Source: Bacillota bacterium
GTDB taxonomy: Bacteria; Bacillota; Dethiobacteria; DTU022; UBA8154
DNA length: 45,295 bases
Assembly (NCBI GenBank): GCA_029778075.1
Contig: JAKORA010000069.1
Location: 1-45,295, forward strand
Direction of reading: 5' to 3'
In this document: one piece after another, positions 1 to 45,295 of the stretch
How the letters are laid out: every line of letters starts with the position of its first letter
Position numbering within the stretch: position 1 is the stretch's first letter
Position numbers and translations under genes: made by a program
Notes under the pieces: generated by a model
Database searches by the model: none
What the model was told of the DNA's origin: nothing
Seen by the model: the letters and a program-made list of their open reading frames with translations, nothing else

Positions 1-1296
1 CTTCTCCGGTATGAGTCCATCCACCTGGTCATCCACACCGACCCCCCGGGAAAATCTTAATTTGGGGCGGTCGGCTATTTCACTGGGCAGCAAATCCCGG
101 AAAGCTTCCCGGAGAATCCACTTTTCCACCGGCATCTCCCCTTGATAAATTTTAAGCTCCATGGGGAGCCTATGGCTCATGGCCACCACGGCCGGGTGCA
201 GGAAGGGCGCATAGTATTCAATGCTGTTGGACATCCACCCCCGGTCAAGCCTGCGGAGAGCCGTATTGTAGGCTATATCCACCAGTTTTCTGGCGATCCT
301 CTCTTTCTCGGCAGGGTCTGCAATATCCTGGAGTTCCCGGAAATACCCGCCAAAAAGCTCATCAGCTCCTTCTCCTACCAGCACGCTGTGCACATGTCTT
401 GAGGCCAGCAGTGAGGTATAATAGTTGGCGATAAACCCGAAAATACAGTCCTCATCAAAGGATTCCAGGTACCACACCGCCTCCGGAATAATTTTGGCGA
501 TATCTTCCCGGGTTATTTCGTAAATATGGTGTTCCACACCGAGATCTTCTGCCAGCAACTTTGCATACTGAAGGTCTTCACCGGGATCTCCGGCCACAGT
601 AGCGGTAAAGGCTTTAAGCTTATTATTGTACTGGCAGGCAACAGCCAGTATAATGGAGCTGTCCAGGCCACCGCTTAAAGCGACCCCCTCAATATTGCCG
701 CTGGCAAGCGCCTGCTCTATCGCCTGCACAAGCAACTCCCGCACCGCGCTGACGGCCTCCTCGGGAGTATCCCACTCAGGCAAAGTAACAGAAAAATCCT
801 TAAACGGCCGGCGTCCCTCTTTGGTGGAGTAATAATGCCCCGGAGGCAGCTCCTCTACCTTTTCGGCAAACGGTTTGAGCGCCTTCCCTTCAGAGGCAAA
901 CAACAGCTCACCATGCGGTGATTCATGATAAATCATCGGCCGGGCGCCTACATGGTCCCGGGCAATAATACATTCATCTTCCTCGACAATGGCACAGGCA
1001 AAACTCCCGCCAATTCTGGAGAAGGCATCTTTGCCGTGCTGCAGGTACTGTTCCCGCAAATAATCGGCATCAGACAACTCATTTCGTTCATCGTTGCGTA
1101 TCAGCGCCCCGTCAATCAGCACAAAGGGGGTTGCTTTTCCGTTAATACCGTTAGCGTTTCCGACAAATCCCACAGCGCCCGATGAAAAACTTTTAATAAT
1201 AGGGCTGCTTAACCCTCGATGTTTTATGCCCTGAATCATCTGCTCCACTTTTTCAGGAGTTGCTTCTTTTCCGATATATCCTGCAAGTCCGGACAT
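1..1296 (-). CDS. Asparagine synthetase (AsnB)-like enzyme, C-terminus cut by the window edge
   Basis: Absent from the ORF track because it runs off the window. The minus-strand frame is open from the ATG at 1296 (SD cAGGAGGtaagaaagtct-ATG) to nt 1: MSGLAGYIGKEATPEKVEQMIQGIKHRG... It has the PP-loop LSGGLDSS and EGADELFGGY, typical of the AsnB synthetase domain. It starts 23 nt after the stop of the upstream MttB-like gene. Confidence 0.8.
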   Translation of the reverse strand, partial: MSGLAGYIGKEATPEKVEQMIQGIKHRGLSSPIIKSFSSGAVGFVGNANGINGKATPFVLIDGALIRNDERNELSDADYLREQYLQHGKDAFSRIGGSFACAIVEEDECIIARDHVGARPMIYHESPHGELLFASEGKALKPFAEKVEELPPGHYYSTKEGRRPFKDFSVTLPEWDTPEEAVSAVRELLVQAIEQALASGNIEGVALSGGLDSSIILAVACQYNNKLKAFTATVAGDPGEDLQYAKLLAEDLGVEHHIYEITREDIAKIIPEAVWYLESFDEDCIFGFIANYYTSLLASRHVHSVLVGEGADELFGGYFRELQDIADPAEKERIARKLVDIAYNTALRRLDRGWMSNSIEYYAPFLHPAVVAMSHRLPMELKIYQGEMPVEKWILREAFRDLLPSEIADRPKLRFSRGVGVDDQVDGLIPEK

Positions 1297-1319
1297 AGAC
1301 TTTCTTACCTCCTGTTTTC

Positions 1320-2792
1320 TTAACTCCTTCCGGCAGAGTCGTTGGACTCCAGCCTGGCGGTGACATCAGATAAATCAAGGGGAGCATCAATTCTCTTTCC
1401 CCGATAAAGATATCCTTCCCGGAGGCCTCTCCGTGCCGTTTTCATAAAAACCGTGCTTTCACCGACCCGGTTTACCGCTTTTTTGATAATGGCCAACTGT
1501 TCCTCGATATATTTTTCGCTGTAGGGTTCCAGTGGGGTTTCAATATGCCGGATACGGGCAGCCAGCTCCTCTTCTATCTTTGCATCTGCCGGAACGCCGA
1601 AAAAGTTTAGCGCCTCGACGGCAGCCTCCACTGCTATCTGTGAGGCTTTCGCCGACTGATGCTCCTTAAATTTTTCCTTCACAATCCCCAGAGCAAGATC
1701 ATCCATTACATATTGTTCATAAGAAACCGACATGACCTGGTCCAGCATGCCCAGGGCACTGTTGATGTATTGCGCGCCGGAGGCCGCCCCATAGGTCCAG
1801 CTGAGCACCTTTTCGCTTATGCCCTGTGCCGATGGCTCCCCTTCATCGGATACCCCTGCTGTTCCACAACAGGGCAGGTTGTAAAAACGGCAGAGCTGCG
1901 CCGCAAGGGCAACGCGCCGGATGCTCTCCGGCTGACACCAGCGGGGTGACCCGTCGGTATAGAGATTGGCAGTAATGGGTATGCCCCGGTAGAGCACCCT
2001 GGCCCCCGGGCGAATGATACTGGCCAGGACAAAGCCAAAGAGCAGCTCAGCATGGAGCTGCAGAAGCTCTCCCACCTCGGAAAAGGGAGCCGTGCTTCCC
2101 CCCTGAGGGCAGCAAGAGATGGCGACAGGAAGATCTTTTTCCACCAGGGCCATAAATTTTTCTCCGGCAGCGCTATCCATAACCAGTGGGCTGGAAACCA
2201 GTGAAATGATAAAGGAAACATAAGACGGATTGCCGACAATTTCCAGCACTTCATCCAGGCGCTCCACCTTGACGAGATTGGCAAGGTTCATGGGCTTGGA
2301 GCAGTACTCCTTAAATATCCGGGCCTTTTCCACATCCATCCGGTCTTCCGGAACATCGGCTTCTACCGGGCGGGTAATAAAATCGACATTTTCCAGCCGG
2401 TTGCACAGAGCCAGGATTTGCTTTAAGTCCTCCCTCCCGGCCGGCCTTCTCTGCCATCCACCGGCAGCAGGCCCTACAATATAGAGCGCCTGCCCGCCGG
2501 TACCAAATTTCACCAGGTTCTCAGTTGTCTTGACCGTAAAGGCATAGGCTGGATCCGGCGCCGCAAAGGAAATTGTTTTGGCCGTCTCTGCCAGAGCATA
2601 CTCTACCATCTCCGGGGGGATAAAAATTCGCCCCCCTGTAAACCGCGCCCCCCGGGAGCTCAGCTTTTCGGCAATACCTTCATGAGCAACTTTAACTCCT
2701 ACCTGCGCTAAAAGCCTGCAGGCCCCGGCATGAATTAGCTCCATTTCAGCAGGAGAAAGCATCTTTAGCCGCTGCATATCAGAAATGATCAT
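1320..2792 (-). CDS. MttB-superfamily (COG5598) methyltransferase, non-pyrrolysine type (substrate:corrinoid methyltransferase, paralog 3 of the operon)
   Basis: 490-aa uninterrupted ORF with family-like segments KFGTGGQALYIV and CCPQGGSTAPFS. No in-frame stop or UAG. ATGA start/stop overlap with the corrinoid-protein gene. Confidence 0.85.
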   Translation of the reverse strand: MIISDMQRLKMLSPAEMELIHAGACRLLAQVGVKVAHEGIAEKLSSRGARFTGGRIFIPPEMVEYALAETAKTISFAAPDPAYAFTVKTTENLVKFGTGGQALYIVGPAAGGWQRRPAGREDLKQILALCNRLENVDFITRPVEADVPEDRMDVEKARIFKEYCSKPMNLANLVKVERLDEVLEIVGNPSYVSFIISLVSSPLVMDSAAGEKFMALVEKDLPVAISCCPQGGSTAPFSEVGELLQLHAELLFGFVLASIIRPGARVLYRGIPITANLYTDGSPRWCQPESIRRVALAAQLCRFYNLPCCGTAGVSDEGEPSAQGISEKVLSWTYGAASGAQYINSALGMLDQVMSVSYEQYVMDDLALGIVKEKFKEHQSAKASQIAVEAAVEALNFFGVPADAKIEEELAARIRHIETPLEPYSEKYIEEQLAIIKKAVNRVGESTVFMKTARRGLREGYLYRGKRIDAPLDLSDVTARLESNDSAGRS

Positions 2793-3472
2793 GAGGCATT
2801 CCTCATTTTTTCCAGCTTGTTCAAGGCCTCCATGACATCATGGCAGTATTCATCGGCGCCGATTTTCTCGGCAAACTCTTTGGAGGTAGGCGCCCCTCCG
2901 ATAAATACCTTTATATCTGTAAAACCTTCTTCCCTCATCAGCTTTATCACCTGCTCCATTTCCATCATCGTCGTTGTTAACAGGGCGGAAAGCCCAACAA
3001 AGTCCGGTTTAAATTCCTTTATAGCTTTCAGGATATCTTCTGCCGGCACATCTATTCCCAGGTCTTTCACCTGGTATCCTGCCCCCTTGAGCATGGTGGC
3101 CACAATGTTTTTGCCGATATCGTGTAAATCCCCCTTTACCGTAGCAATGAGGAACTTTCCTTTATCGGAGATGCTGCCTCTCTGAAGTTTAGGCTCGATG
3201 ATCGCCATGGCTTCACCGACGCATTCGGCGCTGGCAAGCATGTCGGGGAGGAAATAGTCGCCCGCTTCAAACAGCTCTCCAACACGTTCCATGGACCGCC
3301 CAAAGGTTTCCATGATTTCCTGGGGTTCAATGCCCTCGGCCAGGGCTTTCTCGAGTAATTCCAGCGTCCCGGGAGTGCCTTCCATAGTGCCGTCAAAGCC
3401 TTCGTCGTCAGCATTAAGATGTCCCGCTACTATGGCGTTTTCCAGTTCTTTCAACAACTCATCTTTACTCAT
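2789..3472 (-). CDS. Corrinoid (cobalamin-binding) methyl-carrier protein, MtgC/MttC-like
   Basis: 227 aa. Helical cap followed by a B12-binding domain with the DxHxxG signature (GDLHDIGKNIV). SD cAGGAGGtttatc-ATG. Overlaps the upstream gene by 8 nt. Confidence 0.9.
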   Translation of the reverse strand: MSKDELLKELENAIVAGHLNADDEGFDGTMEGTPGTLELLEKALAEGIEPQEIMETFGRSMERVGELFEAGDYFLPDMLASAECVGEAMAIIEPKLQRGSISDKGKFLIATVKGDLHDIGKNIVATMLKGAGYQVKDLGIDVPAEDILKAIKEFKPDFVGLSALLTTTMMEMEQVIKLMREEGFTDIKVFIGGAPTSKEFAEKIGADEYCHDVMEALNKLEKMRNAS

Positions 3473-5009
3473 GATAAACCTCCTGTGATGTTAATAATCC
3501 GGGGATTTCTTTATAGATCCGCCTGATTGTTTCCGGCGGCAGCATATTGGATTTGTCGGCGAGATAGGCCTCCAGTTTGGCCTGAGCCTGGACAAAAACC
3601 TGTTCCTGATGAATTCCGTCAGAGACAAATTCATAGGTGTTGGAAACTACCTTTCTCCGCAGCTGCTTGCGAACTCCACGGGTAAACATGCCAGAGCCCT
3701 GCACAGCCTTTATAATTTCCTGTAAAGCTGCATCCAGATGTTCCTGCTCCCAGTCCGGGGAACGGAGCAAATCCTTGGCCAGGGCGATAGAGGCGTTATC
3801 CAGGACAGCCTGAAGGGGTGAAAAGATATTGGTGCCGTCAAGCAGGCCAAAGGCGTAGTGGATATAGTGCGCTCCGGCTGAAGCGACCTCCTTATAGGAA
3901 AAAAGCTTCTCCATCGTCGCTTGAATACCCGGACGTTTGGCATCACCCACGCCGGCCGAAGAATAGCAGGGTATCCCATAAAACCTTGCCAGTTGAGCGC
4001 AGCCGATGGCATAGTGGATAAACTCGGCCGTCCCGTAGCAGTCCTGAAGGGTATCCAGACGTGCCCGCACAGGCACGGAACCATACAAAACAGGTGCTCC
4101 CGGACTGGCAAACTGCGCCAAAGCAATACCCGCCAGGATTTCTGCGTTGATCTGTATCAGCATTCCTTCCTCTTGAATGGGAGCAGTTACCCCTCCCTGA
4201 GGAGAGGAGGAGATCACCATGGGGATCTTTTCCCGTGCGATGGCGATCACTTTCTCTGAACTGTCGGAGACCATGAAAAGAGGGCTCCTTACCGGACAGA
4301 CTATAAAGGACAGGGGAAGGTAGGGCTGCTCACCGGCGACTATTTTGGCCAGAGAGAGGACTGCGGGAAGAGCCCCGACGTCAGTCAGCCCCCCCTGTAC
4401 ATGCTTCGCCGTATTGAGTAAAGAAGCAAAGAAAACGTTCACATCCTTGTTGGTGGAGTCTATCCCCTCGTCCTGAATATTTATATTTCGGATAAAAAAA
4501 TCGGCATGTTCCAGGTGGTCTATGAGGCGGGCCGACTCACATAAAGCAGATATGGAACCCGGCTCTTCTGTGAACACGGGGTACTGCAGCGTATGGCGGG
4601 GGTCGGCCTGGCTTGTAAATTGCTCTATTTTTGACCGTAAATAGATGTTGGCCTCCGAGCCCGTCCCAAAATAAACCGCGGGAATATGGGCGTTCAAATA
4701 CAGCGTGTTCCGGGGATCCCGCGCACCGAGCACAACATCCGAAGGCACGCTGCGGAGGGCCTTTTCCAACACTTTTTCCGGAAACTGTATCTTCCACCGC
4801 TTCTGCTTACCGTCTGCAATTTCACTTACCCTGCACCCGGCGCTATGATAAACACCGGCAGCCTGTTCTCCCGCACACTCCATCCCTGTCTCTGCCAGCA
4901 ACTTTACCGAGGCCTCATGTATGCTCCTGATTTGCGAGAGAGTGAACCGTTCCACAGGCTGTACATACAGGGCTTTTCTATACCGTTTTTTGTGTTCATC
5001 GCAAGTCAT
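3465..5009 (-). CDS. MttB-superfamily methyltransferase, non-pyrrolysine type (paralog 2)
   Basis: ORF-track frame 3465..5024 (519 aa) with YFGTGSEANIYL and SSSPQGGVTAPIQ. I prefer the ATG at 5009 (MTCDEHKK...), which has GGGAGAG 8 nt upstream and sits 2 nt after the upstream stop. The ATG at 5024 is the alternative. Confidence 0.85.
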   Translation of the reverse strand: MTCDEHKKRYRKALYVQPVERFTLSQIRSIHEASVKLLAETGMECAGEQAAGVYHSAGCRVSEIADGKQKRWKIQFPEKVLEKALRSVPSDVVLGARDPRNTLYLNAHIPAVYFGTGSEANIYLRSKIEQFTSQADPRHTLQYPVFTEEPGSISALCESARLIDHLEHADFFIRNINIQDEGIDSTNKDVNVFFASLLNTAKHVQGGLTDVGALPAVLSLAKIVAGEQPYLPLSFIVCPVRSPLFMVSDSSEKVIAIAREKIPMVISSSPQGGVTAPIQEEGMLIQINAEILAGIALAQFASPGAPVLYGSVPVRARLDTLQDCYGTAEFIHYAIGCAQLARFYGIPCYSSAGVGDAKRPGIQATMEKLFSYKEVASAGAHYIHYAFGLLDGTNIFSPLQAVLDNASIALAKDLLRSPDWEQEHLDAALQEIIKAVQGSGMFTRGVRKQLRRKVVSNTYEFVSDGIHQEQVFVQAQAKLEAYLADKSNMLPPETIRRIYKEIPGLLTSQEVYHE

Positions 5010-5011
5010 GC

Positions 5012-5836
5012 TTATCTCTCCCATTCTTCAAATAACCCTTGCCTTATAGCCCTGGAGAATTTGCGGCAATACTTGTCCTTCCCGGCCAGCAGTTCCCCCA
5101 TAATGAGAGACTGCCTGATACCTTTTTGGGTAGGGTCGCAAATCACCGAGCTTAAACCAAAGCAGGCAGCCGCGGTTAGAAAGGCTCCGTTTACTAAAAA
5201 GCGTTTTTTCAAGCCATGAGAAATATTGGAGAGGCCCAGAGTCGTCCCGGCCGCCGGAAACAGTTCGTTAATCCTCTGGATGGTCCGGAGGGTAACCATG
5301 GCTTGCCCGGTATCCGTGGAAATAGGAATTACAAGGGGGTCAAAGAAGAGGAACTCCTCAGGCAACCCTCTTTTTACCGCCTCATTGAGGATCGACTCAC
5401 AAATAGCCAATCTTTTATCAACCTGCGGAGGTATACCCTCCTTATCCATGGCCAGAGCTATAAGGGGAACCTGGTGTTGAGAAGCCAGATCGATAATCTC
5501 CTTGGAGCTGCCGGTGAGCTCCCCGTTAATGGAATTGAGCATCCACGGCCTCCGCCCGGCCAGGTGCCCGGCAGCATGTTGGAGAATTTCAGGGCCTGCC
5601 GCATCCAGGACAAGAGCCTTCTCCGTACACTCCAGCGCTACATCGATCAGCCAGCACAGATCCTCTTTCTCCTGCTGAATATCTCCGGAACCCGTTCCGG
5701 CATTCAGGTCAATATAATGTGCTCCCGCGGCCTCCTGGCTGACAATCTCATCCCTGATAACAGCGGCATCTTTCTGCTCAATGGCCTCCCTGATCCGCTT
5801 TCTTGTCGCATTCACTCGTTCTCCAATAATTATCAT
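5012..5836 (-). CDS. Pterin-binding methyltransferase (methylcorrinoid:tetrahydrofolate methyltransferase, MtgA/MtrH/MeTr-like)
   Basis: 274 aa. The N-terminus MIIIGERVNATRK carries the IGERxN signature of pterin-binding (DHPS-like barrel) methyltransferases. SD AAGGAG 8 nt upstream. Confidence 0.8.
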   Translation of the reverse strand: MIIIGERVNATRKRIREAIEQKDAAVIRDEIVSQEAAGAHYIDLNAGTGSGDIQQEKEDLCWLIDVALECTEKALVLDAAGPEILQHAAGHLAGRRPWMLNSINGELTGSSKEIIDLASQHQVPLIALAMDKEGIPPQVDKRLAICESILNEAVKRGLPEEFLFFDPLVIPISTDTGQAMVTLRTIQRINELFPAAGTTLGLSNISHGLKKRFLVNGAFLTAAACFGLSSVICDPTQKGIRQSLIMGELLAGKDKYCRKFSRAIRQGLFEEWER

Positions 5837-5886
5837 CTACCTGCTCCTTTCGAAGCTTTGCTTTCTCTCCCCTTACCTTCTGAAGA

Positions 5887-7293
5887 TTACCTTCTGAGCT
5901 GCTCTTCAATGGCAAGGTATCTCTTTGGTTCTTCTTCAAGAATAGCGGTAACAATCTCGTGCGCCCGCCGGTCAACAGTCGGGTGCCCTTCCGCGATCCA
6001 TGCGGCACGTTGCAGGCGGTCACTGAGCAAGGGCTGATAATGCTCGGAGCGCATAAATTTCCTGGTGCTTCTACTTGTAACAAAATTGCCGCCGGGGCCG
6101 GCTTCGCTTATCTCCTCCAGGCAGAGGGTTTCCTCCGACACATTTATTCCCTTAATGGCCTGCTTAACCATGCCGATAATCTCATTGTCAATCACCAGTT
6201 TTTCCAGACTTACCGTTAAAGCAAACTCCATAAGGCCTGCAGCATCATGTATAAAGTCAGCCCCTGCCAGAGCCACCAGCAGGTTCGTGATGGCCGATTC
6301 ATATCCGCACTGGGCATCCAGCGTCTTGGAGTCGCTGATACCCGCTGTGGAATAATAGGGAAGGCCGTAGTACTGGGTCATCTGTGCTACGGCAGCATTG
6401 ATCAGGCCGCTTTCCACGGGAGCACCCAGGTAACGCATCGTCCTCATTTCCATTGACGAGGCAACACAACCATATATTACCGGCGTGCCCGGATTTACCA
6501 GTTGAGTTAACATAACATTGATCAGCGCATCACAGTTTTGGATAACAAGGGTACCGGCCAGGGACATAGGTGCGGTGCCGCCGCATAACGGTTCTGCCGG
6601 CACAGCCAGGGGAAGGCCTTCCCTGGCAATTTTAATCAGAAATGTTCCATACTTATTATCAAGCCGGAGGGGGCTGATACCGCAGGTTATAAAGGAGATA
6701 AAAGGCCGCTCCCGCAGCGCTTCCGGAGAACCGGCGACCTCTTCCGCCATACGGATAACCTCATCTATTCCCCTGAGAGTATAGACCCCGCCCATAATGT
6801 GTTTGCCGGTGTAGGTGAGCCCGGCACGGAAACGGTGCATGTCCACCTCATCCACACTAATATCATTGGGATATGTAGGGAGCAGGCACAGGTCAATATT
6901 ATCCATCCTGTCGACGATGCGGATTACATTTTCAAGGTCCTGCAAGGTAGCAGGCCTGCTTTCTTTTTGGCCATAATCCAGGATATACAGAGCTGTGCCG
7001 CCGGTTCCAAAATATACCTCACCCGAACCAAGCTTGCAGTCATGTTTCTCATCTCTCCCGTAAAGGGTTACTGTTGAAGGCGCTGAAGATATCAGCTCTT
7101 TAACAGTTTTTTCCTTTATTTTAATAATCTGCCTCTCTTCGTCGACGAAATCGGCTACCTCTTTGAAGTACTCAAAAGCTTCGGGCTGGTGGACTTCAAA
7201 CCCGGTTTCTGCCAGCACTGTCATGGTAGCTCGATCAATTTTTTCAATATCGCCCTGCGTAAGCGGCTTATATTGATGTACCCGTTTGTTCAC
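5887..7293 (-). CDS. MttB-superfamily methyltransferase, non-pyrrolysine type (paralog 1, first gene of the operon)
   Basis: 468 aa, GTG start preceded by tAGGAGGcttagagc. Contains YFGTGGTALYIL and EPLCGGTAPMS. No in-frame stop. Confidence 0.85.
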   Translation of the reverse strand: MNKRVHQYKPLTQGDIEKIDRATMTVLAETGFEVHQPEAFEYFKEVADFVDEERQIIKIKEKTVKELISSAPSTVTLYGRDEKHDCKLGSGEVYFGTGGTALYILDYGQKESRPATLQDLENVIRIVDRMDNIDLCLLPTYPNDISVDEVDMHRFRAGLTYTGKHIMGGVYTLRGIDEVIRMAEEVAGSPEALRERPFISFITCGISPLRLDNKYGTFLIKIAREGLPLAVPAEPLCGGTAPMSLAGTLVIQNCDALINVMLTQLVNPGTPVIYGCVASSMEMRTMRYLGAPVESGLINAAVAQMTQYYGLPYYSTAGISDSKTLDAQCGYESAITNLLVALAGADFIHDAAGLMEFALTVSLEKLVIDNEIIGMVKQAIKGINVSEETLCLEEISEAGPGGNFVTSRSTRKFMRSEHYQPLLSDRLQRAAWIAEGHPTVDRRAHEIVTAILEEEPKRYLAIEEQLRR

Positions 7294-8067
7294 GCTCTAA
7301 GCCTCCTATGCTCAGATTTGTGTTTTGCGCCTGTGTTTGGTAGTCAAAACGGTATTCAAAGTTTTACTAACCATCTTGGGAGATACAATTTCACATACAA
7401 TCACCTCCTCTTGCAATAGACTCTTGCACTAGAGTTCAGCTTCATTACCTCAAAAACGCAAGCGTCAAACTTTCCCCACCTTGTTTGAGCCTCAATATTG
7501 TAAGATAATCTTCCCTAGAAAAAATTTTTTGGAGAAGATATTTTCATGACCAAAGCAGAAAAACGACACTAAAAACAAAAGCTTCCCTTTTTCACCGAAT
7601 AAGCTGCGTGGAAAACAATGCAGCTATCCTTCAGCTGAATTACAGGAAGCTTTCTCCATATTATATGGGATATCTTATTAACCAACAGTTAACAAAACAA
7701 TTGCCGGGATGGGGGCGGCAGCTATTAGTCGATTTATTAAGGACACAATTGTTGCTTTTCTGAAATATTTACTCGCGAATTATTCAGCAATTTACAGCTA
7801 AGCTATAGATATCACTATCGAATATTATTCATTACGATCCTGGAAAATACCTCTGCTTTTCATTTGCCTGATGGTGAAATGGAACTTCATGCGTGTCTAA
7901 TTATTTATATTCTTGTCTTGTATTCTAATTATTCTTATTCTTATATAATATAGTATACAGTACATGGAAATTATGTCAAGGGAGTATATTTTTCCTTTTT
8001 CAAGCGCCGGGCACTGGCTTTCATTTCAGCGGGTGCACTTGCACCCAGGAAAAAGCCCCGGCAGGAT

Positions 8068-10209
8068 TTATACCGCAGAGGAGGCAAGCCTTTTAGCCAG
8101 CAGCGTATTCCTCTGCCGGATCTTGCTGTTGGAGACAGCGATACGGACTGCTTTTTTTGTCCCGACCAGTACAAAAGCTTTTTTAGCCCTTGTCAGGCAG
8201 GTGTACAAAAGGTTTCGCTGCAGCATTATGTAGTGCTGTATGGTAAAGGGGGCCACGACAATTTTATACTCGCTGCCCTGGCTCTTATGGACCGTGGTGG
8301 CGTAAGCCAGGACGACTTCGTCCAGCTCGCTAACATCGTACTGCACCTTGTTTCCGTCAAAGTTGATAATCAGGGTTTTATCCTCCCGGTCAATTTGGAC
8401 AATAGTCCCGATATCGCCGTTAAACACGTTTTTATCATAATTGTTCCTGATTTGCATGACCTTATCGTGCAGGCGGAATACTGTTCCGCCGTATTTAATG
8501 GGGACGTCGCCGGGGTTCAGGCTCTGCTGTAAGAGCAGGTTCAAATTTTGGGCCCCCGTTTCACCGCGCTGCATGGGACAGAGCACCTGGATATCTTGAA
8601 GGGGGTTTACCTTGAAGTATCGCGGCAGCCGATGTGTGCAGAGCATCCTGATGGTTTCCGCAACCTTTTGCGGGTCTTCCTCTTCAATAAAGAAAAAGTC
8701 GCTGTTCCGTCCCCCCTTGAGGAGAGGCATCTCTCCTTTATTAATGCGGTGAGCATTGGTGATGATCATACTGCCCTGGGCCTGGCGAAAGATTTTTTCC
8801 AGCCGGACGACATTGACAGCGCCCGAGTCGATAATATCCTTCAGCACATTGCCGGCGCCGACCGAGGGAAGCTGATCCACATCGCCCACCAGAATAACCA
8901 CAGCCCGGTCAGGAACCGCCTTTAAAAGATTGTACATCAAGATGACATCTACCATGGATGCTTCGTCGACAATCAATACATCGCATTCCAGGGGGTTCCT
9001 GTCATTTTTCTGATACCCTTCGGAGGGCTTGTACTCCAGGAGCCTGTGAATTGTTTTGGCCTCCATGCCGGTAGTCTCCGCCATTCTTTTGGCCGCCCGT
9101 CCCGTGGGTGCGGCCAAAAGAACCCTGCGCCCCATCTTCTGGAACACCCGGATAATAGCCAGGGTAGTGGTGGTCTTCCCCGTACCGGGCCCTCCGGTCA
9201 GCACCATGAACTTGGAAACAGCAGCGGTCCTGATAGCCGCGAGCTGGGTTTCATCATACTCCAGGCCGTACTCCCGCCGGATACCGGCGATAATGCGCTC
9301 AACATCAACCTGAGCCGGAGAGGTTGTCCGCCCGGCAAGAATCTCCTTGATCCTTCTCGCTGTGCCTGCCTCGCTGAAATAGAAAGGCGGCAGGTAAATG
9401 ACATCCTCGTCCAGAATGACCGAATTTTCATCTATCATCCGGTCGAGGGTGGATTGGATCAGGTCTTCCTCCAGCTCCAGCATTTCCATCGTTTCCGCCA
9501 GGAGCTGTTCCCTGGTGGCATAACAGTGCCCCTCATTGGCCAGCTCGTTTAAGGTATAGATAATTCCTGAACGGCAACGTTCATAAGAATTTTTATCAAA
9601 GCCGAGCTGCCGGGCAATCTTGTCGGCAGTTTTAAAACCGATACCCCAGACATCATCAGCCAGCCTGTAGGGATTGGTTTTGACGACACTGATACTTTCA
9701 TCGCCGTAGGTCTTGTAAATTTTTACGGCATAAGCGGTGGAAACCCCGCTGCTCTGCAGGAACAGCATGACGTTTTTGATCTCCTTCTGCTCCTGCCAGG
9801 CCTTTTTAATTCTCTCCAGCCGCTTCGGCCCGATGCCCTCCACCTTTGTCAGGTAATCAGGCGACTCCTCCAGAACGCGTAGAGTATCTTCCTTGAAATA
9901 TTTGACGATCCTTCGGGCGTAGACCGGGCCGATGCCCTTAATAAGCCCGCTTCCAAGGTATTTCTCAATGCCGGCGGCAGTAGCGGGCAGGGTCTCCCGG
10001 TAGTCTGCGGCACTAAACTGCTTCCCGTATTTACTGTCGTACTTCCATTCGCCTTTCAGGCGCAGGACAGATCCGACATGAACTGCTGCAAGGTTGCCGA
10101 CAACCGTTACCAGCTCTGAAAAGCCCCGGGACCTTATCTTGATAACAGTGAAACCGTTTTCCTCATTAACATAGGTAATCCGTTCCACGACGCCGGTTAG
10201 GTATTCCAT
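8068..10209 (-). CDS. recD2: RecD2/YrrC-type SF1B ATP-dependent DNA helicase
   Basis: 713 aa. The N-terminal OB-like segment MEYLTGVVERITYVNEENGFTVIK, HhH region, Walker A GGPGTGKTT, DEASMVD (Walker B) and C-terminal YATTVHKSQGSEY are classic RecD2 features. Confidence 0.9.
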   Translation of the reverse strand: MEYLTGVVERITYVNEENGFTVIKIRSRGFSELVTVVGNLAAVHVGSVLRLKGEWKYDSKYGKQFSAADYRETLPATAAGIEKYLGSGLIKGIGPVYARRIVKYFKEDTLRVLEESPDYLTKVEGIGPKRLERIKKAWQEQKEIKNVMLFLQSSGVSTAYAVKIYKTYGDESISVVKTNPYRLADDVWGIGFKTADKIARQLGFDKNSYERCRSGIIYTLNELANEGHCYATREQLLAETMEMLELEEDLIQSTLDRMIDENSVILDEDVIYLPPFYFSEAGTARRIKEILAGRTTSPAQVDVERIIAGIRREYGLEYDETQLAAIRTAAVSKFMVLTGGPGTGKTTTTLAIIRVFQKMGRRVLLAAPTGRAAKRMAETTGMEAKTIHRLLEYKPSEGYQKNDRNPLECDVLIVDEASMVDVILMYNLLKAVPDRAVVILVGDVDQLPSVGAGNVLKDIIDSGAVNVVRLEKIFRQAQGSMIITNAHRINKGEMPLLKGGRNSDFFFIEEEDPQKVAETIRMLCTHRLPRYFKVNPLQDIQVLCPMQRGETGAQNLNLLLQQSLNPGDVPIKYGGTVFRLHDKVMQIRNNYDKNVFNGDIGTIVQIDREDKTLIINFDGNKVQYDVSELDEVVLAYATTVHKSQGSEYKIVVAPFTIQHYIMLQRNLLYTCLTRAKKAFVLVGTKKAVRIAVSNSKIRQRNTLLAKRLASSAV

Positions 10210-10236
10210 CCCTCAAACCGCCATTCTGCCACATTT

Positions 10237-10899
10237 TCATTTCCCTCGCTGGGGGGAATAAAGATCTATGGATTCTCCGGGAGCAACGATATTAAAATCT
10301 TCATCCCATTTGCCCTGGAAGGCTTTATATAAAAGGTGCAAAGAACCCTGGACAACCGTGTGCCGCAGCTCCAGCGCGGCGGCTATTTCTTTGGTATGTT
10401 CCAGTATATCTTCCAGCATGTAAGCTCCCGTATCTATAACGCTCAGTTTTTCATAGTTTTTTAGTATAATCCCCATCAGTTTGCGCGCCTTTTCTTCACC
10501 ATATTTCGAGACACAATACAGATATTCGCTCCAGATGTTGGACTCGCCCTCCAGGTAGCCCCTGGTAAGGTAATAGGCGCTTCCCTTGCTGTCCAGCTCT
10601 TTTTTTTGCCTGTTTCCCCCCAGGAACAGCGAAATACAGTCGTCAACCCTGGGAAAAACTATACTGCTCTCCCGGGAAGAAAGCCCCTGAATGGCATTGC
10701 CGCAATTACCGAACAGCAAAATGATGTTGTCAACATTGCCGATGAGGTTGATCTGCTGCTGAATACACTCTTTTAGCTGCCTGGGATTATTGTGCTGCAT
10801 GGATTCAATCCATAAAACCGGATACTGTATCCCCAGGTCGCGTATGACAAACATGATTTCATCCTGCAGAGTTTTGCAGGCAACGGCAATATTTTTCAC
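10237..10899 (-). CDS. DUF1638-family protein
   Basis: ORF-track frame 10237..11031. I favour the GTG at 10899 (GGAAGGTGGaaagccgtt-GTG), which gives MKNIAVACKTLQDEI... and a conserved-looking LLFGNCGN segment. The longer start would sit only ~12 nt after the terminator at 11043-11074. The gene ends 27 nt before the recD2 start, so the two are probably co-transcribed. Confidence 0.6.
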   Translation of the reverse strand: MKNIAVACKTLQDEIMFVIRDLGIQYPVLWIESMQHNNPRQLKECIQQQINLIGNVDNIILLFGNCGNAIQGLSSRESSIVFPRVDDCISLFLGGNRQKKELDSKGSAYYLTRGYLEGESNIWSEYLYCVSKYGEEKARKLMGIILKNYEKLSVIDTGAYMLEDILEHTKEIAAALELRHTVVQGSLHLLYKAFQGKWDEDFNIVAPGESIDLYSPQRGK

Positions 10900-11042
10900 A
10901 ACGGCTTTCCACCTTCCAGCAGAGTGGAGCAGGGAATTAGCTCCGTTACTGACATTAAATAAAATCTTCTGCTGCTTGTCAAGAGCCGGGGCCGGCACAC
11001 ATTTGCCTCGAGGAATGATAACTCGGAGCAAGCTGCCCTTAA

Positions 11043-11074
11043 TTAAAAAGCCCTGCCTTTTGACGGTGGCAGGG
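11043..11074 (-). terminator. Rho-independent terminator after the kinase-like gene
   Basis: Minus strand reads CCCTGCC-accgtcaaaa-GGCAGGG followed by CTTTTTAATTAA. 7-bp GC-rich stem plus U-tract, about 65 nt downstream of the stop at 11139. Confidence 0.7.
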
Positions 11075-11138
11075 TTCCAGTATTCCGCAAGTTTTCATGA
11101 AGCTTTTTGCATTTGTTTACCGTGCTGCATAAGTCCCT

Positions 11139-11894
11139 TTACCAGGCAAAATGTACACTTCTCTCCAACAGATTGGCTACAAGGAACTTTACTATTTCCT
11201 GAAAAGTTCCCCTTCTTTCGGCGATGATGAGAAGCTCTCTTTGCACTTCTTTTTTAACCAGTTCTTTATCGAGGTCAAGCTCTGTGGTCAAAACCCGCAT
11301 CAACTCCCCCACCATGGCCATCTTCCAAGACGTAAAGGACGGCCAGTAGGTAAGGGCATAAGCGCAAAAGCTCCCGATATCCTCTTCGATTCTCCCTTCC
11401 CGGCACTCTTCCAGATCAATTCCGTAGATCTTCTCCCTGATAATAAAATTCCTCAAATTAACGTCTCCCATGATGATCTGCTTTCCGGCAATTTCCCGCG
11501 TTGCCGTGTAAAAATCCTTAAACCAGCGGCACAGGCTGTATATGAGCTGGTAAGCGGGCCCTATCAGGGAACTGTTTTCGGAGCCGCTGACGCTCTCCTG
11601 CCAGAAAAAAAAGTCGGCAAACAAAGGTCCCTCCAGGTACTCCAGGAGAATGTAATTTTCACCAGTACCGTATATCTGAGGGACAGGCACCCCTTTTTCC
11701 TTTAGCAAACGGAGCATTTTAACCTCCCCGGGCATTCTAGCAGGATAGGAGTATTCTTTCTGTACTAAATATTTACTTTTTTCACCTGGTTTACTGGATT
11801 TCAGGAGAAAAACTTTATTCTTTCGGCTTTTAAATTTCTTTTCCACAGAAAAACAGTATAAATCATCGTTACAGATTTGCACGGAGTTCTCCAA
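11139..11894 (-). CDS. Small atypical protein-kinase-fold phosphotransferase (Bud32/RIO/Kdo-kinase-like)
   Basis: 251 aa, TTG start with AAGGAGtggttcctcc upstream. N-lobe-like KVFLLKSS...KYLVQKEY, hinge ILLEYLEG, catalytic-loop-like GDVNLRNFII and IDLE in the place of DFG. Confidence 0.5.
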   Translation of the reverse strand: MENSVQICNDDLYCFSVEKKFKSRKNKVFLLKSSKPGEKSKYLVQKEYSYPARMPGEVKMLRLLKEKGVPVPQIYGTGENYILLEYLEGPLFADFFFWQESVSGSENSSLIGPAYQLIYSLCRWFKDFYTATREIAGKQIIMGDVNLRNFIIREKIYGIDLEECREGRIEEDIGSFCAYALTYWPSFTSWKMAMVGELMRVLTTELDLDKELVKKEVQRELLIIAERRGTFQEIVKFLVANLLERSVHFAW

Positions 11895-12474
11895 GGAGGA
11901 ACCACTCCTTATGTTATTAATTTAAAGCATACATGTGCTCTAACATTCTAAAGGAAATTTGATCTTTCTACAATCTTTTCTAAACAATCTTATCTAAAAC
12001 TACTAAAAACCTCCTTATGTTAAAAAGAACGTTTTTGGCGGCGCAGAAAAAATTTCTTTTTCCTCCGCCGCCGAAAACGGTTAGGAGGTTAAGACTGCCA
12101 GTTGTTGCCTTTGGTTAAACTGTTAAAACTAACTACAACCTGCTGCGAAAACAAGCAAAGCTTTCTTATCATTATCTTAAGTTTCTAATTATTAAACACC
12201 CATGAAGCTTGTGCCTCACCATCAGTTTGTAAGAGCTATTTAAAGGATAATTTTCTAATACTATATTATTCAACACAGGCAAGCTTTATGTATAGTTATT
12301 CATATCGAACCAAAAATAATCAACGAAAGTTCGTAATAATGAGCATTAAAACTTGCCAGGAACAATTCGGGATACCTATTTAAACACGTTTAATTTTTTC
12401 AAGTGCAATACTTCTAGATGAGTTGTCATTATGTATATAATGACATAACGGTTATAACTTTTACTACCAGTTTT

Positions 12475-12504
12475 ATTATAGCACCTACCAATGAGATCTG
12501 TCAA
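12475..12504 (-). promoter_or_regulatory. Near-consensus sigma-A-type promoter with no adjacent gene
   Basis: Minus strand reads TTGACA-N18-TATAAT with a TGc extended -10 (ttgacagatctcattggtaggTGcTATAAT). It lies about 90 nt downstream of the hydrogenase-protease stop and about 580 nt upstream of the kinase-like start. Confidence 0.55.
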
Positions 12505-12591
12505 TAAAAAAATGGTCAAAATCTAAAATTTTTATGATCTATGTTTATCTTGCGGATAATATAATAGTTAAAACTTGGCATCGAAACGGAA

Positions 12592-13080
12592 TCATATCCT
12601 TATGATAGCGTGATAAAAATCTTCGACAAGACGCTCTGTTCCTTTTTTTACTTCATCGCTCATTATTAAGCCCTGCTCCGTACACTTGGGCTGTATTCCT
12701 ATAAATATTACATTACAGTGTACCTCTGCTTCGAGGTACTTCAGCATTACGGGAAGCGGCAGCATGTGCGTGGAAAAGGAAACGCCGCTGATATCAGCGG
12801 CAGGCACCACTTTTGCCTCTCCGGGTAAAAGTCCGATATACGCGGCATCCACGATAAAAAGCGTGTCAGGTGCAAAGCTCTTTATGACTCCGGTAAAATT
12901 TTCAGGTGCAGTTGATCCGGCAAGCAAAAGCACATTTTCCTTTTTTACCAAATTACCGAGAAGCTCTATGAAGTACATGCCTGCGGCATCGTCTGACCGA
13001 AGTGTCGATCCGATACCCAGCACGGCAATTTTTTGGCCCGGTTGTATAATTGTTTGTAAAAAATCCCGCATTTCCATCAA
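12592..13080 (-). CDS. hycI: Hydrogenase maturation endopeptidase (HycI/HyaD family)
   Basis: 162 aa with the GIGSTLRSDDAAG motif (GxGNxxxxDDGxG-like). Last gene of the hydrogenase operon. 4-nt overlap with the upstream gene. Confidence 0.85.
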   Translation of the reverse strand: MMEMRDFLQTIIQPGQKIAVLGIGSTLRSDDAAGMYFIELLGNLVKKENVLLLAGSTAPENFTGVIKSFAPDTLFIVDAAYIGLLPGEAKVVPAADISGVSFSTHMLPLPVMLKYLEAEVHCNVIFIGIQPKCTEQGLIMSDEVKKGTERLVEDFYHAIIRI

Positions 13081-13439
13081 AGCTGCACCACGAGCTCATC
13101 CTTGTTCAGAGTGGAAAGGTCAATGTTTTGGGTAAAGGACAGGCAATTTCTGGGACAAGAATCGACGCACTGGCAGCAGAATATACACTGGGATATGTTC
13201 AGGGATGCCTTCATTTTTTTCTCTTCTTTGGTTCCTTCATTTATAACAGTTATTGCCTTGGAAGGACAATAACGCATACACATTCCACAACCGTTGCAAT
13301 TTGTTGGGTCGTACGTGAGCTTCCCCCGGTATTTACCGGCTATCTGCATCTCACCCTTGGGAAAGGAAATTGTAAAAGGTTTCTTAAAGAAGTGCTTAAC
13401 CGCCATATTGGTTATTTTGCCAGGTGCGCTTTTAATCAT
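13077..13439 (-). CDS. 2x[4Fe-4S] ferredoxin-like subunit (NuoI/HycF/MbhN-like)
   Basis: 120 aa with two CxxCxxCxxxCP motifs (CNGCGMCMRYCP, CIFCCQCVDSCP). Confidence 0.85.
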   Translation of the reverse strand: MIKSAPGKITNMAVKHFFKKPFTISFPKGEMQIAGKYRGKLTYDPTNCNGCGMCMRYCPSKAITVINEGTKEEKKMKASLNISQCIFCCQCVDSCPRNCLSFTQNIDLSTLNKDELVVQL

Positions 13440-14380
13440 AGTCCTAATCCACCCCTAACTAGAAGATTTATAATTATCTGCAAAATGGCTATGGGTGTCA
13501 GATATCTCCAACAAAAGTTTACCATCTGCTCAACTCTGAGCCGGGCCATAACAGAACGCATTAACGCCAGGAAAAGAAGCACAGCCACTGTTTTTACCAG
13601 ATACAGGATAAAATCCAATACGGCATGGCCCGTCATAAAGGGTAAAAATATTGCTGAAACCAGCGAAGCCACCATAACAAGTTCGCAGTCTATAGCTACT
13701 CTGAACAACGCCAGCAGTCTGCCGCTGTATTCAACCAACGGCCCGGCTACAATTTCCGTTTCAGCTTCAGGGGTATCAAAAGGAACCCGCTCCAGTTTTC
13801 CCTGGCCAGCGATCAATGCTACGATAAAAGCCGGAATATTTATCAGGATATAAAGGGGATGCTCTGCATAAAAGGCCGTCATTCCTGTAATCGACCATGT
13901 TTTTGCTATCAGCGCAGGCGCCAGCAAGGCCATAAACAGCGGCACCTCATAGGCAAACATCTGCGTCAGCGTACGTACTGAACCGAGTGTGGAATATACG
14001 CTTCTGGAATACCATCCGGCTAAAAACAAACACATAGTGGGAATTGATAAAAAATACAGCACAACGATAAGATCGCCCTGAAAGGAAGCAATGGAAGCTT
14101 TGCCAAAGACCGGCACGTAAACAAAGGCAGCTGCCACTGCAGCAAGAGATACCACCGGCAAAATTTGAAAAATGGTCTTATTGGCGTCGGCAGGAATAAT
14201 AGTTTCCTTGCCGATCAACTTTAAAAAGTCCGCCAGCGGTTGATACCATGGTGGCCCCATTCTGTTTTGCAGGCGTGCATGCACCTTCCTGTCCAGGTAC
14301 TCAAAAAGCAGCCCGTATACCGTCAAAAATATGAACCCCGGGAATACTATTATTTTTAACAGTCCTATAATCATTCCCAT
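13436..14380 (-). CDS. NuoH/HycD/MbhM-like integral membrane subunit
   Basis: 314 aa, polytopic. N-terminal RKVHARLQNRMGPPWYQPLADFLK matches the NuoH signature (ERKxxAxxQxRxGP). Confidence 0.9.
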   Translation of the reverse strand: MGMIIGLLKIIVFPGFIFLTVYGLLFEYLDRKVHARLQNRMGPPWYQPLADFLKLIGKETIIPADANKTIFQILPVVSLAAVAAAFVYVPVFGKASIASFQGDLIVVLYFLSIPTMCLFLAGWYSRSVYSTLGSVRTLTQMFAYEVPLFMALLAPALIAKTWSITGMTAFYAEHPLYILINIPAFIVALIAGQGKLERVPFDTPEAETEIVAGPLVEYSGRLLALFRVAIDCELVMVASLVSAIFLPFMTGHAVLDFILYLVKTVAVLLFLALMRSVMARLRVEQMVNFCWRYLTPIAILQIIINLLVRGGLGL

Positions 14381-14464
14381 GCCCCTTTACAATAAATTGT
14401 AATAAAATACTTTTAAAAACGCTCTGCTCATCAAGCCTATAATTAATTCAACCAGCAAACACTT

Positions 14465-15691
14465 TTAAAAGTACATCCTGCGCTCCGGCATTTTAATCGC
14501 TGCAACATCAATACCCCTCTTTTTATACCAGTCGATACTGTACTGCCTGAGTTGCGGCCAATCCATGACCTCTGTCTCTCTTCCGGAATTGACGACAATG
14601 GCCCGGTCAGTGCATGAAAAACAAGGATCGATGGCGGCAATGGTAATGGGCGCATCAGCAAGATATTGACCCAGCAGCATATGCCTCATGGCGTGCCAGT
14701 TGGCTTCGGATGGCGCCCGCACCCGTACCCGGTCCGGCCTTTCAGTTCCGTTTGACCGGATATAATGTGTATCCTCACCCCGGGGCGCTTCCACCCTGCT
14801 TATTACCTCACCGGCAGGAATACGCCGCGGAGCTTTAGTAACGATATCCCCGTCAGGCATATTCTTTAGACAAAAGCGTATAATTTCTATACTTTCCAGC
14901 ATCTCCAGGATGCGCACTACAGTCCGGCCGAAGACATCGGCATGGGTGTCGGTGATAACTTTAAAAGGAATCTCCCCATATGCGGCATAAGGATCCACCG
15001 CCCGGATATCAAAGTCGATACCGGCAGCACGTATAACAGGCCCGACTGCGCCGTACTTTAGCGCATCTTCCCCCGAAAGCTTTCCAATTCCTGCCAGCCG
15101 GGCAGCCAGCGTTGTTTCGGTCAGAGCCAGTTCCTGGTAATATTTTACCTGATCCGCCAAAGCATCGAGCATTTTTACGATATCTTGCCGGAGGGAGTCA
15201 TCGATGTCCCTTCGCACACCACCAATAGTGTTAATACCGTAATTCACGCGATTGCCGCCCACCGCGGCCAGTATATCCAAAACCGCTTCACGATCACGCC
15301 AGGCATACATGAACATGGTATCAAACCCTATCTCATGGGCAGCAACACCAAGCCAGAGCAGGTGGCTGTGCAGTCGCTCAAGCTCGGCAACAATTACGCG
15401 GATGTAGGCTGCCCGCCTGGGAATTTCCACTCCGGCGAGCTCTTCCACCCCCTGGCAAAAAACAGTAGTATGCGAGTGGGAACAGATACCGCATACACGC
15501 TCCAGGAGATAAATAATCTGAGTGTAATTCCTGCTCTCGCAGGCCTTTTCTATTCCCCTATGGTTATAGCCTATCCCCAAAACGACATCTACGATTTTTT
15601 CACCCTCCAGGGTTACCGTAAAGCAGCCCGGCTCTTTTAATGAAGGGTGTTGAGGGCCAATGGGTATTACTACACGGTTATATTCGCTCAT
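14465..15691 (-). CDS. Group 4 [NiFe]-hydrogenase large (catalytic) subunit, NuoD/MbhL/HycE-like
   Basis: N-terminal Ni-binding motif RVCGICSHSH and C-terminal DPCFSCTDR, followed by a 45-aa tail. I use the internal ATG at 15691 (MSEYNRVV...), which has an ATGA overlap with the upstream stop and AAGGAGGG upstream. The ORF-track start is 15772. Confidence 0.95.
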   Translation of the reverse strand: MSEYNRVVIPIGPQHPSLKEPGCFTVTLEGEKIVDVVLGIGYNHRGIEKACESRNYTQIIYLLERVCGICSHSHTTVFCQGVEELAGVEIPRRAAYIRVIVAELERLHSHLLWLGVAAHEIGFDTMFMYAWRDREAVLDILAAVGGNRVNYGINTIGGVRRDIDDSLRQDIVKMLDALADQVKYYQELALTETTLAARLAGIGKLSGEDALKYGAVGPVIRAAGIDFDIRAVDPYAAYGEIPFKVITDTHADVFGRTVVRILEMLESIEIIRFCLKNMPDGDIVTKAPRRIPAGEVISRVEAPRGEDTHYIRSNGTERPDRVRVRAPSEANWHAMRHMLLGQYLADAPITIAAIDPCFSCTDRAIVVNSGRETEVMDWPQLRQYSIDWYKKRGIDVAAIKMPERRMYF

Positions 15692-16206
15692 TTCTTTTCG
15701 CCCTCCTTTTCCTTGGCATCTACCGGCGGGTTGTAGGTCATTGTCTTTTGATCGAAATATTCCGGATTCCATTCCTTGCGCAAGGGGTAGTTTCCCTCAG
15801 GCCATCCATCAGGAAGGGGATAAGAGGGGCCGGGGGGCAAACCTTCGACCTCCGCGCCAAAAAGGCTTACAAGTTCCCGCTCATGAAACTCCAGGGAGGG
15901 GTAATCCCCGGAGAGGGAGCTTATTTTTGGATTGGACTTGGGTGCTTTTTCTTTCAGCGCCAAGATAATACCCTCATCATTAGTCAACAGATAAATGAAA
16001 CCAAGATCTTCACCTTCATCCGTCCCCACAACATGAGTGGCCCGGTAGAATCCCATTTCATCGCGCACATAGGGCAAGACCTGCTCAAATTCCTCCCTGG
16101 TGAGAAAGTCGGAAATAATGCGTTTCGATCTTTGGACATGTAATTTATCCTTCAAAATACTGAATTTCTCGGCTAACTTGTGAATGATCGCTTCTTCGGT
16201 CTGCAT
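15688..16206 (-). CDS. NuoC/MbhK-like subunit
   Basis: Contains FYRATHVVGTDEGEDLGFIYLL and HERELVSLFG, typical of the 30-kDa NuoC family. Start set at the ATG at 16206 (GGAGGTGGcaagg-ATG, MQTEEAIIHKL...) rather than the ORF-track 16308. Confidence 0.85.
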   Translation of the reverse strand: MQTEEAIIHKLAEKFSILKDKLHVQRSKRIISDFLTREEFEQVLPYVRDEMGFYRATHVVGTDEGEDLGFIYLLTNDEGIILALKEKAPKSNPKISSLSGDYPSLEFHERELVSLFGAEVEGLPPGPSYPLPDGWPEGNYPLRKEWNPEYFDQKTMTYNPPVDAKEKEGEKK

Positions 16207-16657
16207 CCTTGCCACCTCCTTTTTGCTGAGCCTCCAAGGCACCCAGAAGCTTGGCAACGGCGCTGATAATCGCTTCCGGGCGGACGGCACAACCCGGAAT
16301 ATAAACATCTACCGGTATAACACTATCTATACCGCCCATGACACAGTAACAACCGTTGAATACCCCGCCTGAGCAGGCGCATGTTCCCGTGGCGATGACA
16401 AACTTGGGTTCAGGCATCTGGTCATATATCTGCTTCAGGCGGTCCTTTGTCTGCAGGGTGACTGCACCGGTGCATACGAGTATATCTGCATGGCGTGGAG
16501 TGCCCCGCTGGAGAATACCCAGGCGTTCCAGGTCGAATCTGGGGGTCAAGGCATCCACTATTTCTATATCGCAGCCGTTGCAAGAACCCGCATTAAAATG
16601 TATAATCCAGGGCGACTTCCGTGTCCCCCAGTCAATTGCTTTTTTTAAAAGGCTCAA
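16145..16657 (-). CDS. NuoB/MbhJ/HycG-like hydrogenase small subunit ([4Fe-4S])
   Basis: 170 aa with the cluster cysteines GSCNGCDIE, GTCACSGG and IPGCAVRP. Its 3' end overlaps the next gene by about 62 nt. Confidence 0.9.
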   Translation of the reverse strand: MSLLKKAIDWGTRKSPWIIHFNAGSCNGCDIEIVDALTPRFDLERLGILQRGTPRHADILVCTGAVTLQTKDRLKQIYDQMPEPKFVIATGTCACSGGVFNGCYCVMGGIDSVIPVDVYIPGCAVRPEAIISAVAKLLGALEAQQKGGGKDADRRSDHSQVSREIQYFEG

Positions 16658-16737
16658 AGCATTATCACCTCTTGAATATTATTATCATAGCTTGCTCAGC
16701 CATAACTTTACTTTCCACAGGATATCGGCTTGGACCA

Positions 16738-17058
16738 TTATTTCTTAAATATTATTACCATGGCCAGTATTCCGGAGGCGATGTAGACAATGGGCAAAAG
16801 CAGCGCTTCATAGGGTGCAGTCGCTATCACGAGAGCCAGAACATGCATGATGGTGAAGAAAAAGGCAAAGGGAAAGAACTGGCTATAATTAGGATTGACA
16901 TAATGCTGGACGTTACGCTGCCCGCAGGCATAGGCATCCAAACCGCGATCCCTCTGTGCATTTTGGTGGGAATATAGTGAAAACACTTTGGAGCTCGCGA
17001 GAAATATCACAACAAATATCAAAAAAACAATTGGAGGCGAATAGATTAAACCAGCCAT
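16738..17058 (-). CDS. Small membrane subunit, NuoA/MbhI-like
   Basis: 106 aa, 3 predicted TM helices. AYACGQRNV...FFPFAFFFTIMHV loosely resembles the NuoA YECGxxP...FYLvAilF segment. Confidence 0.5.
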   Translation of the reverse strand: MAGLIYSPPIVFLIFVVIFLASSKVFSLYSHQNAQRDRGLDAYACGQRNVQHYVNPNYSQFFPFAFFFTIMHVLALVIATAPYEALLLPIVYIASGILAMVIIFKK

Positions 17059-17070
17059 CTTTTGATACCT

Positions 17071-17391
17071 CTATCCTTTCAGTTTTCTTAAATTGCGGAC
17101 ATCCATGCTTCCGTAATTATGATAAAGGTTTATAGCTATTCCTACCGCAACCACGGCCACCACAACTTCAATGACAATTACGGTAATGACAAATGTCTGC
17201 GCCAAAGCGGCTTTCCCGTTAATAAATCCGGCAAGGATGATAAACATGGTAACAGCTTTCATCGCCACCTCTACACCTATAACTATCTTCAGCAGATGAT
17301 AGGTGCGTATAAGGCCATAACAACCTGCAATAATCAGCAAAAAACCTACAACGAGCATTGCGGTCTCAACAAAGGCATTCATCTTACTCAC
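17071..17391 (-). CDS. NuoK/MrpC/MbhG-like membrane subunit
   Basis: 106 aa, 3 TM helices. Membrane-embedded Glu residues (GVEVAMK, VIEVVVAV) and a YHNYGSMDVRNLRKL tail, as in the NuoK/MnhC family. Confidence 0.7.
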   Translation of the reverse strand: MSKMNAFVETAMLVVGFLLIIAGCYGLIRTYHLLKIVIGVEVAMKAVTMFIILAGFINGKAALAQTFVITVIVIEVVVAVVAVGIAINLYHNYGSMDVRNLRKLKG

Positions 17392-17875
17392 GCTCCTTGA
17401 ACAGGGCTACAACGGTAAGGGCACCGGTGATGATCACCATGGCCTGACCCCATATGTCCGCCTGCCGGTGGGTCCATAAAGTTTCCCGTAAAGTATCTGC
17501 GGCCTCCGCTACGGGGGCAACAGCCGGCAACGAAAAAACCGGCGAAGTCACAACTAAAAGCAGCACAACTCCACTGATGATCAGGACTGCAGGCAAAAAA
17601 GCCATGCGCTCTTTATCCTCATAAAGCTTGGCCAGATCTTTCTTATCCGTATTAGACAAGCTGATAGCGCTGATAAATATTACCGTAATCAGTCCCGAAC
17701 AAACGGATATCTCAAACATTGCCGCCCATACAGAGCCAAGTACATACATGATAATGCCCAGCATTGCACTGGCAACCGCCAGGGCAATGGCAGACTTTAA
17801 CATACTGCGAAGCATAACAGCCAAAACGCCGAAGATAAACATCAACCCAAGGCAAATATATACAACGGCTTCCAC
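17384..17875 (-). CDS. MrpB/MnhB-like (MbhD/E-like) membrane subunit
   Basis: 163 aa, hydrophobic. The C-terminal ADIWGQAMVIITGALTVVALF resembles the MnhB-domain DTLGE...lgv segment. Position between the antiporter-like and NuoK-like genes fits. Confidence 0.55.
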   Translation of the reverse strand: MEAVVYICLGLMFIFGVLAVMLRSMLKSAIALAVASAMLGIIMYVLGSVWAAMFEISVCSGLITVIFISAISLSNTDKKDLAKLYEDKERMAFLPAVLIISGVVLLLVVTSPVFSLPAVAPVAEAADTLRETLWTHRQADIWGQAMVIITGALTVVALFKERE

Positions 17876-17889
17876 AGCCTCGTCCTCCT

Positions 17890-19356
17890 CTAAAGTATTC
17901 CAATTCCTCTAAGATAGAGAAGCGCAAAGGGGAAAAACAATCCCGTGGCAATTGTAACAACGGTGAGCATAATTTGGACAAATTTTATGCTGCCACCTAT
18001 TTCGGTCAACCCCGCAAATTTACTAAGCAGTTTGCCGAAGAACACCTTCTTTTGCAGCCGCAGAAAATAAGCGGCGGTAAATATGCTGGCAAAAAGCGCG
18101 ATTGCTGCAAACAACTGCAAACCGCTATTCCACAGTGCCATAATAATCAAAAGCTTGCTCCAGAACCCTGCAAAAGGCGGTATGCCTGCCGTGGACATAA
18201 AGGCTGCCAGAGATGAAAAACCTGTTACAGGCATCTTTTTCTCCAGGCCGCCCATCTCATCAATATCATATGTCCCCGTCTGTTCATGCACGGCTGCAGC
18301 GTTTGTAAAGAGAGTACTTTTGAAGGTTGCATGGTTGAACACATGTACAATTGCCCCCAGCAGTCCAAGTATACTGTCTGCACTTAATCCCAGTAGGATG
18401 TAGCCCATCTGGCTCACACTTGAGTAGGCCACAATGCGTTTGAAATGATTCTGCCGCAAGGCAAACAACGCCCCAATGATAATGGAAATAGTTCCCATTA
18501 TGGCCAGAGTCATATTAACAGCAGGCAGTTTGCTGAATAAGCCGGTTAAAATGATGAAGCCATAAATACCGGCCACTTTGATGACAATACCGCTTAAAAG
18601 CACGGATATAGCCGTATTTGCACTTTGGTGCGCATCCGGCAACCAGCTATGGAACGGTACCGCACCTGTTTTGATGCCAAAGCCGGCTATCATCAGGATC
18701 ATGGCAGTATATATGAGCATTAATTGAGGGCTGCTTTGACCCTCCAGGAGGTTCATACCCATAACATGCGCATACTGCAGGCTTCCTGTTTGCATAAAGA
18801 TAAAGGACAGCCCTGTCAAGATCATTATGCTGGCCAGTACGGACATCACAAGATATTTAAAGGCGCCTTCAAGCCCGGTGTCCGATTTGAACATGGCGAT
18901 TAAAACAAAGCTCGATATGCCCACGATTTCCAGGAAAACATAAAGGGAAAAAAGATCGGTTACCACCACCATGCCATTCATGCCCAGCATCAGCATCATC
19001 AGAAGATTGACGTATCCCGCCCTTTTCTTATCTACTGTCCGGTTGGCAACCAAAATGGAGGCAAGCGATACGAGCCCTATGCAAAAAAGTATGACCAACG
19101 AAAAGGTGTTTACTGCAAAACGCACGGATCCGGCATTAGTCGTATCACAGAAGAGAGAAAATTCATACTCATGCAAACGATACGCCGAAAGCAGTAAAAA
19201 GCCTGCTGCGGATGCTGCAATCTGCGTTACGGCGGCAATACCGGCCAGATATATGCTGAACTTCTCAGCAAGCTGTTTTGGCAAGAGAATATTTATCAGG
19301 AGTATGGCAAGGGGTACGACAAAAAATAAAACTGCGCTATATTCTATAACTTGCAT
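17890..19356 (-). CDS. Mrp/NuoM/HyfF-like antiporter-type subunit (Proton_antipo_M)
   Basis: 488 aa, polytopic. Contains PFHSWLPDAHQSANTAISVLLSGIVIKVAGIYG and YSSVSQMGYILLG. Confidence 0.85.
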   Translation of the reverse strand: MQVIEYSAVLFFVVPLAILLINILLPKQLAEKFSIYLAGIAAVTQIAASAAGFLLLSAYRLHEYEFSLFCDTTNAGSVRFAVNTFSLVILFCIGLVSLASILVANRTVDKKRAGYVNLLMMLMLGMNGMVVVTDLFSLYVFLEIVGISSFVLIAMFKSDTGLEGAFKYLVMSVLASIMILTGLSFIFMQTGSLQYAHVMGMNLLEGQSSPQLMLIYTAMILMIAGFGIKTGAVPFHSWLPDAHQSANTAISVLLSGIVIKVAGIYGFIILTGLFSKLPAVNMTLAIMGTISIIIGALFALRQNHFKRIVAYSSVSQMGYILLGLSADSILGLLGAIVHVFNHATFKSTLFTNAAAVHEQTGTYDIDEMGGLEKKMPVTGFSSLAAFMSTAGIPPFAGFWSKLLIIMALWNSGLQLFAAIALFASIFTAAYFLRLQKKVFFGKLLSKFAGLTEIGGSIKFVQIMLTVVTIATGLFFPFALLYLRGIGIL

Positions 19357-19382
19357 TTAATAAAAATCCCTCCTTCCTTTCC

Positions 19383-21248
19383 CTAAATAATTGCCAGAAA
19401 AAGTGCAATAATTCCCGCAACGCCGGTAATGGCCACCGCCAGATAGCGCGACAAACTTCCATCGTTGAAGCGTTGCAGTAAAGTCCCTGCTCCCTTGACA
19501 ATTCCGACAACGCCATCATCATAAAGCCATGTAATACAACGCTCTATGAAAACACAGAGGGCAGAAAAACCGTTCGCCACATGCATGAGCCAATTATAAG
19601 GATCAAACAACTGCTTTTCGGCCCCATTATATATACTTTTCAGCACAGGTGCGTAATGAATATGATCTGCAGCCTCCAGCGCACTGCCTGCTTTTTTACT
19701 TCCGTATAGATGATCACAGAGAGACAGAAGCAACACGCCGATGGAAATCAGAACAAGAACTGTGGAGTGGGGCCACCCCGAGTATACTGCCGTATCTCCC
19801 AACGCCGGACACAAAATGCCGTCCAGCGGCAATGTGTTGGCCACGCCAAAGAGCACGCACAATACGGCTAAGACACCCATCGGCAAAAACATGCCGGCAC
19901 TTGATTCCCGGATGTATTTTTTAGCTGATGGGAGTTTAAACTCTCCGCCAAATGCCGCTCTTCCCAGTTTCAGGAATGAAATGGCCGTCATAAAGGCACC
20001 CAGCAGAGCACCCAGATAAAAGACGACATTGCTTTCCAGCGCTGCGTCGAAAACGAGCTCTTTGGAGAAGAATCCGTTCAAGGGCGGCACGCCTGAGATT
20101 GCCAGTGCGCTTATGACAAAACAGATCGCGGTAACAGGCATCTTTCTGCCAAGCCCGCCGATTTTCCTGAGGTCTGTCGTCCCTGTCTGTATTTCCACAC
20201 TGCCCGCCGTCATAAAGAGGCAACTTTTATAGATGACGTGGTTAAGCATATGGAAAAGACCGCCAACGATACCTATAGGCAGCGCCGTTCCTATACCCAG
20301 CACCATATATCCGACCTGGCTGATGGCATGGTAGGAAAGCAAGCGTTTCATATCCTTCTGTATCAAGGCCATGGCCACGGCAAGGACGATGGTGAGCGTC
20401 CCGATGGTCATAACCGCAATGCTCGCGCCGCTTCCCGGCTGGAGATCATAAATATCCATAACAATGCGTGCCGTAAGGTAGATTCCCAGAAATTTTTCAA
20501 GGGCTGCAGGGAAGGCCACCATAAAGGGGGTAGGGGCATCATCCGCCGCATTGGGAATCCAGCTGTGGAAAGGCATGCTGCCCGCCTTGCCGACAGCACC
20601 CAGCATCATACAGACAAAGCCGGCGGCAGCTATCCCGGACACGGGCAATTTCTGCATCTGGCTGATATAAAGGGTCCCCGCCTGATAGGCAGTAATAATG
20701 ATACCCAGCATCAGCAAAAGGTCGGCGGTGCCCGATAGCGTCAAGGCTTTAACCGCTGTCTTCGGATTGTGCATGTTATTGATAAGCAGTATCCCAAAGA
20801 GGGTGCACAACAGTCCTTCCCAGAAAAACAGCATCACACCCAGATTATCCGACATGAAGGCACCGTTCATCATCGCCAGGCTTATATACATATAGAGCAT
20901 AAAGGAACCTGCATAATTTTTTTCCTTTAAAAATACGACACTATATAAGATGATAAGCAAAAAGCCGGCGGCGATAAACAGCAAAAACATTGAAGAGAAT
21001 CCATAAACATTTAACGCAATATCCAATCCACATGATGAGAAGGGAAAAACCAGATAAAAACCTTCCGACCGGTAAAGGCTTACCGCAAACAGAAGATTGA
21101 CAGCTGCGGATACCAGAGAAAGTATCAGTGTTGGAATATAGTGCTTACCCAGAAACCAAAGAACAACTCCGATGGCCACAGGCAAGGCTATCATGAACCA
21201 TATAATATTTGCACCACTGCTCAGAAACAGACTGATGGAATTCAGCAT
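19383..21248 (-). CDS. NuoL/MrpA/HyfB-like antiporter-type subunit
   Basis: 621 aa, polytopic. Contains PFHSWIPNAADDAPTPF and YHAISQVGYMVLGIG, with a C-terminal extension relative to the other two paralogs. Confidence 0.85.
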   Translation of the reverse strand: MLNSISLFLSSGANIIWFMIALPVAIGVVLWFLGKHYIPTLILSLVSAAVNLLFAVSLYRSEGFYLVFPFSSCGLDIALNVYGFSSMFLLFIAAGFLLIILYSVVFLKEKNYAGSFMLYMYISLAMMNGAFMSDNLGVMLFFWEGLLCTLFGILLINNMHNPKTAVKALTLSGTADLLLMLGIIITAYQAGTLYISQMQKLPVSGIAAAGFVCMMLGAVGKAGSMPFHSWIPNAADDAPTPFMVAFPAALEKFLGIYLTARIVMDIYDLQPGSGASIAVMTIGTLTIVLAVAMALIQKDMKRLLSYHAISQVGYMVLGIGTALPIGIVGGLFHMLNHVIYKSCLFMTAGSVEIQTGTTDLRKIGGLGRKMPVTAICFVISALAISGVPPLNGFFSKELVFDAALESNVVFYLGALLGAFMTAISFLKLGRAAFGGEFKLPSAKKYIRESSAGMFLPMGVLAVLCVLFGVANTLPLDGILCPALGDTAVYSGWPHSTVLVLISIGVLLLSLCDHLYGSKKAGSALEAADHIHYAPVLKSIYNGAEKQLFDPYNWLMHVANGFSALCVFIERCITWLYDDGVVGIVKGAGTLLQRFNDGSLSRYLAVAITGVAGIIALFLAII

Positions 21249-21254
21249 ATTAGA

Positions 21255-22664
21255 TTAGATCCCCCCCCTTATCAGAGATGCAAATCCCGACGGCACGTTT
21301 ATAAATATCCCCAGGGCAACCGACAGTACAGCGAGTAGCATAACCGATACCACCATCAGAGGTGCCCCTTCTTTTATCTCGGAGACGGTTTGTCCCAGAA
21401 ATACTTTGATAAAAAGCCTTGTAAGGTATAAGATGGTCATAACCGCGCCTGCGATAAAAACAGCGCCAAGGGCAATGTTCCCTGCTGAAATAATTCCGTC
21501 GATAACAAGGTATTTTGCAAAAAAGCCGCCGAAGGGAGGTATCCCCATTACGGAAAAAGCACAGAATAAGAAGGCCAGCGCGGTAAGAGGCATGCTCTTA
21601 TACAACCCACCCATTTTGGTTATATCCTTTGTATGCAGATTATGTTCCACAATGCCTGCGCATAGGAACAGGCCGCCCTTTGCCACGCTGTGCATCAAAA
21701 TATACAGCAATCCTCCCACAACACCAACCTCAGTGCCGCAGGATAATCCCAGAAGTATAAAGGCAAGCTGGCTTATAGTAGAATATGCAATAACCCGCTT
21801 GATATCGTTTGCCCGCATGGCCACTCCCGCGCTTATCAGCGCGCTGACAGCAGCAATAACAGGCACTGCAACAGTAAATACCGCATCGATATCTAAGTTT
21901 ATGACAAATATCCGTGCATACATATAAACACCTATTTTTACCAGCACCGCCGCATGCAGAAGCGATGTGACCGGTGAAGGTGCAACGCCGGCATCCGGCA
22001 GCCAGTTGTGCAGAGGGAATGTTGCGGATTTTGAAAGGATTCCGAACAAGATCAGGACAATAATCCAGGAGGGTATATGTGTGCCTTTTATAGCTGCAAG
22101 ATCAAATGTACCGGTTTCTCCATATATTCCAACAAAGCCAATGAGCATGATAAGCGCACCGGCTACAGTCACGATAAAAGCCTTGTTGGCACGGCGTATG
22201 GTTATTTCTTCACGGTAAAAACCGATGAGCCTCCAGCAGCAGATGGCCGATATTTCCCAGAATATATAGATGAAAATAAGGTTTGTAGAAAAGACCAGTC
22301 CCATCATGGCACCTATGAAGAGGCAAACCATCATGTAATATTCATTCTGATTATCATATTCCTTTATATATTCGAAGGAGTAAATAACGATAGTGCAGGC
22401 CACAAAAGAAGAGGTTAGAGCCATAAATACGGCAAGAGCATCCGCATAAAAGCCAAAGCTTAATCCCAGGGGTAGCTCGTAATGAAGAGAAAGAGGAGAA
22501 CCGGCAAGAACTTCAGGCAAAGCAAAGGCTGCACATAGAAAAGCGATAGCTGTAAAAGCTAACGCAGACATATTTCTTAGCTTTGTATTAATTGCTCCCA
22601 AAACAGGAAGAAGAAAAGCACCACACAACGGAACACAAATACATGTAATTATATTGCTTCCCAT
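21255..22664 (-). CDS. MrpD/NuoN/HyfD-like antiporter-type subunit, first gene of the hydrogenase operon
   Basis: 469 aa. Contains FPLHNWLPDAGVAPSPVTSLLHAAVLVKIGVY and YSTISQLAFILLG. SD AAGGTGGGAaataa-ATG. Confidence 0.85.
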   Translation of the reverse strand: MGSNIITCICVPLCGAFLLPVLGAINTKLRNMSALAFTAIAFLCAAFALPEVLAGSPLSLHYELPLGLSFGFYADALAVFMALTSSFVACTIVIYSFEYIKEYDNQNEYYMMVCLFIGAMMGLVFSTNLIFIYIFWEISAICCWRLIGFYREEITIRRANKAFIVTVAGALIMLIGFVGIYGETGTFDLAAIKGTHIPSWIIVLILFGILSKSATFPLHNWLPDAGVAPSPVTSLLHAAVLVKIGVYMYARIFVINLDIDAVFTVAVPVIAAVSALISAGVAMRANDIKRVIAYSTISQLAFILLGLSCGTEVGVVGGLLYILMHSVAKGGLFLCAGIVEHNLHTKDITKMGGLYKSMPLTALAFLFCAFSVMGIPPFGGFFAKYLVIDGIISAGNIALGAVFIAGAVMTILYLTRLFIKVFLGQTVSEIKEGAPLMVVSVMLLAVLSVALGIFINVPSGFASLIRGGI

Positions 22665-23048
22665 TTATTTCCCACCTTAAGAAGTCTGATACGCAAATGA
22701 TTGTGATCGTTTAACAGGTTCCACCTATTAACGGCAATATGGCAACCGCGAAAAGCATCTTGGAGCATAATTAATTTTGTGTAAATGAGTCTTCCACACT
22801 GCGTGGGACGTACTATTTTACCGGGGGAAAACCCCCAAATAAAGAGCCACCTCCTACCTTAACCTGTCACTGAAATAGCCGTCACAGCGATAAGCGATTT
22901 TGGTCCTGGCTACTTTCCTGAGTTACCGTTGATACCCTTCAATAGTATTCGTGTATGCTATTTTACATAAATGGTCATCTCCTTTTCATTGGTGGTTTTA
23001 TCCACTTACACAAAACTATGCTCGTTCTTTTAACCCCATTGCGAGGAT

Positions 23049-23108
23049 TAATATATTAGTAGTACTGTAATATAAAATACATTCTCCGTCAACCGTAATA
23101 TATTAGTA
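23049..23108 (-). promoter_or_regulatory. Candidate promoter of the hydrogenase operon, bracketed by two copies of a 13-nt element with a 10-bp palindromic core
   Basis: Minus strand reads TTGACG (23092-23087), 17-nt spacer, TACAGT (23069-23064). TAATATATTAGTA occurs at 23049-23061 and 23096-23108, and its core TAATATATTA is a perfect palindrome. Confidence 0.4.
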
Positions 23109-23208
23109 ATAAATCTATCAATCAGGGTATAAGATAATATTTAGCCATTTGCGTTGTGTAAACGAATTTTATTAAATTATGTTTATCGAAAAATAATGAT
23201 GTAAAATT

Positions 23209-24207
23209 TCAACATATCCTCGGAAGCAGCTCACCCCGTGGCATCATAATTTTCCTGCGCGTCCCGTACTCTGTCACGGTGTGTACATTACCGCGCCCCT
23301 TCCTGACTTCCCCTATTATCGCAGCATTCTTCCCCATATTAACAGAATGCAATGCTTGAAGCACACTTTCTGCGTAACGATCAGTCACCGATAAAAGCAC
23401 AATACCCTCATTGGCTATATACAGCAGATCCATCCCTAAAAGTTCACACGCCGCGGCTACGTCAGGGCGTACCGGCAATAGCTCATCATATATAACAATA
23501 TCTGTATCCGGGGTAATCCATTCACAAAGAGTTGCCGCTACTCCGCCCCGCGTCGGATCACGCATTGCATTGATGACACAATCCTTCTGCAACACCTTAT
23601 CAACCAGCGCTGCCACAGGCGCCACATCGCTTTCTATTGGCGGATTGAAGCCTATGTTTTCACGTGCCGACATAATCGCCATCCCATGGGAGGCCATATA
23701 TCCGCTTATGATTATTTTGTCTCCCGGAGCGATTTTTTGAGCAAGGGGCTGCCTTCCATTGGAAAATACGCCAATACCCGCCGTGTTTATAAAAATACCG
23801 TCGGCTGAGCCCCCTTCAACCACTTTCGTATCTCCGGTCACAATGGACACACCGGCTTCTTTGGCCGTCCTCGCCATGGATTGAACTATGCGCACAAGTG
23901 TCTCCATCTCAAATCCCGCTTCGATAATCATACCGACCGAGATATATTTAGGGCATGCACCGCTGACAGCCAGATCGTTGACCGTACCGCTGATGCAAAG
24001 CCTCCCTATATCGCCTCCGGGGAAAAACAGCGGTTTTATAACATAGCTGTCGGTGGTCATTGCTATTTTTTCACCCGCACGGCAAATAGCCGAATCGGTA
24101 AGGGGCCTCAGCATATCATTGGAATATGCGGGCAAAAAAACCTCCTGCACCAGTTCTCTGTATGCTTCTCCACCCGAGCCATGAGCAAGGGTTATTCTTT
24201 TCTGCAC
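23209..24207 (-). CDS. hypE: HypE, hydrogenase maturation (carbamoyl dehydratase)
   Basis: 332 aa, AIR-synthase-like. N-terminus ITLAHGSGG, C-terminal PRIC motif. Confidence 0.95.
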   Translation of the reverse strand: MQKRITLAHGSGGEAYRELVQEVFLPAYSNDMLRPLTDSAICRAGEKIAMTTDSYVIKPLFFPGGDIGRLCISGTVNDLAVSGACPKYISVGMIIEAGFEMETLVRIVQSMARTAKEAGVSIVTGDTKVVEGGSADGIFINTAGIGVFSNGRQPLAQKIAPGDKIIISGYMASHGMAIMSARENIGFNPPIESDVAPVAALVDKVLQKDCVINAMRDPTRGGVAATLCEWITPDTDIVIYDELLPVRPDVAAACELLGMDLLYIANEGIVLLSVTDRYAESVLQALHSVNMGKNAAIIGEVRKGRGNVHTVTEYGTRRKIMMPRGELLPRIC

Positions 24208-24210
24208 CTG

Positions 24211-25287
24211 TTATTTCTCTCCTCCGTAACGATAATATGCAGCACAGCTGCCTTCGGACGATACCATGCACGCACCCATTGGCCTATCCGGTGTACATCC
24301 TCGGCCAAAGTTTACGCAATCGGTCGGTATGCTTTTGCCGCAGAGAATACGGGCGCAGAGGCAACCCTCCGCTTCTCTAATATCATCCAGGTGAAGAACA
24401 AATTTATGCGCTGCATCAAATTTCCTGTAGCGTTCTTTTAGGCGAAGCCCGCTTCCCTTAATCTCCCCAAGGCCGCGCCATAACGTATCGCAAGGTTCAA
24501 ACACTTTATAAAGGAGTGACAAGGCTTCTCTGTTTCCGTACTCTGTAACCGCCCGGGGGTACATATTTACACATTTCCTTTCACCCTTTCGCAGCATGCG
24601 GACAATGCATAAAAGTGCGGCCATAATGTCATACGCCTCAAAACCCGCCACAGCCGCAGGCAACATGAGCTCATTCGCAACAAAGGAGAAAGCATCCGCA
24701 CCGATAATAGAGGCCACATGTCCCGGGCACATCAACGCATCGATGTTGCTTCCGCTTTTCAGAAGCTGCATGATGGCCTGCGGTATGGTTTTATGCGCAC
24801 ATAATACGCTCAGATTTTGTACTCCCCATTCATCGGCAGACTCAATCAGCGCAGCGGTAAGGGGCGCCGTTGTTTCAAACCCTATTCCGAAATATACTAC
24901 CTGCCTGCCGGGATTATCCTGGGCGATGCGCAAAGCATCCATGGGCGATGTTATAATCCGTATGTCCTTGCCCCTTTCATAGAGGGAATAAAGGCTTGTA
25001 TCACCGCATGGCACACGCATCATGTCCCCGAAGCAGGTAAATATGACATCATCCTGGTCTGCAATGGAAATCGCTGCGGCAATATCCTTCTGTGGTGTTA
25101 CGCAGACAGGGCAGCCGGGACCTGATATCAGCCTGATATTGTCAGGCAGGAGTTCCTGTATCCCATATTTGCGTATGTTTGTGGTATGCGTGCCGCATAC
25201 CTCCATGATGGTGAGCTGCCCCATGCCTTCCGCAAGCTCTGCTATGTTTTTTTTGATCTCTTCAATCTTATATTTCTTATATTTCAT
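24211..25287 (-). CDS. hypD: HypD, hydrogenase maturation Fe-S protein
   Basis: 358 aa with MEVCGTHT and GPGCPVCVTP motifs. Confidence 0.95.
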   Translation of the reverse strand: MKYKKYKIEEIKKNIAELAEGMGQLTIMEVCGTHTTNIRKYGIQELLPDNIRLISGPGCPVCVTPQKDIAAAISIADQDDVIFTCFGDMMRVPCGDTSLYSLYERGKDIRIITSPMDALRIAQDNPGRQVVYFGIGFETTAPLTAALIESADEWGVQNLSVLCAHKTIPQAIMQLLKSGSNIDALMCPGHVASIIGADAFSFVANELMLPAAVAGFEAYDIMAALLCIVRMLRKGERKCVNMYPRAVTEYGNREALSLLYKVFEPCDTLWRGLGEIKGSGLRLKERYRKFDAAHKFVLHLDDIREAEGCLCARILCGKSIPTDCVNFGRGCTPDRPMGACMVSSEGSCAAYYRYGGEK

Positions 25288-25290
25288 TTT

Positions 25291-25509
25291 TCACCCGTTA
25301 CCCAGCGTTTCCCCAATTAACTTTTCCAGCTCTTCACCGGCATCCTGATCCAGTATTTGTATTACAAACCCGGCATGCACAAGGGCATAATCGCCCACCT
25401 TTGCCGTTTTCATAAGCCTCAGGCTGGCGCGCTTGGAGACGCCGCCGTAATCTATCGCTGCATATCCGTCCTCTATACTGACAATTCTTCCCGGTATGGC
25501 GAGGCACAT
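25291..25509 (-). CDS. hypC: HypC chaperone
   Basis: Start set at the internal ATG at 25509, giving the obligatory MCLAIPG N-terminus (SD GGAGGTGacaact-ATG). The ORF-track start 25542 is rejected. Confidence 0.9.
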   Translation of the reverse strand: MCLAIPGRIVSIEDGYAAIDYGGVSKRASLRLMKTAKVGDYALVHAGFVIQILDQDAGEELEKLIGETLGNG

Positions 25510-25566
25510 AGTTGTCACCTCCATATACCCCTCTAGCGACAATTAACTGAAGGAATTTCGTTATTT

Positions 25567-27816
25567 TCACCTTTTCATCAACCATGATGCTGCCGCGGCT
25601 TGGCCGTAAGCTATCCCTCCGTCATTCGCGGGTACTTGTTCATTAGCATAAACAGCAAATCCGCTCTTTTGCAACCTGGCAATCCCATGGTGAAGAAGGT
25701 ATGCATTCTGGAAGACGCCCCCCGACAGCGCAACCTTACTGCTTCCATATTGTTTTTTGGCCAAAACAGCGACATCTACCAGCAACTGCACCACAGCCCG
25801 GTGAAACTTGGCGGCTATTCTGCCGCTGCTGCAGCCCTTCCTGATATCACGCACAATATCGCGGATCAGCTGGCGCCAGTCGAAGATCATCATGTTTTCT
25901 TCCCATGTAATATCAAAGCCGTAGCTTCCCTCTGCCGAATCATCTATAGCCTGTTCGAGATCAATTGCCGCCTGTCCTTCATATGTTGTATGAGTCCTTA
26001 TCCCCGCAAGAGCCGCAACAGCGTCGAACAGCCGCCCTGCTCCCGATGTCAGCGGCGAATTGATGCCGCGCTCGCTAGCAAGCAGCAACAGGCTCGCCTT
26101 ATCGCCATACCTGGCAAAAAAGTCCAGGGCCTCATCTTCCCCGCAAGAAATGCGCATCATCGCCAGCGCCATACGCCACGGTTCGCGGATTGCGGCTTCT
26201 CCGCCTAAAAGCGGGGCATATAGCATATGCCCTATCCGTTCAGTTTCAGCGATATCTCCCCAAAGCGCTTCGCCTCCCCACAGGGTACCGTCCTCCCCAT
26301 ACCCTGTGCCGTCAAAGATCAGCCCAATGGCCTTTTCATTAAGATCATGTTCGGCAAGAACAGAGGCAAAATGCGCATGATGATGCTGTATCTCATATAT
26401 GGGGAGCTTGTTTTTAAAACGCTCGGCATATCTTGTAGAAACATAATCAGGATGCATATCCCGGGCTATAACCTCCGGCTTTGCATCAAAGAGCCGCATA
26501 TACGACTCTATTTCCCCTTCATAAAATTTTTCAGTGTCGAAGTCATCGAGGTCGCCTATATGCCCGCTTAAGAAGGCATTTTCCCCTTTTGCCAGACAAA
26601 AGGTATTTTTTTGCTGCGCGCCCAGCGCCAATATGATCCAACTGTTGCCTTTCAGGTTTACAGGCTCCGGGGCATAACCCCGTGCGCGCCTGATTAGCCG
26701 GACTTTGCCTGATACCACCATGCAAACGCTGTCATCCATCCGGCGGAAAATTTTCCTGTTGTGCGTCAACACTGCGTCCGCCATAGCAAAGAGGCAGTTC
26801 ATGGCTTCATTATCGTCATAAATCATGGGACGGTCAGATATATTGGCGCTGGTCATTACCAATACATCATTGTTTTCCATTATTAGGCAGTGCAGAGGCG
26901 TATATGGGAGCATGACCCCCAAGCTGTTGTTAAGAGGTGCGATATCTTCCGCAATCTTGCAACTCTCTTTTTTCCTGAGGAGCACGATGGGCTTTCTTGC
27001 ACACTTAAGTGTTGCCTCCTCTTCGGCATCTACATAACAAAAACGTTTGACCGTATCAATATCACGCATCATTACGGCAAAGGGCTTGTCATAGCGCACC
27101 TTGTTTTTCCTTAACCTGGTGACAGCTCCTTCATTTTGGCCGTCACAGGCAAGATGATACCCTCCCAGCCCTTTAACAGCAATAATCCCGCTTTCCCTGA
27201 TACATTCATCGAACAGCGCCAAGGGGTCTCCATGCTGCCTTTCGCCCCTTTTGTAAAAGAAAAGCTTGGGCCCGCATACAGGGCAGGCATTGGGCTGGGC
27301 ATGGAAACGCCTGTCAAAGGGATCCTCAAACTCACGCCGGCAATCAGGGCACTGGATAAACTCGGACATAGTTGTATTTTTACGGTCGTACGGTATATCG
27401 CAGATGATGGTAAAGCGCGGCCCGCAATCCGTGCAGTTGGTGAAAGCATAGCGGTAGCGCCTGTTACTTTTGTCCGCAATTTCTGCCGCACAGGCAGCAC
27501 AGATGCCAATATCCGGCGATATCAAGGTGTTCCTCTCGCCATAACTGCTCGCTATAATAGAAAAATCCCTGTCACCCCGCAGGGGCTGCTTTTCCACATG
27601 AATAGTCTTTATCTGCGCCAGCGCCGGCGGATGACACTGCAACTCGTTAATAAACTCGTCACAGGCAGCATCTTCACCTTCTATTTCGGCATATACCCCT
27701 TCGGAAGTATTTCGTACATAGCCGCGAAGGGAAAGTGATTTGGCGAGCTTAAACACATAGGGCCGGAAGCCTACTCCCTGCACAACACCTTTTATTTTCA
27801 GCGAATAGCGAATCAT
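25567..27816 (-). CDS. hypF: HypF carbamoyltransferase
   Basis: 749 aa. Acylphosphatase-like N-terminus (KGVVQGVGFRPYV), two CxxC...CxxC zinc-finger pairs, then YrdC-like and Kae1-like regions. Confidence 0.95.
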   Translation of the reverse strand: MIRYSLKIKGVVQGVGFRPYVFKLAKSLSLRGYVRNTSEGVYAEIEGEDAACDEFINELQCHPPALAQIKTIHVEKQPLRGDRDFSIIASSYGERNTLISPDIGICAACAAEIADKSNRRYRYAFTNCTDCGPRFTIICDIPYDRKNTTMSEFIQCPDCRREFEDPFDRRFHAQPNACPVCGPKLFFYKRGERQHGDPLALFDECIRESGIIAVKGLGGYHLACDGQNEGAVTRLRKNKVRYDKPFAVMMRDIDTVKRFCYVDAEEEATLKCARKPIVLLRKKESCKIAEDIAPLNNSLGVMLPYTPLHCLIMENNDVLVMTSANISDRPMIYDDNEAMNCLFAMADAVLTHNRKIFRRMDDSVCMVVSGKVRLIRRARGYAPEPVNLKGNSWIILALGAQQKNTFCLAKGENAFLSGHIGDLDDFDTEKFYEGEIESYMRLFDAKPEVIARDMHPDYVSTRYAERFKNKLPIYEIQHHHAHFASVLAEHDLNEKAIGLIFDGTGYGEDGTLWGGEALWGDIAETERIGHMLYAPLLGGEAAIREPWRMALAMMRISCGEDEALDFFARYGDKASLLLLASERGINSPLTSGAGRLFDAVAALAGIRTHTTYEGQAAIDLEQAIDDSAEGSYGFDITWEENMMIFDWRQLIRDIVRDIRKGCSSGRIAAKFHRAVVQLLVDVAVLAKKQYGSSKVALSGGVFQNAYLLHHGIARLQKSGFAVYANEQVPANDGGIAYGQAAAASWLMKR

Positions 27817-28478
27817 TTTCTTTGTTTTTCCCTGACCTGCTCCAGTATATATTCAACCAGTTGCTCCGCCTCATACAACCCGTTTTTTAGTGCCGTTTCA
27901 AAAACAACCACCTTGGGGTTTATCTCTGCAATATACCTCTTCATCACATTGACATCCACATCAACATAAGGCAGCAAATCTGCTTTTGTGATTACAGCCG
28001 TATGCGCATTCAAAAAAGCCGTTGGATATTTTACCGGCTTGTCTTCTCCCTCTGTAACGCTTAAAATTACCATGCGCATATCTTCACCCAGATCGTAGGT
28101 TGCCGGGCAAATCAGATTTCCCACATTTTCTATTATTAAAAGGTCCAGCGAATCAAGCTCCAGCTTTTGGAGCTGATTTTCAATCATTTTGGCATCCAGA
28201 TGGCATCCGCCGTTTGTATTTATTTGCAAGGCTGTAACACCGGTTTTTTCTATGCGCAGCGCATCATTTTGCGTGGCAAGATCGCCTTCTATGACGGCTG
28301 TCCGCAGGTGCGCGCCAAGCCTGGGCAAGATGTTCTCCAAAAGAGTCGTCTTGCCTGAACCGGGTGATCCCATCATGTTGATCACATATAAGCCCGATGA
28401 TTTGAATTTATTTCTGTTCTCCGCTGCTATTTGTTTATTCAAAGCGTTTAAGTCCTGATTTATCTCCAATCTTGTCAT
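27813..28478 (-). CDS. hypB: HypB Ni-metallochaperone GTPase
   Basis: 221 aa. P-loop GSPGSGKTT, ENVGNLICP, NKADL-like TKADL. No His-rich stretch. Confidence 0.9.
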   Translation of the reverse strand: MTRLEINQDLNALNKQIAAENRNKFKSSGLYVINMMGSPGSGKTTLLENILPRLGAHLRTAVIEGDLATQNDALRIEKTGVTALQINTNGGCHLDAKMIENQLQKLELDSLDLLIIENVGNLICPATYDLGEDMRMVILSVTEGEDKPVKYPTAFLNAHTAVITKADLLPYVDVDVNVMKRYIAEINPKVVVFETALKNGLYEAEQLVEYILEQVREKQRK

Positions 28479-28849
28479 CCTTTACTTTCCCTCGCAATCC
28501 CATTTTTTTCCTCAACATCTATACTTTCTATATATACCTCTTCTCCACCTACGATCACGAAACTCGTGCTTTTACACGCGGGACAAACAATGGGAAATTC
28601 AGCTACCTGATATTCATGGCTACAGGAATCACAACGAGCCACAGCAGGCAAATATTTTATCTCGAGTTCCGCTCCCTTCATGATTCCCTCCTGCGTTAAC
28701 GCTTCAAAAGCAAAAGAAAGGGCATCCGGCAATATGTTAGCAAACTTTCCTACAGATATGACTACATGTTTTACCTGCGCCACGTTATGACTTACGGCAA
28801 CCTGCATTACGGTTGCCAGCAAATTTTGCATCAATGCCGTCTCGTGCAT
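28475..28849 (-). CDS. hypA: HypA Ni-insertion zinc protein
   Basis: Start set at the internal ATG at 28849, giving the canonical MHE N-terminus (AAGGAGGcaaat-ATG). Zinc site CDSC...CPAC. The ORF-track start 28930 is rejected. Confidence 0.9.
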   Translation of the reverse strand: MHETALMQNLLATVMQVAVSHNVAQVKHVVISVGKFANILPDALSFAFEALTQEGIMKGAELEIKYLPAVARCDSCSHEYQVAEFPIVCPACKSTSFVIVGGEEVYIESIDVEEKNGIARESKG

Positions 28850-29121
28850 ATTTGCCTCCTTCAATCCAAAATAGCCAATCAGCGCTATTTCAGTCCATGG
28901 CCCAGGTAAACTTGTCCAAAAATTTAACACTTCTTTTATTCATGGTTAAGTGACTTTTCCCTGTATAAAACCTAACAAAATAATTATCAGGTGTCAAGTT
29001 TGTAAATCATAGTGTTTATCTTCTGATAATGCCAATCATTTCAATAAAGCTTTAAACAAGTATAAGGATGATAATTCAAACATTTTTAGGACTTCTTGTG
29101 CAGGCTTCTTATAATCAAGAT

Positions 29122-30006
29122 TTATAATACGCCTCCGGTGAAGCAAAAAAGGAGATAAAAAAGCAGGAAAAGAAGGGGAACTGTAACAATTGCTATTTTG
29201 TCCTTTCTGGACAGGGTCTGGGAATACATGTAGGTCCTTGCAGGATAAAGGCCGAAAGCCCGGCTTTCCATCGAAATGGTCAAAAAATCCACCTTGCTTA
29301 AGGCCGAGATCACCAGCGGTACCAACAGATACCTCACCGCTCTTAGCAGCTTCCTTGGAGCAAGCCCCTCCAGCTCAATCCCCTTGGCCATCTGGGCATT
29401 CTTTACCTGTTCCAGTTCCAGGTGAAAAACGGGAATAAAGCGCAACGCCGTAATAAGCATGAAGCCAAACCTGTACGGCAGTCCGGCCTGCATTAGAGCA
29501 TAGGCAAGCCTGTTGGGATCCGTCGTGGCCACAAAAAGATAGCTGGAGCCGATAATATTCACAAAGCGCAGCATCATGCTTAAACCTCCCCAAAGCCCTT
29601 TCGACCAAACCTGCAGGCACAATGGCCCCAGATAAAGCTGCTGGAGCAAAATACCTTCTTTTACTGACAAAAGCTGGACCAAAAAAATTAAAAGGCCAAA
29701 GAGAAGAATAAAGCGTAGCTTGCGGGAAAAAAAAGCCGGGCCCAGTCCGGCCAGACCGTAAAAAGCCAGTAGCAGGCAGAAAAGGATCGCTCCCCCCGTA
29801 AAAGAGGGCACGGCAAAAACAGTGAAGCTAAAGCTAAAAAGCACCACCAGTTTTACCAGGGGATGGATACGGTGCAAAGGAGAGTTGTTTTCAACATAGG
29901 TCAGCCCTGGAAAGAACCCTTTTATGACAGATGATGTCCTGTTAGAGACGATATGACGGCAGAAGCCATCAAATTTACCTTCTTTCTCCCGGTGCAGGAA
30001 GCTCAT
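29122..30006 (-). CDS. ecfT: ECF transporter transmembrane (T) component, EcfT/CbiQ family
   Basis: Polytopic, with the CbiQ-like layout and the conserved ARG-containing helices (ALRFIP.., RAFG). The first ATG compatible with the upstream ATPase stop is 30006. The ORF-track 30144 start lies deep inside the ATPase gene. Confidence 0.8.
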   Translation of the reverse strand: MSFLHREKEGKFDGFCRHIVSNRTSSVIKGFFPGLTYVENNSPLHRIHPLVKLVVLFSFSFTVFAVPSFTGGAILFCLLLAFYGLAGLGPAFFSRKLRFILLFGLLIFLVQLLSVKEGILLQQLYLGPLCLQVWSKGLWGGLSMMLRFVNIIGSSYLFVATTDPNRLAYALMQAGLPYRFGFMLITALRFIPVFHLELEQVKNAQMAKGIELEGLAPRKLLRAVRYLLVPLVISALSKVDFLTISMESRAFGLYPARTYMYSQTLSRKDKIAIVTVPLLFLLFYLLFCFTGGVL

Positions 30007-31540
30007 ACCCGGCAGGCAGATACTCTTCCCTCCCCAGCTGTGCCAGCTTCGCCAGCGCCTCATCCACAGGCGCATCAATGATAAGCTTTCCCTCAGCCAG
30101 GAAAAGAATCCTCTGGCAGCAGGAGACAACCACCTCCGGCTCATGGCAGGTCATCAAGGTTATCCCCCCCCGCGCGCGGTGCTCTCTCAAGGCTGCCATC
30201 AGCAGGCCAAGCCGGCCGCTGTCCTGACCTACGAGGGGCTCATCCAGGATTAAGACACTGGGAGAATAGGCCAGGACCGAAACCAGGGTTAACCTCTTTT
30301 TTTCACCCAGGCTCAGGGTAAAGGGATTTTTCTCTTTATATTGCCGCAGCTCGAACTTTTCCAGTAACCGGTCAACCTTACCTTCAATTTCCCGCGGATC
30401 TTCATCGCTCAAAAAATGCGAGGCCAGCGCTGCCTCCCTGAAAACGGTATGCTCAAAGATCTGGTGATTGGGATTTTGAAAGGTAAGACCCATCTCCTGC
30501 GCACGGCGTGTAACTTTTTTTCCGGTTATATCTTCGCTATGCAAATAAATTTTCCCTTCACCCGGCTTAAGAAGTCCCAGCAGCGCCAGTAAAAGGGTGG
30601 TTTTACCGCTGCCGTTATCCCCCATCACGGCAAGTATCTCTCCCGGGTAGGCAGAAAAACTTACCCCGCTGAGAACTTTCTTTCCTTCGTAACCTGCGCT
30701 CAGGTTATTTACGGAGAGGAGAGGTGTCCTTTCTTTCTTCTCCTCCAAGGGGTCCGGGGTTTTGTTTTGCGGCGGCAAAGCTCCCTCCCGGCCATCCTCT
30801 CTACCGGCAGCCAATATAGCGGCTGAAACATATTTCTTCTGCGCTTCCCCGGCAGTGCCCTCCCCAACAATTCTGCCGCTGTCCATGAACAGCAGTCGAT
30901 CTGAAATGGAAGCAAGCCGCTCCAGGCGGTGCTCAATCACAATAATAGAGATTTCCTGCTCCTCCCTCAGCTTTTCCAGGGTTCGGAGCACCTCCATGGT
31001 ACAAAAAGGATCCAGGTTCGCCGTGGGTTCATCCAGGATGAGAAGGGCAGGGGTCATCGCCAGCACCGAGGCAATAGCCACCCGCTGTTTTTCGCCCCCG
31101 GAAAGGGTATGGAGCTTCCTTTCCCTTAAATTCTGAGCTCCCACGGCTTGCAGGGCAAAGCTGACCCGCTCGCGTATTTCCTCCGGAGCTATACGCAGGT
31201 TTTCCGGGCCGAAAGCCACCTCATCGTTTACCGTAAGGGTACAAAGCTGGGCTTCCGGATCCTGCTGCACCAGGCCCACAATCCCGGAAAGCCCTCCCGC
31301 AGGGTAATCCCTGGTATCCCGGCCCAGTATGCGGACAACCCCTTCCATTTTTCCAGGGTAAGCGTGGGGGATAAAGCCGGCCAAACAGAGGGCCAGGGTG
31401 GATTTACCGCAGCCACTGGGGCCTGTTATCGTCAGGAACTGGCCCGGGTCTACCCGCAGGTTGATCCTCTCCAGCGCCGGAGAGGTTGAACCGCTGTATG
31501 TAAAAGAAAGATCCTGGATATCAACGACCGGTTCGCTCAT
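29975..31540 (-). CDS. ecfA: Fused tandem ECF ATPase (EcfA1-EcfA2/CbiO-like)
   Basis: 521 aa with two ABC cassettes: Walker A GPSGCGKST and GDNGSGKTT, signatures LSGGEKQR and LSLGEKKR, Walker B LILDEP twice. Confidence 0.9.
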   Translation of the reverse strand: MSEPVVDIQDLSFTYSGSTSPALERINLRVDPGQFLTITGPSGCGKSTLALCLAGFIPHAYPGKMEGVVRILGRDTRDYPAGGLSGIVGLVQQDPEAQLCTLTVNDEVAFGPENLRIAPEEIRERVSFALQAVGAQNLRERKLHTLSGGEKQRVAIASVLAMTPALLILDEPTANLDPFCTMEVLRTLEKLREEQEISIIVIEHRLERLASISDRLLFMDSGRIVGEGTAGEAQKKYVSAAILAAGREDGREGALPPQNKTPDPLEEKKERTPLLSVNNLSAGYEGKKVLSGVSFSAYPGEILAVMGDNGSGKTTLLLALLGLLKPGEGKIYLHSEDITGKKVTRRAQEMGLTFQNPNHQIFEHTVFREAALASHFLSDEDPREIEGKVDRLLEKFELRQYKEKNPFTLSLGEKKRLTLVSVLAYSPSVLILDEPLVGQDSGRLGLLMAALREHRARGGITLMTCHEPEVVVSCCQRILFLAEGKLIIDAPVDEALAKLAQLGREEYLPAGYELPAPGERR

Positions 31541-31572
31541 AAGAACTCCTCAGTTAATATAATTGTTAAAAA

Positions 31573-32655
31573 TTATTCTACAAGAATCCTGTTTACCATC
31601 TTTACCCAGTACCCTCCTTCGTAATTGGCGGCAATCAGGCGTAGCGTATCCTCCTCCCGGATGAGCAGCATCCGGTCGTCATTTAACACTTCCTGCAGTG
31701 CAAATTCCACTGTGTAGCCGTCCGTAGCCGCAACGGTAAGCTTTTTAGCCCCCTCCAGGGGAGAAGCCTCCTGTAAAATTACCTTCAAAGGGATACCGGT
31801 ATACTCCCGCGGGGGAACCCGGGTGTACTCTCCCTTTAGTTCGGCTGTTATTGTTGTCTCATACCGGCCGAAGTCGGAAAGCTGGAAAGAGAGGGGTTTT
31901 TCCACCGCCCCCTCCACCCGGCAGCGGGGGCCTACCCAGGGAGGCTCAAAAACAGCGGCAAAGTAGTAAACAGCTCCGATGGCCAGCAGTAGCGTCAGTA
32001 TAGCTGTTACAGCCAGCCTGAATCGGCTGCGGGCTTTATTCATGACCCCGCCCGTCGTCGCCTCGGTGGCGGTCTCTTCCCCTGAAAGGCCCGAAATTCG
32101 AAAAGGCCTGGCCTGCAGCACGATCTCCAGCACACTGTGTCCAAAGCTGCCCGCCAGCAGAACACCGGAAACAAAGGCGATAGCGCTGATAAAGAGAAGG
32201 TAGCTGACAGGGGCGCCGGCAAAATAGAGGAGCTGGAAAACAAAAACGTTGGAAGCAGCTGAAACACCTCCGGCCAGCATGTAGCTTCCCAAACTATGAC
32301 GCCTGCTGACCAGCAGGACAACATCAACCAGCACACCCTGAACCAGGGAAACCAGGATGATGGCCACCCCATGGCTACTGCCGGTGAGCAGTTCGATTAC
32401 TCCTTTGAGCAGGCCGACGGCGGTAGCGGCGCCTGGCCTGCGGATCAACCCCGCCGCCAGGATGAACCAGAATATATGCAGCCCGGAAACAAACTGCCCG
32501 GCACCGAAAGGAACGACAAAAATGCGGTTTAAAAGATTGCCCAGGTAGCCGACATAGGTACTCATCACCCCGCCGATTCCGCTCAAAACGGCAACGATAA
32601 GGAGATCCCTATTGCTCAGGTAATATTCTTTACGTTTTTTTAGCTCCTCTTTCAC
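31573..32655 (-). CDS. ECF S-component-like membrane protein fused to an extra TM helix and a C-terminal Oxidored_molyb-like extracytoplasmic domain
   Basis: 360 aa, GTG start (GGGGGttataca-GTG). aa 1-183 form six hydrophobic helices with a generic ECF S-component look. aa 211-236 form a further TM helix (RFRLAVTAILTLLLAIGAVYYFAAVF). aa 237-360 are soluble: VEGAVEKPLSFQLSDF...YTGIPLKVIL...ATDGYTVEF...YWVKMVNRILV. Confidence 0.65.
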   Translation of the reverse strand: MKEELKKRKEYYLSNRDLLIVAVLSGIGGVMSTYVGYLGNLLNRIFVVPFGAGQFVSGLHIFWFILAAGLIRRPGAATAVGLLKGVIELLTGSSHGVAIILVSLVQGVLVDVVLLVSRRHSLGSYMLAGGVSAASNVFVFQLLYFAGAPVSYLLFISAIAFVSGVLLAGSFGHSVLEIVLQARPFRISGLSGEETATEATTGGVMNKARSRFRLAVTAILTLLLAIGAVYYFAAVFEPPWVGPRCRVEGAVEKPLSFQLSDFGRYETTITAELKGEYTRVPPREYTGIPLKVILQEASPLEGAKKLTVAATDGYTVEFALQEVLNDDRMLLIREEDTLRLIAANYEGGYWVKMVNRILVE

Positions 32656-32802
32656 TGTATAACCCCCTATTCACAATTCGCCATAAACCGGACACCGGGA
32701 TTTATCCACTCCTCGTCAGGACACTGCTCCCGCAAGGGTTCCGGCAAGGGTAAAAGCAGGCGGAACAAGCGCCGGCCGGTGTGCACTGCCGGCGGCTGAT
32801 GC

Positions 32803-33369
32803 TCAATCAATGCGGATAATCATTACATTGCGCACCCAGTAAGGCCTGTTTGCCTCACCCGGCTCTCGCTGGCCGACGACCAACTGGAAGGGATTGCCTT
32901 TTTCCGGGTTATACTCCCTGCCGTTTTCCTCCCAGGCCAGGATCATCTTGTACTTTGTTTGGGGATTTTGCTCGTCAATATAATCTTCCCGCTTGATATC
33001 CTCAAGAGGAAACTCCACCTCATAGCCGTCCTCAGCGATAAAAGTTACCCTGGAGGCATGATCCTGCAAGCTCACTTTTTCATTTAAAAGATGCCATACC
33101 CAGACTCCTTTAAAATGAACATATTCCTTCGACCCATATGAGTTAAGGGCGAAATAAGTGGCTTCCACCAGGCCGTCTTCCATGGACTTCAGCTCATCCA
33201 GCGTGAAGGAAGCCCTGCTTTGTACGGCGTCCCCCTTAATCACAACTGTGCCCCGGGGAACTTTTTCGGACTGAGCACATCCACACCCTGCGGCGCAGGT
33301 GATCAGAAGCAGCAAAAAAGTAATAGTTGCTGCCTTATTTTTATAAACACACTGGCACAACCACTGCAT
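32803..33369 (-). CDS. Small lipoprotein consisting of one Oxidored_molyb-like module
   Basis: 188 aa. Signal peptide with a lipobox-like LLITCAAGC, then VVIKGDAVQ..FTLDELK...FKGVWVWHLL...AEDGYEVEF...FQLVVG...YWVRNVMIIRI. SD tAGGAGGcactttgc-ATG. Confidence 0.6.
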   Translation of the reverse strand: MQWLCQCVYKNKAATITFLLLLITCAAGCGCAQSEKVPRGTVVIKGDAVQSRASFTLDELKSMEDGLVEATYFALNSYGSKEYVHFKGVWVWHLLNEKVSLQDHASRVTFIAEDGYEVEFPLEDIKREDYIDEQNPQTKYKMILAWEENGREYNPEKGNPFQLVVGQREPGEANRPYWVRNVMIIRID

Positions 33370-33516
33370 GCAAAGTGCCTCCTAAATTGTCAGACATAAT
33401 AGAATGAAAGTTTTTTACTTTGTGACGGCCATATTATTTTATAGATTTTACAGCGAAGAATTGGGCAGAAGACTTATCGCGAAAACCTGTCAAAGTTTCC
33501 ACATCATATTCCAGCT

Positions 33517-33547
33517 CCGGGGGCGGGTGCTGAAGCCTCGCCCCCGG
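33517..33547 (-). terminator. GC-rich hairpin downstream of the S-layer protein gene (possible terminator or stabiliser, no U-tract)
   Basis: CCGGGGGCG-13 nt-CGCCCCCGG, a perfect 9-bp stem, about 100 nt after the stop at 33646. Confidence 0.35.
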
Positions 33548-33645
33548 CCGTTTGCCTCAATTACGTTTCCACCGTACCAACCTAATTATTGAGCTGTGAG
33601 AAAGCACCTGTTCTCTCGCAGCACATTATCAAAACATAATCGATA

Positions 33646-36600
33646 TCATTCTCGCTTGGCCAGCACATTCACAATAACCGCAGCGGCTTCAGCTCTGGTA
33701 GCTTTACCCTGCGGCCGCAGTGTGTTGTCAGGATATCCGCTAATGACCCCATTTTTCACCGCGGCGGCCACAGCTTCCCTGGCCCAGGCAGAGATACTGC
33801 CGCTGTCCAAGAAAGAGAGCTCTTCCGCTACCGGTGTCAATTCGGCGGCCTTCACGACCATTACAGCCAGCTCCTCGCGTGTGATCGCCTCATCCGGTCC
33901 AAATGTATCATCGTTATAACCGCTGATGATACCATATGATGCTGCTGTAGAAACAAACCCCTGTGCCCAGTGACCTGAAGTATCTGCAAAGGTTTTGTCA
34001 CTTTTGGGTGCCAATTGGAAGGCTTTTACAAGAACGGTGGCAAATTCCGCACGGGTGATATTATTGTCCGGTTTGAAGGTGCCGTCCGGATAACCGCTGA
34101 TAGCCTCGAGTGCGACCAGTTTCCTAATGCTGCTTTCAGCCCAGTGGCCCACAATGTCTTTTAACATTTCTGCATCCGAAACCAGCTCAATACGCACAAT
34201 CTGCCCAATGGATGTTTGCCCGCTGACAGCCGGCCCGACAAGCCGCAGCGGCCAACTGCTGTCGGACTCCGGTATGGGTGCCCCGTTTAATCTATTGGCG
34301 ACAATGTAGTTGCTGTTGCGGATAATATCCGCGCTGTCGAGCGTTACCTTATGACCGTCAGCTGCCGTGAGCACCACCTGGTACCCGGCAAGGGCCAGAT
34401 CATCATTGAAGGCGTTCTCGGAGTGCTGGTCGGCATCATCGACAAATCCGGCGAGGAACCACAGCGGCATCCCTTCCCAGACCCGTCCTTGAGAATCGGT
34501 GTAAGTTGCCTTGTGTTCGGCGCCGAACTGACAGGCGAGCGCCTGCTCGAAATAGGTCCTGCTCACATCATACTCCAGGCCGCCAAGAGCCTTTCCGTCT
34601 AGCTTCAGTGTCCAATCGCCCTGGGGTATGGAGTATACCCTGATTTCCGTAATCCACTTGGCTGATAAGCCGGCACAGGATGGATACATGACACCGTCCA
34701 TATAATTATAGTGCCAGTATTTTTCCGGCAGCGTCTCGTGCATATCCCACTGTCCGTAGACGTTGTCACCCCCTGGAGCAAAAAACAGGCGCATACCATC
34801 CTGATACTCGGGTACATACTTTCCATCAGCCCACCAGGCCAGGATGGCCTCTCCCTGGCGTGCCAGCACCGAAGGATCGGGATAGATGGAGGAGTAGGGA
34901 AGCCTGGTCTCGAAACCGTCTTTGGCCACAAACACTATCTCTGTACCGGCACCCATGTGACCTACAAGCCCGCAAAGATCCCTGACGCGGGTGCCCTTTA
35001 CGGCATTGGCGATCTTGAAGCCGCCAGGATAGGTCTCGTCAGGATCCCAGAGATCATCGGGTTTCATCGTGAGCCCCTCGAATTTGTATACCGTTGTCCC
35101 GTCGCCAATCACCTCGAGTTCACTCTCCATCCAGCGATAATCAACTGTTACCTCCTTAAGGATGGTAGTTCCGTCTTCGGCGTACTTGACGATACGGATT
35201 GAGGGTAAGGGCTGAACAGTGCCAAAAGATGCCAGTTCAATTTCCACGATATTACCCACGCTGGTACCACCAAGGGCGCCGTCTTTGGCAACACCGTTTC
35301 CGACCAGCCTGAGGGGGGCTGAGTTGCCGGTAAGCGGCGCACCGTTGCATTTATTGGCGACAATGTAATCGTTGCTCCAGGCCACATCAGCGCTGGCGAA
35401 ATCTTTGGTGTAGCCGTCGCCGGCTTTTACCAGGATGGTGTAACCGGCCGTGGCCTGATTGGCATTAAAGGCGTGGGGTTGCCGGTCATCAACCCAGCCT
35501 GCCAGCAGCCAGAGGGGTATACCCGACCAGACGTTGCCGTCTTTATCAGTCCATTCTTTAAGATGGCCTGAATGCGGGCAGGCGAGTGCCTCCTCGAACT
35601 CAGCCTGCGAGATGACATCGCTGATCTTGCCGGTAAGTTTAAGATTCCAGCTGCCGGGAGCAGGCTCGGGGGTCTGCAGCTCGGGTATTTCTATCCGTAC
35701 AATGTTGCCGACAGCAGAGCCTCCAAGGGAACCGCCCTCTTTGGCCACACCGTCGCCGACCAGGCGCAGGGGCCACAATGAACCGGCAAGGGGTTCACCG
35801 TTACACTGATTGGCGATAATGTAAGCGTCACTGCGGGCCACCTCCGTGCTCGCAAAGGTCTTGCTATAACCGTCCCCGGCCATCACTTTCACGGTATAAC
35901 CCGCGGCGGCAACGCTGTCATTAAAGGTCCAGTGGGCGCCTTTCTCGATGTCGTCCACCGCACCGAGAAGCACCCAGAGGGGCACGCCGGACCAGACGTT
36001 GCCATCCTTGTCGGTCCATTCCCTGTAGTGGCCTGAACCCGCACAGGCCAGCCCTTCTTCAAACTCCTGCTGGCTGATGGTATCCCCTACATCACCGACC
36101 AGCTCCAGGGTCCATCCCTCATCCGGTTCGGGGAGTTTGGAAAGCTCAATGCGCACAATGTTGCCTACCTGCTGCCCGCCAAATACAGCCGGACCTTTGA
36201 GATGGAGCGGCCAGCACGGTTTTCCTGCCGGAGTTTGGAGCGGAAGCGGCTCCCCGTTAAGGGTATTGGCTACGATATATCCGTTGTTGCGGGCGATGTC
36301 CGCGCTATCCAGAGTTGTCTTCCAGCCGTCACCGGATATCAAATCCACTACGTAATGCTGGGCGGCCAGCTCATCGTTGAAGTTGAAATGGTCAGGACCT
36401 TCGTCGGGGTCATCATCAACCATAGCTACCAGCAGCCAAAGCGGCATGCCCCCCCACACATTTCCTTCCTCATCTGTCCAGGAGACGCGGTGGGTAGGAC
36501 GGCAGGATAGGGCCTCCTCGAAGTAGGCTTTGGTTACGGAAGTATTTTTTGCACCGGAGAGTTGAAGGGTCCAGTCCGTAGGTACAGTTCCTCCCCTTGA

Positions 36601-37173
36601 GGCGTCCGTAGGGATAGTTCCTCCCGTTGAGATAACAGTTTTTACTGCAGCGGTAGCCGCTGCCTTGACGGCCGTTAAATCTGAGGGGTCATCGATACCG
36701 GCGGCGTAGTAAAACTCAACCCTGTCACCGTTAACAAGTTCAATCAAGTTCAGGGCGCCGGCGGGGTTGTTGTAACCGTCTTTATAGACATCATTGACAT
36801 AAGCGTACCAGTAACCCGGATTTTTGCGTGTATAACTCCCCACGTTGTCGAGGAGAAGAGCGCCTGATGAGGCGTAGTTCTTGTCGGTGACATCATAGGT
36901 GAAGCCGCCGGCAACAGCGGCTGCTTGAAGCGCCCCCAGCGGTGTGGTTTCGCTCACAGTGTATTCTACCCCAGAGTTGTAAGCGTTTACGTTAAAAGTT
37001 TCGTCAGCTGACAAAGCAACTTCCCCATCGTAAAGAATGTCCATTGTCAATTTCCCGGCCGCCGCGGTACTAACTGGCTGCGGTACGACTGCTGTCAAGA
37101 CGAGTGCTGCGGCCAGCACCGCTAGCGACATAACCCGTAAAACTTTCTGCCTATACCTTGTCAGTTCAATCAT
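33646..37173 (-). CDS. SLH-anchored modular cell-surface protein: signal peptide, DUF4430/transcobalamin-like domain, 4 Oxidored_molyb-like modules plus 1 divergent module, 3 SLH domains
   Basis: 1175 aa. DUF4430-like aa 41-157 (GYWYAYVND...LVNGDRVEFYY). Modules at aa 201-344, 354-496, 509-647 and 854-997 each start W(T/N)LxL.G and end GNIVRIEL-like. Divergent module at aa 659-848. Three SLH repeats at aa 1003-1172 (e.g. ISGYPDGTFKPDNNITRAEFA). SD tAGGAGGtagacaagc-ATG. Confidence 0.85.
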   Translation of the reverse strand: MIELTRYRQKVLRVMSLAVLAAALVLTAVVPQPVSTAAAGKLTMDILYDGEVALSADETFNVNAYNSGVEYTVSETTPLGALQAAAVAGGFTYDVTDKNYASSGALLLDNVGSYTRKNPGYWYAYVNDVYKDGYNNPAGALNLIELVNGDRVEFYYAAGIDDPSDLTAVKAAATAAVKTVISTGGTIPTDASRGGTVPTDWTLQLSGAKNTSVTKAYFEEALSCRPTHRVSWTDEEGNVWGGMPLWLLVAMVDDDPDEGPDHFNFNDELAAQHYVVDLISGDGWKTTLDSADIARNNGYIVANTLNGEPLPLQTPAGKPCWPLHLKGPAVFGGQQVGNIVRIELSKLPEPDEGWTLELVGDVGDTISQQEFEEGLACAGSGHYREWTDKDGNVWSGVPLWVLLGAVDDIEKGAHWTFNDSVAAAGYTVKVMAGDGYSKTFASTEVARSDAYIIANQCNGEPLAGSLWPLRLVGDGVAKEGGSLGGSAVGNIVRIEIPELQTPEPAPGSWNLKLTGKISDVISQAEFEEALACPHSGHLKEWTDKDGNVWSGIPLWLLAGWVDDRQPHAFNANQATAGYTILVKAGDGYTKDFASADVAWSNDYIVANKCNGAPLTGNSAPLRLVGNGVAKDGALGGTSVGNIVEIELASFGTVQPLPSIRIVKYAEDGTTILKEVTVDYRWMESELEVIGDGTTVYKFEGLTMKPDDLWDPDETYPGGFKIANAVKGTRVRDLCGLVGHMGAGTEIVFVAKDGFETRLPYSSIYPDPSVLARQGEAILAWWADGKYVPEYQDGMRLFFAPGGDNVYGQWDMHETLPEKYWHYNYMDGVMYPSCAGLSAKWITEIRVYSIPQGDWTLKLDGKALGGLEYDVSRTYFEQALACQFGAEHKATYTDSQGRVWEGMPLWFLAGFVDDADQHSENAFNDDLALAGYQVVLTAADGHKVTLDSADIIRNSNYIVANRLNGAPIPESDSSWPLRLVGPAVSGQTSIGQIVRIELVSDAEMLKDIVGHWAESSIRKLVALEAISGYPDGTFKPDNNITRAEFATVLVKAFQLAPKSDKTFADTSGHWAQGFVSTAASYGIISGYNDDTFGPDEAITREELAVMVVKAAELTPVAEELSFLDSGSISAWAREAVAAAVKNGVISGYPDNTLRPQGKATRAEAAAVIVNVLAKRE
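34183..36573 (-). repeat. Intragenic tandem module repeats of the S-layer protein gene
   Basis: Module coordinates from my residue count: 36142-36573, 35686-36114, 35233-35649, divergent 34630-35199, 34183-34614. Confidence 0.8.
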
Positions 37174-37222
37174 GCTTGTCTACCTCCTAACTGGACGAGC
37201 CCGTGTAATAAAAGTTGGATTT

Positions 37223-37259
37223 TAAAACAACTCCTTTTAAAACATTGCCTTCTAAAACA
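37223..37259 (-). promoter_or_regulatory. Three direct TGTTTTA repeats at 15-nt spacing upstream of the S-layer protein gene
   Basis: Plus-strand TAAAACA at 37223-37229, 37238-37244 and 37253-37259. The two distal copies extend to CAATGTTTTA. They lie 50-86 nt upstream of the ATG at 37173. Confidence 0.35.
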
Positions 37260-37437
37260 TTGATTACATCAGTGTTTACGTTCGCTTGAAAAAGTGTTAC
37301 CAAAAGTTCACAAGAGTTAAGAACTAAGGGCTTAATTCCCATCCTTGCTGGTCCGTACTGTCAGTCTATGCTATCTGGTAATGTATTGATTGGTGGAATC
37401 AACTTACCAAAAGTGAGCTAAGTTCCGTAAAGCTATA

Positions 37438-38901
37438 TTATCTGGCAATCGTGATCTTTTCAGTCTCGCCTTCGTAGACTACATCCGCGCCTATGGTCTC
37501 GCTGACAAAGCGCAAGGGAACGAAGGTGCGGCCGGGTGGAAGCGTCGTTGGGGGACAATCAATAGTCTGCTCCGCTCCATTAACCCGAACAGTGCTGGAA
37601 CCCAGGGTCAGGATAATCTCTTTCTCCCCGTCGGTAATAGTAACCCGTCCTGTTTCTGGATCCCAACCAACTTGGGCGCCCAGGGCCTCGCTGACAAAAC
37701 GCACCGGCACCAGCGTGCGGTTGACCTCGGCATTAAGATAAGGCGCCGCATCCAGGGTGTAAGGCGCACCGTTGACGGTGGCTTCCATACTTCCAATGGT
37801 GAGCACAATGACTTTTGGCTCTGATTTCTCAGCTTCCGTATCTTTCCCGGGCTCTGCCCCTGTTTCCGGCTCTTCCACAGCGGGAGGTACTGCCGGAGAA
37901 CCGTCACCGGGCTCCTGGCCCTCAATAAAGTATTCAAAGGTAACAACGTCGCTGTCCAGCTTGCCGGGGCCGATTGTTACCGCTTTAATCGTGGTGTTCT
38001 TGGTAAGAGGTCCAATGGGATGATTGATTTGCCCCAAAACATCCGCCCGGGACGACCACCACCTGCTGGCAATCCAGTTGTACATAGGGCTGTTCATGGT
38101 CGGGGTGCTGCCGTCGGTGGTGTAATAAATCTTGTCGTCATCCATGTGCAGGTTACTCAACGTTACCATGGTGCCGGCAGGCACCGTGCCGCCCGGCGGG
38201 TTGGCTTGCGGGGCGTCCCATTTCTGCGGCTTGTCAGTGAGCACCTCGATCTTGTTCAGGTATTTAACGAACAGGTTTCCCGTCTGCTCGGTTACCGTCC
38301 GCTGCCCCAACATCAGCAGCAGGGTATTCAGTTCATTCATATATTCGGGATTATCACTGCCCTCCACGCTGATCAGGCCAATAATCGTCTCCACCGGCAC
38401 TGCGCCCGAAGGGTCACCTGGGATATGCCCATCACCGTCGCCGCCGCCAACTTTGAAATTAGGAAAACGATAGCGCTTGTCCTGGAACAGCTCCTTCATC
38501 GTAAGCGTTACTGTGTAGCCGTCAACTGCCGTAAACTTAAGCATCGTAGCTTCTTCTTCCTTAATTCCAGCTTTAAGGAGCAGATCCCACAATTTAACCC
38601 CCTTCCCCACATACCACTTCTTGGTGGGCCAGGTATTAATACAGCTGTATAGATACTGGTGCTGCTCCATTTTCTCCAACTCTTCCCGGGTAAAGGTCAC
38701 CGGGTTCGCCACCCCTTTTCCCGTGATCTCCAGAGAATGCGAGGTGGCAAGGGCAACCCCGGGAGCCACCAAGTTAAGCGCAACGGCAAGTAGCCATAAA
38801 ACTATAACAGCCGCCGTCAACCTGCAGAAGTTAAACTTAATTCGGCACCTTTTCAATAGAGGAAACGATAGCCTTCTCCAAGCTCTTTTACCGGTTATCA
38901 T
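37438..38901 (-). CDS. Exported protein: Oxidored_molyb-like module, chitobiase/Fn3-associated-type beta domain, Pro/Glu linker, copper-amine-oxidase-N-like stalk domain
   Basis: Start set at the ATG at 38901 (GGGGAGGtatttttc-ATG, MITGKRAWRR...) rather than 38976. Contains LEITGKGVANPVTFTREELEKM...WYVGKGVKLWDLL...AVDGYTVTL, then KIYYTTDGSTPT, and two C-terminal repeats ...RTLVPVRFVSEALGAQV / ...RTFVPLRFVSETIGADV. Confidence 0.7.
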   Translation of the reverse strand: MITGKRAWRRLSFPLLKRCRIKFNFCRLTAAVIVLWLLAVALNLVAPGVALATSHSLEITGKGVANPVTFTREELEKMEQHQYLYSCINTWPTKKWYVGKGVKLWDLLLKAGIKEEEATMLKFTAVDGYTVTLTMKELFQDKRYRFPNFKVGGGDGDGHIPGDPSGAVPVETIIGLISVEGSDNPEYMNELNTLLLMLGQRTVTEQTGNLFVKYLNKIEVLTDKPQKWDAPQANPPGGTVPAGTMVTLSNLHMDDDKIYYTTDGSTPTMNSPMYNWIASRWWSSRADVLGQINHPIGPLTKNTTIKAVTIGPGKLDSDVVTFEYFIEGQEPGDGSPAVPPAVEEPETGAEPGKDTEAEKSEPKVIVLTIGSMEATVNGAPYTLDAAPYLNAEVNRTLVPVRFVSEALGAQVGWDPETGRVTITDGEKEIILTLGSSTVRVNGAEQTIDCPPTTLPPGRTFVPLRFVSETIGADVVYEGETEKITIAR

Positions 38902-38989
38902 GAAAAATACCTCCCCTTTTCTAATTTTTGGCATTAACAAAACCACAGTGAATAACGCCAACGGTAAACGGCGCAACCGTCAGCTAAAA

Positions 38990-39322
38990 CTATTCATCGC
39001 CAGTATCGGTCAGCATAAAGAGCTGCCCTGTTTCAGGGTCTTTATAGACCGTACCAATCTTTTGGTAAAGTTTACCGCGATCCCTGGTTTCGATCAGATC
39101 CTCACGTATCTTTGGAGCTTCTGTCACCTCCCGTCCGCGGCTCACGTTAATACGCTCCCCCACCGGCCCCAGGTCGATATTCCAGTAAACAGCCAGAGCA
39201 AGCATTAGCCCGCAGGCAAATACCAGCATGGCATCCACGATATTAACAACCCCCTCCAAGGGGTTTACTTCCTCCGCTGCCCTACGCCTTAAGTATCTCC
39301 TGCCTCTCAGCCTCCCGTCCAC
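38990..39322 (-). CDS. ExbD/TolR-like single-TM protein (DUF2149-type)
   Basis: The GTG at 39322 has GGAGGTGtttgacc upstream, so it is preferred over the ORF-track TTG at 39328. Arg-rich N-terminus, then NPLEGVVNIVDAMLVFACGLMLALAVYW (ExbD-like TM helix) and a short soluble tail. Overlaps the ExbB-like gene by about 41 nt. Confidence 0.6.
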   Translation of the reverse strand: MDGRLRGRRYLRRRAAEEVNPLEGVVNIVDAMLVFACGLMLALAVYWNIDLGPVGERINVSRGREVTEAPKIREDLIETRDRGKLYQKIGTVYKDPETGQLFMLTDTGDE

Positions 39323-39953
39323 GGTCAAACACCTCCAGCAGGCTCTCCATCAGCGCTTCCAGAGAGCCCAAATATTCCTCGTACCACCTTTTGCGCAGCC
39401 GGGAAATAACAAAAGCGACACCGGCAGCAGCCAGGCCAGCTACCGTGGTATCAAAGGCGATGAGCAGAGAATCAGCCAGCGCCTGCGTATCTCCCTGGCT
39501 AAGGGCGATTATCCCCGGTCCGAGTGGGATAAGCGTGCCCATTAAGCCGAACATGGGTGCCAGGCGCGCTACCAGGTCGGTCCTATCGGTTATCCTGGAA
39601 TAATGCCGTTCCTCGCCGGCAAGCAGGCGGCGCCCCAGCGCCTCCAAGGAAGCGGCAGGCAATTTAGCGTGGCTGATCAGTTCACCCAAAACTGCTTTTT
39701 GCCGCCGGAAAAGGCCGCTTTGCTCGACCTCTTCCATAATCTGCGCCGCACTCTTTACTTGGAAGGCATCGATCAGCCCCGGCAGGTCAATTTTTTTTCT
39801 GCGCCGTTCTGTGCATACTTCCACCAGCAGGGCACCGAGCTCAAACGCCGCCAGAGCCAGAAGCAGCAGCAGGATAACAATAGTAGGGATTAACAAACCG
39901 GAGGAGATACTGTGCAACGTATCTTTTAAGGGTATTAAGATAGATTCAACCAC
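39282..39953 (-). CDS. MotA/TolQ/ExbB-family proton-channel protein
   Basis: 223 aa. N-terminal TM helix, cytoplasmic helical region, then LAPMFGLMGTLIPLGPGI...IAFDTTVAGLAAAGVAFVI, typical of the MotA_ExbB channel helices. GTG start 7 nt after the upstream stop. Confidence 0.8.
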   Translation of the reverse strand: MVESILIPLKDTLHSISSGLLIPTIVILLLLLALAAFELGALLVEVCTERRRKKIDLPGLIDAFQVKSAAQIMEEVEQSGLFRRQKAVLGELISHAKLPAASLEALGRRLLAGEERHYSRITDRTDLVARLAPMFGLMGTLIPLGPGIIALSQGDTQALADSLLIAFDTTVAGLAAAGVAFVISRLRKRWYEEYLGSLEALMESLLEVFDRGREAERQEILKA

Positions 39954-39959
39954 TTTGTT

Positions 39960-41753
39960 TTATAGCTCCTTTACGTATTCTCTGTATTTTTTCCTTGCAC
40001 CTGAAAGAATACAAACCAATAAAAAGGCTGCCGTAAAAAGATCCAGATCCTTTTGCTGCTCTGGAAGGGGAAGGGGTATGGTATAATCGAGCGACATCTC
40101 GAATACCTGCACTTCGGGAGGGCTGCTTTCCGGCTGGCCTAAGGATTCATCGCCTGTTGTAAAGGCGACTGCCAGCTCCTCTTTCTTTGCCAGGTACTGC
40201 CAGTTGTCTTCCGGCAACGGCAGCTTGTCTTCCGCTGTTAAATCGGGATACTCCGGATCTGTTATCTCTTCCTGTTGCAGCTTCTGGGCGGGATTCTCCG
40301 GCTCTTTAGCGGCGGTTGACACGAGAATCTCTACATCCTCTTCGGCAAGGTGCCGGTCATCAACTTCCGGCAACATCACAGGAGGTTCCTCAGGCCTCTC
40401 TTCCTCCGGAAGATTATTCTCTTCTACTGCTGCCATACCCGGCTCCTCTGACTCCCCGTCGGGGCCGTTAATTACACAGGTGGCCGTATAGCTGCCGTCT
40501 ACCGTTTCAACGGTGATCACGGCTGTGCCGGGGCCGACAACCGTCACCAGCCCCCTGGTATCCACCGTGGCCACGCTGGTATCGCTGGAACGCCAGATGA
40601 CATCCTTGTTTGTAGCATTAAAGGGCTCTACAGTTGCCTGCAACTGGAATGTGTGCCCAACCGGGAGGTCAAGTGCGGTTTGATCGAGAAATACACCGCT
40701 AGGCGGCCCGCCGGGGATCTTTGTCGGATCATCCGCTTCAGGATCAATGTAGAATGTGTAGGTGGCCACCTCGCTGTCCTCCTTGCCCGGACCGATCGTT
40801 TTCATCTTGAGGACGACCACATCCCGGCCTTCTACATTGTTACTAATCATCTCTTTTACAATCTCAATGGGGATGTTAATACTGTCCACATCGCCTCTTT
40901 GCTCCCACCAGCGCCTGGCGCTCCAGTTAAACATCGGACTGTTCAAAGTCGGCTCGCTGCCGTCCGTGGTATAATAAATTTTGTCGGCGTCAGTATTCTT
41001 ATTTTCCAGTTTAAGCTGGGTCCCCGGGGGCAGCGCCGTCCCATCGGGGATATTCACTTTCGGGGCATCCCATTTTTCCAGGGGTGTGGTCAGCACCTCG
41101 ATTTTCTTAATATATTTAACAAATAAAAGCCACGTTTGCTCGGTTACAGCTCGCTGCCCCAGCACCAGCATCGGGGCATTTCTATCGTCCATTTCTTCGG
41201 GGTCCTCGCTATCCTCAGCAGCTACCAGGGAGATAATCGGCTCAACTTCCATCGCCCCCTCCGATGAACCGGGGATACTCCCATCAGTGGGATGATTCTC
41301 CTTTAAACCGGGAAAATAGTAACGTTTGTCCACCAACAACTCCTTAACAGTCAGAGTCATCTCGTAGTCATCGGCCGCGATGAATTTAATAAGCGTGGCC
41401 TCCTTCTCCTTGAACCCTGCCAGGGAGAGAAGGTCGCTTAGTTTTACTCCCCTGGCTATGTACCACCTCTTGGTTGGCCAGGTGTTGATCGTGCTGTAGA
41501 CGTGCTCGTACTGCTCCATTGCCTCAAGCTCGGCCTGGGTAAGCTCCAGCGGGGTCGTCACCCCTTCCCCGAAAATCTCCAGTGCCACCTTTTCGGCAAA
41601 GGCAGGTGCCGGTGCTATTAGATTGGGCATAAAGGCAAACAGTAACAAAGTGATGACAGCCATCAAGCCTTTGCCAAACCAAATTCCTGACCGGGGTTTA
41701 AAATATCGTATAATTACCGCTCCTCCTCTCAAAAAAGTAATATGCATGCTCAT
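39960..41753 (-). CDS. Exported, C-terminally membrane-anchored paralog of 37438-38901: Oxidored_molyb-like module, chitobiase/Fn3-associated-type domain, Big_2 domain, acidic E/P-rich stalk, TM anchor
   Basis: Contains LEIFGEGVTTPLELTQAELEAM...WYIARGVKLSDLL...AADDYEMTL, KIYYTTDGSEPT, Big_2-like LPVGHTFQLQATVEPFNATNKDVIWRSSDTSVATV, and the tail LFTAAFLLVCILSGARKKYREYVKEL. The start is uncertain: ATG at 41753 or 41747, ORF-track TTG at 41768, or just after the GAGAGGAGGAG at about 41725. Confidence 0.7.
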   Translation of the reverse strand: MSMHITFLRGGAVIIRYFKPRSGIWFGKGLMAVITLLLFAFMPNLIAPAPAFAEKVALEIFGEGVTTPLELTQAELEAMEQYEHVYSTINTWPTKRWYIARGVKLSDLLSLAGFKEKEATLIKFIAADDYEMTLTVKELLVDKRYYFPGLKENHPTDGSIPGSSEGAMEVEPIISLVAAEDSEDPEEMDDRNAPMLVLGQRAVTEQTWLLFVKYIKKIEVLTTPLEKWDAPKVNIPDGTALPPGTQLKLENKNTDADKIYYTTDGSEPTLNSPMFNWSARRWWEQRGDVDSINIPIEIVKEMISNNVEGRDVVVLKMKTIGPGKEDSEVATYTFYIDPEADDPTKIPGGPPSGVFLDQTALDLPVGHTFQLQATVEPFNATNKDVIWRSSDTSVATVDTRGLVTVVGPGTAVITVETVDGSYTATCVINGPDGESEEPGMAAVEENNLPEEERPEEPPVMLPEVDDRHLAEEDVEILVSTAAKEPENPAQKLQQEEITDPEYPDLTAEDKLPLPEDNWQYLAKKEELAVAFTTGDESLGQPESSPPEVQVFEMSLDYTIPLPLPEQQKDLDLFTAAFLLVCILSGARKKYREYVKEL

Positions 41754-42020
41754 GCATATTTTGGTCAAAATTTTTCTATTATGTAGTAAATTCTTACACT
41801 ACACTATTTTATTCCTTGATAAACACAATTTATCTTCACTATGCACATATATTCATAATAGGAGCAAAGTCTTCCTTAAAATCTATTATATAACAACTAC
41901 AACTACATTTAAAGATGTAAATAAAGAGTAACAACGCCCCTCCTTTTGAAACTATACATTATTACAATTATACGCTTTTCCGATACCTTTTCTGCATAAA
42001 ATTCTTGTATAATTCCTCTT

Positions 42021-42061
42021 ATAATTAAACTTCATGGTGGCAAGGAACTGCTGCCATGAAG
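42021..42061 (-). terminator. Rho-independent (bidirectional-looking) terminator after the metallophosphoesterase gene
   Basis: CTTCATGG..GCA-loop-TGC..CCATGAAG (8 bp, a 2x2 internal loop, then 3 bp) about 50 nt after the stop at 42112. Followed on the minus strand by TTTAATTAT. Confidence 0.6.
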
Positions 42062-42111
42062 TTTGCCTTTTCAATTTGCCGTTTTGTTTGTTCAGGTTGT
42101 GTGAGCTCCTG

Positions 42112-42391
42112 TTAGATCTCTACCAGTGCGTTTAACGCATTGTTTAAGCGAGCTGCCGCCTGGTCCACTTCCTCCTGGCCGGCATTCTCGTTCTGGAAGA
42201 CCCGTTCGGCCACCAGCAGCATGTTCGAAACCTGTCTCCAGGAACGGGATGTATAAGCCGCCGGGTTCAGGGAACGGGCTTCGTTGATGGCCGCCTCCAG
42301 GGCTGTTTTATCCGCTTTTTCTACCAGCTGCGCCATGGCGGCTTCAAGCCGGGCCAAAGCCTGGTCTATGGCAGCCTGAGTGACATGCTCC
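42112..42391 (-). repeat. Copy A of a 280-nt near-identical segment (3' end of the coding region)
   Basis: Aligns base for base with 45016-45295. I counted about 21 mismatches in 280 nt by hand. Confidence 0.9.
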
Positions 42392-44013
42392 AGAGCGCAG
42401 ATGGCCTGGGCGATCCTTAAGGCGTTCTGGAGTGACTGCCAGTTGGAAGGTGTGTAGCCCCCCTGCTCCAGGGACAGAGCTTCGTCGATGGCCTCCCGCA
42501 ACTCTTCTTTGCCATATTCTACCGCCGGTTTGACGGTAACTTCAACGCTGGCGGAAAAGCCGCCGTCAGCAGAGATGGCCGTAATAATCGCCTTACCTTC
42601 CGCTACTGCGGTCACCAACCCGGTTGCGCTGACTGTGGCAATCGTCTCATCGCTGCTCTCCCAGGTCACAGCTTTGTTTGTAGCGTCTACAGGCTGCACT
42701 TCTGCGGTAAATTGAAAGGTTTTCCCCACCTCCAGCACCTGATCACCTTCAGGGATGATGATGCCGGCAACAGGAATGTTTTTTACAAGCGTATAGCTGT
42801 CAATCACATTTCCAGCGGCATCCCTTGCAATCATGGTCAGTGTATCCCCTTCGATCTCGATCACCTGATAGTTGCTGACCCAGGCCACCTGCTCGGCGAT
42901 ATAATCATAATCTGGCCCGGGACCGTAATATTTCGTGCCCGCATTGCCCATAACATAGACGATTCCCTCGCCGTCCGGCTGGATTTCGCCGCTACGCAGC
43001 GGCTTGGTCCGCATGTAGACATGCTGGTGCCCGACAAAGACCATATCAACGCCGCCCTGTTCGAAAAGAGGCACCCAGTGTTCCTGCAGAACATCGGCGC
43101 GCCAGTCATGGACCACCGGATAGGGCGGATGGTGGAAGACAAGAAATTTCCAGCGCTGCGCGCTGCCTGTAAGGTCATTCAGCAACCAGCCGGCGATCTT
43201 TTCATAATCACCGATGCCGGGGACGCCCATGTAGTTGCTGTTCAGCACGGTAATATGGCAATTCCCGTAATCAAAAGAATAGATGGTTTCTTCATATTCC
43301 TGCGGTCCGTTCCGGGGCAGGGCAAAGGAGTTTATAAACAGCTCCGTATAGTCATGGTTGCCCACGGCCGGCATTAGCGAGAGGTCCTTAAAAACCGGCC
43401 AGGCGGCGGCGAAAAACTCCTGCCATTCCGTTATGCTGCTGCCCTTGTCGACCAAATCCCCGCCGAGCAAGGCAAATTTCAGGCCGGGGTTATCGGCTGC
43501 AACCTGCTCCAGCATCTCTCCCCAGATTTCATGCCCATTCTGGACATCACCCATGTAAAGGAAGGAAAAGCAACTGTCCGCGGTAGCGGTGGTAAAGGTG
43601 GCGGGTTCGCTCCAGGCACCTTCCCGGCCAACGCGGTAAACGTATTCCGTCCCCGGAGTCAAGCCCTGAAGGGTTGCCTCGAAGTGATAATGCCCGTCAT
43701 AGAGGTCACTTCTTTCCCCGGTGACTTCCCAGGCCCCTTCAAAACTGCCGTTAAACTCAGACGCGGGCATGTACTGGATACTGTCCTGCGTGATATCGGT
43801 CCCTGTTCGCCAGGAAATGGTCTGGGTGGTCAGGGGATCCTCCGTCCAGGAGAGGATAATATGATCTGGTAGGCCGGGATTTGGACCGCCGTTGCCCTGC
43901 GCCGCCAGAACCGCAGTTGCCAGCGGCGAGAAGGCAAAGAGGAAGACCAAGATCAGAAGGCAGGCGAGATTCTTGCCAATTTTGAACTTATTGACAGATT
44001 TGATACCTTGCAC
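42112..44013 (-). CDS. Secreted purple-acid-phosphatase-like metallophosphoesterase with a Big_2 domain and two FIVAR-like helical repeats
   Basis: 633 aa, GTG start, signal peptide. PAP N-terminal Fn3-like ILSWTEDP...TISWRT...TPGTEYVYRV. Metallophosphoesterase motifs GDVQ, GGDLV, GNHDY, FHHPPY and GHQHVY. Big_2-like VGKTFQFTAEVQPVDATNKAVTWESSD. The C-terminus has 2x YT..SW....L..A repeats. Confidence 0.8.
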   Translation of the reverse strand: MQGIKSVNKFKIGKNLACLLILVFLFAFSPLATAVLAAQGNGGPNPGLPDHIILSWTEDPLTTQTISWRTGTDITQDSIQYMPASEFNGSFEGAWEVTGERSDLYDGHYHFEATLQGLTPGTEYVYRVGREGAWSEPATFTTATADSCFSFLYMGDVQNGHEIWGEMLEQVAADNPGLKFALLGGDLVDKGSSITEWQEFFAAAWPVFKDLSLMPAVGNHDYTELFINSFALPRNGPQEYEETIYSFDYGNCHITVLNSNYMGVPGIGDYEKIAGWLLNDLTGSAQRWKFLVFHHPPYPVVHDWRADVLQEHWVPLFEQGGVDMVFVGHQHVYMRTKPLRSGEIQPDGEGIVYVMGNAGTKYYGPGPDYDYIAEQVAWVSNYQVIEIEGDTLTMIARDAAGNVIDSYTLVKNIPVAGIIIPEGDQVLEVGKTFQFTAEVQPVDATNKAVTWESSDETIATVSATGLVTAVAEGKAIITAISADGGFSASVEVTVKPAVEYGKEELREAIDEALSLEQGGYTPSNWQSLQNALRIAQAICALEHVTQAAIDQALARLEAAMAQLVEKADKTALEAAINEARSLNPAAYTSRSWRQVSNMLLVAERVFQNENAGQEEVDQAAARLNNALNALVEI

Positions 44014-44130
44014 CCCTCTTTTACTCCCTCCTTTCAGTTAAAGTCGTGCAACATTGTAAAACGAGCCGCTCTACTTAAAGATCCTGGCTCTCCTCTTTGA
44101 CAATGGAGGGTGCGCAGGTTTCGCCGTATA

Positions 44131-44157
44131 CCGGGGCGGCCAAGGCTGCCGCCCCGG
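44131..44157 (-). terminator. Perfect 10-bp GC hairpin downstream of the TasA-like gene (possible terminator or stabiliser, no adjacent U-tract)
   Basis: CCGGGGCGGC-caaggct-GCCGCCCCGG, about 90 nt after the stop at 44244. Confidence 0.35.
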
Positions 44158-44243
44158 TGTTGCGGCTCCTCTTTTCCTTGTTACAGGACTAATGCGGGAA
44201 ATAGAAGTATTTGCTTTTAAAGCATTCCCCTTCAGATTTATGC

Positions 44244-44854
44244 CTAAGACTCAGTTCCCCAGACCGCTTCAGGCGCACCATTGGAAGCCTGGACCGCTTC
44301 CACTACGCCGGAGAGCTCGTACTCCGCTTTCATATACTCGTTCCCGGTCAGCTCGCCATCCAGCGTGACGGTCATGGAAAGGGTCACAAAGTCGCCGGCC
44401 TCCAGGGGATCACCCACGTAATACAGGTAATCGCCGTCAACTTGCCAGTCGTCAGGATCATAGGAACCCGATGCTTGTGGGGTTAAGCCGAAAGTGATGT
44501 TCTGGTATATGTCATCTTCGGATTCGAAAGCGTCGAAGTAGGCAACGGGATCAGCTATTACGTTACCTTCGCTATCAAAAAAGGTCCACGTCCCACCCAT
44601 GTTGACTCTTAAGACAATGGCCTTGGTACCAATATTGTAGATGTCCCATTCCACCACATTGGTGTCCCCGGGTTCCAGTTCATGTTGTCCGGGCCTTCTA
44701 AAAGATAGCTTCCCACGTCAATCTCTACTTTGCCGGCTTTGAAGACAATGGGGTCCGTTTCTTTTTCCGCTGTGAACCAGGCCATGGTCCCTCCGCCGAT
44801 CAGAATCCCCACTAAAAGCAGCGTCAGCATGGTTACAACTAATTTTGCTCTCAT
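44244..44854 (-). pseudogene. TasA/camelysin-family protein with a SipW-type signal peptide, split by a 1-nt frameshift
   Basis: ORF 44609..44854 (MRAKLVVTMLTLLLVGILIGGGTMAWFTAEKE..., SD GGAGGTaaggaaaa-ATG) and ORF 44244..44657 are adjacent frames of one gene. Adding one base in the CCCGGGG run (plus 44666-44672) restores ...NMNWNPGDTNVVEWDIYNIGTKAIVLRV... Confidence 0.7.
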
Positions 44855-45015
44855 TTTTCCTTACCTCCGGTTTGTTTTTTTGACAAACCGGCAGCCAGGC
44901 TGCCTCTTTTTGAGGAGGCCCTTGGCTTTGCGTCCCTGCCTCGCGACAGGTTTGCCTTTATCAATTTGCCGTTTGATGGTTTAAGTTAATGATTAAATAA
45001 AGCTCTTTTTAGTTT

Positions 45016-45295
45016 TTAGACCTCTACCAGTGCGTTCAAAGCATCGTTTAAACGGGCTGCCGCCTGATCCACTTCCTCCTGGCTGGCATTTGCATCCTGG
45101 TAGACCCGCTCGGCCACCAGCAGCATGTTCGAAACCTGTCTCCAGGAGCGGGAGGTATAATCCGCCGGGTTCAGGGAACGGGCTTCGTTGATGGCCGCCT
45201 CCAGGGCTGTCTTGTCGGCTTTTTCTACCAGCTGCGCCATGGCGGCTTCAAGCCGGGCCAAAGCCTGGTCTATGGCAGCCTGAGTGGCATGCTCC
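45016..45295 (-). CDS. 3' end of a second FIVAR-tailed surface or secreted protein gene (5' part outside the window). Copy B of the 280-nt repeat
   Basis: The frame is open to the window edge. It encodes ...ARLEAAMAQLVEKADKTALEAAINEARSLNPADYTSRSWRQVSNMLLVAERVYQDANASQEEVDQAAARLNDALNALVEV, nearly identical to the C-terminus of the 42112-44013 product. Confidence 0.65.
   Translation of the reverse strand, partial: EHATQAAIDQALARLEAAMAQLVEKADKTALEAAINEARSLNPADYTSRSWRQVSNMLLVAERVYQDANASQEEVDQAAARLNDALNALVEV

Follow-up and report, generated by a model that had tools for sequence, protein, structure and literature searches.

A candidate envelope-spanning system for scavenging and import of a Mo/W-cofactor pterin in a Bacillota genome

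The gene block described here, together with an adjoining phosphoesterase gene and a kinase-like gene, can be read at roughly even odds (a probability of about 0.5) as an envelope-spanning system of Mo/W-cofactor metabolism that scavenges and imports, most likely, a pyranopterin-type molecule (Moco/Tuco or molybdopterin, or a phosphorylated form that precedes or derives from these). The block lies in a 45,295-nt stretch of Bacillota DNA, which at its full length is called the window, and all of its genes are on the - strand. Five co-oriented carrier proteins hold nine copies of one module, and one of these carriers is the S component of an ECF transporter. We found no published description of this assembly in the literature searched, in agreement with the sequence-only reading, which knew of no characterised system of this composition. 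That it represents the first prokaryotic salvage pathway for the Mo/W cofactor or its pyranopterin moiety is a bolder claim, and we hold it only tentatively.

One module in five carrier proteins

The block had been bounded at 29122-41768, which is too tight: the gene at 42112-44013, encoding a secreted, purple-acid-phosphatase-like metallophosphoesterase of 633 aa (Pfam Pur_ac_phosph_N, Metallophos, Big_2 and FIVAR), is a conserved member. Between it and the first carrier gene, sequence scans found a 17-bp hairpin (42026-42065) and, on the - strand, a promoter-like site (41885-41913), which together suggest a transcript boundary. The first carrier is a 602-aa surface protein (39960-41768; Pfam and module HMM) with a signal peptide, a modA module (41076-41597), Fn3_assoc/CHB_HEX_C, Big_2, an acidic Pro/Glu-rich linker, a C-terminal helix and a tail. 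The second is a 512-aa ORF (37438-38976; Pfam and module HMM), or 487 aa if the ATG at 38901 is the start, with a signal peptide, a modA module (38221-38748), CHB_HEX_C/Fn3_assoc and Cu_amine_oxidN1. The 1175-aa SLH protein (33646-37173; Pfam and module HMM) begins with an N-terminal domain, followed by three modB modules (36148-36576, 35692-36120 and 35239-35652), the divergent mod5 (34624-35202, the "+1" of the earlier count), a last modB (34189-34617) and three SLH repeats (~33649-34161). The fourth carrier is a 188-aa lipoprotein (32803-33369; PF00174, E 4.4e-8) with a lipobox-like LLITCAAGC and one module, modLipo (32806-33258); in more than 20 loci a homologous gene immediately precedes the S gene. 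The fifth is the ECF S component (31573-32655; PF09819 and PF00174), which carries modS (31576-31929).

The module's homology across these carriers was established by several routes. PF00174 (Oxidored_molyb) matched all five, at whole-protein E values of 4e-4 to 2e-19, and also matched four repeats of the SLH protein taken singly (E 7e-5 to 3e-3). Family HMMs built in this analysis, from which the module positions above are taken, found nine and no more in the window, every one of them in a carrier protein. In hhalign profile-profile comparisons the five module subtypes matched one another pairwise with probabilities of 95.7-100 % and E values of 1e-9 to 1e-69, whereas unrelated control domains in the same test reached at most 7 %; judged by these profiles, the five subtypes are homologous. 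Foldseek matched SorA, SoxC, YedY, nitrate reductase and sulfite oxidase, each with a probability of 1.00, as well as PruR (7KOS/7RKB; target-normalised TM 0.58), and the lipoprotein profile found PruR 7KOM in the PDB at E 0.03. The module is thus a degenerate sulfite-oxidase (SUOX) fold, with PruR as its nearest small analogue. The sequence-only reading had described a sulfite-oxidase/YedY fold recurring in proteins that are SLH-anchored, C-terminally membrane-anchored, Cu_amine_oxidN1-bearing, lipid-anchored or exposed on the outside of the S component, and the analysis bears out both the recurrence and the anchors. The graded depths that it assigned to the carriers may correspond to the order of a relay.

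The subtypes differ in their cysteines. No conserved Cys occupies the Mo-ligand position in modS, modLipo, modA or mod5, and Cys is entirely absent from three window modules, namely modS, the mature lipoprotein module and the module of the 602-aa protein. The modB type keeps Cys26 in 77 of 81 copies and His30 in at least 85 %. By alignment, Cys26 is at a plausible Mo-ligand position, as a putative equivalent of the ligand Cys, and the Cys/His pair may ligate a metal. In PruR the pterin is contacted by a Tyr/Trp sandwich and an Asn. In modS, as seen in alignment only, a D-G-Y motif (D70, G71, Y72) and the C-terminal W108 are conserved, and partly so in the other subtypes.

These features bear on an explanation in which the modules are real extracytoplasmic Moco/Tuco enzymes engaged in surface redox chemistry, and the ECF transporter supplies or exports the cofactor that loads them. 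The SUOX fold and the plausibly placed Cys of modB agree with it, as does a cluster in the cultured Desulfoscipio gibsoniae that includes an FMN_bind-Oxidored_molyb fusion, and in Listeria flavins have been proposed to leave the cell by ECF-mediated export. We nevertheless regard it as improbable. The conserved Cys is missing in four of the five subtypes, the transporter's own included. Inspection by eye of the signal peptides turned up no twin-arginine motif, and the S-component module comes after a membrane helix. Pfam identified no heme or Fe-S redox partner encoded in the window block, and the tandem of four or five modules on the S-layer protein resembles binding valency rather than catalysis. 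The modB Cys and the D. gibsoniae fusion do leave room for an enzymatic role of some modules.

The transporter and its partners

The S component consists of a YkoE-like six-helix domain, a seventh membrane helix (~31951-32043) and the outward-facing modS. It matched PF09819 at E 2.9e-21, and in a PDB profile search it found both YkoE (5EDL, E 1.4e-14) and SoxC (2XTS, E 7e-5). The AF2 model (mean pLDDT 77) gave 5EDL as top Foldseek match, with a target-normalised TM of 0.76, and also matched SorA, YedY and PruR. The full-length S-modS fusion occurs in 80 of 80 loci, the match reaching query residue 354-360 in all except three contig-truncated ones. Downstream of S are a fused double ABC ATPase of 521 aa, the A-A' unit (29975-31540; two PF00005 stretches, E 1.2e-59), and a CbiQ-family T component (29122-30144; PF02361, E 2.9e-30 over residues 87-304) whose real start is probably downstream of 30144. 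The S-AA-T gene order recurs in every related locus of sufficient length. NCBIfam had no model at cut-off for the ECF unit. Sequence, fold and gene order identify the transporter as a dedicated ECF unit, putatively for ATP-dependent import of a defined substrate; an ECF importer was already part of the sequence-only reading.

The phosphoesterase is part of the system. Its sequence has the full set of metallophosphoesterase motifs, homologues lie within the block in ten relatives (L012, L014, L015, L019, L020, L022, L024, L026, L056 and L090), and in most other lineages, bacterial and archaeal alike, esterase and module are joined in one fusion protein. A small protein-kinase-like (APH/RIO/Bud32-like) protein is a further candidate partner, whose homologues recurrently adjoin the T gene in relatives. 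In the window its gene (11139-11894, - strand) lies 17 kb beyond T in the downstream direction, with hyp and hydrogenase genes in between; a homologue follows T within 2.5 kb in 20 of the 48 loci with enough sequence, among them 5 of 10 archaeal loci. The window protein is 69 % identical to the copy in L007, which directly follows T. Its catalytic Lys, Glu, D-x-N-x-R-N and D-x-E are conserved, and the folds nearest to its AF2 model (pLDDT 90) are Rio1 and Bud32. As these are protein kinases or ATPases, re-phosphorylation of a small molecule is at most a tentative role for the kinase-like protein.

An ExbB/ExbD-like pair embedded in the block, also proposed from sequence, was recovered as a 223-aa MotA/TolQ/ExbB-family proton-channel protein (39282-39953; PF01618, E 1.8e-9) and an ExbD/TolR-like DUF2149 protein of 112 aa or shorter (38990-39328; PF09919, E 1.7e-8). 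The former has a G-T motif in its second helix and a T-T motif in its third that are conserved in relatives, within the stretches GLMGTLIPLGPG and AFDTTVAGL. The latter, with 441 close homologues in Firmicutes, has one N-terminal membrane helix bearing an invariant Asp (Asp32 of the ORF), and its I-[VA]-D-A-M motif is invariant in 8 of 8 aligned sequences; this Asp may work like Asp25 of ExbD. By these motifs the pair retains the hallmarks of a stator, and a motor role would be in keeping with them. The 602-aa gene is always directly upstream of the MotA-like gene among relatives, and the 512-aa gene is a conserved partner directly downstream of the DUF2149 gene. The 602-aa protein has its C-terminal membrane helix at ~39996-40046, followed by a short cytoplasmic tail; helix and tail (LSGAxKKYxEYxKEL) are kept in seven relatives. 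Its orientation is the opposite of that of TonB, and no TonB-dependent receptor is present. We consider it a candidate force transducer. The motor cassette is an optional addition that a minority of lineages carry, outside the universal core; this status, like the phosphoesterase and the kinase-like partner, had been overlooked in the sequence-only reading. The gene neighbourhood is conserved in relatives.

Riboswitches, neighbouring genes and cargo

The regulatory evidence comes from relatives. Rfam detected RF01055 at gathering score upstream of homologues. A custom riboswitch model built here and scanned over 1.08 Mb gave 39 matches, 37 of them on the gene strand, distributed among 30 of the 80 related loci; D. 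gibsoniae and L091 carry the riboswitch as well. The sites either directly precede the S gene or lead modB-esterase/mod5-S operons or the large surface-protein/esterase genes. The P3 stem is absent from all of the riboswitches found, and the P3-less class has been tied to the tungsten cofactor (Regulski et al. 2008). In L049 and in D. gibsoniae the aptamer is followed by a terminator; in the latter the riboswitches are in tandem and lead a gene row that holds the esterase, module proteins and MotA-DUF2149. Riboswitch control in these relatives points to a possible prokaryotic route for scavenging the Mo/W cofactor or part of it. No Moco riboswitch was found in the window by Rfam at gathering score, by a scan at E<=5 or by the custom model, nor in the closest full-block relatives, L007, L015, L024 and L026. 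Moco RNAs also occur upstream of genes for Moco-using enzymes (Regulski et al. 2008), which suits the surface-enzyme explanation discussed above; the terminator-type platforms fit repression under plentiful cofactor, which does not.

Gene neighbourhoods carry a similar signal. Tungstate/molybdate transporter and moeA genes are often near these genes in relatives, and the gene strings that contain the ECF genes also hold TupA-like binding proteins, Tup/Mod ABC genes and a MOT1 transporter. In L051, genes for MoeA, MoCF_biosynth, a TunR/ModE-like regulator and a Mo/W enzyme adjoin them. The carriers share biogas reactors with methanogens.

The same riboswitches and the adjoining tupABC, modABC and MOT1 genes would also be expected if the system took up the metal itself, with the SUOX-like modules serving as high-affinity traps for tungstate, molybdate or their thio-forms, a function that would suit sulfidic anaerobic habitats. 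The conserved Cys/His pair of modB fits such a trap, and purple acid phosphatases are tight binders of tungstate and molybdate. We think this unlikely, because classical oxyanion ABC transporters are already encoded alongside, at times in the same string, and uptake of metal leaves no role for a phosphoesterase that is catalytically intact by its motifs or for the kinase-like protein. We also know of no ECF S component for an anion, and the module's nearest small analogue binds pterins rather than anions.

A different pterin is a further candidate. Uptake or sensing of a neopterin/monapterin-type, methanopterin-derived or folate-related compound, in the manner of PruR, would suit the degenerate, Cys-less SUOX fold; bacteria are documented to excrete pterins, an esterase and a kinase suit salvage of a phosphorylated one, and the company of methanogens in the reactors agrees with it. 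The riboswitch class, however, is Moco/Tuco rather than THF or another, the neighbours are Mo/W genes, and no DcpA-type GGDEF/EAL partner was found in the block or conserved beside it, so that this explanation too has little probability in our estimate.

The sequence-only reading had leaned to corrinoids, with nickel as an alternative, and had mentioned a pterin, Moco or an oxyanion as a secondary hint. It is the hint that gained ground, through the Moco/Tuco riboswitches, the Mo/W gene islands and the likeness to PruR. Uptake of corrinoids, nickel or thiamine/HMP could draw on the corrinoid methyltransferase and hyp genes in the same window, on the YkoE-like S domain and on a weak DUF4430-like signal at the N-terminus of the SLH protein. 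That signal is below threshold: PF14478 scored E 0.15 on the window copy and 0.075-0.15 in four of seven homologues, covering only the C-terminal half of the profile, and a PDB search gave the assignment no support. Rfam detected no cobalamin, TPP or NiCo riboswitch in the window or 17 related loci, MttB/corrinoid or hyp genes adjoin the block in none of eight relatives, and the regulatory and neighbourhood signals are all Mo/W. We regard these cargoes as highly improbable.

For the Mo/W-cofactor pterin, we propose the following scheme. The ligand would be caught outside by Sec-exported, cofactor-free SUOX-fold modules on wall-anchored proteins, with modB perhaps ligating its metal through the conserved Cys and His. 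The secreted metallophosphoesterase would trim it, for instance from dinucleotide or cyclic-phosphate forms, and the pterin would pass to the Cys-less, PruR-like modules of the lipoprotein and S component. The ECF transporter (YkoE-like S, A-A' and T) would import it, and the cytoplasmic kinase-like protein might then act on the compound. In lineages with thick SLH-type walls, the MotA/ExbB-DUF2149 stator might use the proton gradient for release or hand-over, acting via the C-terminal membrane helix and Pro/Glu-rich spacer of the 602-aa protein. To our knowledge, a prokaryotic importer of Moco or molybdopterin has no precedent, which counts against the scheme. So does the pocket of PruR, which has been reported as too short for full Moco. 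On the bolder claim of a first salvage pathway, apo-SUOX trap domains on the S-layer would capture cofactor shed by other cells, a module-tethered phosphodiesterase would trim its dinucleotide or cyclic forms, an ExbB/ExbD-like stator would pull it across a Gram-positive wall and an ECF transporter would import it with a docking module of its own, in a pathway common to syntrophic Firmicutes, Thermoplasmata and Asgard archaea.

Comparison with known systems

The Moco/Tuco regulon provides a regulatory link, as P3-less RF01055 aptamers precede these genes in relatives. For Syntrophomonas wolfei, Regulski et al. (2008) already listed genes of a "putative sulphite oxidase" following such RNAs, left them as an exception without explanation and took them for Moco enzymes; their account does not cover the partners, namely transporter, esterase, kinase-like protein and stator. 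PruR, a periplasmic protein from Agrobacterium, Vibrio and Klebsiella (7KOS, 7KOM, 7RKB), is a secreted, pterin-binding SUOX fold without Cys (PMC11194511), and shares with the modules a small size (~120-170 aa), secretion, degeneracy and the loss of the Mo-ligating Cys. It is, however, a single-domain proteobacterial protein that partners the c-di-GMP enzyme DcpA in signalling, whereas the modules here are multiplied, wall-anchored, fused to esterase and transporter and linked to Mo/W metabolism, and the modB subtype keeps a conserved Cys.

The Isd/Shr NEAT heme relay of Gram-positive bacteria has a common logic, in which a repeated binding domain at differing wall depths leads to a membrane importer, and Shr-like_HID domains occur in some relatives of the present system. 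In our case the domain is SUOX-like rather than NEAT, anchoring is by SLH domains, Cu_amine_oxidN1, lipid or a membrane helix rather than by sortase, the importer is ECF rather than a binding-protein-dependent ABC transporter, and a phosphoesterase and a putative proton-driven stator are added. The stator pair keeps the membrane-helix Asp and Thr motifs of ExbB-ExbD and TolQ-TolR, and the same MotA_ExbB and DUF2149 combination, matched by annotated Pfam families, forms HmuU/HmuV of the Bacteroidota heme operon hmuYRSTUV. Both systems are associated with uptake of a metallo-cofactor, presumptively so here. No HmuY hemophore, HmuR TonB-dependent receptor or CobN-like HmuS was found in the window or related loci; the hosts are Firmicutes with SLH-type walls, and the stator is flanked by two module proteins, one with a C-terminal membrane anchor.

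The transporter itself is most like YkoEDC of Bacillus subtilis, a group I ECF system for thiamine/HMP. The S domain is homologous to YkoE, and in both systems a fused double ATPase and a CbiQ-type T component are encoded together. In contrast to YkoEDC, the S component described here has a seventh membrane helix and an extracytoplasmic SUOX-like domain, its relatives are under Moco/Tuco rather than TPP riboswitches, and the unit comes with partners: surface binding proteins, a phosphoesterase, a kinase-like protein and, in some cases, a stator.

Organization of the block and its recurring module

In this uncultured Firmicute from a biogas reactor, all genes between 29122 and 44013 lie on the - strand. 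In the direction of transcription, Pfam matches place first a secreted, purple-acid-phosphatase-like metallophosphoesterase of 633 aa that carries Big_2 and FIVAR domains (42112-44013). Next comes a 602-aa protein (39960-41768) in which Oxidored_molyb, Fn3_assoc/CHB_HEX_C and Big_2 domains precede an acidic linker and, at the C-terminus, a membrane helix. MotA_ExbB (39282-39953) and DUF2149 (38990-39328) proteins stand before a protein of 512/487 aa (37438-38976), whose domains are Oxidored_molyb, CHB_HEX_C and Cu_amine_oxidN1, and a 1175-aa protein combining Oxidored_molyb repeats with three SLH domains (33646-37173). Behind these lie a 188-aa lipoprotein (32803-33369), made up of a single Oxidored_molyb module, and the ECF proteins: an S component (PF09819) of 360 aa that ends in an Oxidored_molyb module (31573-32655), two ABC ATPases fused in one protein (AA; 29975-31540) and, last, a T component of the CbiQ type (29122-30144). 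The phosphoesterase ends in a FIVAR C-terminus (42112-42360, -) that shares ~90% identity with the C-terminus (45016-45261, -) of a second surface protein, which runs off the window end; it looks as if the tail had recently been duplicated or exchanged.

The sequence-only reading had proposed that one module is reused across this block, and that proposal was borne out. HMMs made for each subtype (modA, modLipo, modS, modB and mod5) detected nine copies in the window and none elsewhere, and profile-profile comparisons of the hhalign type united the five subtypes with probabilities of 95.7-100% (E 1e-9 to 1e-69), with control domains reaching ≤7%. Each of the four modB repeats matched PF00174 separately; mod5, a divergent fifth repeat without a Pfam match, was joined to the family by the profile comparisons.

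The AF2 model of the S fusion (mean pLDDT 77) places six helices first, followed by a disordered linker, a seventh helix (residues 205-235) and a beta-rich domain. ECF S components have six helices and a C-terminal end in the cytoplasm; the seventh helix, which follows these six, is therefore predicted to carry the module to the outside. Foldseek matched the N-terminal domain to YkoE (5EDL) and the module to SorA, SoxC, YedY, nitrate reductase and sulfite oxidase, as well as to PruR (7KOS, and 7RKB with neopterin) at a target-normalised TM of 0.58. Sequence-profile matches were consistent with these folds for both the S domain and the module; the modA profile gave no match against the PDB.

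PruR is a secreted, degenerate SUOX fold that lacks the Mo-ligating cysteine and binds pterins (PMC11194511). The modules of the window's S fusion, lipoprotein and 602-aa protein contain no cysteine, and among the module families modB alone has a conserved one (77 of 81 copies), which lies, together with a conserved histidine, 16-22 residues ahead of the G-x-P-L-W motif. Because the ligand cysteine fails in four of the five subtypes, the module is not read as a SUOX enzyme. The modB cysteine, a candidate equivalent of the SUOX ligand, and a D. gibsoniae protein in which FMN_bind is fused to Oxidored_molyb, leave room for some modules being enzymatic.

Conserved core and accessory genes

S-fusion relatives numbered at least 402 in the protein collection, and 235 candidate loci were located in species-representative genomes. 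The best 80 of these 235, all full-length S fusions, were taken further. Their bacterial hosts include Syntrophomonadaceae, Pelotomaculum, Desulfotomaculaceae, Dethiobacteria, Thermovorax, Anoxynatronum and Fermentithermobacillaceae, and 14 of the 80 loci are archaeal (Thermoplasmata, Methanobacteriota, Asgard). One further host label, a 'Betaproteobacteria bacterium' MAG (L066), has a Firmicute-type riboswitch-esterase/mod5-modB-S layout; its gene arrangement and riboswitch sequence closely resemble those of L060, L062 and L064, and a wrongly binned contig is more likely than a proteobacterial carrier.

The gene map of the 80 loci defines a universal core, (mod5 protein)-S fusion-AA-T. This core is a dedicated (group I) ECF transporter with a YkoE-like S domain, and all group I features that can be tested from sequence were found. 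In most bacteria, and in Thermoplasmata and Methanobacteriota, the stand-alone mod5 protein is a module fused to an N-terminal calcineurin-like/PAP-like metallophosphoesterase. In the window lineage the esterase is a separate gene, encoding the 633-aa protein, and mod5 is built into the SLH protein. The Thermovorax esterase gene lies mid-block. The fusions and the mid-block position together make the esterase a member of the system.

After module proteins/S fusions and ABC ATPases, the next most frequent neighbour family is a protein-kinase-like protein of ~250 aa, present at 24 loci. Its gene lies ≤2.5 kb after T in 20 of the 48 loci with room for it, including 5 of 10 in the archaeal subset. 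Catalytic motifs are conserved, and the nearest folds are Rio1 and Bud32, a fold that does not indicate the substrate. The window copy (11139-11894) is separated from T by hyp and Ech/Hyc-type hydrogenase genes; at L007, the closest relative, its counterpart comes right behind T. The gene order surrounding 11139-11894 is also present in other assemblies. The intervening stretch, 11895-29121 (-), holds hypA, hypB, hypF, HypD and an AIR-synthase-like hypE, together with an Ech/Hyc-type membrane [NiFe] hydrogenase and a HycI protease.

The MotA-DUF2149 cassette is an accessory of SLH-walled lineages, outside the core. The order modA protein-MotA-DUF2149-modA protein is constant wherever the cassette is present: in 7 of the 80 loci, in D. 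gibsoniae and in one Tepidanaerobacteraceae genome. The MotA-like protein retains both helix motifs, G-T and T-T, and in the DUF2149 protein the only helix, at the N-terminus, carries an Asp that is invariant (Asp32 of the ORF). In the 602-aa protein the C-terminal helix is conserved together with the short tail, and this protein would act as the transducer of the stator pair.

The homologues carry no annotation other than hypothetical, 'ECF transporter S component', 'DUF2149' or 'molybdopterin-dependent oxidoreductase'. At cut-off, NCBIfam returned no matches for the S fusion, lipoprotein, stator pair or kinase-like protein, and no model names them. Carriers in culture, namely Desulfoscipio gibsoniae DSM 7213, Thermovorax subterraneus DSM 21563 and Anoxynatronum species, make experiments feasible.

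Riboswitches and Mo/W genes beside the homologues

Moco/tungsten riboswitch aptamers (RF01055) adjoin homologues of the block at the Rfam gathering score. An initial MAFFT alignment of three riboswitches was poor, and a covariance model was built from two sequences instead; it gave 39 matches in 1.08 Mb at 30 loci, 37 of them on the gene strand, and all 11 of 11 re-tested matches scored above the Rfam threshold. The aptamers occupy three positions: directly 5′ of the S gene (L033, L041, L049, L051, L055), 5′ of modB-esterase/mod5-S-AA-T operons (~17 loci), and 5′ of large surface-protein and esterase genes (L012, L014, L044, L051, L055).

Switches that shut genes off when ligand is plentiful typically place a terminator after the aptamer. 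Terminator hairpins follow the aptamers at L049, and D. gibsoniae has two tandem aptamers, each followed by a strong terminator, ahead of a row of esterase, SLH/module protein, 602-like, MotA, DUF2149 and 512-like genes. We infer that these riboswitches are OFF switches of this kind. The P3 stem is absent from all of the aptamers, and the P3-less class has been correlated with tungsten-cofactor metabolism; in the same study two P3-less RNAs of Syntrophomonas wolfei, located before 'putative sulphite oxidase' genes, stood as an unexplained exception (Regulski et al. 2008).

Mo/W genes adjoin several of these loci. TupA-like binding proteins lie between riboswitch and S gene at L044; L031 and L032 have tupABC and a MOT1 molybdate transporter further upstream in the string; and the L051 set comprises a DMSO-reductase-family enzyme, MoCF_biosynth, MoeA, a TunR/ModE-like regulator and ModABC. 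A TrmO/TsaA-like protein recurs beside the S gene or inside the Mo/W island (L011, L043, L044, L045, L051, L053, L055), the L043 copy scoring 97 bits against TIGR00104 (cut-off 93). Anoxynatronum (L034/L035, 15241-19400) has a second Moco riboswitch behind the T gene, ahead of another ECF S component (PF12822) and a xanthine-dehydrogenase-family molybdoenzyme, and the PF12822 protein may be a second S component on a shared energising module. At L011/L001 a Moco riboswitch (15599-15718, -) lies on the strand opposite the ECF genes, just 3′ of a 67-aa TOBE (molbindin-like) gene, with no obvious gene behind it.

No Moco riboswitch was detected in the window at E≤5 or with the custom model, and its nearest full-block relatives are also without one. 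A 17-bp hairpin and a promoter-like site between the esterase and 602-aa genes, and gaps of 264, 276 and 147 nt between later genes, suggest that the block may be expressed as several transcripts. Control by a c-di-GMP-I-GGC riboswitch at 44886-44965 (-; 75 bits, gathering score 59) was considered and rejected, since it heads a camelysin/TasA-like gene and was not detected in relatives. That gene, represented by overlapping ORFs at 44609-44854 and 44244-44657 (-) whose N-terminus resembles camelysin/TasA-type secreted proteins (PF12389, E 5.8e-4), seems to have been broken in two by a frameshift. A search of the - strand from there to the phosphoesterase gene gave no terminator-like site, so transcription may read through from the c-di-GMP riboswitch into the esterase gene.

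Cargo and comparison with known systems

The best-supported reading is a putative scavenging and import system in Mo/W-cofactor metabolism, whose cargo is probably a phosphorylated, pterin-type molecule. An organic cargo is favoured over the oxyanion because classical oxyanion transporters have their own genes nearby, the esterase, catalytically intact, is found fused to a module, the kinase-like partner is conserved, and the module's nearest small structural analogue binds pterins. Against this reading stand the PruR pocket, reported to be too short for full Moco, and the room that the modB cysteine and the FMN_bind fusion leave for enzymatic modules.

The earlier preference for corrinoids, drawn from a DUF4430 domain on the SLH protein and from methyltransferases in the window, was not sustained: the DUF4430 match is sub-threshold only, no cobalamin riboswitch was found in the window or in 17 related loci scanned with Rfam, and no MttB lies beside the block in eight relatives. 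Nickel, its weaker alternative, fared no better, as hypA, hypB and hypF are not beside the block in those eight relatives. Thiamine or HMP, suggested by the YkoE-like S domain, was rejected; the same Rfam scans gave no TPP riboswitch, and there are no thi genes. The window does encode three MttB homologues, a corrinoid protein and a pterin-binding methyltransferase at 1320-7293. Within gene 5887-7293 a match to the pyrrolysine insertion element PYLIS_3 (6240-6337, -; 42 bits) reads CAG where the model has UAG, in an ORF that runs on without a break; the product is an MttB-family methyltransferase of the non-pyrrolysine kind.

Shr-like_HID domains are familiar from streptococcal hemoprotein receptors, and giant cluster surface proteins combine them with the module in D. 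gibsoniae (L090, CP003273, 11845-20309), L001 (1-2659) and L091 (4599-7505). Together with the FMN_bind fusion, they hint at holo-protein capture and extracytoplasmic redox chemistry.

To our knowledge, prokaryotes are thought to make Moco de novo, and we know of no bacterial or archaeal importer for Moco or its pterin; in the literature searched, no paper described a Moco-linked ECF transporter. That the system is the first prokaryotic route for Moco/pyranopterin salvage is a tentative proposal, with a chance of roughly three in ten. Syntrophs depend on W/Mo formate dehydrogenases, and if the proposal is right, cofactor cross-feeding within anaerobic consortia becomes testable. It would also explain the 2008 exception of 'sulfite oxidase' genes behind P3-less Moco RNAs, give PruR-type pterin-binding modules a role in transport, provide the first ECF S component bearing an external docking domain, and put an ExbB/ExbD-type motor to work in a wall that has no outer-membrane receptor.

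The Pfam pair of the stator recurs in the Bacteroidota heme operon as HmuU/HmuV, which are presumed to energise the outer-membrane receptor HmuR; the block differs in having no such receptor. The system is set apart from PruR-DcpA, Hmu and Isd, while working like parts of each.

Follow-up and report, generated by a model that had tools for sequence, protein, structure and literature searches.

A conserved ECF S component with a predicted extracytoplasmic domain of trimmed SUOX fold in anaerobic Bacillota and Archaea

The defining property of ECF transporters is the capture of the substrate within the membrane, without extracytoplasmic binding proteins, and they are importers in nearly all studied cases. 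Some members of the class, namely the metal transporters CbiMNQO and NikMNQO(K/L), carry extra membrane or extracytoplasmic components. Outside this class, the type I ABC importers OpuA and GlnPQ have substrate-binding domains fused to the permease, and in the Isd heme relay of Staphylococcus aureus, NEAT domains are found in surface, wall-spanning and membrane-proximal proteins, the chain ending at an ABC importer. The closest solved relative of the S component described here is YkoE of the Bacillus subtilis YkoEDC system, a group-I ECF thiamine transporter (PDB 5EDL). YkoE is a protein of 197 aa controlled by a TPP riboswitch (Sun 2013 supplement file 5). For the additional domain considered below, the closest small non-enzymatic structural match is PruR of the PruA-PruR-DcpA pathway (PDB 7KOS, 7RKB), a Cys-less periplasmic pterin binder of SUOX fold whose truncated pocket is thought to be too small for full Moco. 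It is a free signalling protein of about 170 aa found in Proteobacteria, paired with DcpA or with sensor kinases. No prior account of a system of the kind reported here was found in the literature searched (ECF transporters, the Moco riboswitch, and Moco or tungstate uptake), and the riboswitch surveys compared give modABC and tupABC as the only MOCO-regulated transporters.

The window, i.e., the whole stretch of DNA that was analysed, covers 45,295 nucleotides of a Bacillota bacterium (contig JAKORA010000069.1), and its relevant features are collected in Table 1. The ORF at 31573-32655 was assigned to a dedicated ECF-type ABC transporter of group I, as its S subunit, which captures the substrate. 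The gene starts with GTG, with a GGGGG ribosome-binding site 7 nt upstream, and the reading frame is unbroken across the junction between core and domain. The gene of the fused EcfA-EcfA' ATPase begins 32 nt past the stop codon and is overlapped by the listed ORF of the T component, the true start of the latter being probably the internal ATG near 30006. This transporter is not a type I/II ABC importer, since its membrane subunits are ECF S and T components and its outside modules are SUOX-like and not of SBP fold.

Table 1. Coordinates and assignment basis of the transporter gene, its parts and the neighbouring genes in the window.
Feature	Position	Strand	Basis
EcfT/CbiQ-type T component	29122..30144	(-)	PF02361 CbiQ E 2.9e-30, from ORF aa 87
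Fused EcfA-EcfA' ATPase, 521 aa	29975..31540	(-)	Two ABC_tran; TIGR04520/TIGR04521, 337 and 336 bits, above cut-off
S-component fusion gene, 360 aa + stop	31573..32655	(-)	ORF; PF09819 and PF00174; full-length conservation
Trimmed SUOX-fold domain (predicted extracytoplasmic) without Mo-ligand Cys loop, aa 237-360	31576..31947	(-)	PF00174, profile, Foldseek
Seventh helix (TM7), aa 204-236	31948..32046	(-)	AF2 helix 203-235; hydropathy; A228 and Y231 invariant in homologue alignment
Basic, variable, disordered linker (predicted cytoplasmic), aa 184-203	32047..32106	(-)	pLDDT, alignment, Lys/Arg
YkoE-like six-helix S-core, aa 1-183	32107..32655	(-)	phmmer and Foldseek to 5EDL; AF2 helices
Lipoprotein, 188 aa, single SUOX-like module	32803..33369	(-)	PF00174 E 4.4e-8; lipobox read from sequence
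S-layer (SLH) protein, 1175 aa, at least 4 SUOX-like repeats	33646..37173	(-)	SLH E 5.5e-48; PF00174 E 2.3e-19
Wall protein, 512 aa: SUOX-like module, CHB_HEX_C_1/Fn3_assoc, Cu_amine_oxidN1	37438..38976	(-)	Pfam
DUF2149 protein (HmuV-like)	38990..39328	(-)	PF09919 E 1.7e-8; adjoins ExbB-like gene in related loci
MotA/ExbB-family protein (HmuU-like)	39282..39953	(-)	PF01618 E 1.8e-9; conserved in cluster
602-aa protein: N-terminal SUOX-like module, Fn3_assoc/CHB_HEX, Big_2, hydrophobic C-terminus	39960..41768	(-)	Pfam; conserved
Secreted purple-acid-phosphatase-like metallophosphoesterase (with Big_2, FIVAR), 633 aa	42112..44013	(-)	Pur_ac_phosph_N E 1.4e-20; Metallophos E 1.8e-15

The N-terminal part of the protein matched PF09819 (ECF S component, YkoE type) at aa 16-133 with an E-value of 2.9e-21 (76.3 bits for a cut-off of 25.2), and the S-core was aligned by phmmer with YkoE (5EDL) over query aa 16-178 (E 3e-12). 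Its predicted model was matched to 5edl by Foldseek (E 6e-8, TM 0.76), the match to RibU being weak. In the AF2 model of the whole protein (pLDDT 82.4), six core helices were obtained (15-46, 52-71, 76-90, 97-117, 122-144 and 150-182), followed by disorder at residues 184-203, the seventh helix and a beta domain at 244-359. The pLDDT of the linker was below 50 and its columns were gapped and variable in the homologue alignment, with Lys or Arg at residues 183, 186 and 207-213, and the hydropathy peak of the seventh helix lay at 218-236 (score 2.29). Clusters of Lys and Arg were found at the N-terminus, at 72-73, at 118-119 and at 183-213, and the predicted outside loops were almost free of them. 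Because these basic residues lie on the N-terminal side of the seventh helix, the C-terminal domain should face the outside of the cell according to the positive-inside rule. This layout is in line with the original prediction of a six-helix S-core followed by a polar linker, one extra membrane helix and a soluble domain placed outside the cell, and the boundaries proposed for this domain (nt 31576-31947, aa 237-360) were correct.

The fusion shares with YkoE the same Pfam family, the same six-helix core, an open cavity without a lid loop, and dedicated A and T genes within the operon. Indeed, Glu77 and Gln95, by which YkoE binds the aminopyrimidine, are kept as the invariant residues E88 and Q106, which may be family-wide features of PF09819 and not substrate-specific ones. 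Other thiamine contacts are changed: the stacking Trp49 is replaced by the invariant His60, Tyr46 by Ser57 and Asp131 by Val139. YkoE has neither the seventh helix nor the outside domain, whereas the 360-aa fusion has both.

The outside domain was matched by PF00174 (Oxidored_molyb) at aa 246-359 of the fusion (E 2.4e-7; 30.9 bits for a cut-off of 24), and at an E-value of 3.5e-9 (36.9 bits, same cut-off) when taken in isolation. A profile of the domain matched SoxC (E 7e-8) and SorA (E 2e-5), to which it was aligned as two blocks with about 9 residues between them. In SoxC and SorA, the segment between these blocks is 27-38 residues long and bears the Mo-ligand Cys, whereas the short segment of the domain holds no Cys. 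Foldseek searches with the predicted model returned SorA, SoxC, YedY, nitrate reductase, sulfite oxidase and PruR (TM ~0.6). On these profile and model matches, the domain is a cut-down SUOX molybdopterin-binding fold from which the Mo-ligand Cys loop is missing, with about 120 aa compared with the 169 positions of the Pfam Moco-domain model, and it ends at the C-terminus of the protein. Its fold is homologous to that of the SUOX-family molybdoenzymes (SorA, SoxC, YedY/MsrP, sulfite oxidase), of which the motifs W/Y-x-G-x-P-L and LRL..G..WVK are kept. The Cys-bearing loop, much of the cofactor pocket and the dimerisation domain are missing, and the domain is not an enzyme candidate. Across 59 sequences (identity down to 56%), 17 of its residues are invariant and many others nearly so, the conserved polar and aromatic positions including D312-G-Y314, R339, Y345 and W350.

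Like PruR, the domain appears as a small, extracytoplasmic and non-catalytic SUOX fold without the Mo-ligand Cys. The Foldseek matches to PruR (7kos, 7rkb and 7kom) had E-values of ~4e-4 to 8e-4 and TM values of 0.58-0.60, and the domain profile gave no sequence-level match to PruR. D312-G-Y314 and W350 are candidate equivalents of Tyr104/Trp160 and Asn/Asp102 of PruR by spacing alone. The two differ in that the domain is tethered to the membrane as part of a transporter subunit, with homologues repeated across many envelope proteins, and genes for PruR partners (DcpA or a DTB sensor) are absent from the window and the related loci examined. The domain is even smaller than PruR and, by analogy, its ligand may be limited to a small pterin, or it may have none.

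The same module had been expected in the neighbouring lipoprotein and surface proteins, and its recurrence there was confirmed at several levels. All module-bearing neighbours (lipoprotein, SLH and wall proteins) were matched by Pfam Oxidored_molyb, the S-fused domain was matched by BLASTP to the 188-aa lipoprotein (E 6e-7) and to the repeats of the SLH protein (E 1e-4), and hhalign aligned these repeats to the S-fused domain over 113 columns with 86% probability (E 5e-6). The SLH repeats have the SUOX-like motifs NGEPL...PLRLVG and an invariant Cys-x4-His. This Cys was compared with the SUOX Mo-ligand Cys: the PDB matches were weak for both a single repeat and a four-repeat profile, and hhalign pairs it with T268, which is close to, though not demonstrably at, the position of the Mo ligand. 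At its N-terminal end, the SLH protein gave a match to DUF4430, a domain of corrinoid-binding type, which was below cut-off (E 0.14) and was discarded. The signals of the surface proteins, read from the sequence, are Sec-type and not twin-arginine. In many related loci, too, the lipoprotein gene directly precedes the S gene, and the 512-aa wall protein is kept in L001, L005 and other related loci. The MotA/ExbB-family and DUF2149 pair of the cluster is also found in the heme uptake operon HmuYRSTUV of Porphyromonas gingivalis (HmuU/HmuV), which is instead a TonB-dependent outer-membrane system of a diderm that lacks both SUOX modules and an ECF transporter. In the window, HypA, HypB and HypF genes lie directly downstream of the ECF genes. 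Nickel was rejected as the substrate, as this Hyp neighbourhood was not seen at the other loci examined and the S-core is not of NikM/CbiM type. Similarly, a c-di-GMP riboswitch at 44886-44965 was considered for control of the cluster and not linked to the ECF genes, as the ORFs that it stands before are small and TasA/camelysin-like, with a hairpin and a promoter-like site setting the later genes apart.

Taken with these neighbours, the locus resembles several known systems in arrangement and differs from each in its parts. As in OpuA and GlnPQ, an extracytoplasmic binding-type domain is tethered to the transporter beside free lipoprotein versions, but those importers combine the type I fold with a canonical SBP whereas here an ECF S component is joined to a SUOX-fold remnant. 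As in Isd, a single module is repeated through the envelope up to a cofactor ABC importer, though the module, the ligand and the transporter class all differ and transfer between modules is hypothetical in the present system. CbiMNQO and NikMNQO(K/L) are also group-I ECF systems with additional outside non-core components; these accessories are small separate Ni/Co proteins, none of them a fused SUOX-type domain.

Searches with the fusion returned 402 homologues, the best 120 of which are full length with 55-94% identity, and full-length proteins form at least 120 clusters. By sequence comparison, the fusion constitutes a conserved family in anaerobic Bacillota and Archaea, with 156 genomic relatives in these groups, the archaeal ones including Asgard, Thermoplasmata and Methanobacteriota MAGs; Thermovorax subterraneus, Anoxynatronum and Dethiobacter are cultured carriers. 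The S and AA' genes are found together in nearly all of the 81 related loci, with T next wherever the locus is long enough; many loci, among them L034, L042 and several archaeal ones, have S-AA'-T without surface enzyme candidates. Related clusters also keep a phosphoesterase, and seven compact bacterial operons encode a Metallophos phosphodiesterase joined to a module in one protein, as do L032 and the archaeon L069. A split-gene counterpart was sought; both of the unfused S-core relatives that were traced stand alone, without ECF or module genes in the vicinity. The homologues thus bear out a conserved fusion and not two genes, and the N-terminal part was modelled as an S component, as had been proposed.

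The regulation of the orthologous operons, which together with the identity of the domain goes beyond the original prediction, was then considered. The Moco riboswitch (Rfam RF01055) was found upstream of the operon in L001, L003 and L005, and a custom covariance model gave 38 matches in about 30 bacterial loci. Among the bacterial loci with at least 5 kb of upstream sequence, a same-strand aptamer was found upstream in 24 of 39, and five of these aptamers lie at 103-411 nt from the S start. In L052, for example, an aptamer at 9767-9889 directly precedes the S gene. All of the 18 covariance-model matches re-scored by Rfam reached the gathering score, and P3 was missing in all 10 Rfam alignments of the aptamers; its absence is taken from these alignments, a regex test across all aptamers being unreliable. 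The P3-less class of this riboswitch has been tied to Tuco (Regulski 2008). Targets of the Moco/Tuco riboswitch class include tupABC and modABC, and also some cofactor-using enzymes. In L045, L050, L052 and L056, the genes for surface modules and phosphatases have aptamers of their own in front of them, and the riboswitch operons are often joined to tupABC or MOT1 oxyanion-transporter genes. This is illustrated by L032, in which TupABC and a MOT1 molybdate transporter (E 8e-53) come before the ECF genes, by L019, in which tupABC adjoins the ECF operon, and by L045, in which the S gene is immediately preceded by genes for TupA-like binding proteins. No Moco aptamer was found in the window by Rfam at the gathering score, nor at 32500-45295 by Rfam at E up to 1, nor at 28000-45295 by the custom covariance model with filters off. 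The aptamer is present in 3 of the 12 close relatives (at least 70% identity) and absent from the other 9; hence, the regulatory link for the window copy rests on orthology. A substitute conserved leader was sought by comparing window positions 37150-37460 with the close relatives L007, L013, L017 and L028, in which the aptamer is also absent, and no conserved block was found (41% mean identity).

From these data, we favour, at not far short of an even chance, the salvage of a molybdopterin-type cofactor or a pterin by a dedicated ECF importer, the modules passing the ligand inward and the S-fused domain acting as terminal receiver or lid. Candidates for the imported ligand are Tuco, Moco and MPT, as well as a precursor or a breakdown product of a pterin. 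The ligand would be captured by the non-catalytic modules on the S-layer, the wall proteins and the lipoprotein and then relayed inward, while a secreted or module-fused metallophosphodiesterase would trim a phosphoester or dinucleotide form of it; indeed, the fusions between metallophosphodiesterase and module suggest a phosphoester ligand. From its place on the membrane, next to the lidless YkoE-type cavity, the S-tethered module would hand the ligand to the S-core, whose toppling would be driven by EcfAA'T. The long disordered linker could allow the core to topple while the seventh helix and the outside domain stay put. In the relatives, the P3-less (tungsten-cofactor type) Moco riboswitch would stop expression when the cofactor is sufficient. 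As the L032 operon already contains TupABC and MOT1, the ECF system would not merely be an oxyanion pump. Several observations stand against cofactor or pterin salvage: the window cluster has no Moco/Tuco aptamer, the TupA-like genes of L045 could equally indicate tungstate, and the pocket thought too small for full Moco in PruR belongs to a protein larger than the domain. Moco is chemically labile outside proteins. Extended to the lineages, the proposal is tentative, possible rather than likely: anaerobic Bacillota and several archaeal lineages may scavenge a W/Mo pterin cofactor (or its dinucleotide or cyclic-phosphate forms) through a chain of degenerate SUOX-fold modules running from the S-layer to the wall, the lipoprotein and the S-tethered module, aided by the external phosphodiesterase and the ExbB/DUF2149 pair.

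The same riboswitch data could be explained by an ECF-type importer of tungstate (or molybdate), whose S component would receive the oxyanion after its binding by the SUOX-like modules and the binuclear-metal phosphoesterase. Tungstate and molybdate are tight-binding inhibitors of purple acid phosphatases, and such binding by the phosphoesterase, the P3-less Moco/Tuco riboswitches upstream of the operon in relatives, the known tupABC and modABC targets of this riboswitch class and the TupA-like genes of L045 would all be accommodated. However, a further oxyanion pump would be redundant where such transporters are already present (L032, L019), and the modules derive from a fold that binds pterin cofactors, their closest small structural match, PruR, being a pterin binder. 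To our knowledge, no ECF S component carries an oxyanion, and none was found in the literature searched. We therefore regard oxyanion import as unlikely.

The missing aptamer in the window and in most of its close relatives, and the heavy trimming of the domain, are what would be expected if the latter were a ligand-free docking or scaffolding module, holding the S component to homologous wall proteins with which it could pair, and if the substrate of the riboswitch-less clade of the window were unrelated to W/Mo cofactors. Such a role appears distinctly unlikely: the 17 invariant residues include polar and aromatic ones, so that a conserved site fits better than a mere spacer, and most of the distant relatives carry the same gene set under Tuco-type riboswitches.

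Transport in the opposite direction, with Moco/Tuco exported to Sec-exported surface proteins whose SUOX-like repeats are, or once were, cofactor-dependent enzymes and with the S-tethered domain as donor or chaperone, seems improbable. ECF transporters being nearly always importers, it would be an exception; the external phosphodiesterase is more in keeping with acquisition, as is the ExbB/DUF2149 pair, which has a counterpart in a heme-uptake operon, and S-AA'-T occurs without surface enzyme candidates in the loci named above. The Sec-type signals do imply that the loading of any cofactor would have to take place outside the cell, SUOX-like motifs and the Cys-x4-His persist in the SLH repeats, although this Cys is not demonstrably at the Mo-ligand position, and some cofactor-using enzymes are also under Moco riboswitches. 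A parallel exists in the Listeria ECF system supplying FAD for extracytosolic flavinylation, an involvement of an ECF system in extracytosolic cofactor trafficking being on record (PMC9973259).

That the fusion would be an ordinary YkoE orthologue, importing thiamine or HMP and carrying an incidental extra domain, is very improbable. YkoE is indeed its closest solved relative, the aminopyrimidine-binding Glu and Gln are retained, and several homologues are named "thiamin/hydroxymethylpyrimidine transport system permease" by JGI. Nevertheless, the three other thiamine contacts are replaced, and Moco/Tuco riboswitches stand at related loci instead of a TPP riboswitch. Neither in the window nor in the Rfam-scanned related loci is the S gene preceded by a TPP riboswitch, the sole TPP match among the latter being on the opposite strand and far from the S gene (L066). 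Finally, an assembly or frameshift artefact joining two genes has a negligible chance of being the explanation, given the continuous frame and an identical 350-365-aa architecture across hundreds of independent bacterial and archaeal assemblies.

A conserved S subunit with its own outside domain amid homologous modules breaks the definition of ECF transporters, the lipoprotein module also raising the question whether a soluble binding protein takes part. It also offers a tractable system in which to study how a toppling S component is fed from outside. Besides, the link with Tuco-type riboswitches points to prokaryotic uptake of a molybdopterin-type cofactor or pterin, beyond that of the metal oxyanion. 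If cofactor or pterin salvage proves true, this would be, as far as known, the first transporter for Moco/Tuco salvage in prokaryotes, as well as the first case of an extracytoplasmic receptor built into an ECF system, and it would add a new ligand class for ECF transporters. The annotation "molybdopterin-dependent oxidoreductase" on Cys-less surface proteins would then gain a function, and models of W/Mo-cofactor economy would change for syntrophic and subsurface anaerobes and for Asgard archaea.

The S fusion, in which a YkoE-like S-core is followed by a seventh transmembrane helix (TM7) and a C-terminal domain, is preceded by a GGGGG ribosome-binding site 7 nt 5' of its start, and its frame runs without a break across the proposed junction as a single ORF. 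As originally predicted, its N-terminal part is an ECF S component: residues 16-133 match PF09819 (E 2.9e-21, above the curated Pfam cut-off), the S-component family that includes YkoE and to which the protein is assigned on its sequence. Residues 246-359 match PF00174, Oxidored_molyb (E 2.4e-7, above the curated cut-off), and the isolated C-domain reached E 3.5e-9 against the same family. An AlphaFold2 model computed with 59 homologues (mean pLDDT 82.4) displayed the anticipated six-helix core (15-46, 52-71, 76-90, 97-117, 122-144, 150-182), disordered residues 184-203, a long seventh helix (203-235, with an extra hydropathy peak at 218-236) and a compact soluble beta domain (244-359). Lys and Arg residues are concentrated at the N-terminus and at 72-73, 118-119 and 183-213, and are nearly absent from the loops predicted outside. 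The N-terminal helix of YkoE lies on the cytosolic side. From the positive-inside rule and this homology, the S-core would end in the cytoplasm, so that TM7 would carry the C-domain across the membrane; in this predicted topology, the C-domain should be extracytoplasmic. We consider this architectural part of our account highly probable.

Genes of the ECF cluster in the window, from the transporter genes to the upstream phosphatase-like gene
Feature	Position (nt)	Strand	Remarks
CbiQ-type EcfT	29122..30144	-	downstream of the ATPase gene
Fused EcfA-EcfA' ATPase (AA')	29975..31540	-	downstream of the S gene; begins 32 nt past its stop codon
S fusion	31573..32655	-	360 aa, GTG start
One-module lipoprotein		-	first gene upstream of the S gene
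SLH protein	33646..37173	-	second upstream; at least 4 modules
Module + CHB_HEX/Fn3_assoc + Cu_amine_oxidN1 protein		-	third upstream
DUF2149 protein		-	fourth upstream
MotA/ExbB-family protein		-	fifth upstream
Module + Big_2 protein		-	sixth upstream
Purple-acid-phosphatase-like metallophosphoesterase	42112..44013	-	seventh upstream

The fusion of the S-core with the C-domain is real, and it is conserved. Among 5.8 billion proteins searched, 402 homologues were recovered. The best 120 are clusters of 297-420 aa with 81-100% query coverage and 55-94% identity, both Pfam domains being present in most of them; their members belong to Syntrophomonadaceae, Desulfotomaculaceae, Desulfitobacteriaceae, Thermovorax and Dethiobacteria. 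Scanning one genome per species yielded 156 relatives, and the 80 loci kept include Asgard MAGs (Hermod-, Prometh-, Odin-, Heimdall- and Thorarchaeota) as well as MAGs of Thermoplasmata and Methanobacteriota, the archaeal relatives matching over their full length at 42-46% identity. An exhaustive search with the S-core only, over 1.84 billion clusters, gave only 248 representative clusters, and about 38 of the best 150 reach at least 320 aa. Within this family, a class of about 455 aa (clusters P0144-P0154) bears a longer Oxidored_molyb-like extracytoplasmic region, the 717-aa cluster P0189 has the core joined directly to EcfA-EcfA' instead, and unfused forms of about 190 aa exist too. The two unfused relatives that could be traced stand alone, neither having module or ECF genes in its vicinity; hence no split-gene counterpart of the fusion was seen.

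The S-core aligns to Bacillus subtilis YkoE (PDB 5EDL) over residues 16-178 (E 3e-12), and the model superimposes on that structure with a TM of 0.76. When the thiamine ligands reported for YkoE were mapped through the sequence alignment, Glu77 and Gln95 were found to be kept as E88 and Q106, both invariant in the S-fusion family, whereas the stacking Trp49 is replaced by an invariant His60, Tyr46 by Ser57 and Asp131 by Val139. By these ligand residues, and also by its riboswitch context, the S fusion is a relative of YkoE and not its orthologue.

Structural matches of the C-domain include the SUOX-fold Moco domains of SorA (E 1.6e-6), SoxC, YedY, nitrate reductase and sulfite oxidase, and a further match is PruR, a small periplasmic pterin-binding protein (7KOS, 7RKB, 7KOM; TM about 0.6). 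Two blocks align when the profile of the C-domain is matched to SoxC (E 7e-8) or SorA (E 2e-5). Between the blocks, the enzymes hold 27-38 residues carrying the Mo-ligand Cys loop, whereas the C-domain has a Cys-free stretch of about 9 residues. Since the Cys loop is missing, the C-domain is a trimmed, non-catalytic SUOX fold that belongs to the SUOX superfamily by descent; its identity as a molybdoenzyme was rejected, as both the loop and the full domain are absent. PruR provides a documented precedent of such a trimmed, non-catalytic domain acting as an extracytoplasmic pterin binder and, by analogy, the putative function of the C-domain is most like that of PruR. However, the PruR system has a DcpA partner and the S-fusion system has none in the window or the related loci examined, which sets the two apart.

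The claim that neighbouring proteins carry the same module was borne out: the C-domain retrieved the 188-aa lipoprotein (BLASTP E 6e-7) and the repeats of the 1175-aa SLH protein (E 1e-4), and a profile-profile comparison of the modules gave 86% probability (E 5e-6, 113 columns). Oxidored_molyb hits from Pfam fall in the lipoprotein, the SLH protein and a 512-aa protein, and also in the N-terminal region of a 602-aa protein once this was scanned alone. Together, S, AA' and T form a dedicated group-I ECF transporter. Distant genomes share the upstream gene set, for example at loci L001 and L005 (Thermovorax), and the MotA/ExbB and DUF2149 pair of this set corresponds to HmuU/HmuV of the Porphyromonas gingivalis heme-uptake operon. 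Divergent Bacillota have a compact operon with a two-module lipoprotein, a Metallophos phosphodiesterase with a C-terminally fused module, the S fusion, AA' and T, an arrangement also found in the archaeon L069. The module-fused phosphoesterase resembles SpdA/CpdA-type cyclic-nucleotide phosphodiesterases, below the family cut-offs.

An invariant Cys and an invariant His ('C-x4-H' or 'C-P-x-T-P-H-P') are preserved in the repeats of the SLH protein (aa 186-345, 346-500, 501-655 and 851-1000) and in the second module of the relatives' two-module lipoproteins (L051 7164-8171 and similar loci); these repeats and second modules also retain the SUOX motif 'NGEPL...PLRLVG'. The Cys and His are absent from the S-fused, lipoprotein and phosphodiesterase-fused modules, and there may be two functional module classes, one metal-contacting and one not. 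The N-terminus of the SLH protein (aa ~40-160; 36550-37173, -) has a sub-threshold likeness to DUF4430 (E 0.14; 'GYWYAYVND...GDRVEFYY'), a domain type known from corrinoid-binding proteins, and might be a further cofactor-binding domain. Besides, the EcfT and ATPase ORFs overlap by 170 nt (29975..30144); the Pfam match of EcfT begins only at aa 87, and its real start is probably an ATG near 30006.

Each of the three loci first examined has, according to Rfam, a Moco/Tuco riboswitch (RF01055) upstream of the operon. A covariance model built from these aptamers gave 38 confident hits, distributed over about 30 of 65 bacterial loci, and none among 16 archaeal loci; 18 of 18 re-scored hits passed the curated Rfam gathering score. 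For 39 bacterial loci the upstream sequence extends to 5 kb or more, and in 24 of them a same-strand aptamer stands upstream of the S gene, at 103-411 nt from the S start in five loci and 2-3.2 kb upstream, ahead of the lipoprotein and phosphodiesterase genes, in about fifteen. Several loci (L045, L050, L052, L056) have a second one ahead of surface-module and phosphatase genes. The P3 stem is missing in all ten printed Rfam alignments, and this P3-less class is tied to tungsten-cofactor metabolism (Regulski et al., 2008). The riboswitch operons also hold TupABC-type tungstate transporter genes (L032, L045, L019) and, in L032, a MOT1-family molybdate transporter (E 8e-53). Neither the covariance model nor Rfam detected a Moco/Tuco aptamer in the window, whose leader (37174-37437), like those of L007, L013, L017 and L028, is unrelated to the aptamer and has no conserved element; the riboswitch is lost or replaced in this clade. 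In three relatives, a Tuco-type aptamer lies exactly in the gap that separates the 512-aa-type gene from the surface gene next to it (L001 5095-5216, L014 5576-5692, L016 1515-1632). In the two Anoxynatronum species (L035 and L036), a second Moco/Tuco aptamer (15236-15347, +) follows the ECF operon and precedes predicted genes for a polytopic membrane protein of 178 aa, a 139-aa protein and a 946-aa enzyme that reads as aldehyde-oxidase/xanthine-dehydrogenase-type.

Since the riboswitches that repress the operon sense the cofactor, the substrate would be linked to the supply of W/Mo cofactor. It is probably other than a bare oxyanion, since oxyanion transporters are already encoded in the same operons, the modules descend from a pterin-cofactor-binding fold, and a phosphodiesterase is fused to the module, which would imply a phosphoester ligand; candidates are MPT phosphate, the MGD or MCD dinucleotides and cyclic cPMP. 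An inward relay could run over the modules of the S-layer, the wall, the lipoprotein and the S subunit, comparable to that of NEAT domains for heme. The tethered module starts only about 8 residues past TM7, and the YkoE-type cavity is open, without a lid loop, which would make this module well placed as the final receiver or lid for the S-core. The linker, disordered, variable and roughly 20-25 residues long, would allow the core to topple while TM7 stays fixed. Taken whole, this chain is inferred and falls slightly short of an even chance.

Uptake of tungstate or molybdate itself, which fits the riboswitch class and the adjacent tupA genes, is unlikely, as it would be redundant with Tup/MOT1 and the origin of the module fold speaks against it. 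Somewhat less probable still, the C-domain would be a ligand-free docking domain and the substrate in the window's clade unrelated to W/Mo; the window indeed lacks the aptamer, as do 9 of 12 close relatives, but strongly conserved polar and aromatic residues suggest a functional site. We give little credence to export, in which the system would load cofactor onto Sec-exported surface SUOX-like proteins: a Listeria system for FAD offers a precedent, and SUOX motifs and Cys-x4-His are kept in the SLH repeats, but such surface proteins are absent at many loci and the accessory genes resemble acquisition genes. A plain thiamine transporter and, least probable of all, an assembly artefact are effectively excluded.

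Elsewhere in the window, the region directly 3' of the ECF operon (23209..28930, 14465..22664, -) encodes HypA, HypB, HypF, HypD and HypE-like proteins together with a membrane-bound [NiFe] hydrogenase of the Ech/Hyf type that has Mrp-like subunits, a neighborhood not conserved in the other loci examined. A 17-bp perfect hairpin (42026-42065, +/-) directly 3' of the phosphatase-like gene is followed by a promoter-like site (41913..41885), which suggests that this gene is transcribed separately from the remaining cluster. The C-terminal FIVAR region of the phosphatase-like protein recurs almost unchanged in an 81-aa ORF about 3 kb away (45016..45261, -), which points to a recent domain duplication or a second surface protein leaving the window. 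A c-di-GMP-I riboswitch (GGC variant; 44886-44965, -; 75 bits, E 4e-16) appears to control a matrix-type gene and not the ECF cluster; the small protein encoded 3' of it has a signal of the SipW/TasA-camelysin type ('GGGTMAWFTAE'), and the two overlapping ORFs of the matrix-type gene (44609..44854 and 44244..44657, -) suggest a frameshift or split gene. A PYLIS element (Rfam; 6240-6337, -) lies inside an MttB-family methyltransferase ORF (5887..7293) that has no in-frame stop there. With two more MttB-family proteins, a corrinoid protein and a pterin-binding (MtrH-like) protein encoded nearby (1320..2792, 2789..3472, 3465..5024, 5012..5836), it resembles a methyltransferase island for methylamine or betaine.

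Type I ABC importers are known to include forms with tethered binding domains; for ECF transporters, no description of such domains, of the S-fusion architecture or of a Moco/Tuco-regulated system was found in the open-access literature. The original Moco riboswitch paper mentions no ECF system regulated in this way (Regulski et al., 2008), and a regulon survey gives modABC and tupABC as the only MOCO-regulated transporters. The S fusion is already labeled 'ECF transporter S component' in databases, with both Pfam hits recorded; thus, the novelty lies in the interpretation and not in the sequence. There is a substantial chance that this system represents a new capability, the prokaryotic salvage of a molybdopterin-type cofactor.

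Follow-up and report, generated by a model that had tools for sequence, protein, structure and literature searches.

An operon in a Bacillota genome joins a proton-channel pair, of the MotA/TolQ/ExbB and DUF2149 families, to wall proteins built of degenerate sulfite-oxidase-fold (SUOX-fold) domains and to an ECF importer. In relatives, the corresponding operon stands behind a Moco/Tuco riboswitch, which suggests an undescribed motor-driven system for acquiring this cofactor or its metal. The SUOX fold, the ECF importer and the riboswitch of the orthologs thus give the system a probable function, and we put at roughly 50% the probability that it is a proton-driven, wall-spanning relay that acquires the tungsten/molybdenum cofactor, or the metal itself. 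No publication joining the pair to the Moco riboswitch, to ECF transporters or to tungsten came up in a search of the literature.

The operon and its surroundings

The stretch of DNA analyzed here (the window) is 45 kb long (45,295 nt), and all operon genes lie on its minus strand. Upstream is the gene for an exported, purple-acid-phosphatase-like metallophosphoesterase of 633 aa (42112–44013), with Pur_ac_phosph_N, Metallophos, Big_2 and FIVAR domains and with a hairpin downstream of the gene at 42026–42065. In D. gibsoniae, D. geothermicus and Sporotomaculum, a homolog of this gene comes first after the riboswitch. An AT-rich gap of 340 nt, with a sigma-70-like promoter match (TTTAAA-17-TATAAT, 41885–41913, minus strand), lies ahead of the gene for an anchor or "stalk" protein (39960–41768), a 602-aa ORF called as 597 aa from the ATG at 41753. 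The MotA/TolQ/ExbB-family proton-channel subunit (39282–39953; 223 aa, three transmembrane [TM] segments) and the DUF2149 protein (38990–39322; 110 aa from the GTG at 39322) come next. They are followed by a wall-bound paralog of the stalk protein, p512 (37438–38976; a 512-aa ORF called as 487 aa), by the S-layer-homology (SLH)-anchored protein p1175 (33646–37173; 1175 aa, with four SUOX-like repeats and three SLH domains at the C-terminus) and by the lipoprotein p188 (32803–33369; 188 aa, a single SUOX-fold domain). The last three genes encode the importer: the ECF S component (31573–32655), a fused double ECF-type ABC ATPase (29975–31540) with two ABC_tran domains in one 521-aa protein (TIGR04520/04521), and a T component of the CbiQ family (29122–30144; PF02361/TIGR02454). 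The true start of the T gene is probably the ATG at 29969, which is out of frame in the window because of a 1-nt difference from another contig of the same organism (L001). Metatranscriptome contigs from a digester cover the operon, and one of them bridges the junction between the 602-aa gene and the MotA-like gene.

The genes hypABF(C)DE and an Ech/Mbh-type [NiFe] hydrogenase come after the operon in the window. A nickel or hydrogenase link to the operon was considered and rejected: the adjacency was repeated in none of 80 related loci and is treated as incidental for that reason.

The proton-channel pair

The 223-aa protein matches PF01618 (MotA_ExbB) at 37.9 bits (cut-off 22.9, E 1.8e-9), and the 112-aa ORF at 38990–39328 on the minus strand matches PF09919 (DUF2149) at 35.1 bits (cut-off 27.1), in agreement with the families to which an earlier note, made from the sequence alone, had likened them. 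For the 112-aa protein PF09919 was the only profile reported at E ≤ 0.01, with PF02472 (ExbD/TolR) unmatched, and an NCBIfam search returned no match. Direct similarity of the MotA-like protein to solved MotA chains is weak (E 0.003). Hydropathy places its TM segments at 19–37, 134–152 and 165–183, an ExbB/TolQ-type topology, and D168 and T170 in TM3 are invariant. Gene callers start the DUF2149 gene at GTG 39322 on identical metagenome contigs, which gives the 41-nt overlap with the MotA-like gene that had been noted at the outset; an alternative TTG start at 39328 would make the overlap 47 nt. The two genes overlap in relatives as well, by 26 nt in locus L087 and by 50 nt in L090.

The Arg-rich N-terminus, TM motif and short tail by which the small partner had been recognized as being of the DUF2149 type hold in 61 homologs, where the motif reads NPxxGxxNxxDxMLVFACGL. 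Its single TM helix (residues 25–43) carries an Asp, D30, that is invariant in both aligned sets (61 locus ORFs and 32 database proteins). The tail of about 60 aa has a conserved GTVYxDPxTG motif, and an AF2 model of the protein from the 32 homologs, of low confidence (pLDDT 59.5), shows four short strands. A profile search found DUF2149 in 485 clusters at 50% identity among 1.84 billion representatives, and the MotA-like gene has relatives in more than 597 species-level genomes. Of 71 loci retrieved, 58 have DUF2149 after the MotA-like gene, an arrangement far beyond chance. In archaea, CobN may accompany MotA and DUF2149. We regard DUF2149 as a functional analog of ExbD, TolR and MotB. It had been described as a family with no assigned function, which is not quite so: the MotA-like protein and DUF2149 are HmuU and HmuV of the hmuYRSTUV heme operon of Bacteroidota, but there the pair is only presumed to energize the TonB-dependent receptor HmuR (PMC11681262, PMC10434189, PMC12583661).

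A candidate force transducer

What would such a stator drive? Pfam scans, which took in essentially all large ORFs of the window, found no TonB, Tol, flagellar or receptor gene, as the earlier note had said. Its suggestion that one of the flanking stalked proteins is the effector has turned out to be the best-supported part of its reading. From its N-terminus, the 602-aa protein consists of a signal peptide, a degenerate SUOX-like domain with Thr at the Cys position, a CHB_HEX_C/Fn3_assoc domain, a Big_2 domain, an acidic, Pro/Glu-rich linker of about 150 aa, and a C-terminal TM helix followed by the tail SGARKKYREYVKEL. Its stop codon lies 6 nt ahead of the MotA start. Of 71 loci, 55 have a gene of this type immediately upstream of MotA, with stop and start codons coupled at a distance of −4 or about 6 nt. 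An HMM of the last 32 residues of the protein finds this TM-plus-tail motif once per locus, always in the gene at position −1 to MotA (54/54 of the MotA-bearing loci with a match), and in none of the many paralogous wall proteins of the loci. Being both unique and invariably placed just before MotA, the motif makes the 602-aa protein the likely force transducer, TonB-like in role and inverted in topology; the stalk would then be physically coupled to the stator. Pfam finds no TonB_C domain in the stalk protein, and its topology is opposite to that of TonB.

Wall proteins with a sulfite-oxidase fold

The earlier note described paralogous exported proteins on both sides of the pair, and the 602-aa and 512-aa proteins are indeed true paralogs: both have signal peptides and an N-terminal Oxidored_molyb-like domain followed by CHB_HEX_C/Fn3_assoc. 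The note had called the proteins around the pair wall-associated; their SUOX-fold makeup, the ECF importer and the riboswitch of the orthologs were missed. The pair is, moreover, strongly syntenic with surface-protein genes in related genomes, a point on which that reading had been allowed to stand or fall.

The flanking wall proteins carry degenerate domains of the sulfite-oxidase, or molybdopterin-binding, fold, and the Oxidored_molyb profile matches all five of the five SUOX-type proteins of the window operon. In p512 a degenerate SUOX-like domain is combined with CHB_HEX_C/Fn3_assoc and with Cu_amine_oxidN1 as a wall-binding module. The repeats of p1175 lie at about 201–347, 354–499, 509–650 and 854–999, and every one of them retains a Cys within a C-A-G-type motif that resembles the Mo-ligand motif of sulfite oxidase. 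(A B12/transcobalamin-like DUF4430 domain considered for the N-terminus of p1175 was dropped, since Pfam gave nothing there at E ≤ 1.) Across related loci, 49 of the 51 p1175-type repeats have this Cys; it has sulfite-oxidase-like spacing, its equivalence to the Mo-ligand Cys being drawn from the motif and a rough alignment only, and it could mark a true catalytic site. SUOX domains of the p512/p602 type, of which there are 296 in 73 loci, have Cys at the Mo-ligand position in only 19 cases.

The lipoprotein p188 gave no hit in a sequence search against the PDB, and profile and fold searches were informative instead. Its predicted model (pLDDT 89.9) is matched best by Foldseek to the pterin-binding protein PruR (E 1.7e-6) and to the Moco domains of SorA and YedY; matches to SorA, YedY, SoxC and chicken sulfite oxidase have a probability of 1.0 and E values of 3e-6 to 1e-4. 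The Cys hairpin of p188 is truncated and without the Mo-ligand Cys, as in PruR. The export signals of p602, p1175, p188 and a 372-aa protein of P. schinkii are of the Sec or lipoprotein type, without an RR motif, and the RR of p512 is atypical, lying well away from the hydrophobic region; E. coli MsrP, taken for comparison, shows the expected Tat motif RRQVLK.

Importers and regulation

The pair is linked to an ECF system with a PF09819 S component in 14 related loci, in addition to the window and L087. This S component is YkoE-like, at a distance (E 3e-12 to structure 5EDL). In the window it continues into an extra TM helix and a C-terminal SUOX-like domain, presumably extracytoplasmic, and a fusion of the S component to a SUOX domain is also found in L034 and L047. 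In 14 loci, a FecCD/Peripla_BP_2 importer replaces the ECF system. The two best PDB matches of its binding protein are structural-genomics entries (4HN9 and 4OVK); after them comes MolA (HI_1472, 5e-18), which binds molybdate and tungstate and is the best match whose ligand is named. Other neighbors in relatives also have to do with tungsten or molybdenum: a ModA-type transporter that has a riboswitch of its own, an AOR with a MoeB-like gene, likewise preceded by riboswitches, and a LysR plus TupA-like regulator. Relatives' operons further encode FMN_bind-SUOX fusions, NapH-like proteins and ApbE, which would suit redox enzymes no less than ligand handling. A survey of extracellular flavinylation (PMC8238504) makes no mention of SUOX-like or MotA-like partners.

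The Moco/Tuco riboswitch, RF01055, was found in three of the first seven loci scanned. A covariance model built from those matches and run over 1.25 Mb gave 50 matches, 48 of them on the operon strand. Rfam confirmed all 16 of the 16 matches in eight loci, and a further Rfam scan of four loci confirmed six, two of which had already been seen. The riboswitch heads the gene run that contains the pair in at least 22 loci (20 of 70 MotA loci, plus L087 and L090), including those of Desulfoscipio gibsoniae and Pelotomaculum schinkii. It stands directly ahead of the ECF S gene in four loci (L009, L012, L087 and L045) and directly ahead of MotA in one (L033). Among the strong matches, 42 of 45 are 110–128 nt long, a length that implies no P3 stem, and alignment of four matches showed P3 in two and none in the other two; the relatives' riboswitches thus appear to be mostly of the P3-less, "tungsten" type. 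P3-less Moco RNAs were correlated with the tungsten cofactor by Regulski et al. (PMC2408646).

The window itself has no RF01055 match at the Rfam gathering threshold. Neither Rfam at E ≤ 1 over 28.8–45.3 kb nor our own covariance model with filters off finds a riboswitch near the operon, and none is detectable in the 340 nt that precede the stalk gene. What is argued from regulation is therefore carried over from the orthologs, whose job the window operon would share.

A proposed mechanism and its alternatives

In the mechanism that we propose, the MotA/ExbB-like protein and DUF2149 would form a proton-driven stator in which the TM Asp of DUF2149 accepts protons, as in ExbB-ExbD, and neither an outer membrane nor TonB would take part. 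The C-terminal TM helix and tail of the stalk protein would dock on this stator, while its acidic, Pro/Glu-rich stalk would cross the wall; the outer part of the protein carries a molybdopterin-fold domain and Ig-like domains. The stalk protein would thereby play in a Gram-positive envelope the role that TonB plays for an outer-membrane receptor, and the mechanical work of the stator would help in handing a tightly bound ligand along a chain of SUOX-fold modules. This chain may lead from the SLH-anchored four-repeat protein to the 512-aa paralog, the stalk protein, the 188-aa lipoprotein and finally the SUOX-like domain of the S component, where the ECF transporter would import the ligand. The co-encoded exported phosphoesterases might trim nucleotide or phosphate groups off the ligand, and in relatives, flavinylated FMN-binding and NapH-like modules might keep it reduced.

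The most probable ligand is the pterin cofactor of tungsten or molybdenum, one of its precursors or a product of its breakdown; an oxyanion species of either metal is less likely. Transport would presumably be inward. Against this reading, free Moco is labile, and we know of no bacterial Moco importer. In Coriobacteriia, the pair occurs with wall proteins in loci that have no detectable SUOX domains or riboswitches, so the role of the stator may be more general than tungsten and molybdenum.

Taken at its fullest, this reading would make the operon the first bacterial system for salvaging the Mo/W-pterin cofactor: an Isd-like wall relay with tandem SUOX-fold receptors, in which handover is powered by a TonB-independent ExbB/DUF2149 motor through an inverted, C-terminally anchored TonB analog, with dedicated ECF import and, in most lineages, repression by a tungsten-cofactor riboswitch. 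By extension, the MotA-DUF2149 motor, which in Bacteroidota is HmuUV, would serve quite generally to pull metal-organic cofactors out of the extracytoplasmic proteins that bind them, and would not be a mere copy of ExbBD. We offer this full version only tentatively and think it rather less likely to be right than wrong.

Could the SUOX-like wall proteins instead be real extracytoplasmic W/Mo-pterin oxidoreductases? They would receive electrons from the FMN-binding and NapH-like proteins, the riboswitch would match synthesis of the apo-enzymes to the supply of cofactor, and the stator and stalk, perhaps with the ECF system, would be there to deliver cofactor, to assemble the enzymes or for some unrelated task in the envelope. 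Genes for FMN_bind, Fer4_5 (NapH-like) and ApbE proteins do lie inside relatives' operons, D. gibsoniae has an FMN_bind-Oxidored_molyb fusion, the C-A-G Cys is kept in nearly all p1175-type repeats, and the S. wolfei genes behind P3-less Moco RNAs were read as sulfite oxidases by Regulski et al. (PMC2408646). On the other hand, the signals are of the Sec or lipoprotein type and not Tat, so that the proteins could not leave the cell with the cofactor already bound. The Mo-ligand Cys is lacking from the great majority of the p512/p602-type domains, p188 is without the hairpin, four tandem "catalytic" domains on an SLH anchor look more like a capture protein, and the S component itself bears a SUOX domain as a fusion. 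To our knowledge, moreover, ECF systems and type II ABC systems that depend on a substrate-binding protein (SBP) are only importers. We consider this explanation unlikely.

The operon might also be a Gram-positive counterpart of the Bacteroidota Hmu system, in which the stator powers the import of heme or some other tetrapyrrole, or of a chelate of iron or cobalt, and the SUOX-like domains are mere scaffolds. The match of the pair to HmuU and HmuV by family points that way, as do Shr-like_HID domains in some neighboring wall proteins, importers whose families take their names from cobalt (PF09819, CbiQ) or from iron chelates (FecCD, Peripla_BP_2), and a CobN-like neighbor. But this CobN/HmuS-like protein is the only one among 92 otherwise unlabelled neighbors, and among the matches listed there is no NEAT domain or HmuY in 80 loci. 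The regulator is a Moco/Tuco rather than a cobalamin riboswitch, the recurrent binding module has the molybdopterin fold, and the binding protein is nearer to MolA than to binders of heme, B12 or siderophores, all of which makes heme or chelate uptake improbable.

Slightly less probable again is a surface process other than uptake, whereby the stator would move or tension adhesin-like wall proteins (compare GldLM and AglRQS), or secrete or anchor giant S-layer-associated proteins. The flanking proteins do carry adhesin-type domains (Big_2, CHB_HEX_C, FIVAR, RCC1, LRR) and wall anchors, and the Coriobacteriia pair, free of SUOX domains and riboswitches, sits among CWB2- or SLH-anchored proteins. 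In Bacillota, however, the pair is tightly and repeatedly linked to importers and a cofactor riboswitch, and no secretion ATPase or gliding gene recurs in the loci, among the matches listed. An ordinary Ton or Tol system, with TonB or TolA and receptors encoded outside the window, is suggested by the MotA/TolQ/ExbB family name alone and is effectively refuted: the relatives belong to lineages that are monoderm (Bacillota, Coriobacteriia) and whose proteins are anchored through SLH, CWB2 or Cu_amine_oxidN1, the families listed as recurring within 10 kb across 80 loci include no Ton, Tol or receptor family, and there is none in the Pfam-annotated flanks of P. schinkii and D. gibsoniae or in those of the related complete genomes L087, L090 and L031.

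Significance

Motors of the MotA/ExbB type are thought to energize outer-membrane transport, Tol functions, flagella or gliding. Here, a widespread and conserved ExbB-type motor is found in bacteria that have no outer membrane, together with an unusual and identifiable candidate for its transducer. The link to the riboswitch offers a testable role both for DUF2149 proteins and for the large family of cysteine-less proteins on Firmicute surfaces that are annotated as "molybdopterin-dependent oxidoreductases". Tungsten and molybdenum enzymes, such as formate dehydrogenases and aldehyde oxidoreductases, limit syntrophic oxidation of propionate and butyrate in digesters. If the relay is real, dedicated scavenging by Pelotomaculum, Syntrophomonas and related bacteria would matter for how digesters are dosed with trace metals and for the question whether bacteria exchange Moco. 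The role assumed for HmuU and HmuV in the medically relevant heme operon of Bacteroidota likewise deserves re-examination.

Comparison with known systems

PruR is a periplasmic pterin binder, a proteobacterial signaling protein that controls the diguanylate cyclase DcpA, and p188 resembles it in being a single SUOX-fold domain with a Sec-type signal and no Mo-ligand Cys hairpin (PMC11194511). Sequence identity is only 17–19%, however, and the domain is here tied to transport and Moco/Tuco regulation. Pfam finds no DcpA-like gene in the window, so the resemblance is one of fold and not of membership.

The importer resembles ECF vitamin importers under riboswitch control such as YkoEDC, the HMP/thiamine system, in being a dedicated one with an S component of the same family (PF09819), a fused double ATPase, a CbiQ-type T component and, in relatives, an S gene directly behind a cofactor riboswitch. 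This riboswitch is of the Moco/Tuco and not the TPP kind, the S component may carry an extra TM helix and an external SUOX-like domain, and a proton motor and wall receptors are found alongside it. The binding protein of the FecCD-type variant loci comes near, through MolA, to MolBC-A (HI1470-72), a type II ABC system for molybdate and tungstate; the window has the ECF variant, whereas MolBC-A has neither motor nor wall proteins.

In the heme relays of the Isd/Shr type, paralogous NEAT binding domains are placed at different depths of the wall and lead to an ABC-type importer. The likeness to the present operon is one of logic only, by analogy, with anchoring at the S-layer, the peptidoglycan and the membrane and in a lipoprotein. 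The module here has a SUOX rather than a NEAT fold, the anchors are SLH domains, Cu_amine_oxidN1 or a TM helix rather than sortase-attached, and Isd relays have no proton motor.

With Hmu, the operon shares adjacent genes of the same Pfam families (MotA_ExbB and DUF2149), matched by family and not by direct sequence comparison, in an operon for acquiring a metal-organic cofactor. Hmu belongs to diderms and has the hemophore HmuY, the receptor HmuR and the CobN-like dechelatase HmuS, families that Pfam scans do not find in the window; what accompanies the pair here is a set of SUOX-fold wall proteins and an importer of the ECF or type II ABC kind, to which relatives add the Moco/Tuco riboswitch.

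With ExbB-ExbD-TonB and TolQ-TolR-TolA, the operon shares translationally coupled genes for a three-TM MotA/ExbB protein and a single-TM partner that has an essential-looking Asp. As in the TonB system, a third, single-pass protein with an extended Pro-rich linker would reach the outer ligand-binding proteins, but here there is no outer membrane, TonB_C domain or TonB-dependent receptor. ExbD (PF02472) has a folded periplasmic alpha/beta domain of about 90 aa, whereas the tail of DUF2149 is only some 60 aa long. Unlike TonB, finally, the presumed transducer is anchored at its C-terminus and bears its binding and Ig-like domains at the N-terminal end.

The stator pair and its proposed stalked partner

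The two minus-strand genes that had been read as an ExbB/ExbD-like pair are upheld as such by profile searches. The MotA-like protein (223 aa; 39282–39953, minus strand) matches PF01618 (MotA/TolQ/ExbB) at 37.9 bits, against a cut-off of 22.9, and with three hydrophobic segments (residues 19–37, 134–152 and 165–183) its predicted topology is of the ExbB/TolQ type, not the four-helix MotA type. Its small partner (ORF 38990–39328, called gene 38990–39322, minus strand) matches PF09919 at 35.1 bits (cut-off 27.1) and has the Arg-rich N-terminus, single TM helix and short tail (~60 aa) by which the earlier note had recognized a DUF2149 protein. PF02472 (ExbD/TolR) had no match in this protein, which is therefore an ExbD analog rather than a family member. 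Gene callers place its start at GTG 39322 in six metagenome contigs of identical sequence, all from anaerobic digesters, with GGAGG 9 nt upstream, and this start reproduces the 41-nt overlap of the pair. In two aligned homolog sets (61 locus ORFs and 32 database proteins), the motif NPxxGxxNxxDxMLVFACGL, with an invariant Asp, is conserved, as is a second motif, GTVYxDPxTG, near the C-terminus; the structure model of the protein is of low confidence. The view of DUF2149 as functionally unassigned has to be qualified, since the same family includes HmuV of the Bacteroidota heme operon.

Relatives of the MotA-like protein number in the thousands and occur in at least 597 genomes (scanned at one genome per species), the best of them, 65–87% identical, in Pelotomaculum, Desulfotomaculaceae, Syntrophomonas and Dethiobacteria. 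Eighty loci from Bacillota, Coriobacteriia and one Dehalococcoidales genome were kept for comparison, and the ORFs called in them were compared with the window's proteins. In 58 of 71 loci, MotA is followed by the DUF2149 gene.

On which protein does this stator act? A flanking stalked protein had been proposed, and the 602-aa "stalk protein" encoded immediately upstream (39960–41768, minus strand) now has support in that role. It consists of a signal peptide, a weak Oxidored_molyb-like domain, CHB_HEX_C/Fn3_assoc, Big_2, an acidic, Pro/Glu-rich linker of ~150 aa and a C-terminal TM helix. Proteins of this type directly precede MotA in 55 of 71 loci, the intergenic distance being −4 or about 6 nt, and they have a C-terminal signature in common, roughly VFEMS..(D)..Y.A..FL.LFLSGA..RY.EY.KE, made up of a short TM helix and then a basic-aromatic cytoplasmic tail. 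An HMM of this anchor and tail, built from the last 32 residues of the stalk proteins, matched exactly once per locus, in the gene just before MotA in every MotA-bearing locus with a match (54/54), and found the motif absent from the many paralogous wall proteins of the same loci. This distribution is the strongest evidence supporting the stalk protein as a dedicated stator partner, and we infer that the two are in contact. Metatranscriptome contigs from digesters cover the operon at low depth, and one (39821–40137) bridges the stalk gene/MotA junction, consistent with co-transcription, DNA carry-over being possible in such RNA contigs.

The operon and its SUOX-like proteins

The gene string lies entirely on the minus strand. 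A purple-acid-phosphatase-like exported enzyme of 633 aa (42112–44013), then a hairpin, and a promoter-like site (41885–41913) precede the stalk gene and the pair; beyond these lie a 512-aa paralog with a C-terminal Cu_amine_oxidN1 wall-binding module (37438–38976), a 1175-aa protein ending in three SLH domains (33646–37173), a 188-aa lipoprotein (32803–33369) and a bona fide ECF transporter, made up of an S component (PF09819, YkoE-like; 31573–32655), a fused double ATPase (29975–31540) and a CbiQ-type T component (29122–30144). At least one Oxidored_molyb-like domain, of the molybdopterin-binding sulfite-oxidase (SUOX) fold, is present in each of the five exported or membrane proteins of the string; that of the S component is C-terminal and accompanied by an extra TM helix. 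At the start of the T gene (29962–29969, minus strand) the window reads ATGGCTTC, versus ATGGGCTTC in the same organism's contig L001 and in RNA contigs, so that the window's natural T-gene ATG is out of frame with the CbiQ ORF; the difference reflects an error in assembly or else a frameshift particular to the strain.

An AF2 model of the 188-aa protein (40 homologs, pLDDT 89.9) had as its best Foldseek matches PruR (7kom, 7kos, 7rkb; E 1.7e-6) and the Moco domains of SorA, YedY/MsrP, SoxC and chicken sulfite oxidase. In a profile alignment to SorA its Mo-ligand-Cys hairpin is truncated, as it likewise is in PruR, a periplasmic protein that binds pterins, not Moco (PMC11194511). In the N-terminal domain typical of the 512- and 602-aa proteins (296 copies in 232 proteins from 73 loci), the residue that aligns with the MsrP Cys varies and is Cys in only 19/296. 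The four repeats of the 1175-aa protein differ: each has kept a Cys, set in a C-A-G-type motif spaced much like the C-A-G-N-R-R of sulfite oxidase, and across 16 loci this Cys is present in 49 of 51 repeats of the kind. These Cys residues, together with an FMN_bind-SUOX fusion, keep alive the main rival reading, in which the SUOX-like proteins would be genuine W/Mo enzymes outside the cytoplasm, receiving electrons from a flavinylated electron-transfer module. We consider it unlikely, if still worth weighing: a clear twin-arginine signal is present in none of these SUOX-like proteins, several of which are lipoproteins, and they are therefore not exportable with the cofactor preloaded.

The surroundings include other features. 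Directly downstream of the ECF genes, a cluster at 12592–28930 (minus strand) encodes hypA, hypB, hypF, a small ORF (perhaps hypC), hypD and hypE, then an Mrp-antiporter/complex-I-like membrane [NiFe] hydrogenase and a HycI-type protease; none of the related loci shows this adjacency, which is therefore treated as incidental. A gene cut by the window end (45016–45261, minus strand) encodes a FIVAR tail that shares ~90% identity with the C-terminal end of the 633-aa protein (42112–42360, minus strand), which points to recent duplication of a surface-protein module. A c-di-GMP-I riboswitch (RF03167, 75 bits; 44886–44965, minus strand) stands ahead of two overlapping camelysin/TasA-like ORFs (Peptidase_M73 signal region; 44609–44854 and 44244–44657), which an extra G after 44669 in a metatranscriptome contig would join into one gene; the window probably has a 1-nt indel there. 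Finally, a PYLIS_3-like match (42 bits; 6240–6337, minus strand) falls inside an uninterrupted MttB-family gene (ORF 5887–7293) with CAG at the model's UAG position. With two more MttB paralogs, a corrinoid protein (2789–3472), a pterin-binding methyltransferase and a DUF1638 gene nearby, the region resembles a gene cluster for non-pyrrolysine methylamine or betaine methyltransferases.

Riboswitches and importers in related loci

An Rfam scan found the Moco/Tuco riboswitch RF01055 five times in seven related loci, and a covariance model built from those five RNAs, run over 1.25 Mb of loci, yielded 50 matches, of which 48 lie on the operon strand. Rfam confirmed all 16 of 16 model matches in eight loci; a four-locus Rfam scan gave six matches, two already among the first five. 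The RNA heads a co-directional run with MotA and DUF2149 in 20 of 70 loci, most of the others being truncated on the upstream side and not scorable, and also in P. schinkii (L087) and D. gibsoniae (L090, in tandem). Its place varies: it is found immediately ahead of the ECF S gene (L009, L012, L087, L045), before ApbE and then the S gene (L017, L039), directly before MotA (L033), before a FecCD-type importer, the stalk gene and MotA (L048, L059), or before importer and stalk gene (L067), and second copies precede further SUOX-like wall-protein genes. The window itself has none, even with filters off; its operon is organized most like that of L047, which has the RNA. Tandem RNAs stand at the head of the operons in D. 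gibsoniae (L090, 1736–1852 and 2162–2281) and several Pelotomaculum MAGs (L017, 2038–2332; L039, 2781–3079; L045, 3503–3809), an arrangement described in S. wolfei by Regulski et al. (PMC2408646).

Most strong matches (42 of 45) are 110–128 nt long, a length that implies the absence of a P3 stem, P3 status by alignment covering four matches, two with and two without. The P3-less form was correlated with the tungsten cofactor (Tuco) by Regulski et al., who found such RNAs ahead of "sulphite oxidase" genes in S. wolfei (PMC2408646). Adjacent genes likewise point toward W/Mo, among them those for a ModA-type ABC system downstream of a riboswitch with P3 (L040) and for a LysR plus TupA-like regulator (L031).

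The same ECF system is found in Desulfotomaculia, Syntrophomonas and Dethiobacter loci, in some with the S component fused to a SUOX-like domain as in the window. In Mogibacterium, Anaerovoracaceae and related Clostridia it is replaced by a FecCD permease, ATPase and Peripla_BP_2 binding protein, encoded directly upstream of the stalk-MotA-DUF2149 genes. The best PDB match of this binding protein, after two ligand-less structural-genomics entries, is MolA (HI_1472; 5e-18), the molybdate/tungstate binder of MolBC-A. Recurrent neighbors are small SUOX-like proteins, an FMN_bind protein, a NapH-like Fer4_5 protein, ApbE, and type I phosphodiesterase-like and purple-acid-phosphatase-like proteins; aldehyde:ferredoxin oxidoreductase with a MoeB-like gene also recurs nearby. 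Six loci of the Mogibacterium, Anaerovoracaceae and Clostridiales type (L048, L063, L067, L071, L076, L079) have a weaker Moco-type RNA ahead of ferredoxin and aldehyde:ferredoxin oxidoreductase and a MoeB-like ThiF gene beside the MotA operon; loci of this type form a tungsten "island".

Five Coriobacteriia loci (L049, L060, L061, L068, L070) are a distinct variant, with a longer DUF2149 (139–174 aa), CWB2-, SLH- and FIVAR/LRR-type wall proteins as neighbors, and no SUOX-like domain, anchor-tail motif or Moco RNA detected. Since the pair occurs there without SUOX domains or riboswitches, the motor-plus-wall-protein module may be broader than W/Mo use.

What does the stator drive?

Riboswitch-controlled ECF S components normally import the riboswitch ligand or its precursor, as in the TPP, FMN, B12, THF and preQ1 systems. 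Because of this rule, and because of the molybdopterin fold, Sec export of apo-proteins, graded tandem anchoring and phosphoesterases, an acquisition relay fits best: the stator would drive uptake of a W/Mo pterin cofactor, or a derivative, via the stalk protein. We put this composite at about even odds (roughly 0.5). Apo-proteins would be exported by Sec, their fold having molybdopterin as its natural ligand; tandem binding domains would be held at graded wall depths, with exported phosphoesterases taking part; and the stator would supply the work to move tightly bound ligand inward, through the stalk protein. Ligand identity and transport direction are what we infer from the whole; the MolA-like binding protein suggests a W/Mo oxyanion species as an alternative ligand.

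Comparison with known systems

A literature search found no paper linking MotA/DUF2149 to Moco riboswitches, ECF transport or tungsten. HmuU and HmuV are members of the two families found in the pair, and their role in the Bacteroidota heme operon, powering the TonB-dependent receptor HmuR, is no more than presumed (PMC11681262, PMC10434189, PMC12583661). Among 92 unlabelled neighbor ORFs there is a single CobN/Mg-chelatase family protein (E 6.6e-54), at most four genes from a MotA/DUF2149 pair, which echoes the association with HmuS in Bacteroidota. A Hmu-like role in heme or tetrapyrrole use is nevertheless improbable, and a role in surface mechanics slightly more so. Confirming the earlier note, neither TonB nor a TonB-dependent receptor, nor any Tol or flagellar protein, turned up in Pfam scans of essentially every sizeable ORF of the 45 kb; a hidden canonical Ton system is highly improbable. 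With the defining components tested for and absent, the locus is not Ton, Tol or Hmu. In outline of working it is nonetheless like ExbBD-TonB, with the topology of the stalk a mirror image of TonB (the anchor is C-terminal, followed by the extended Pro/Glu-rich linker and an N-terminal globular head), and in layout it is like the Isd relay.
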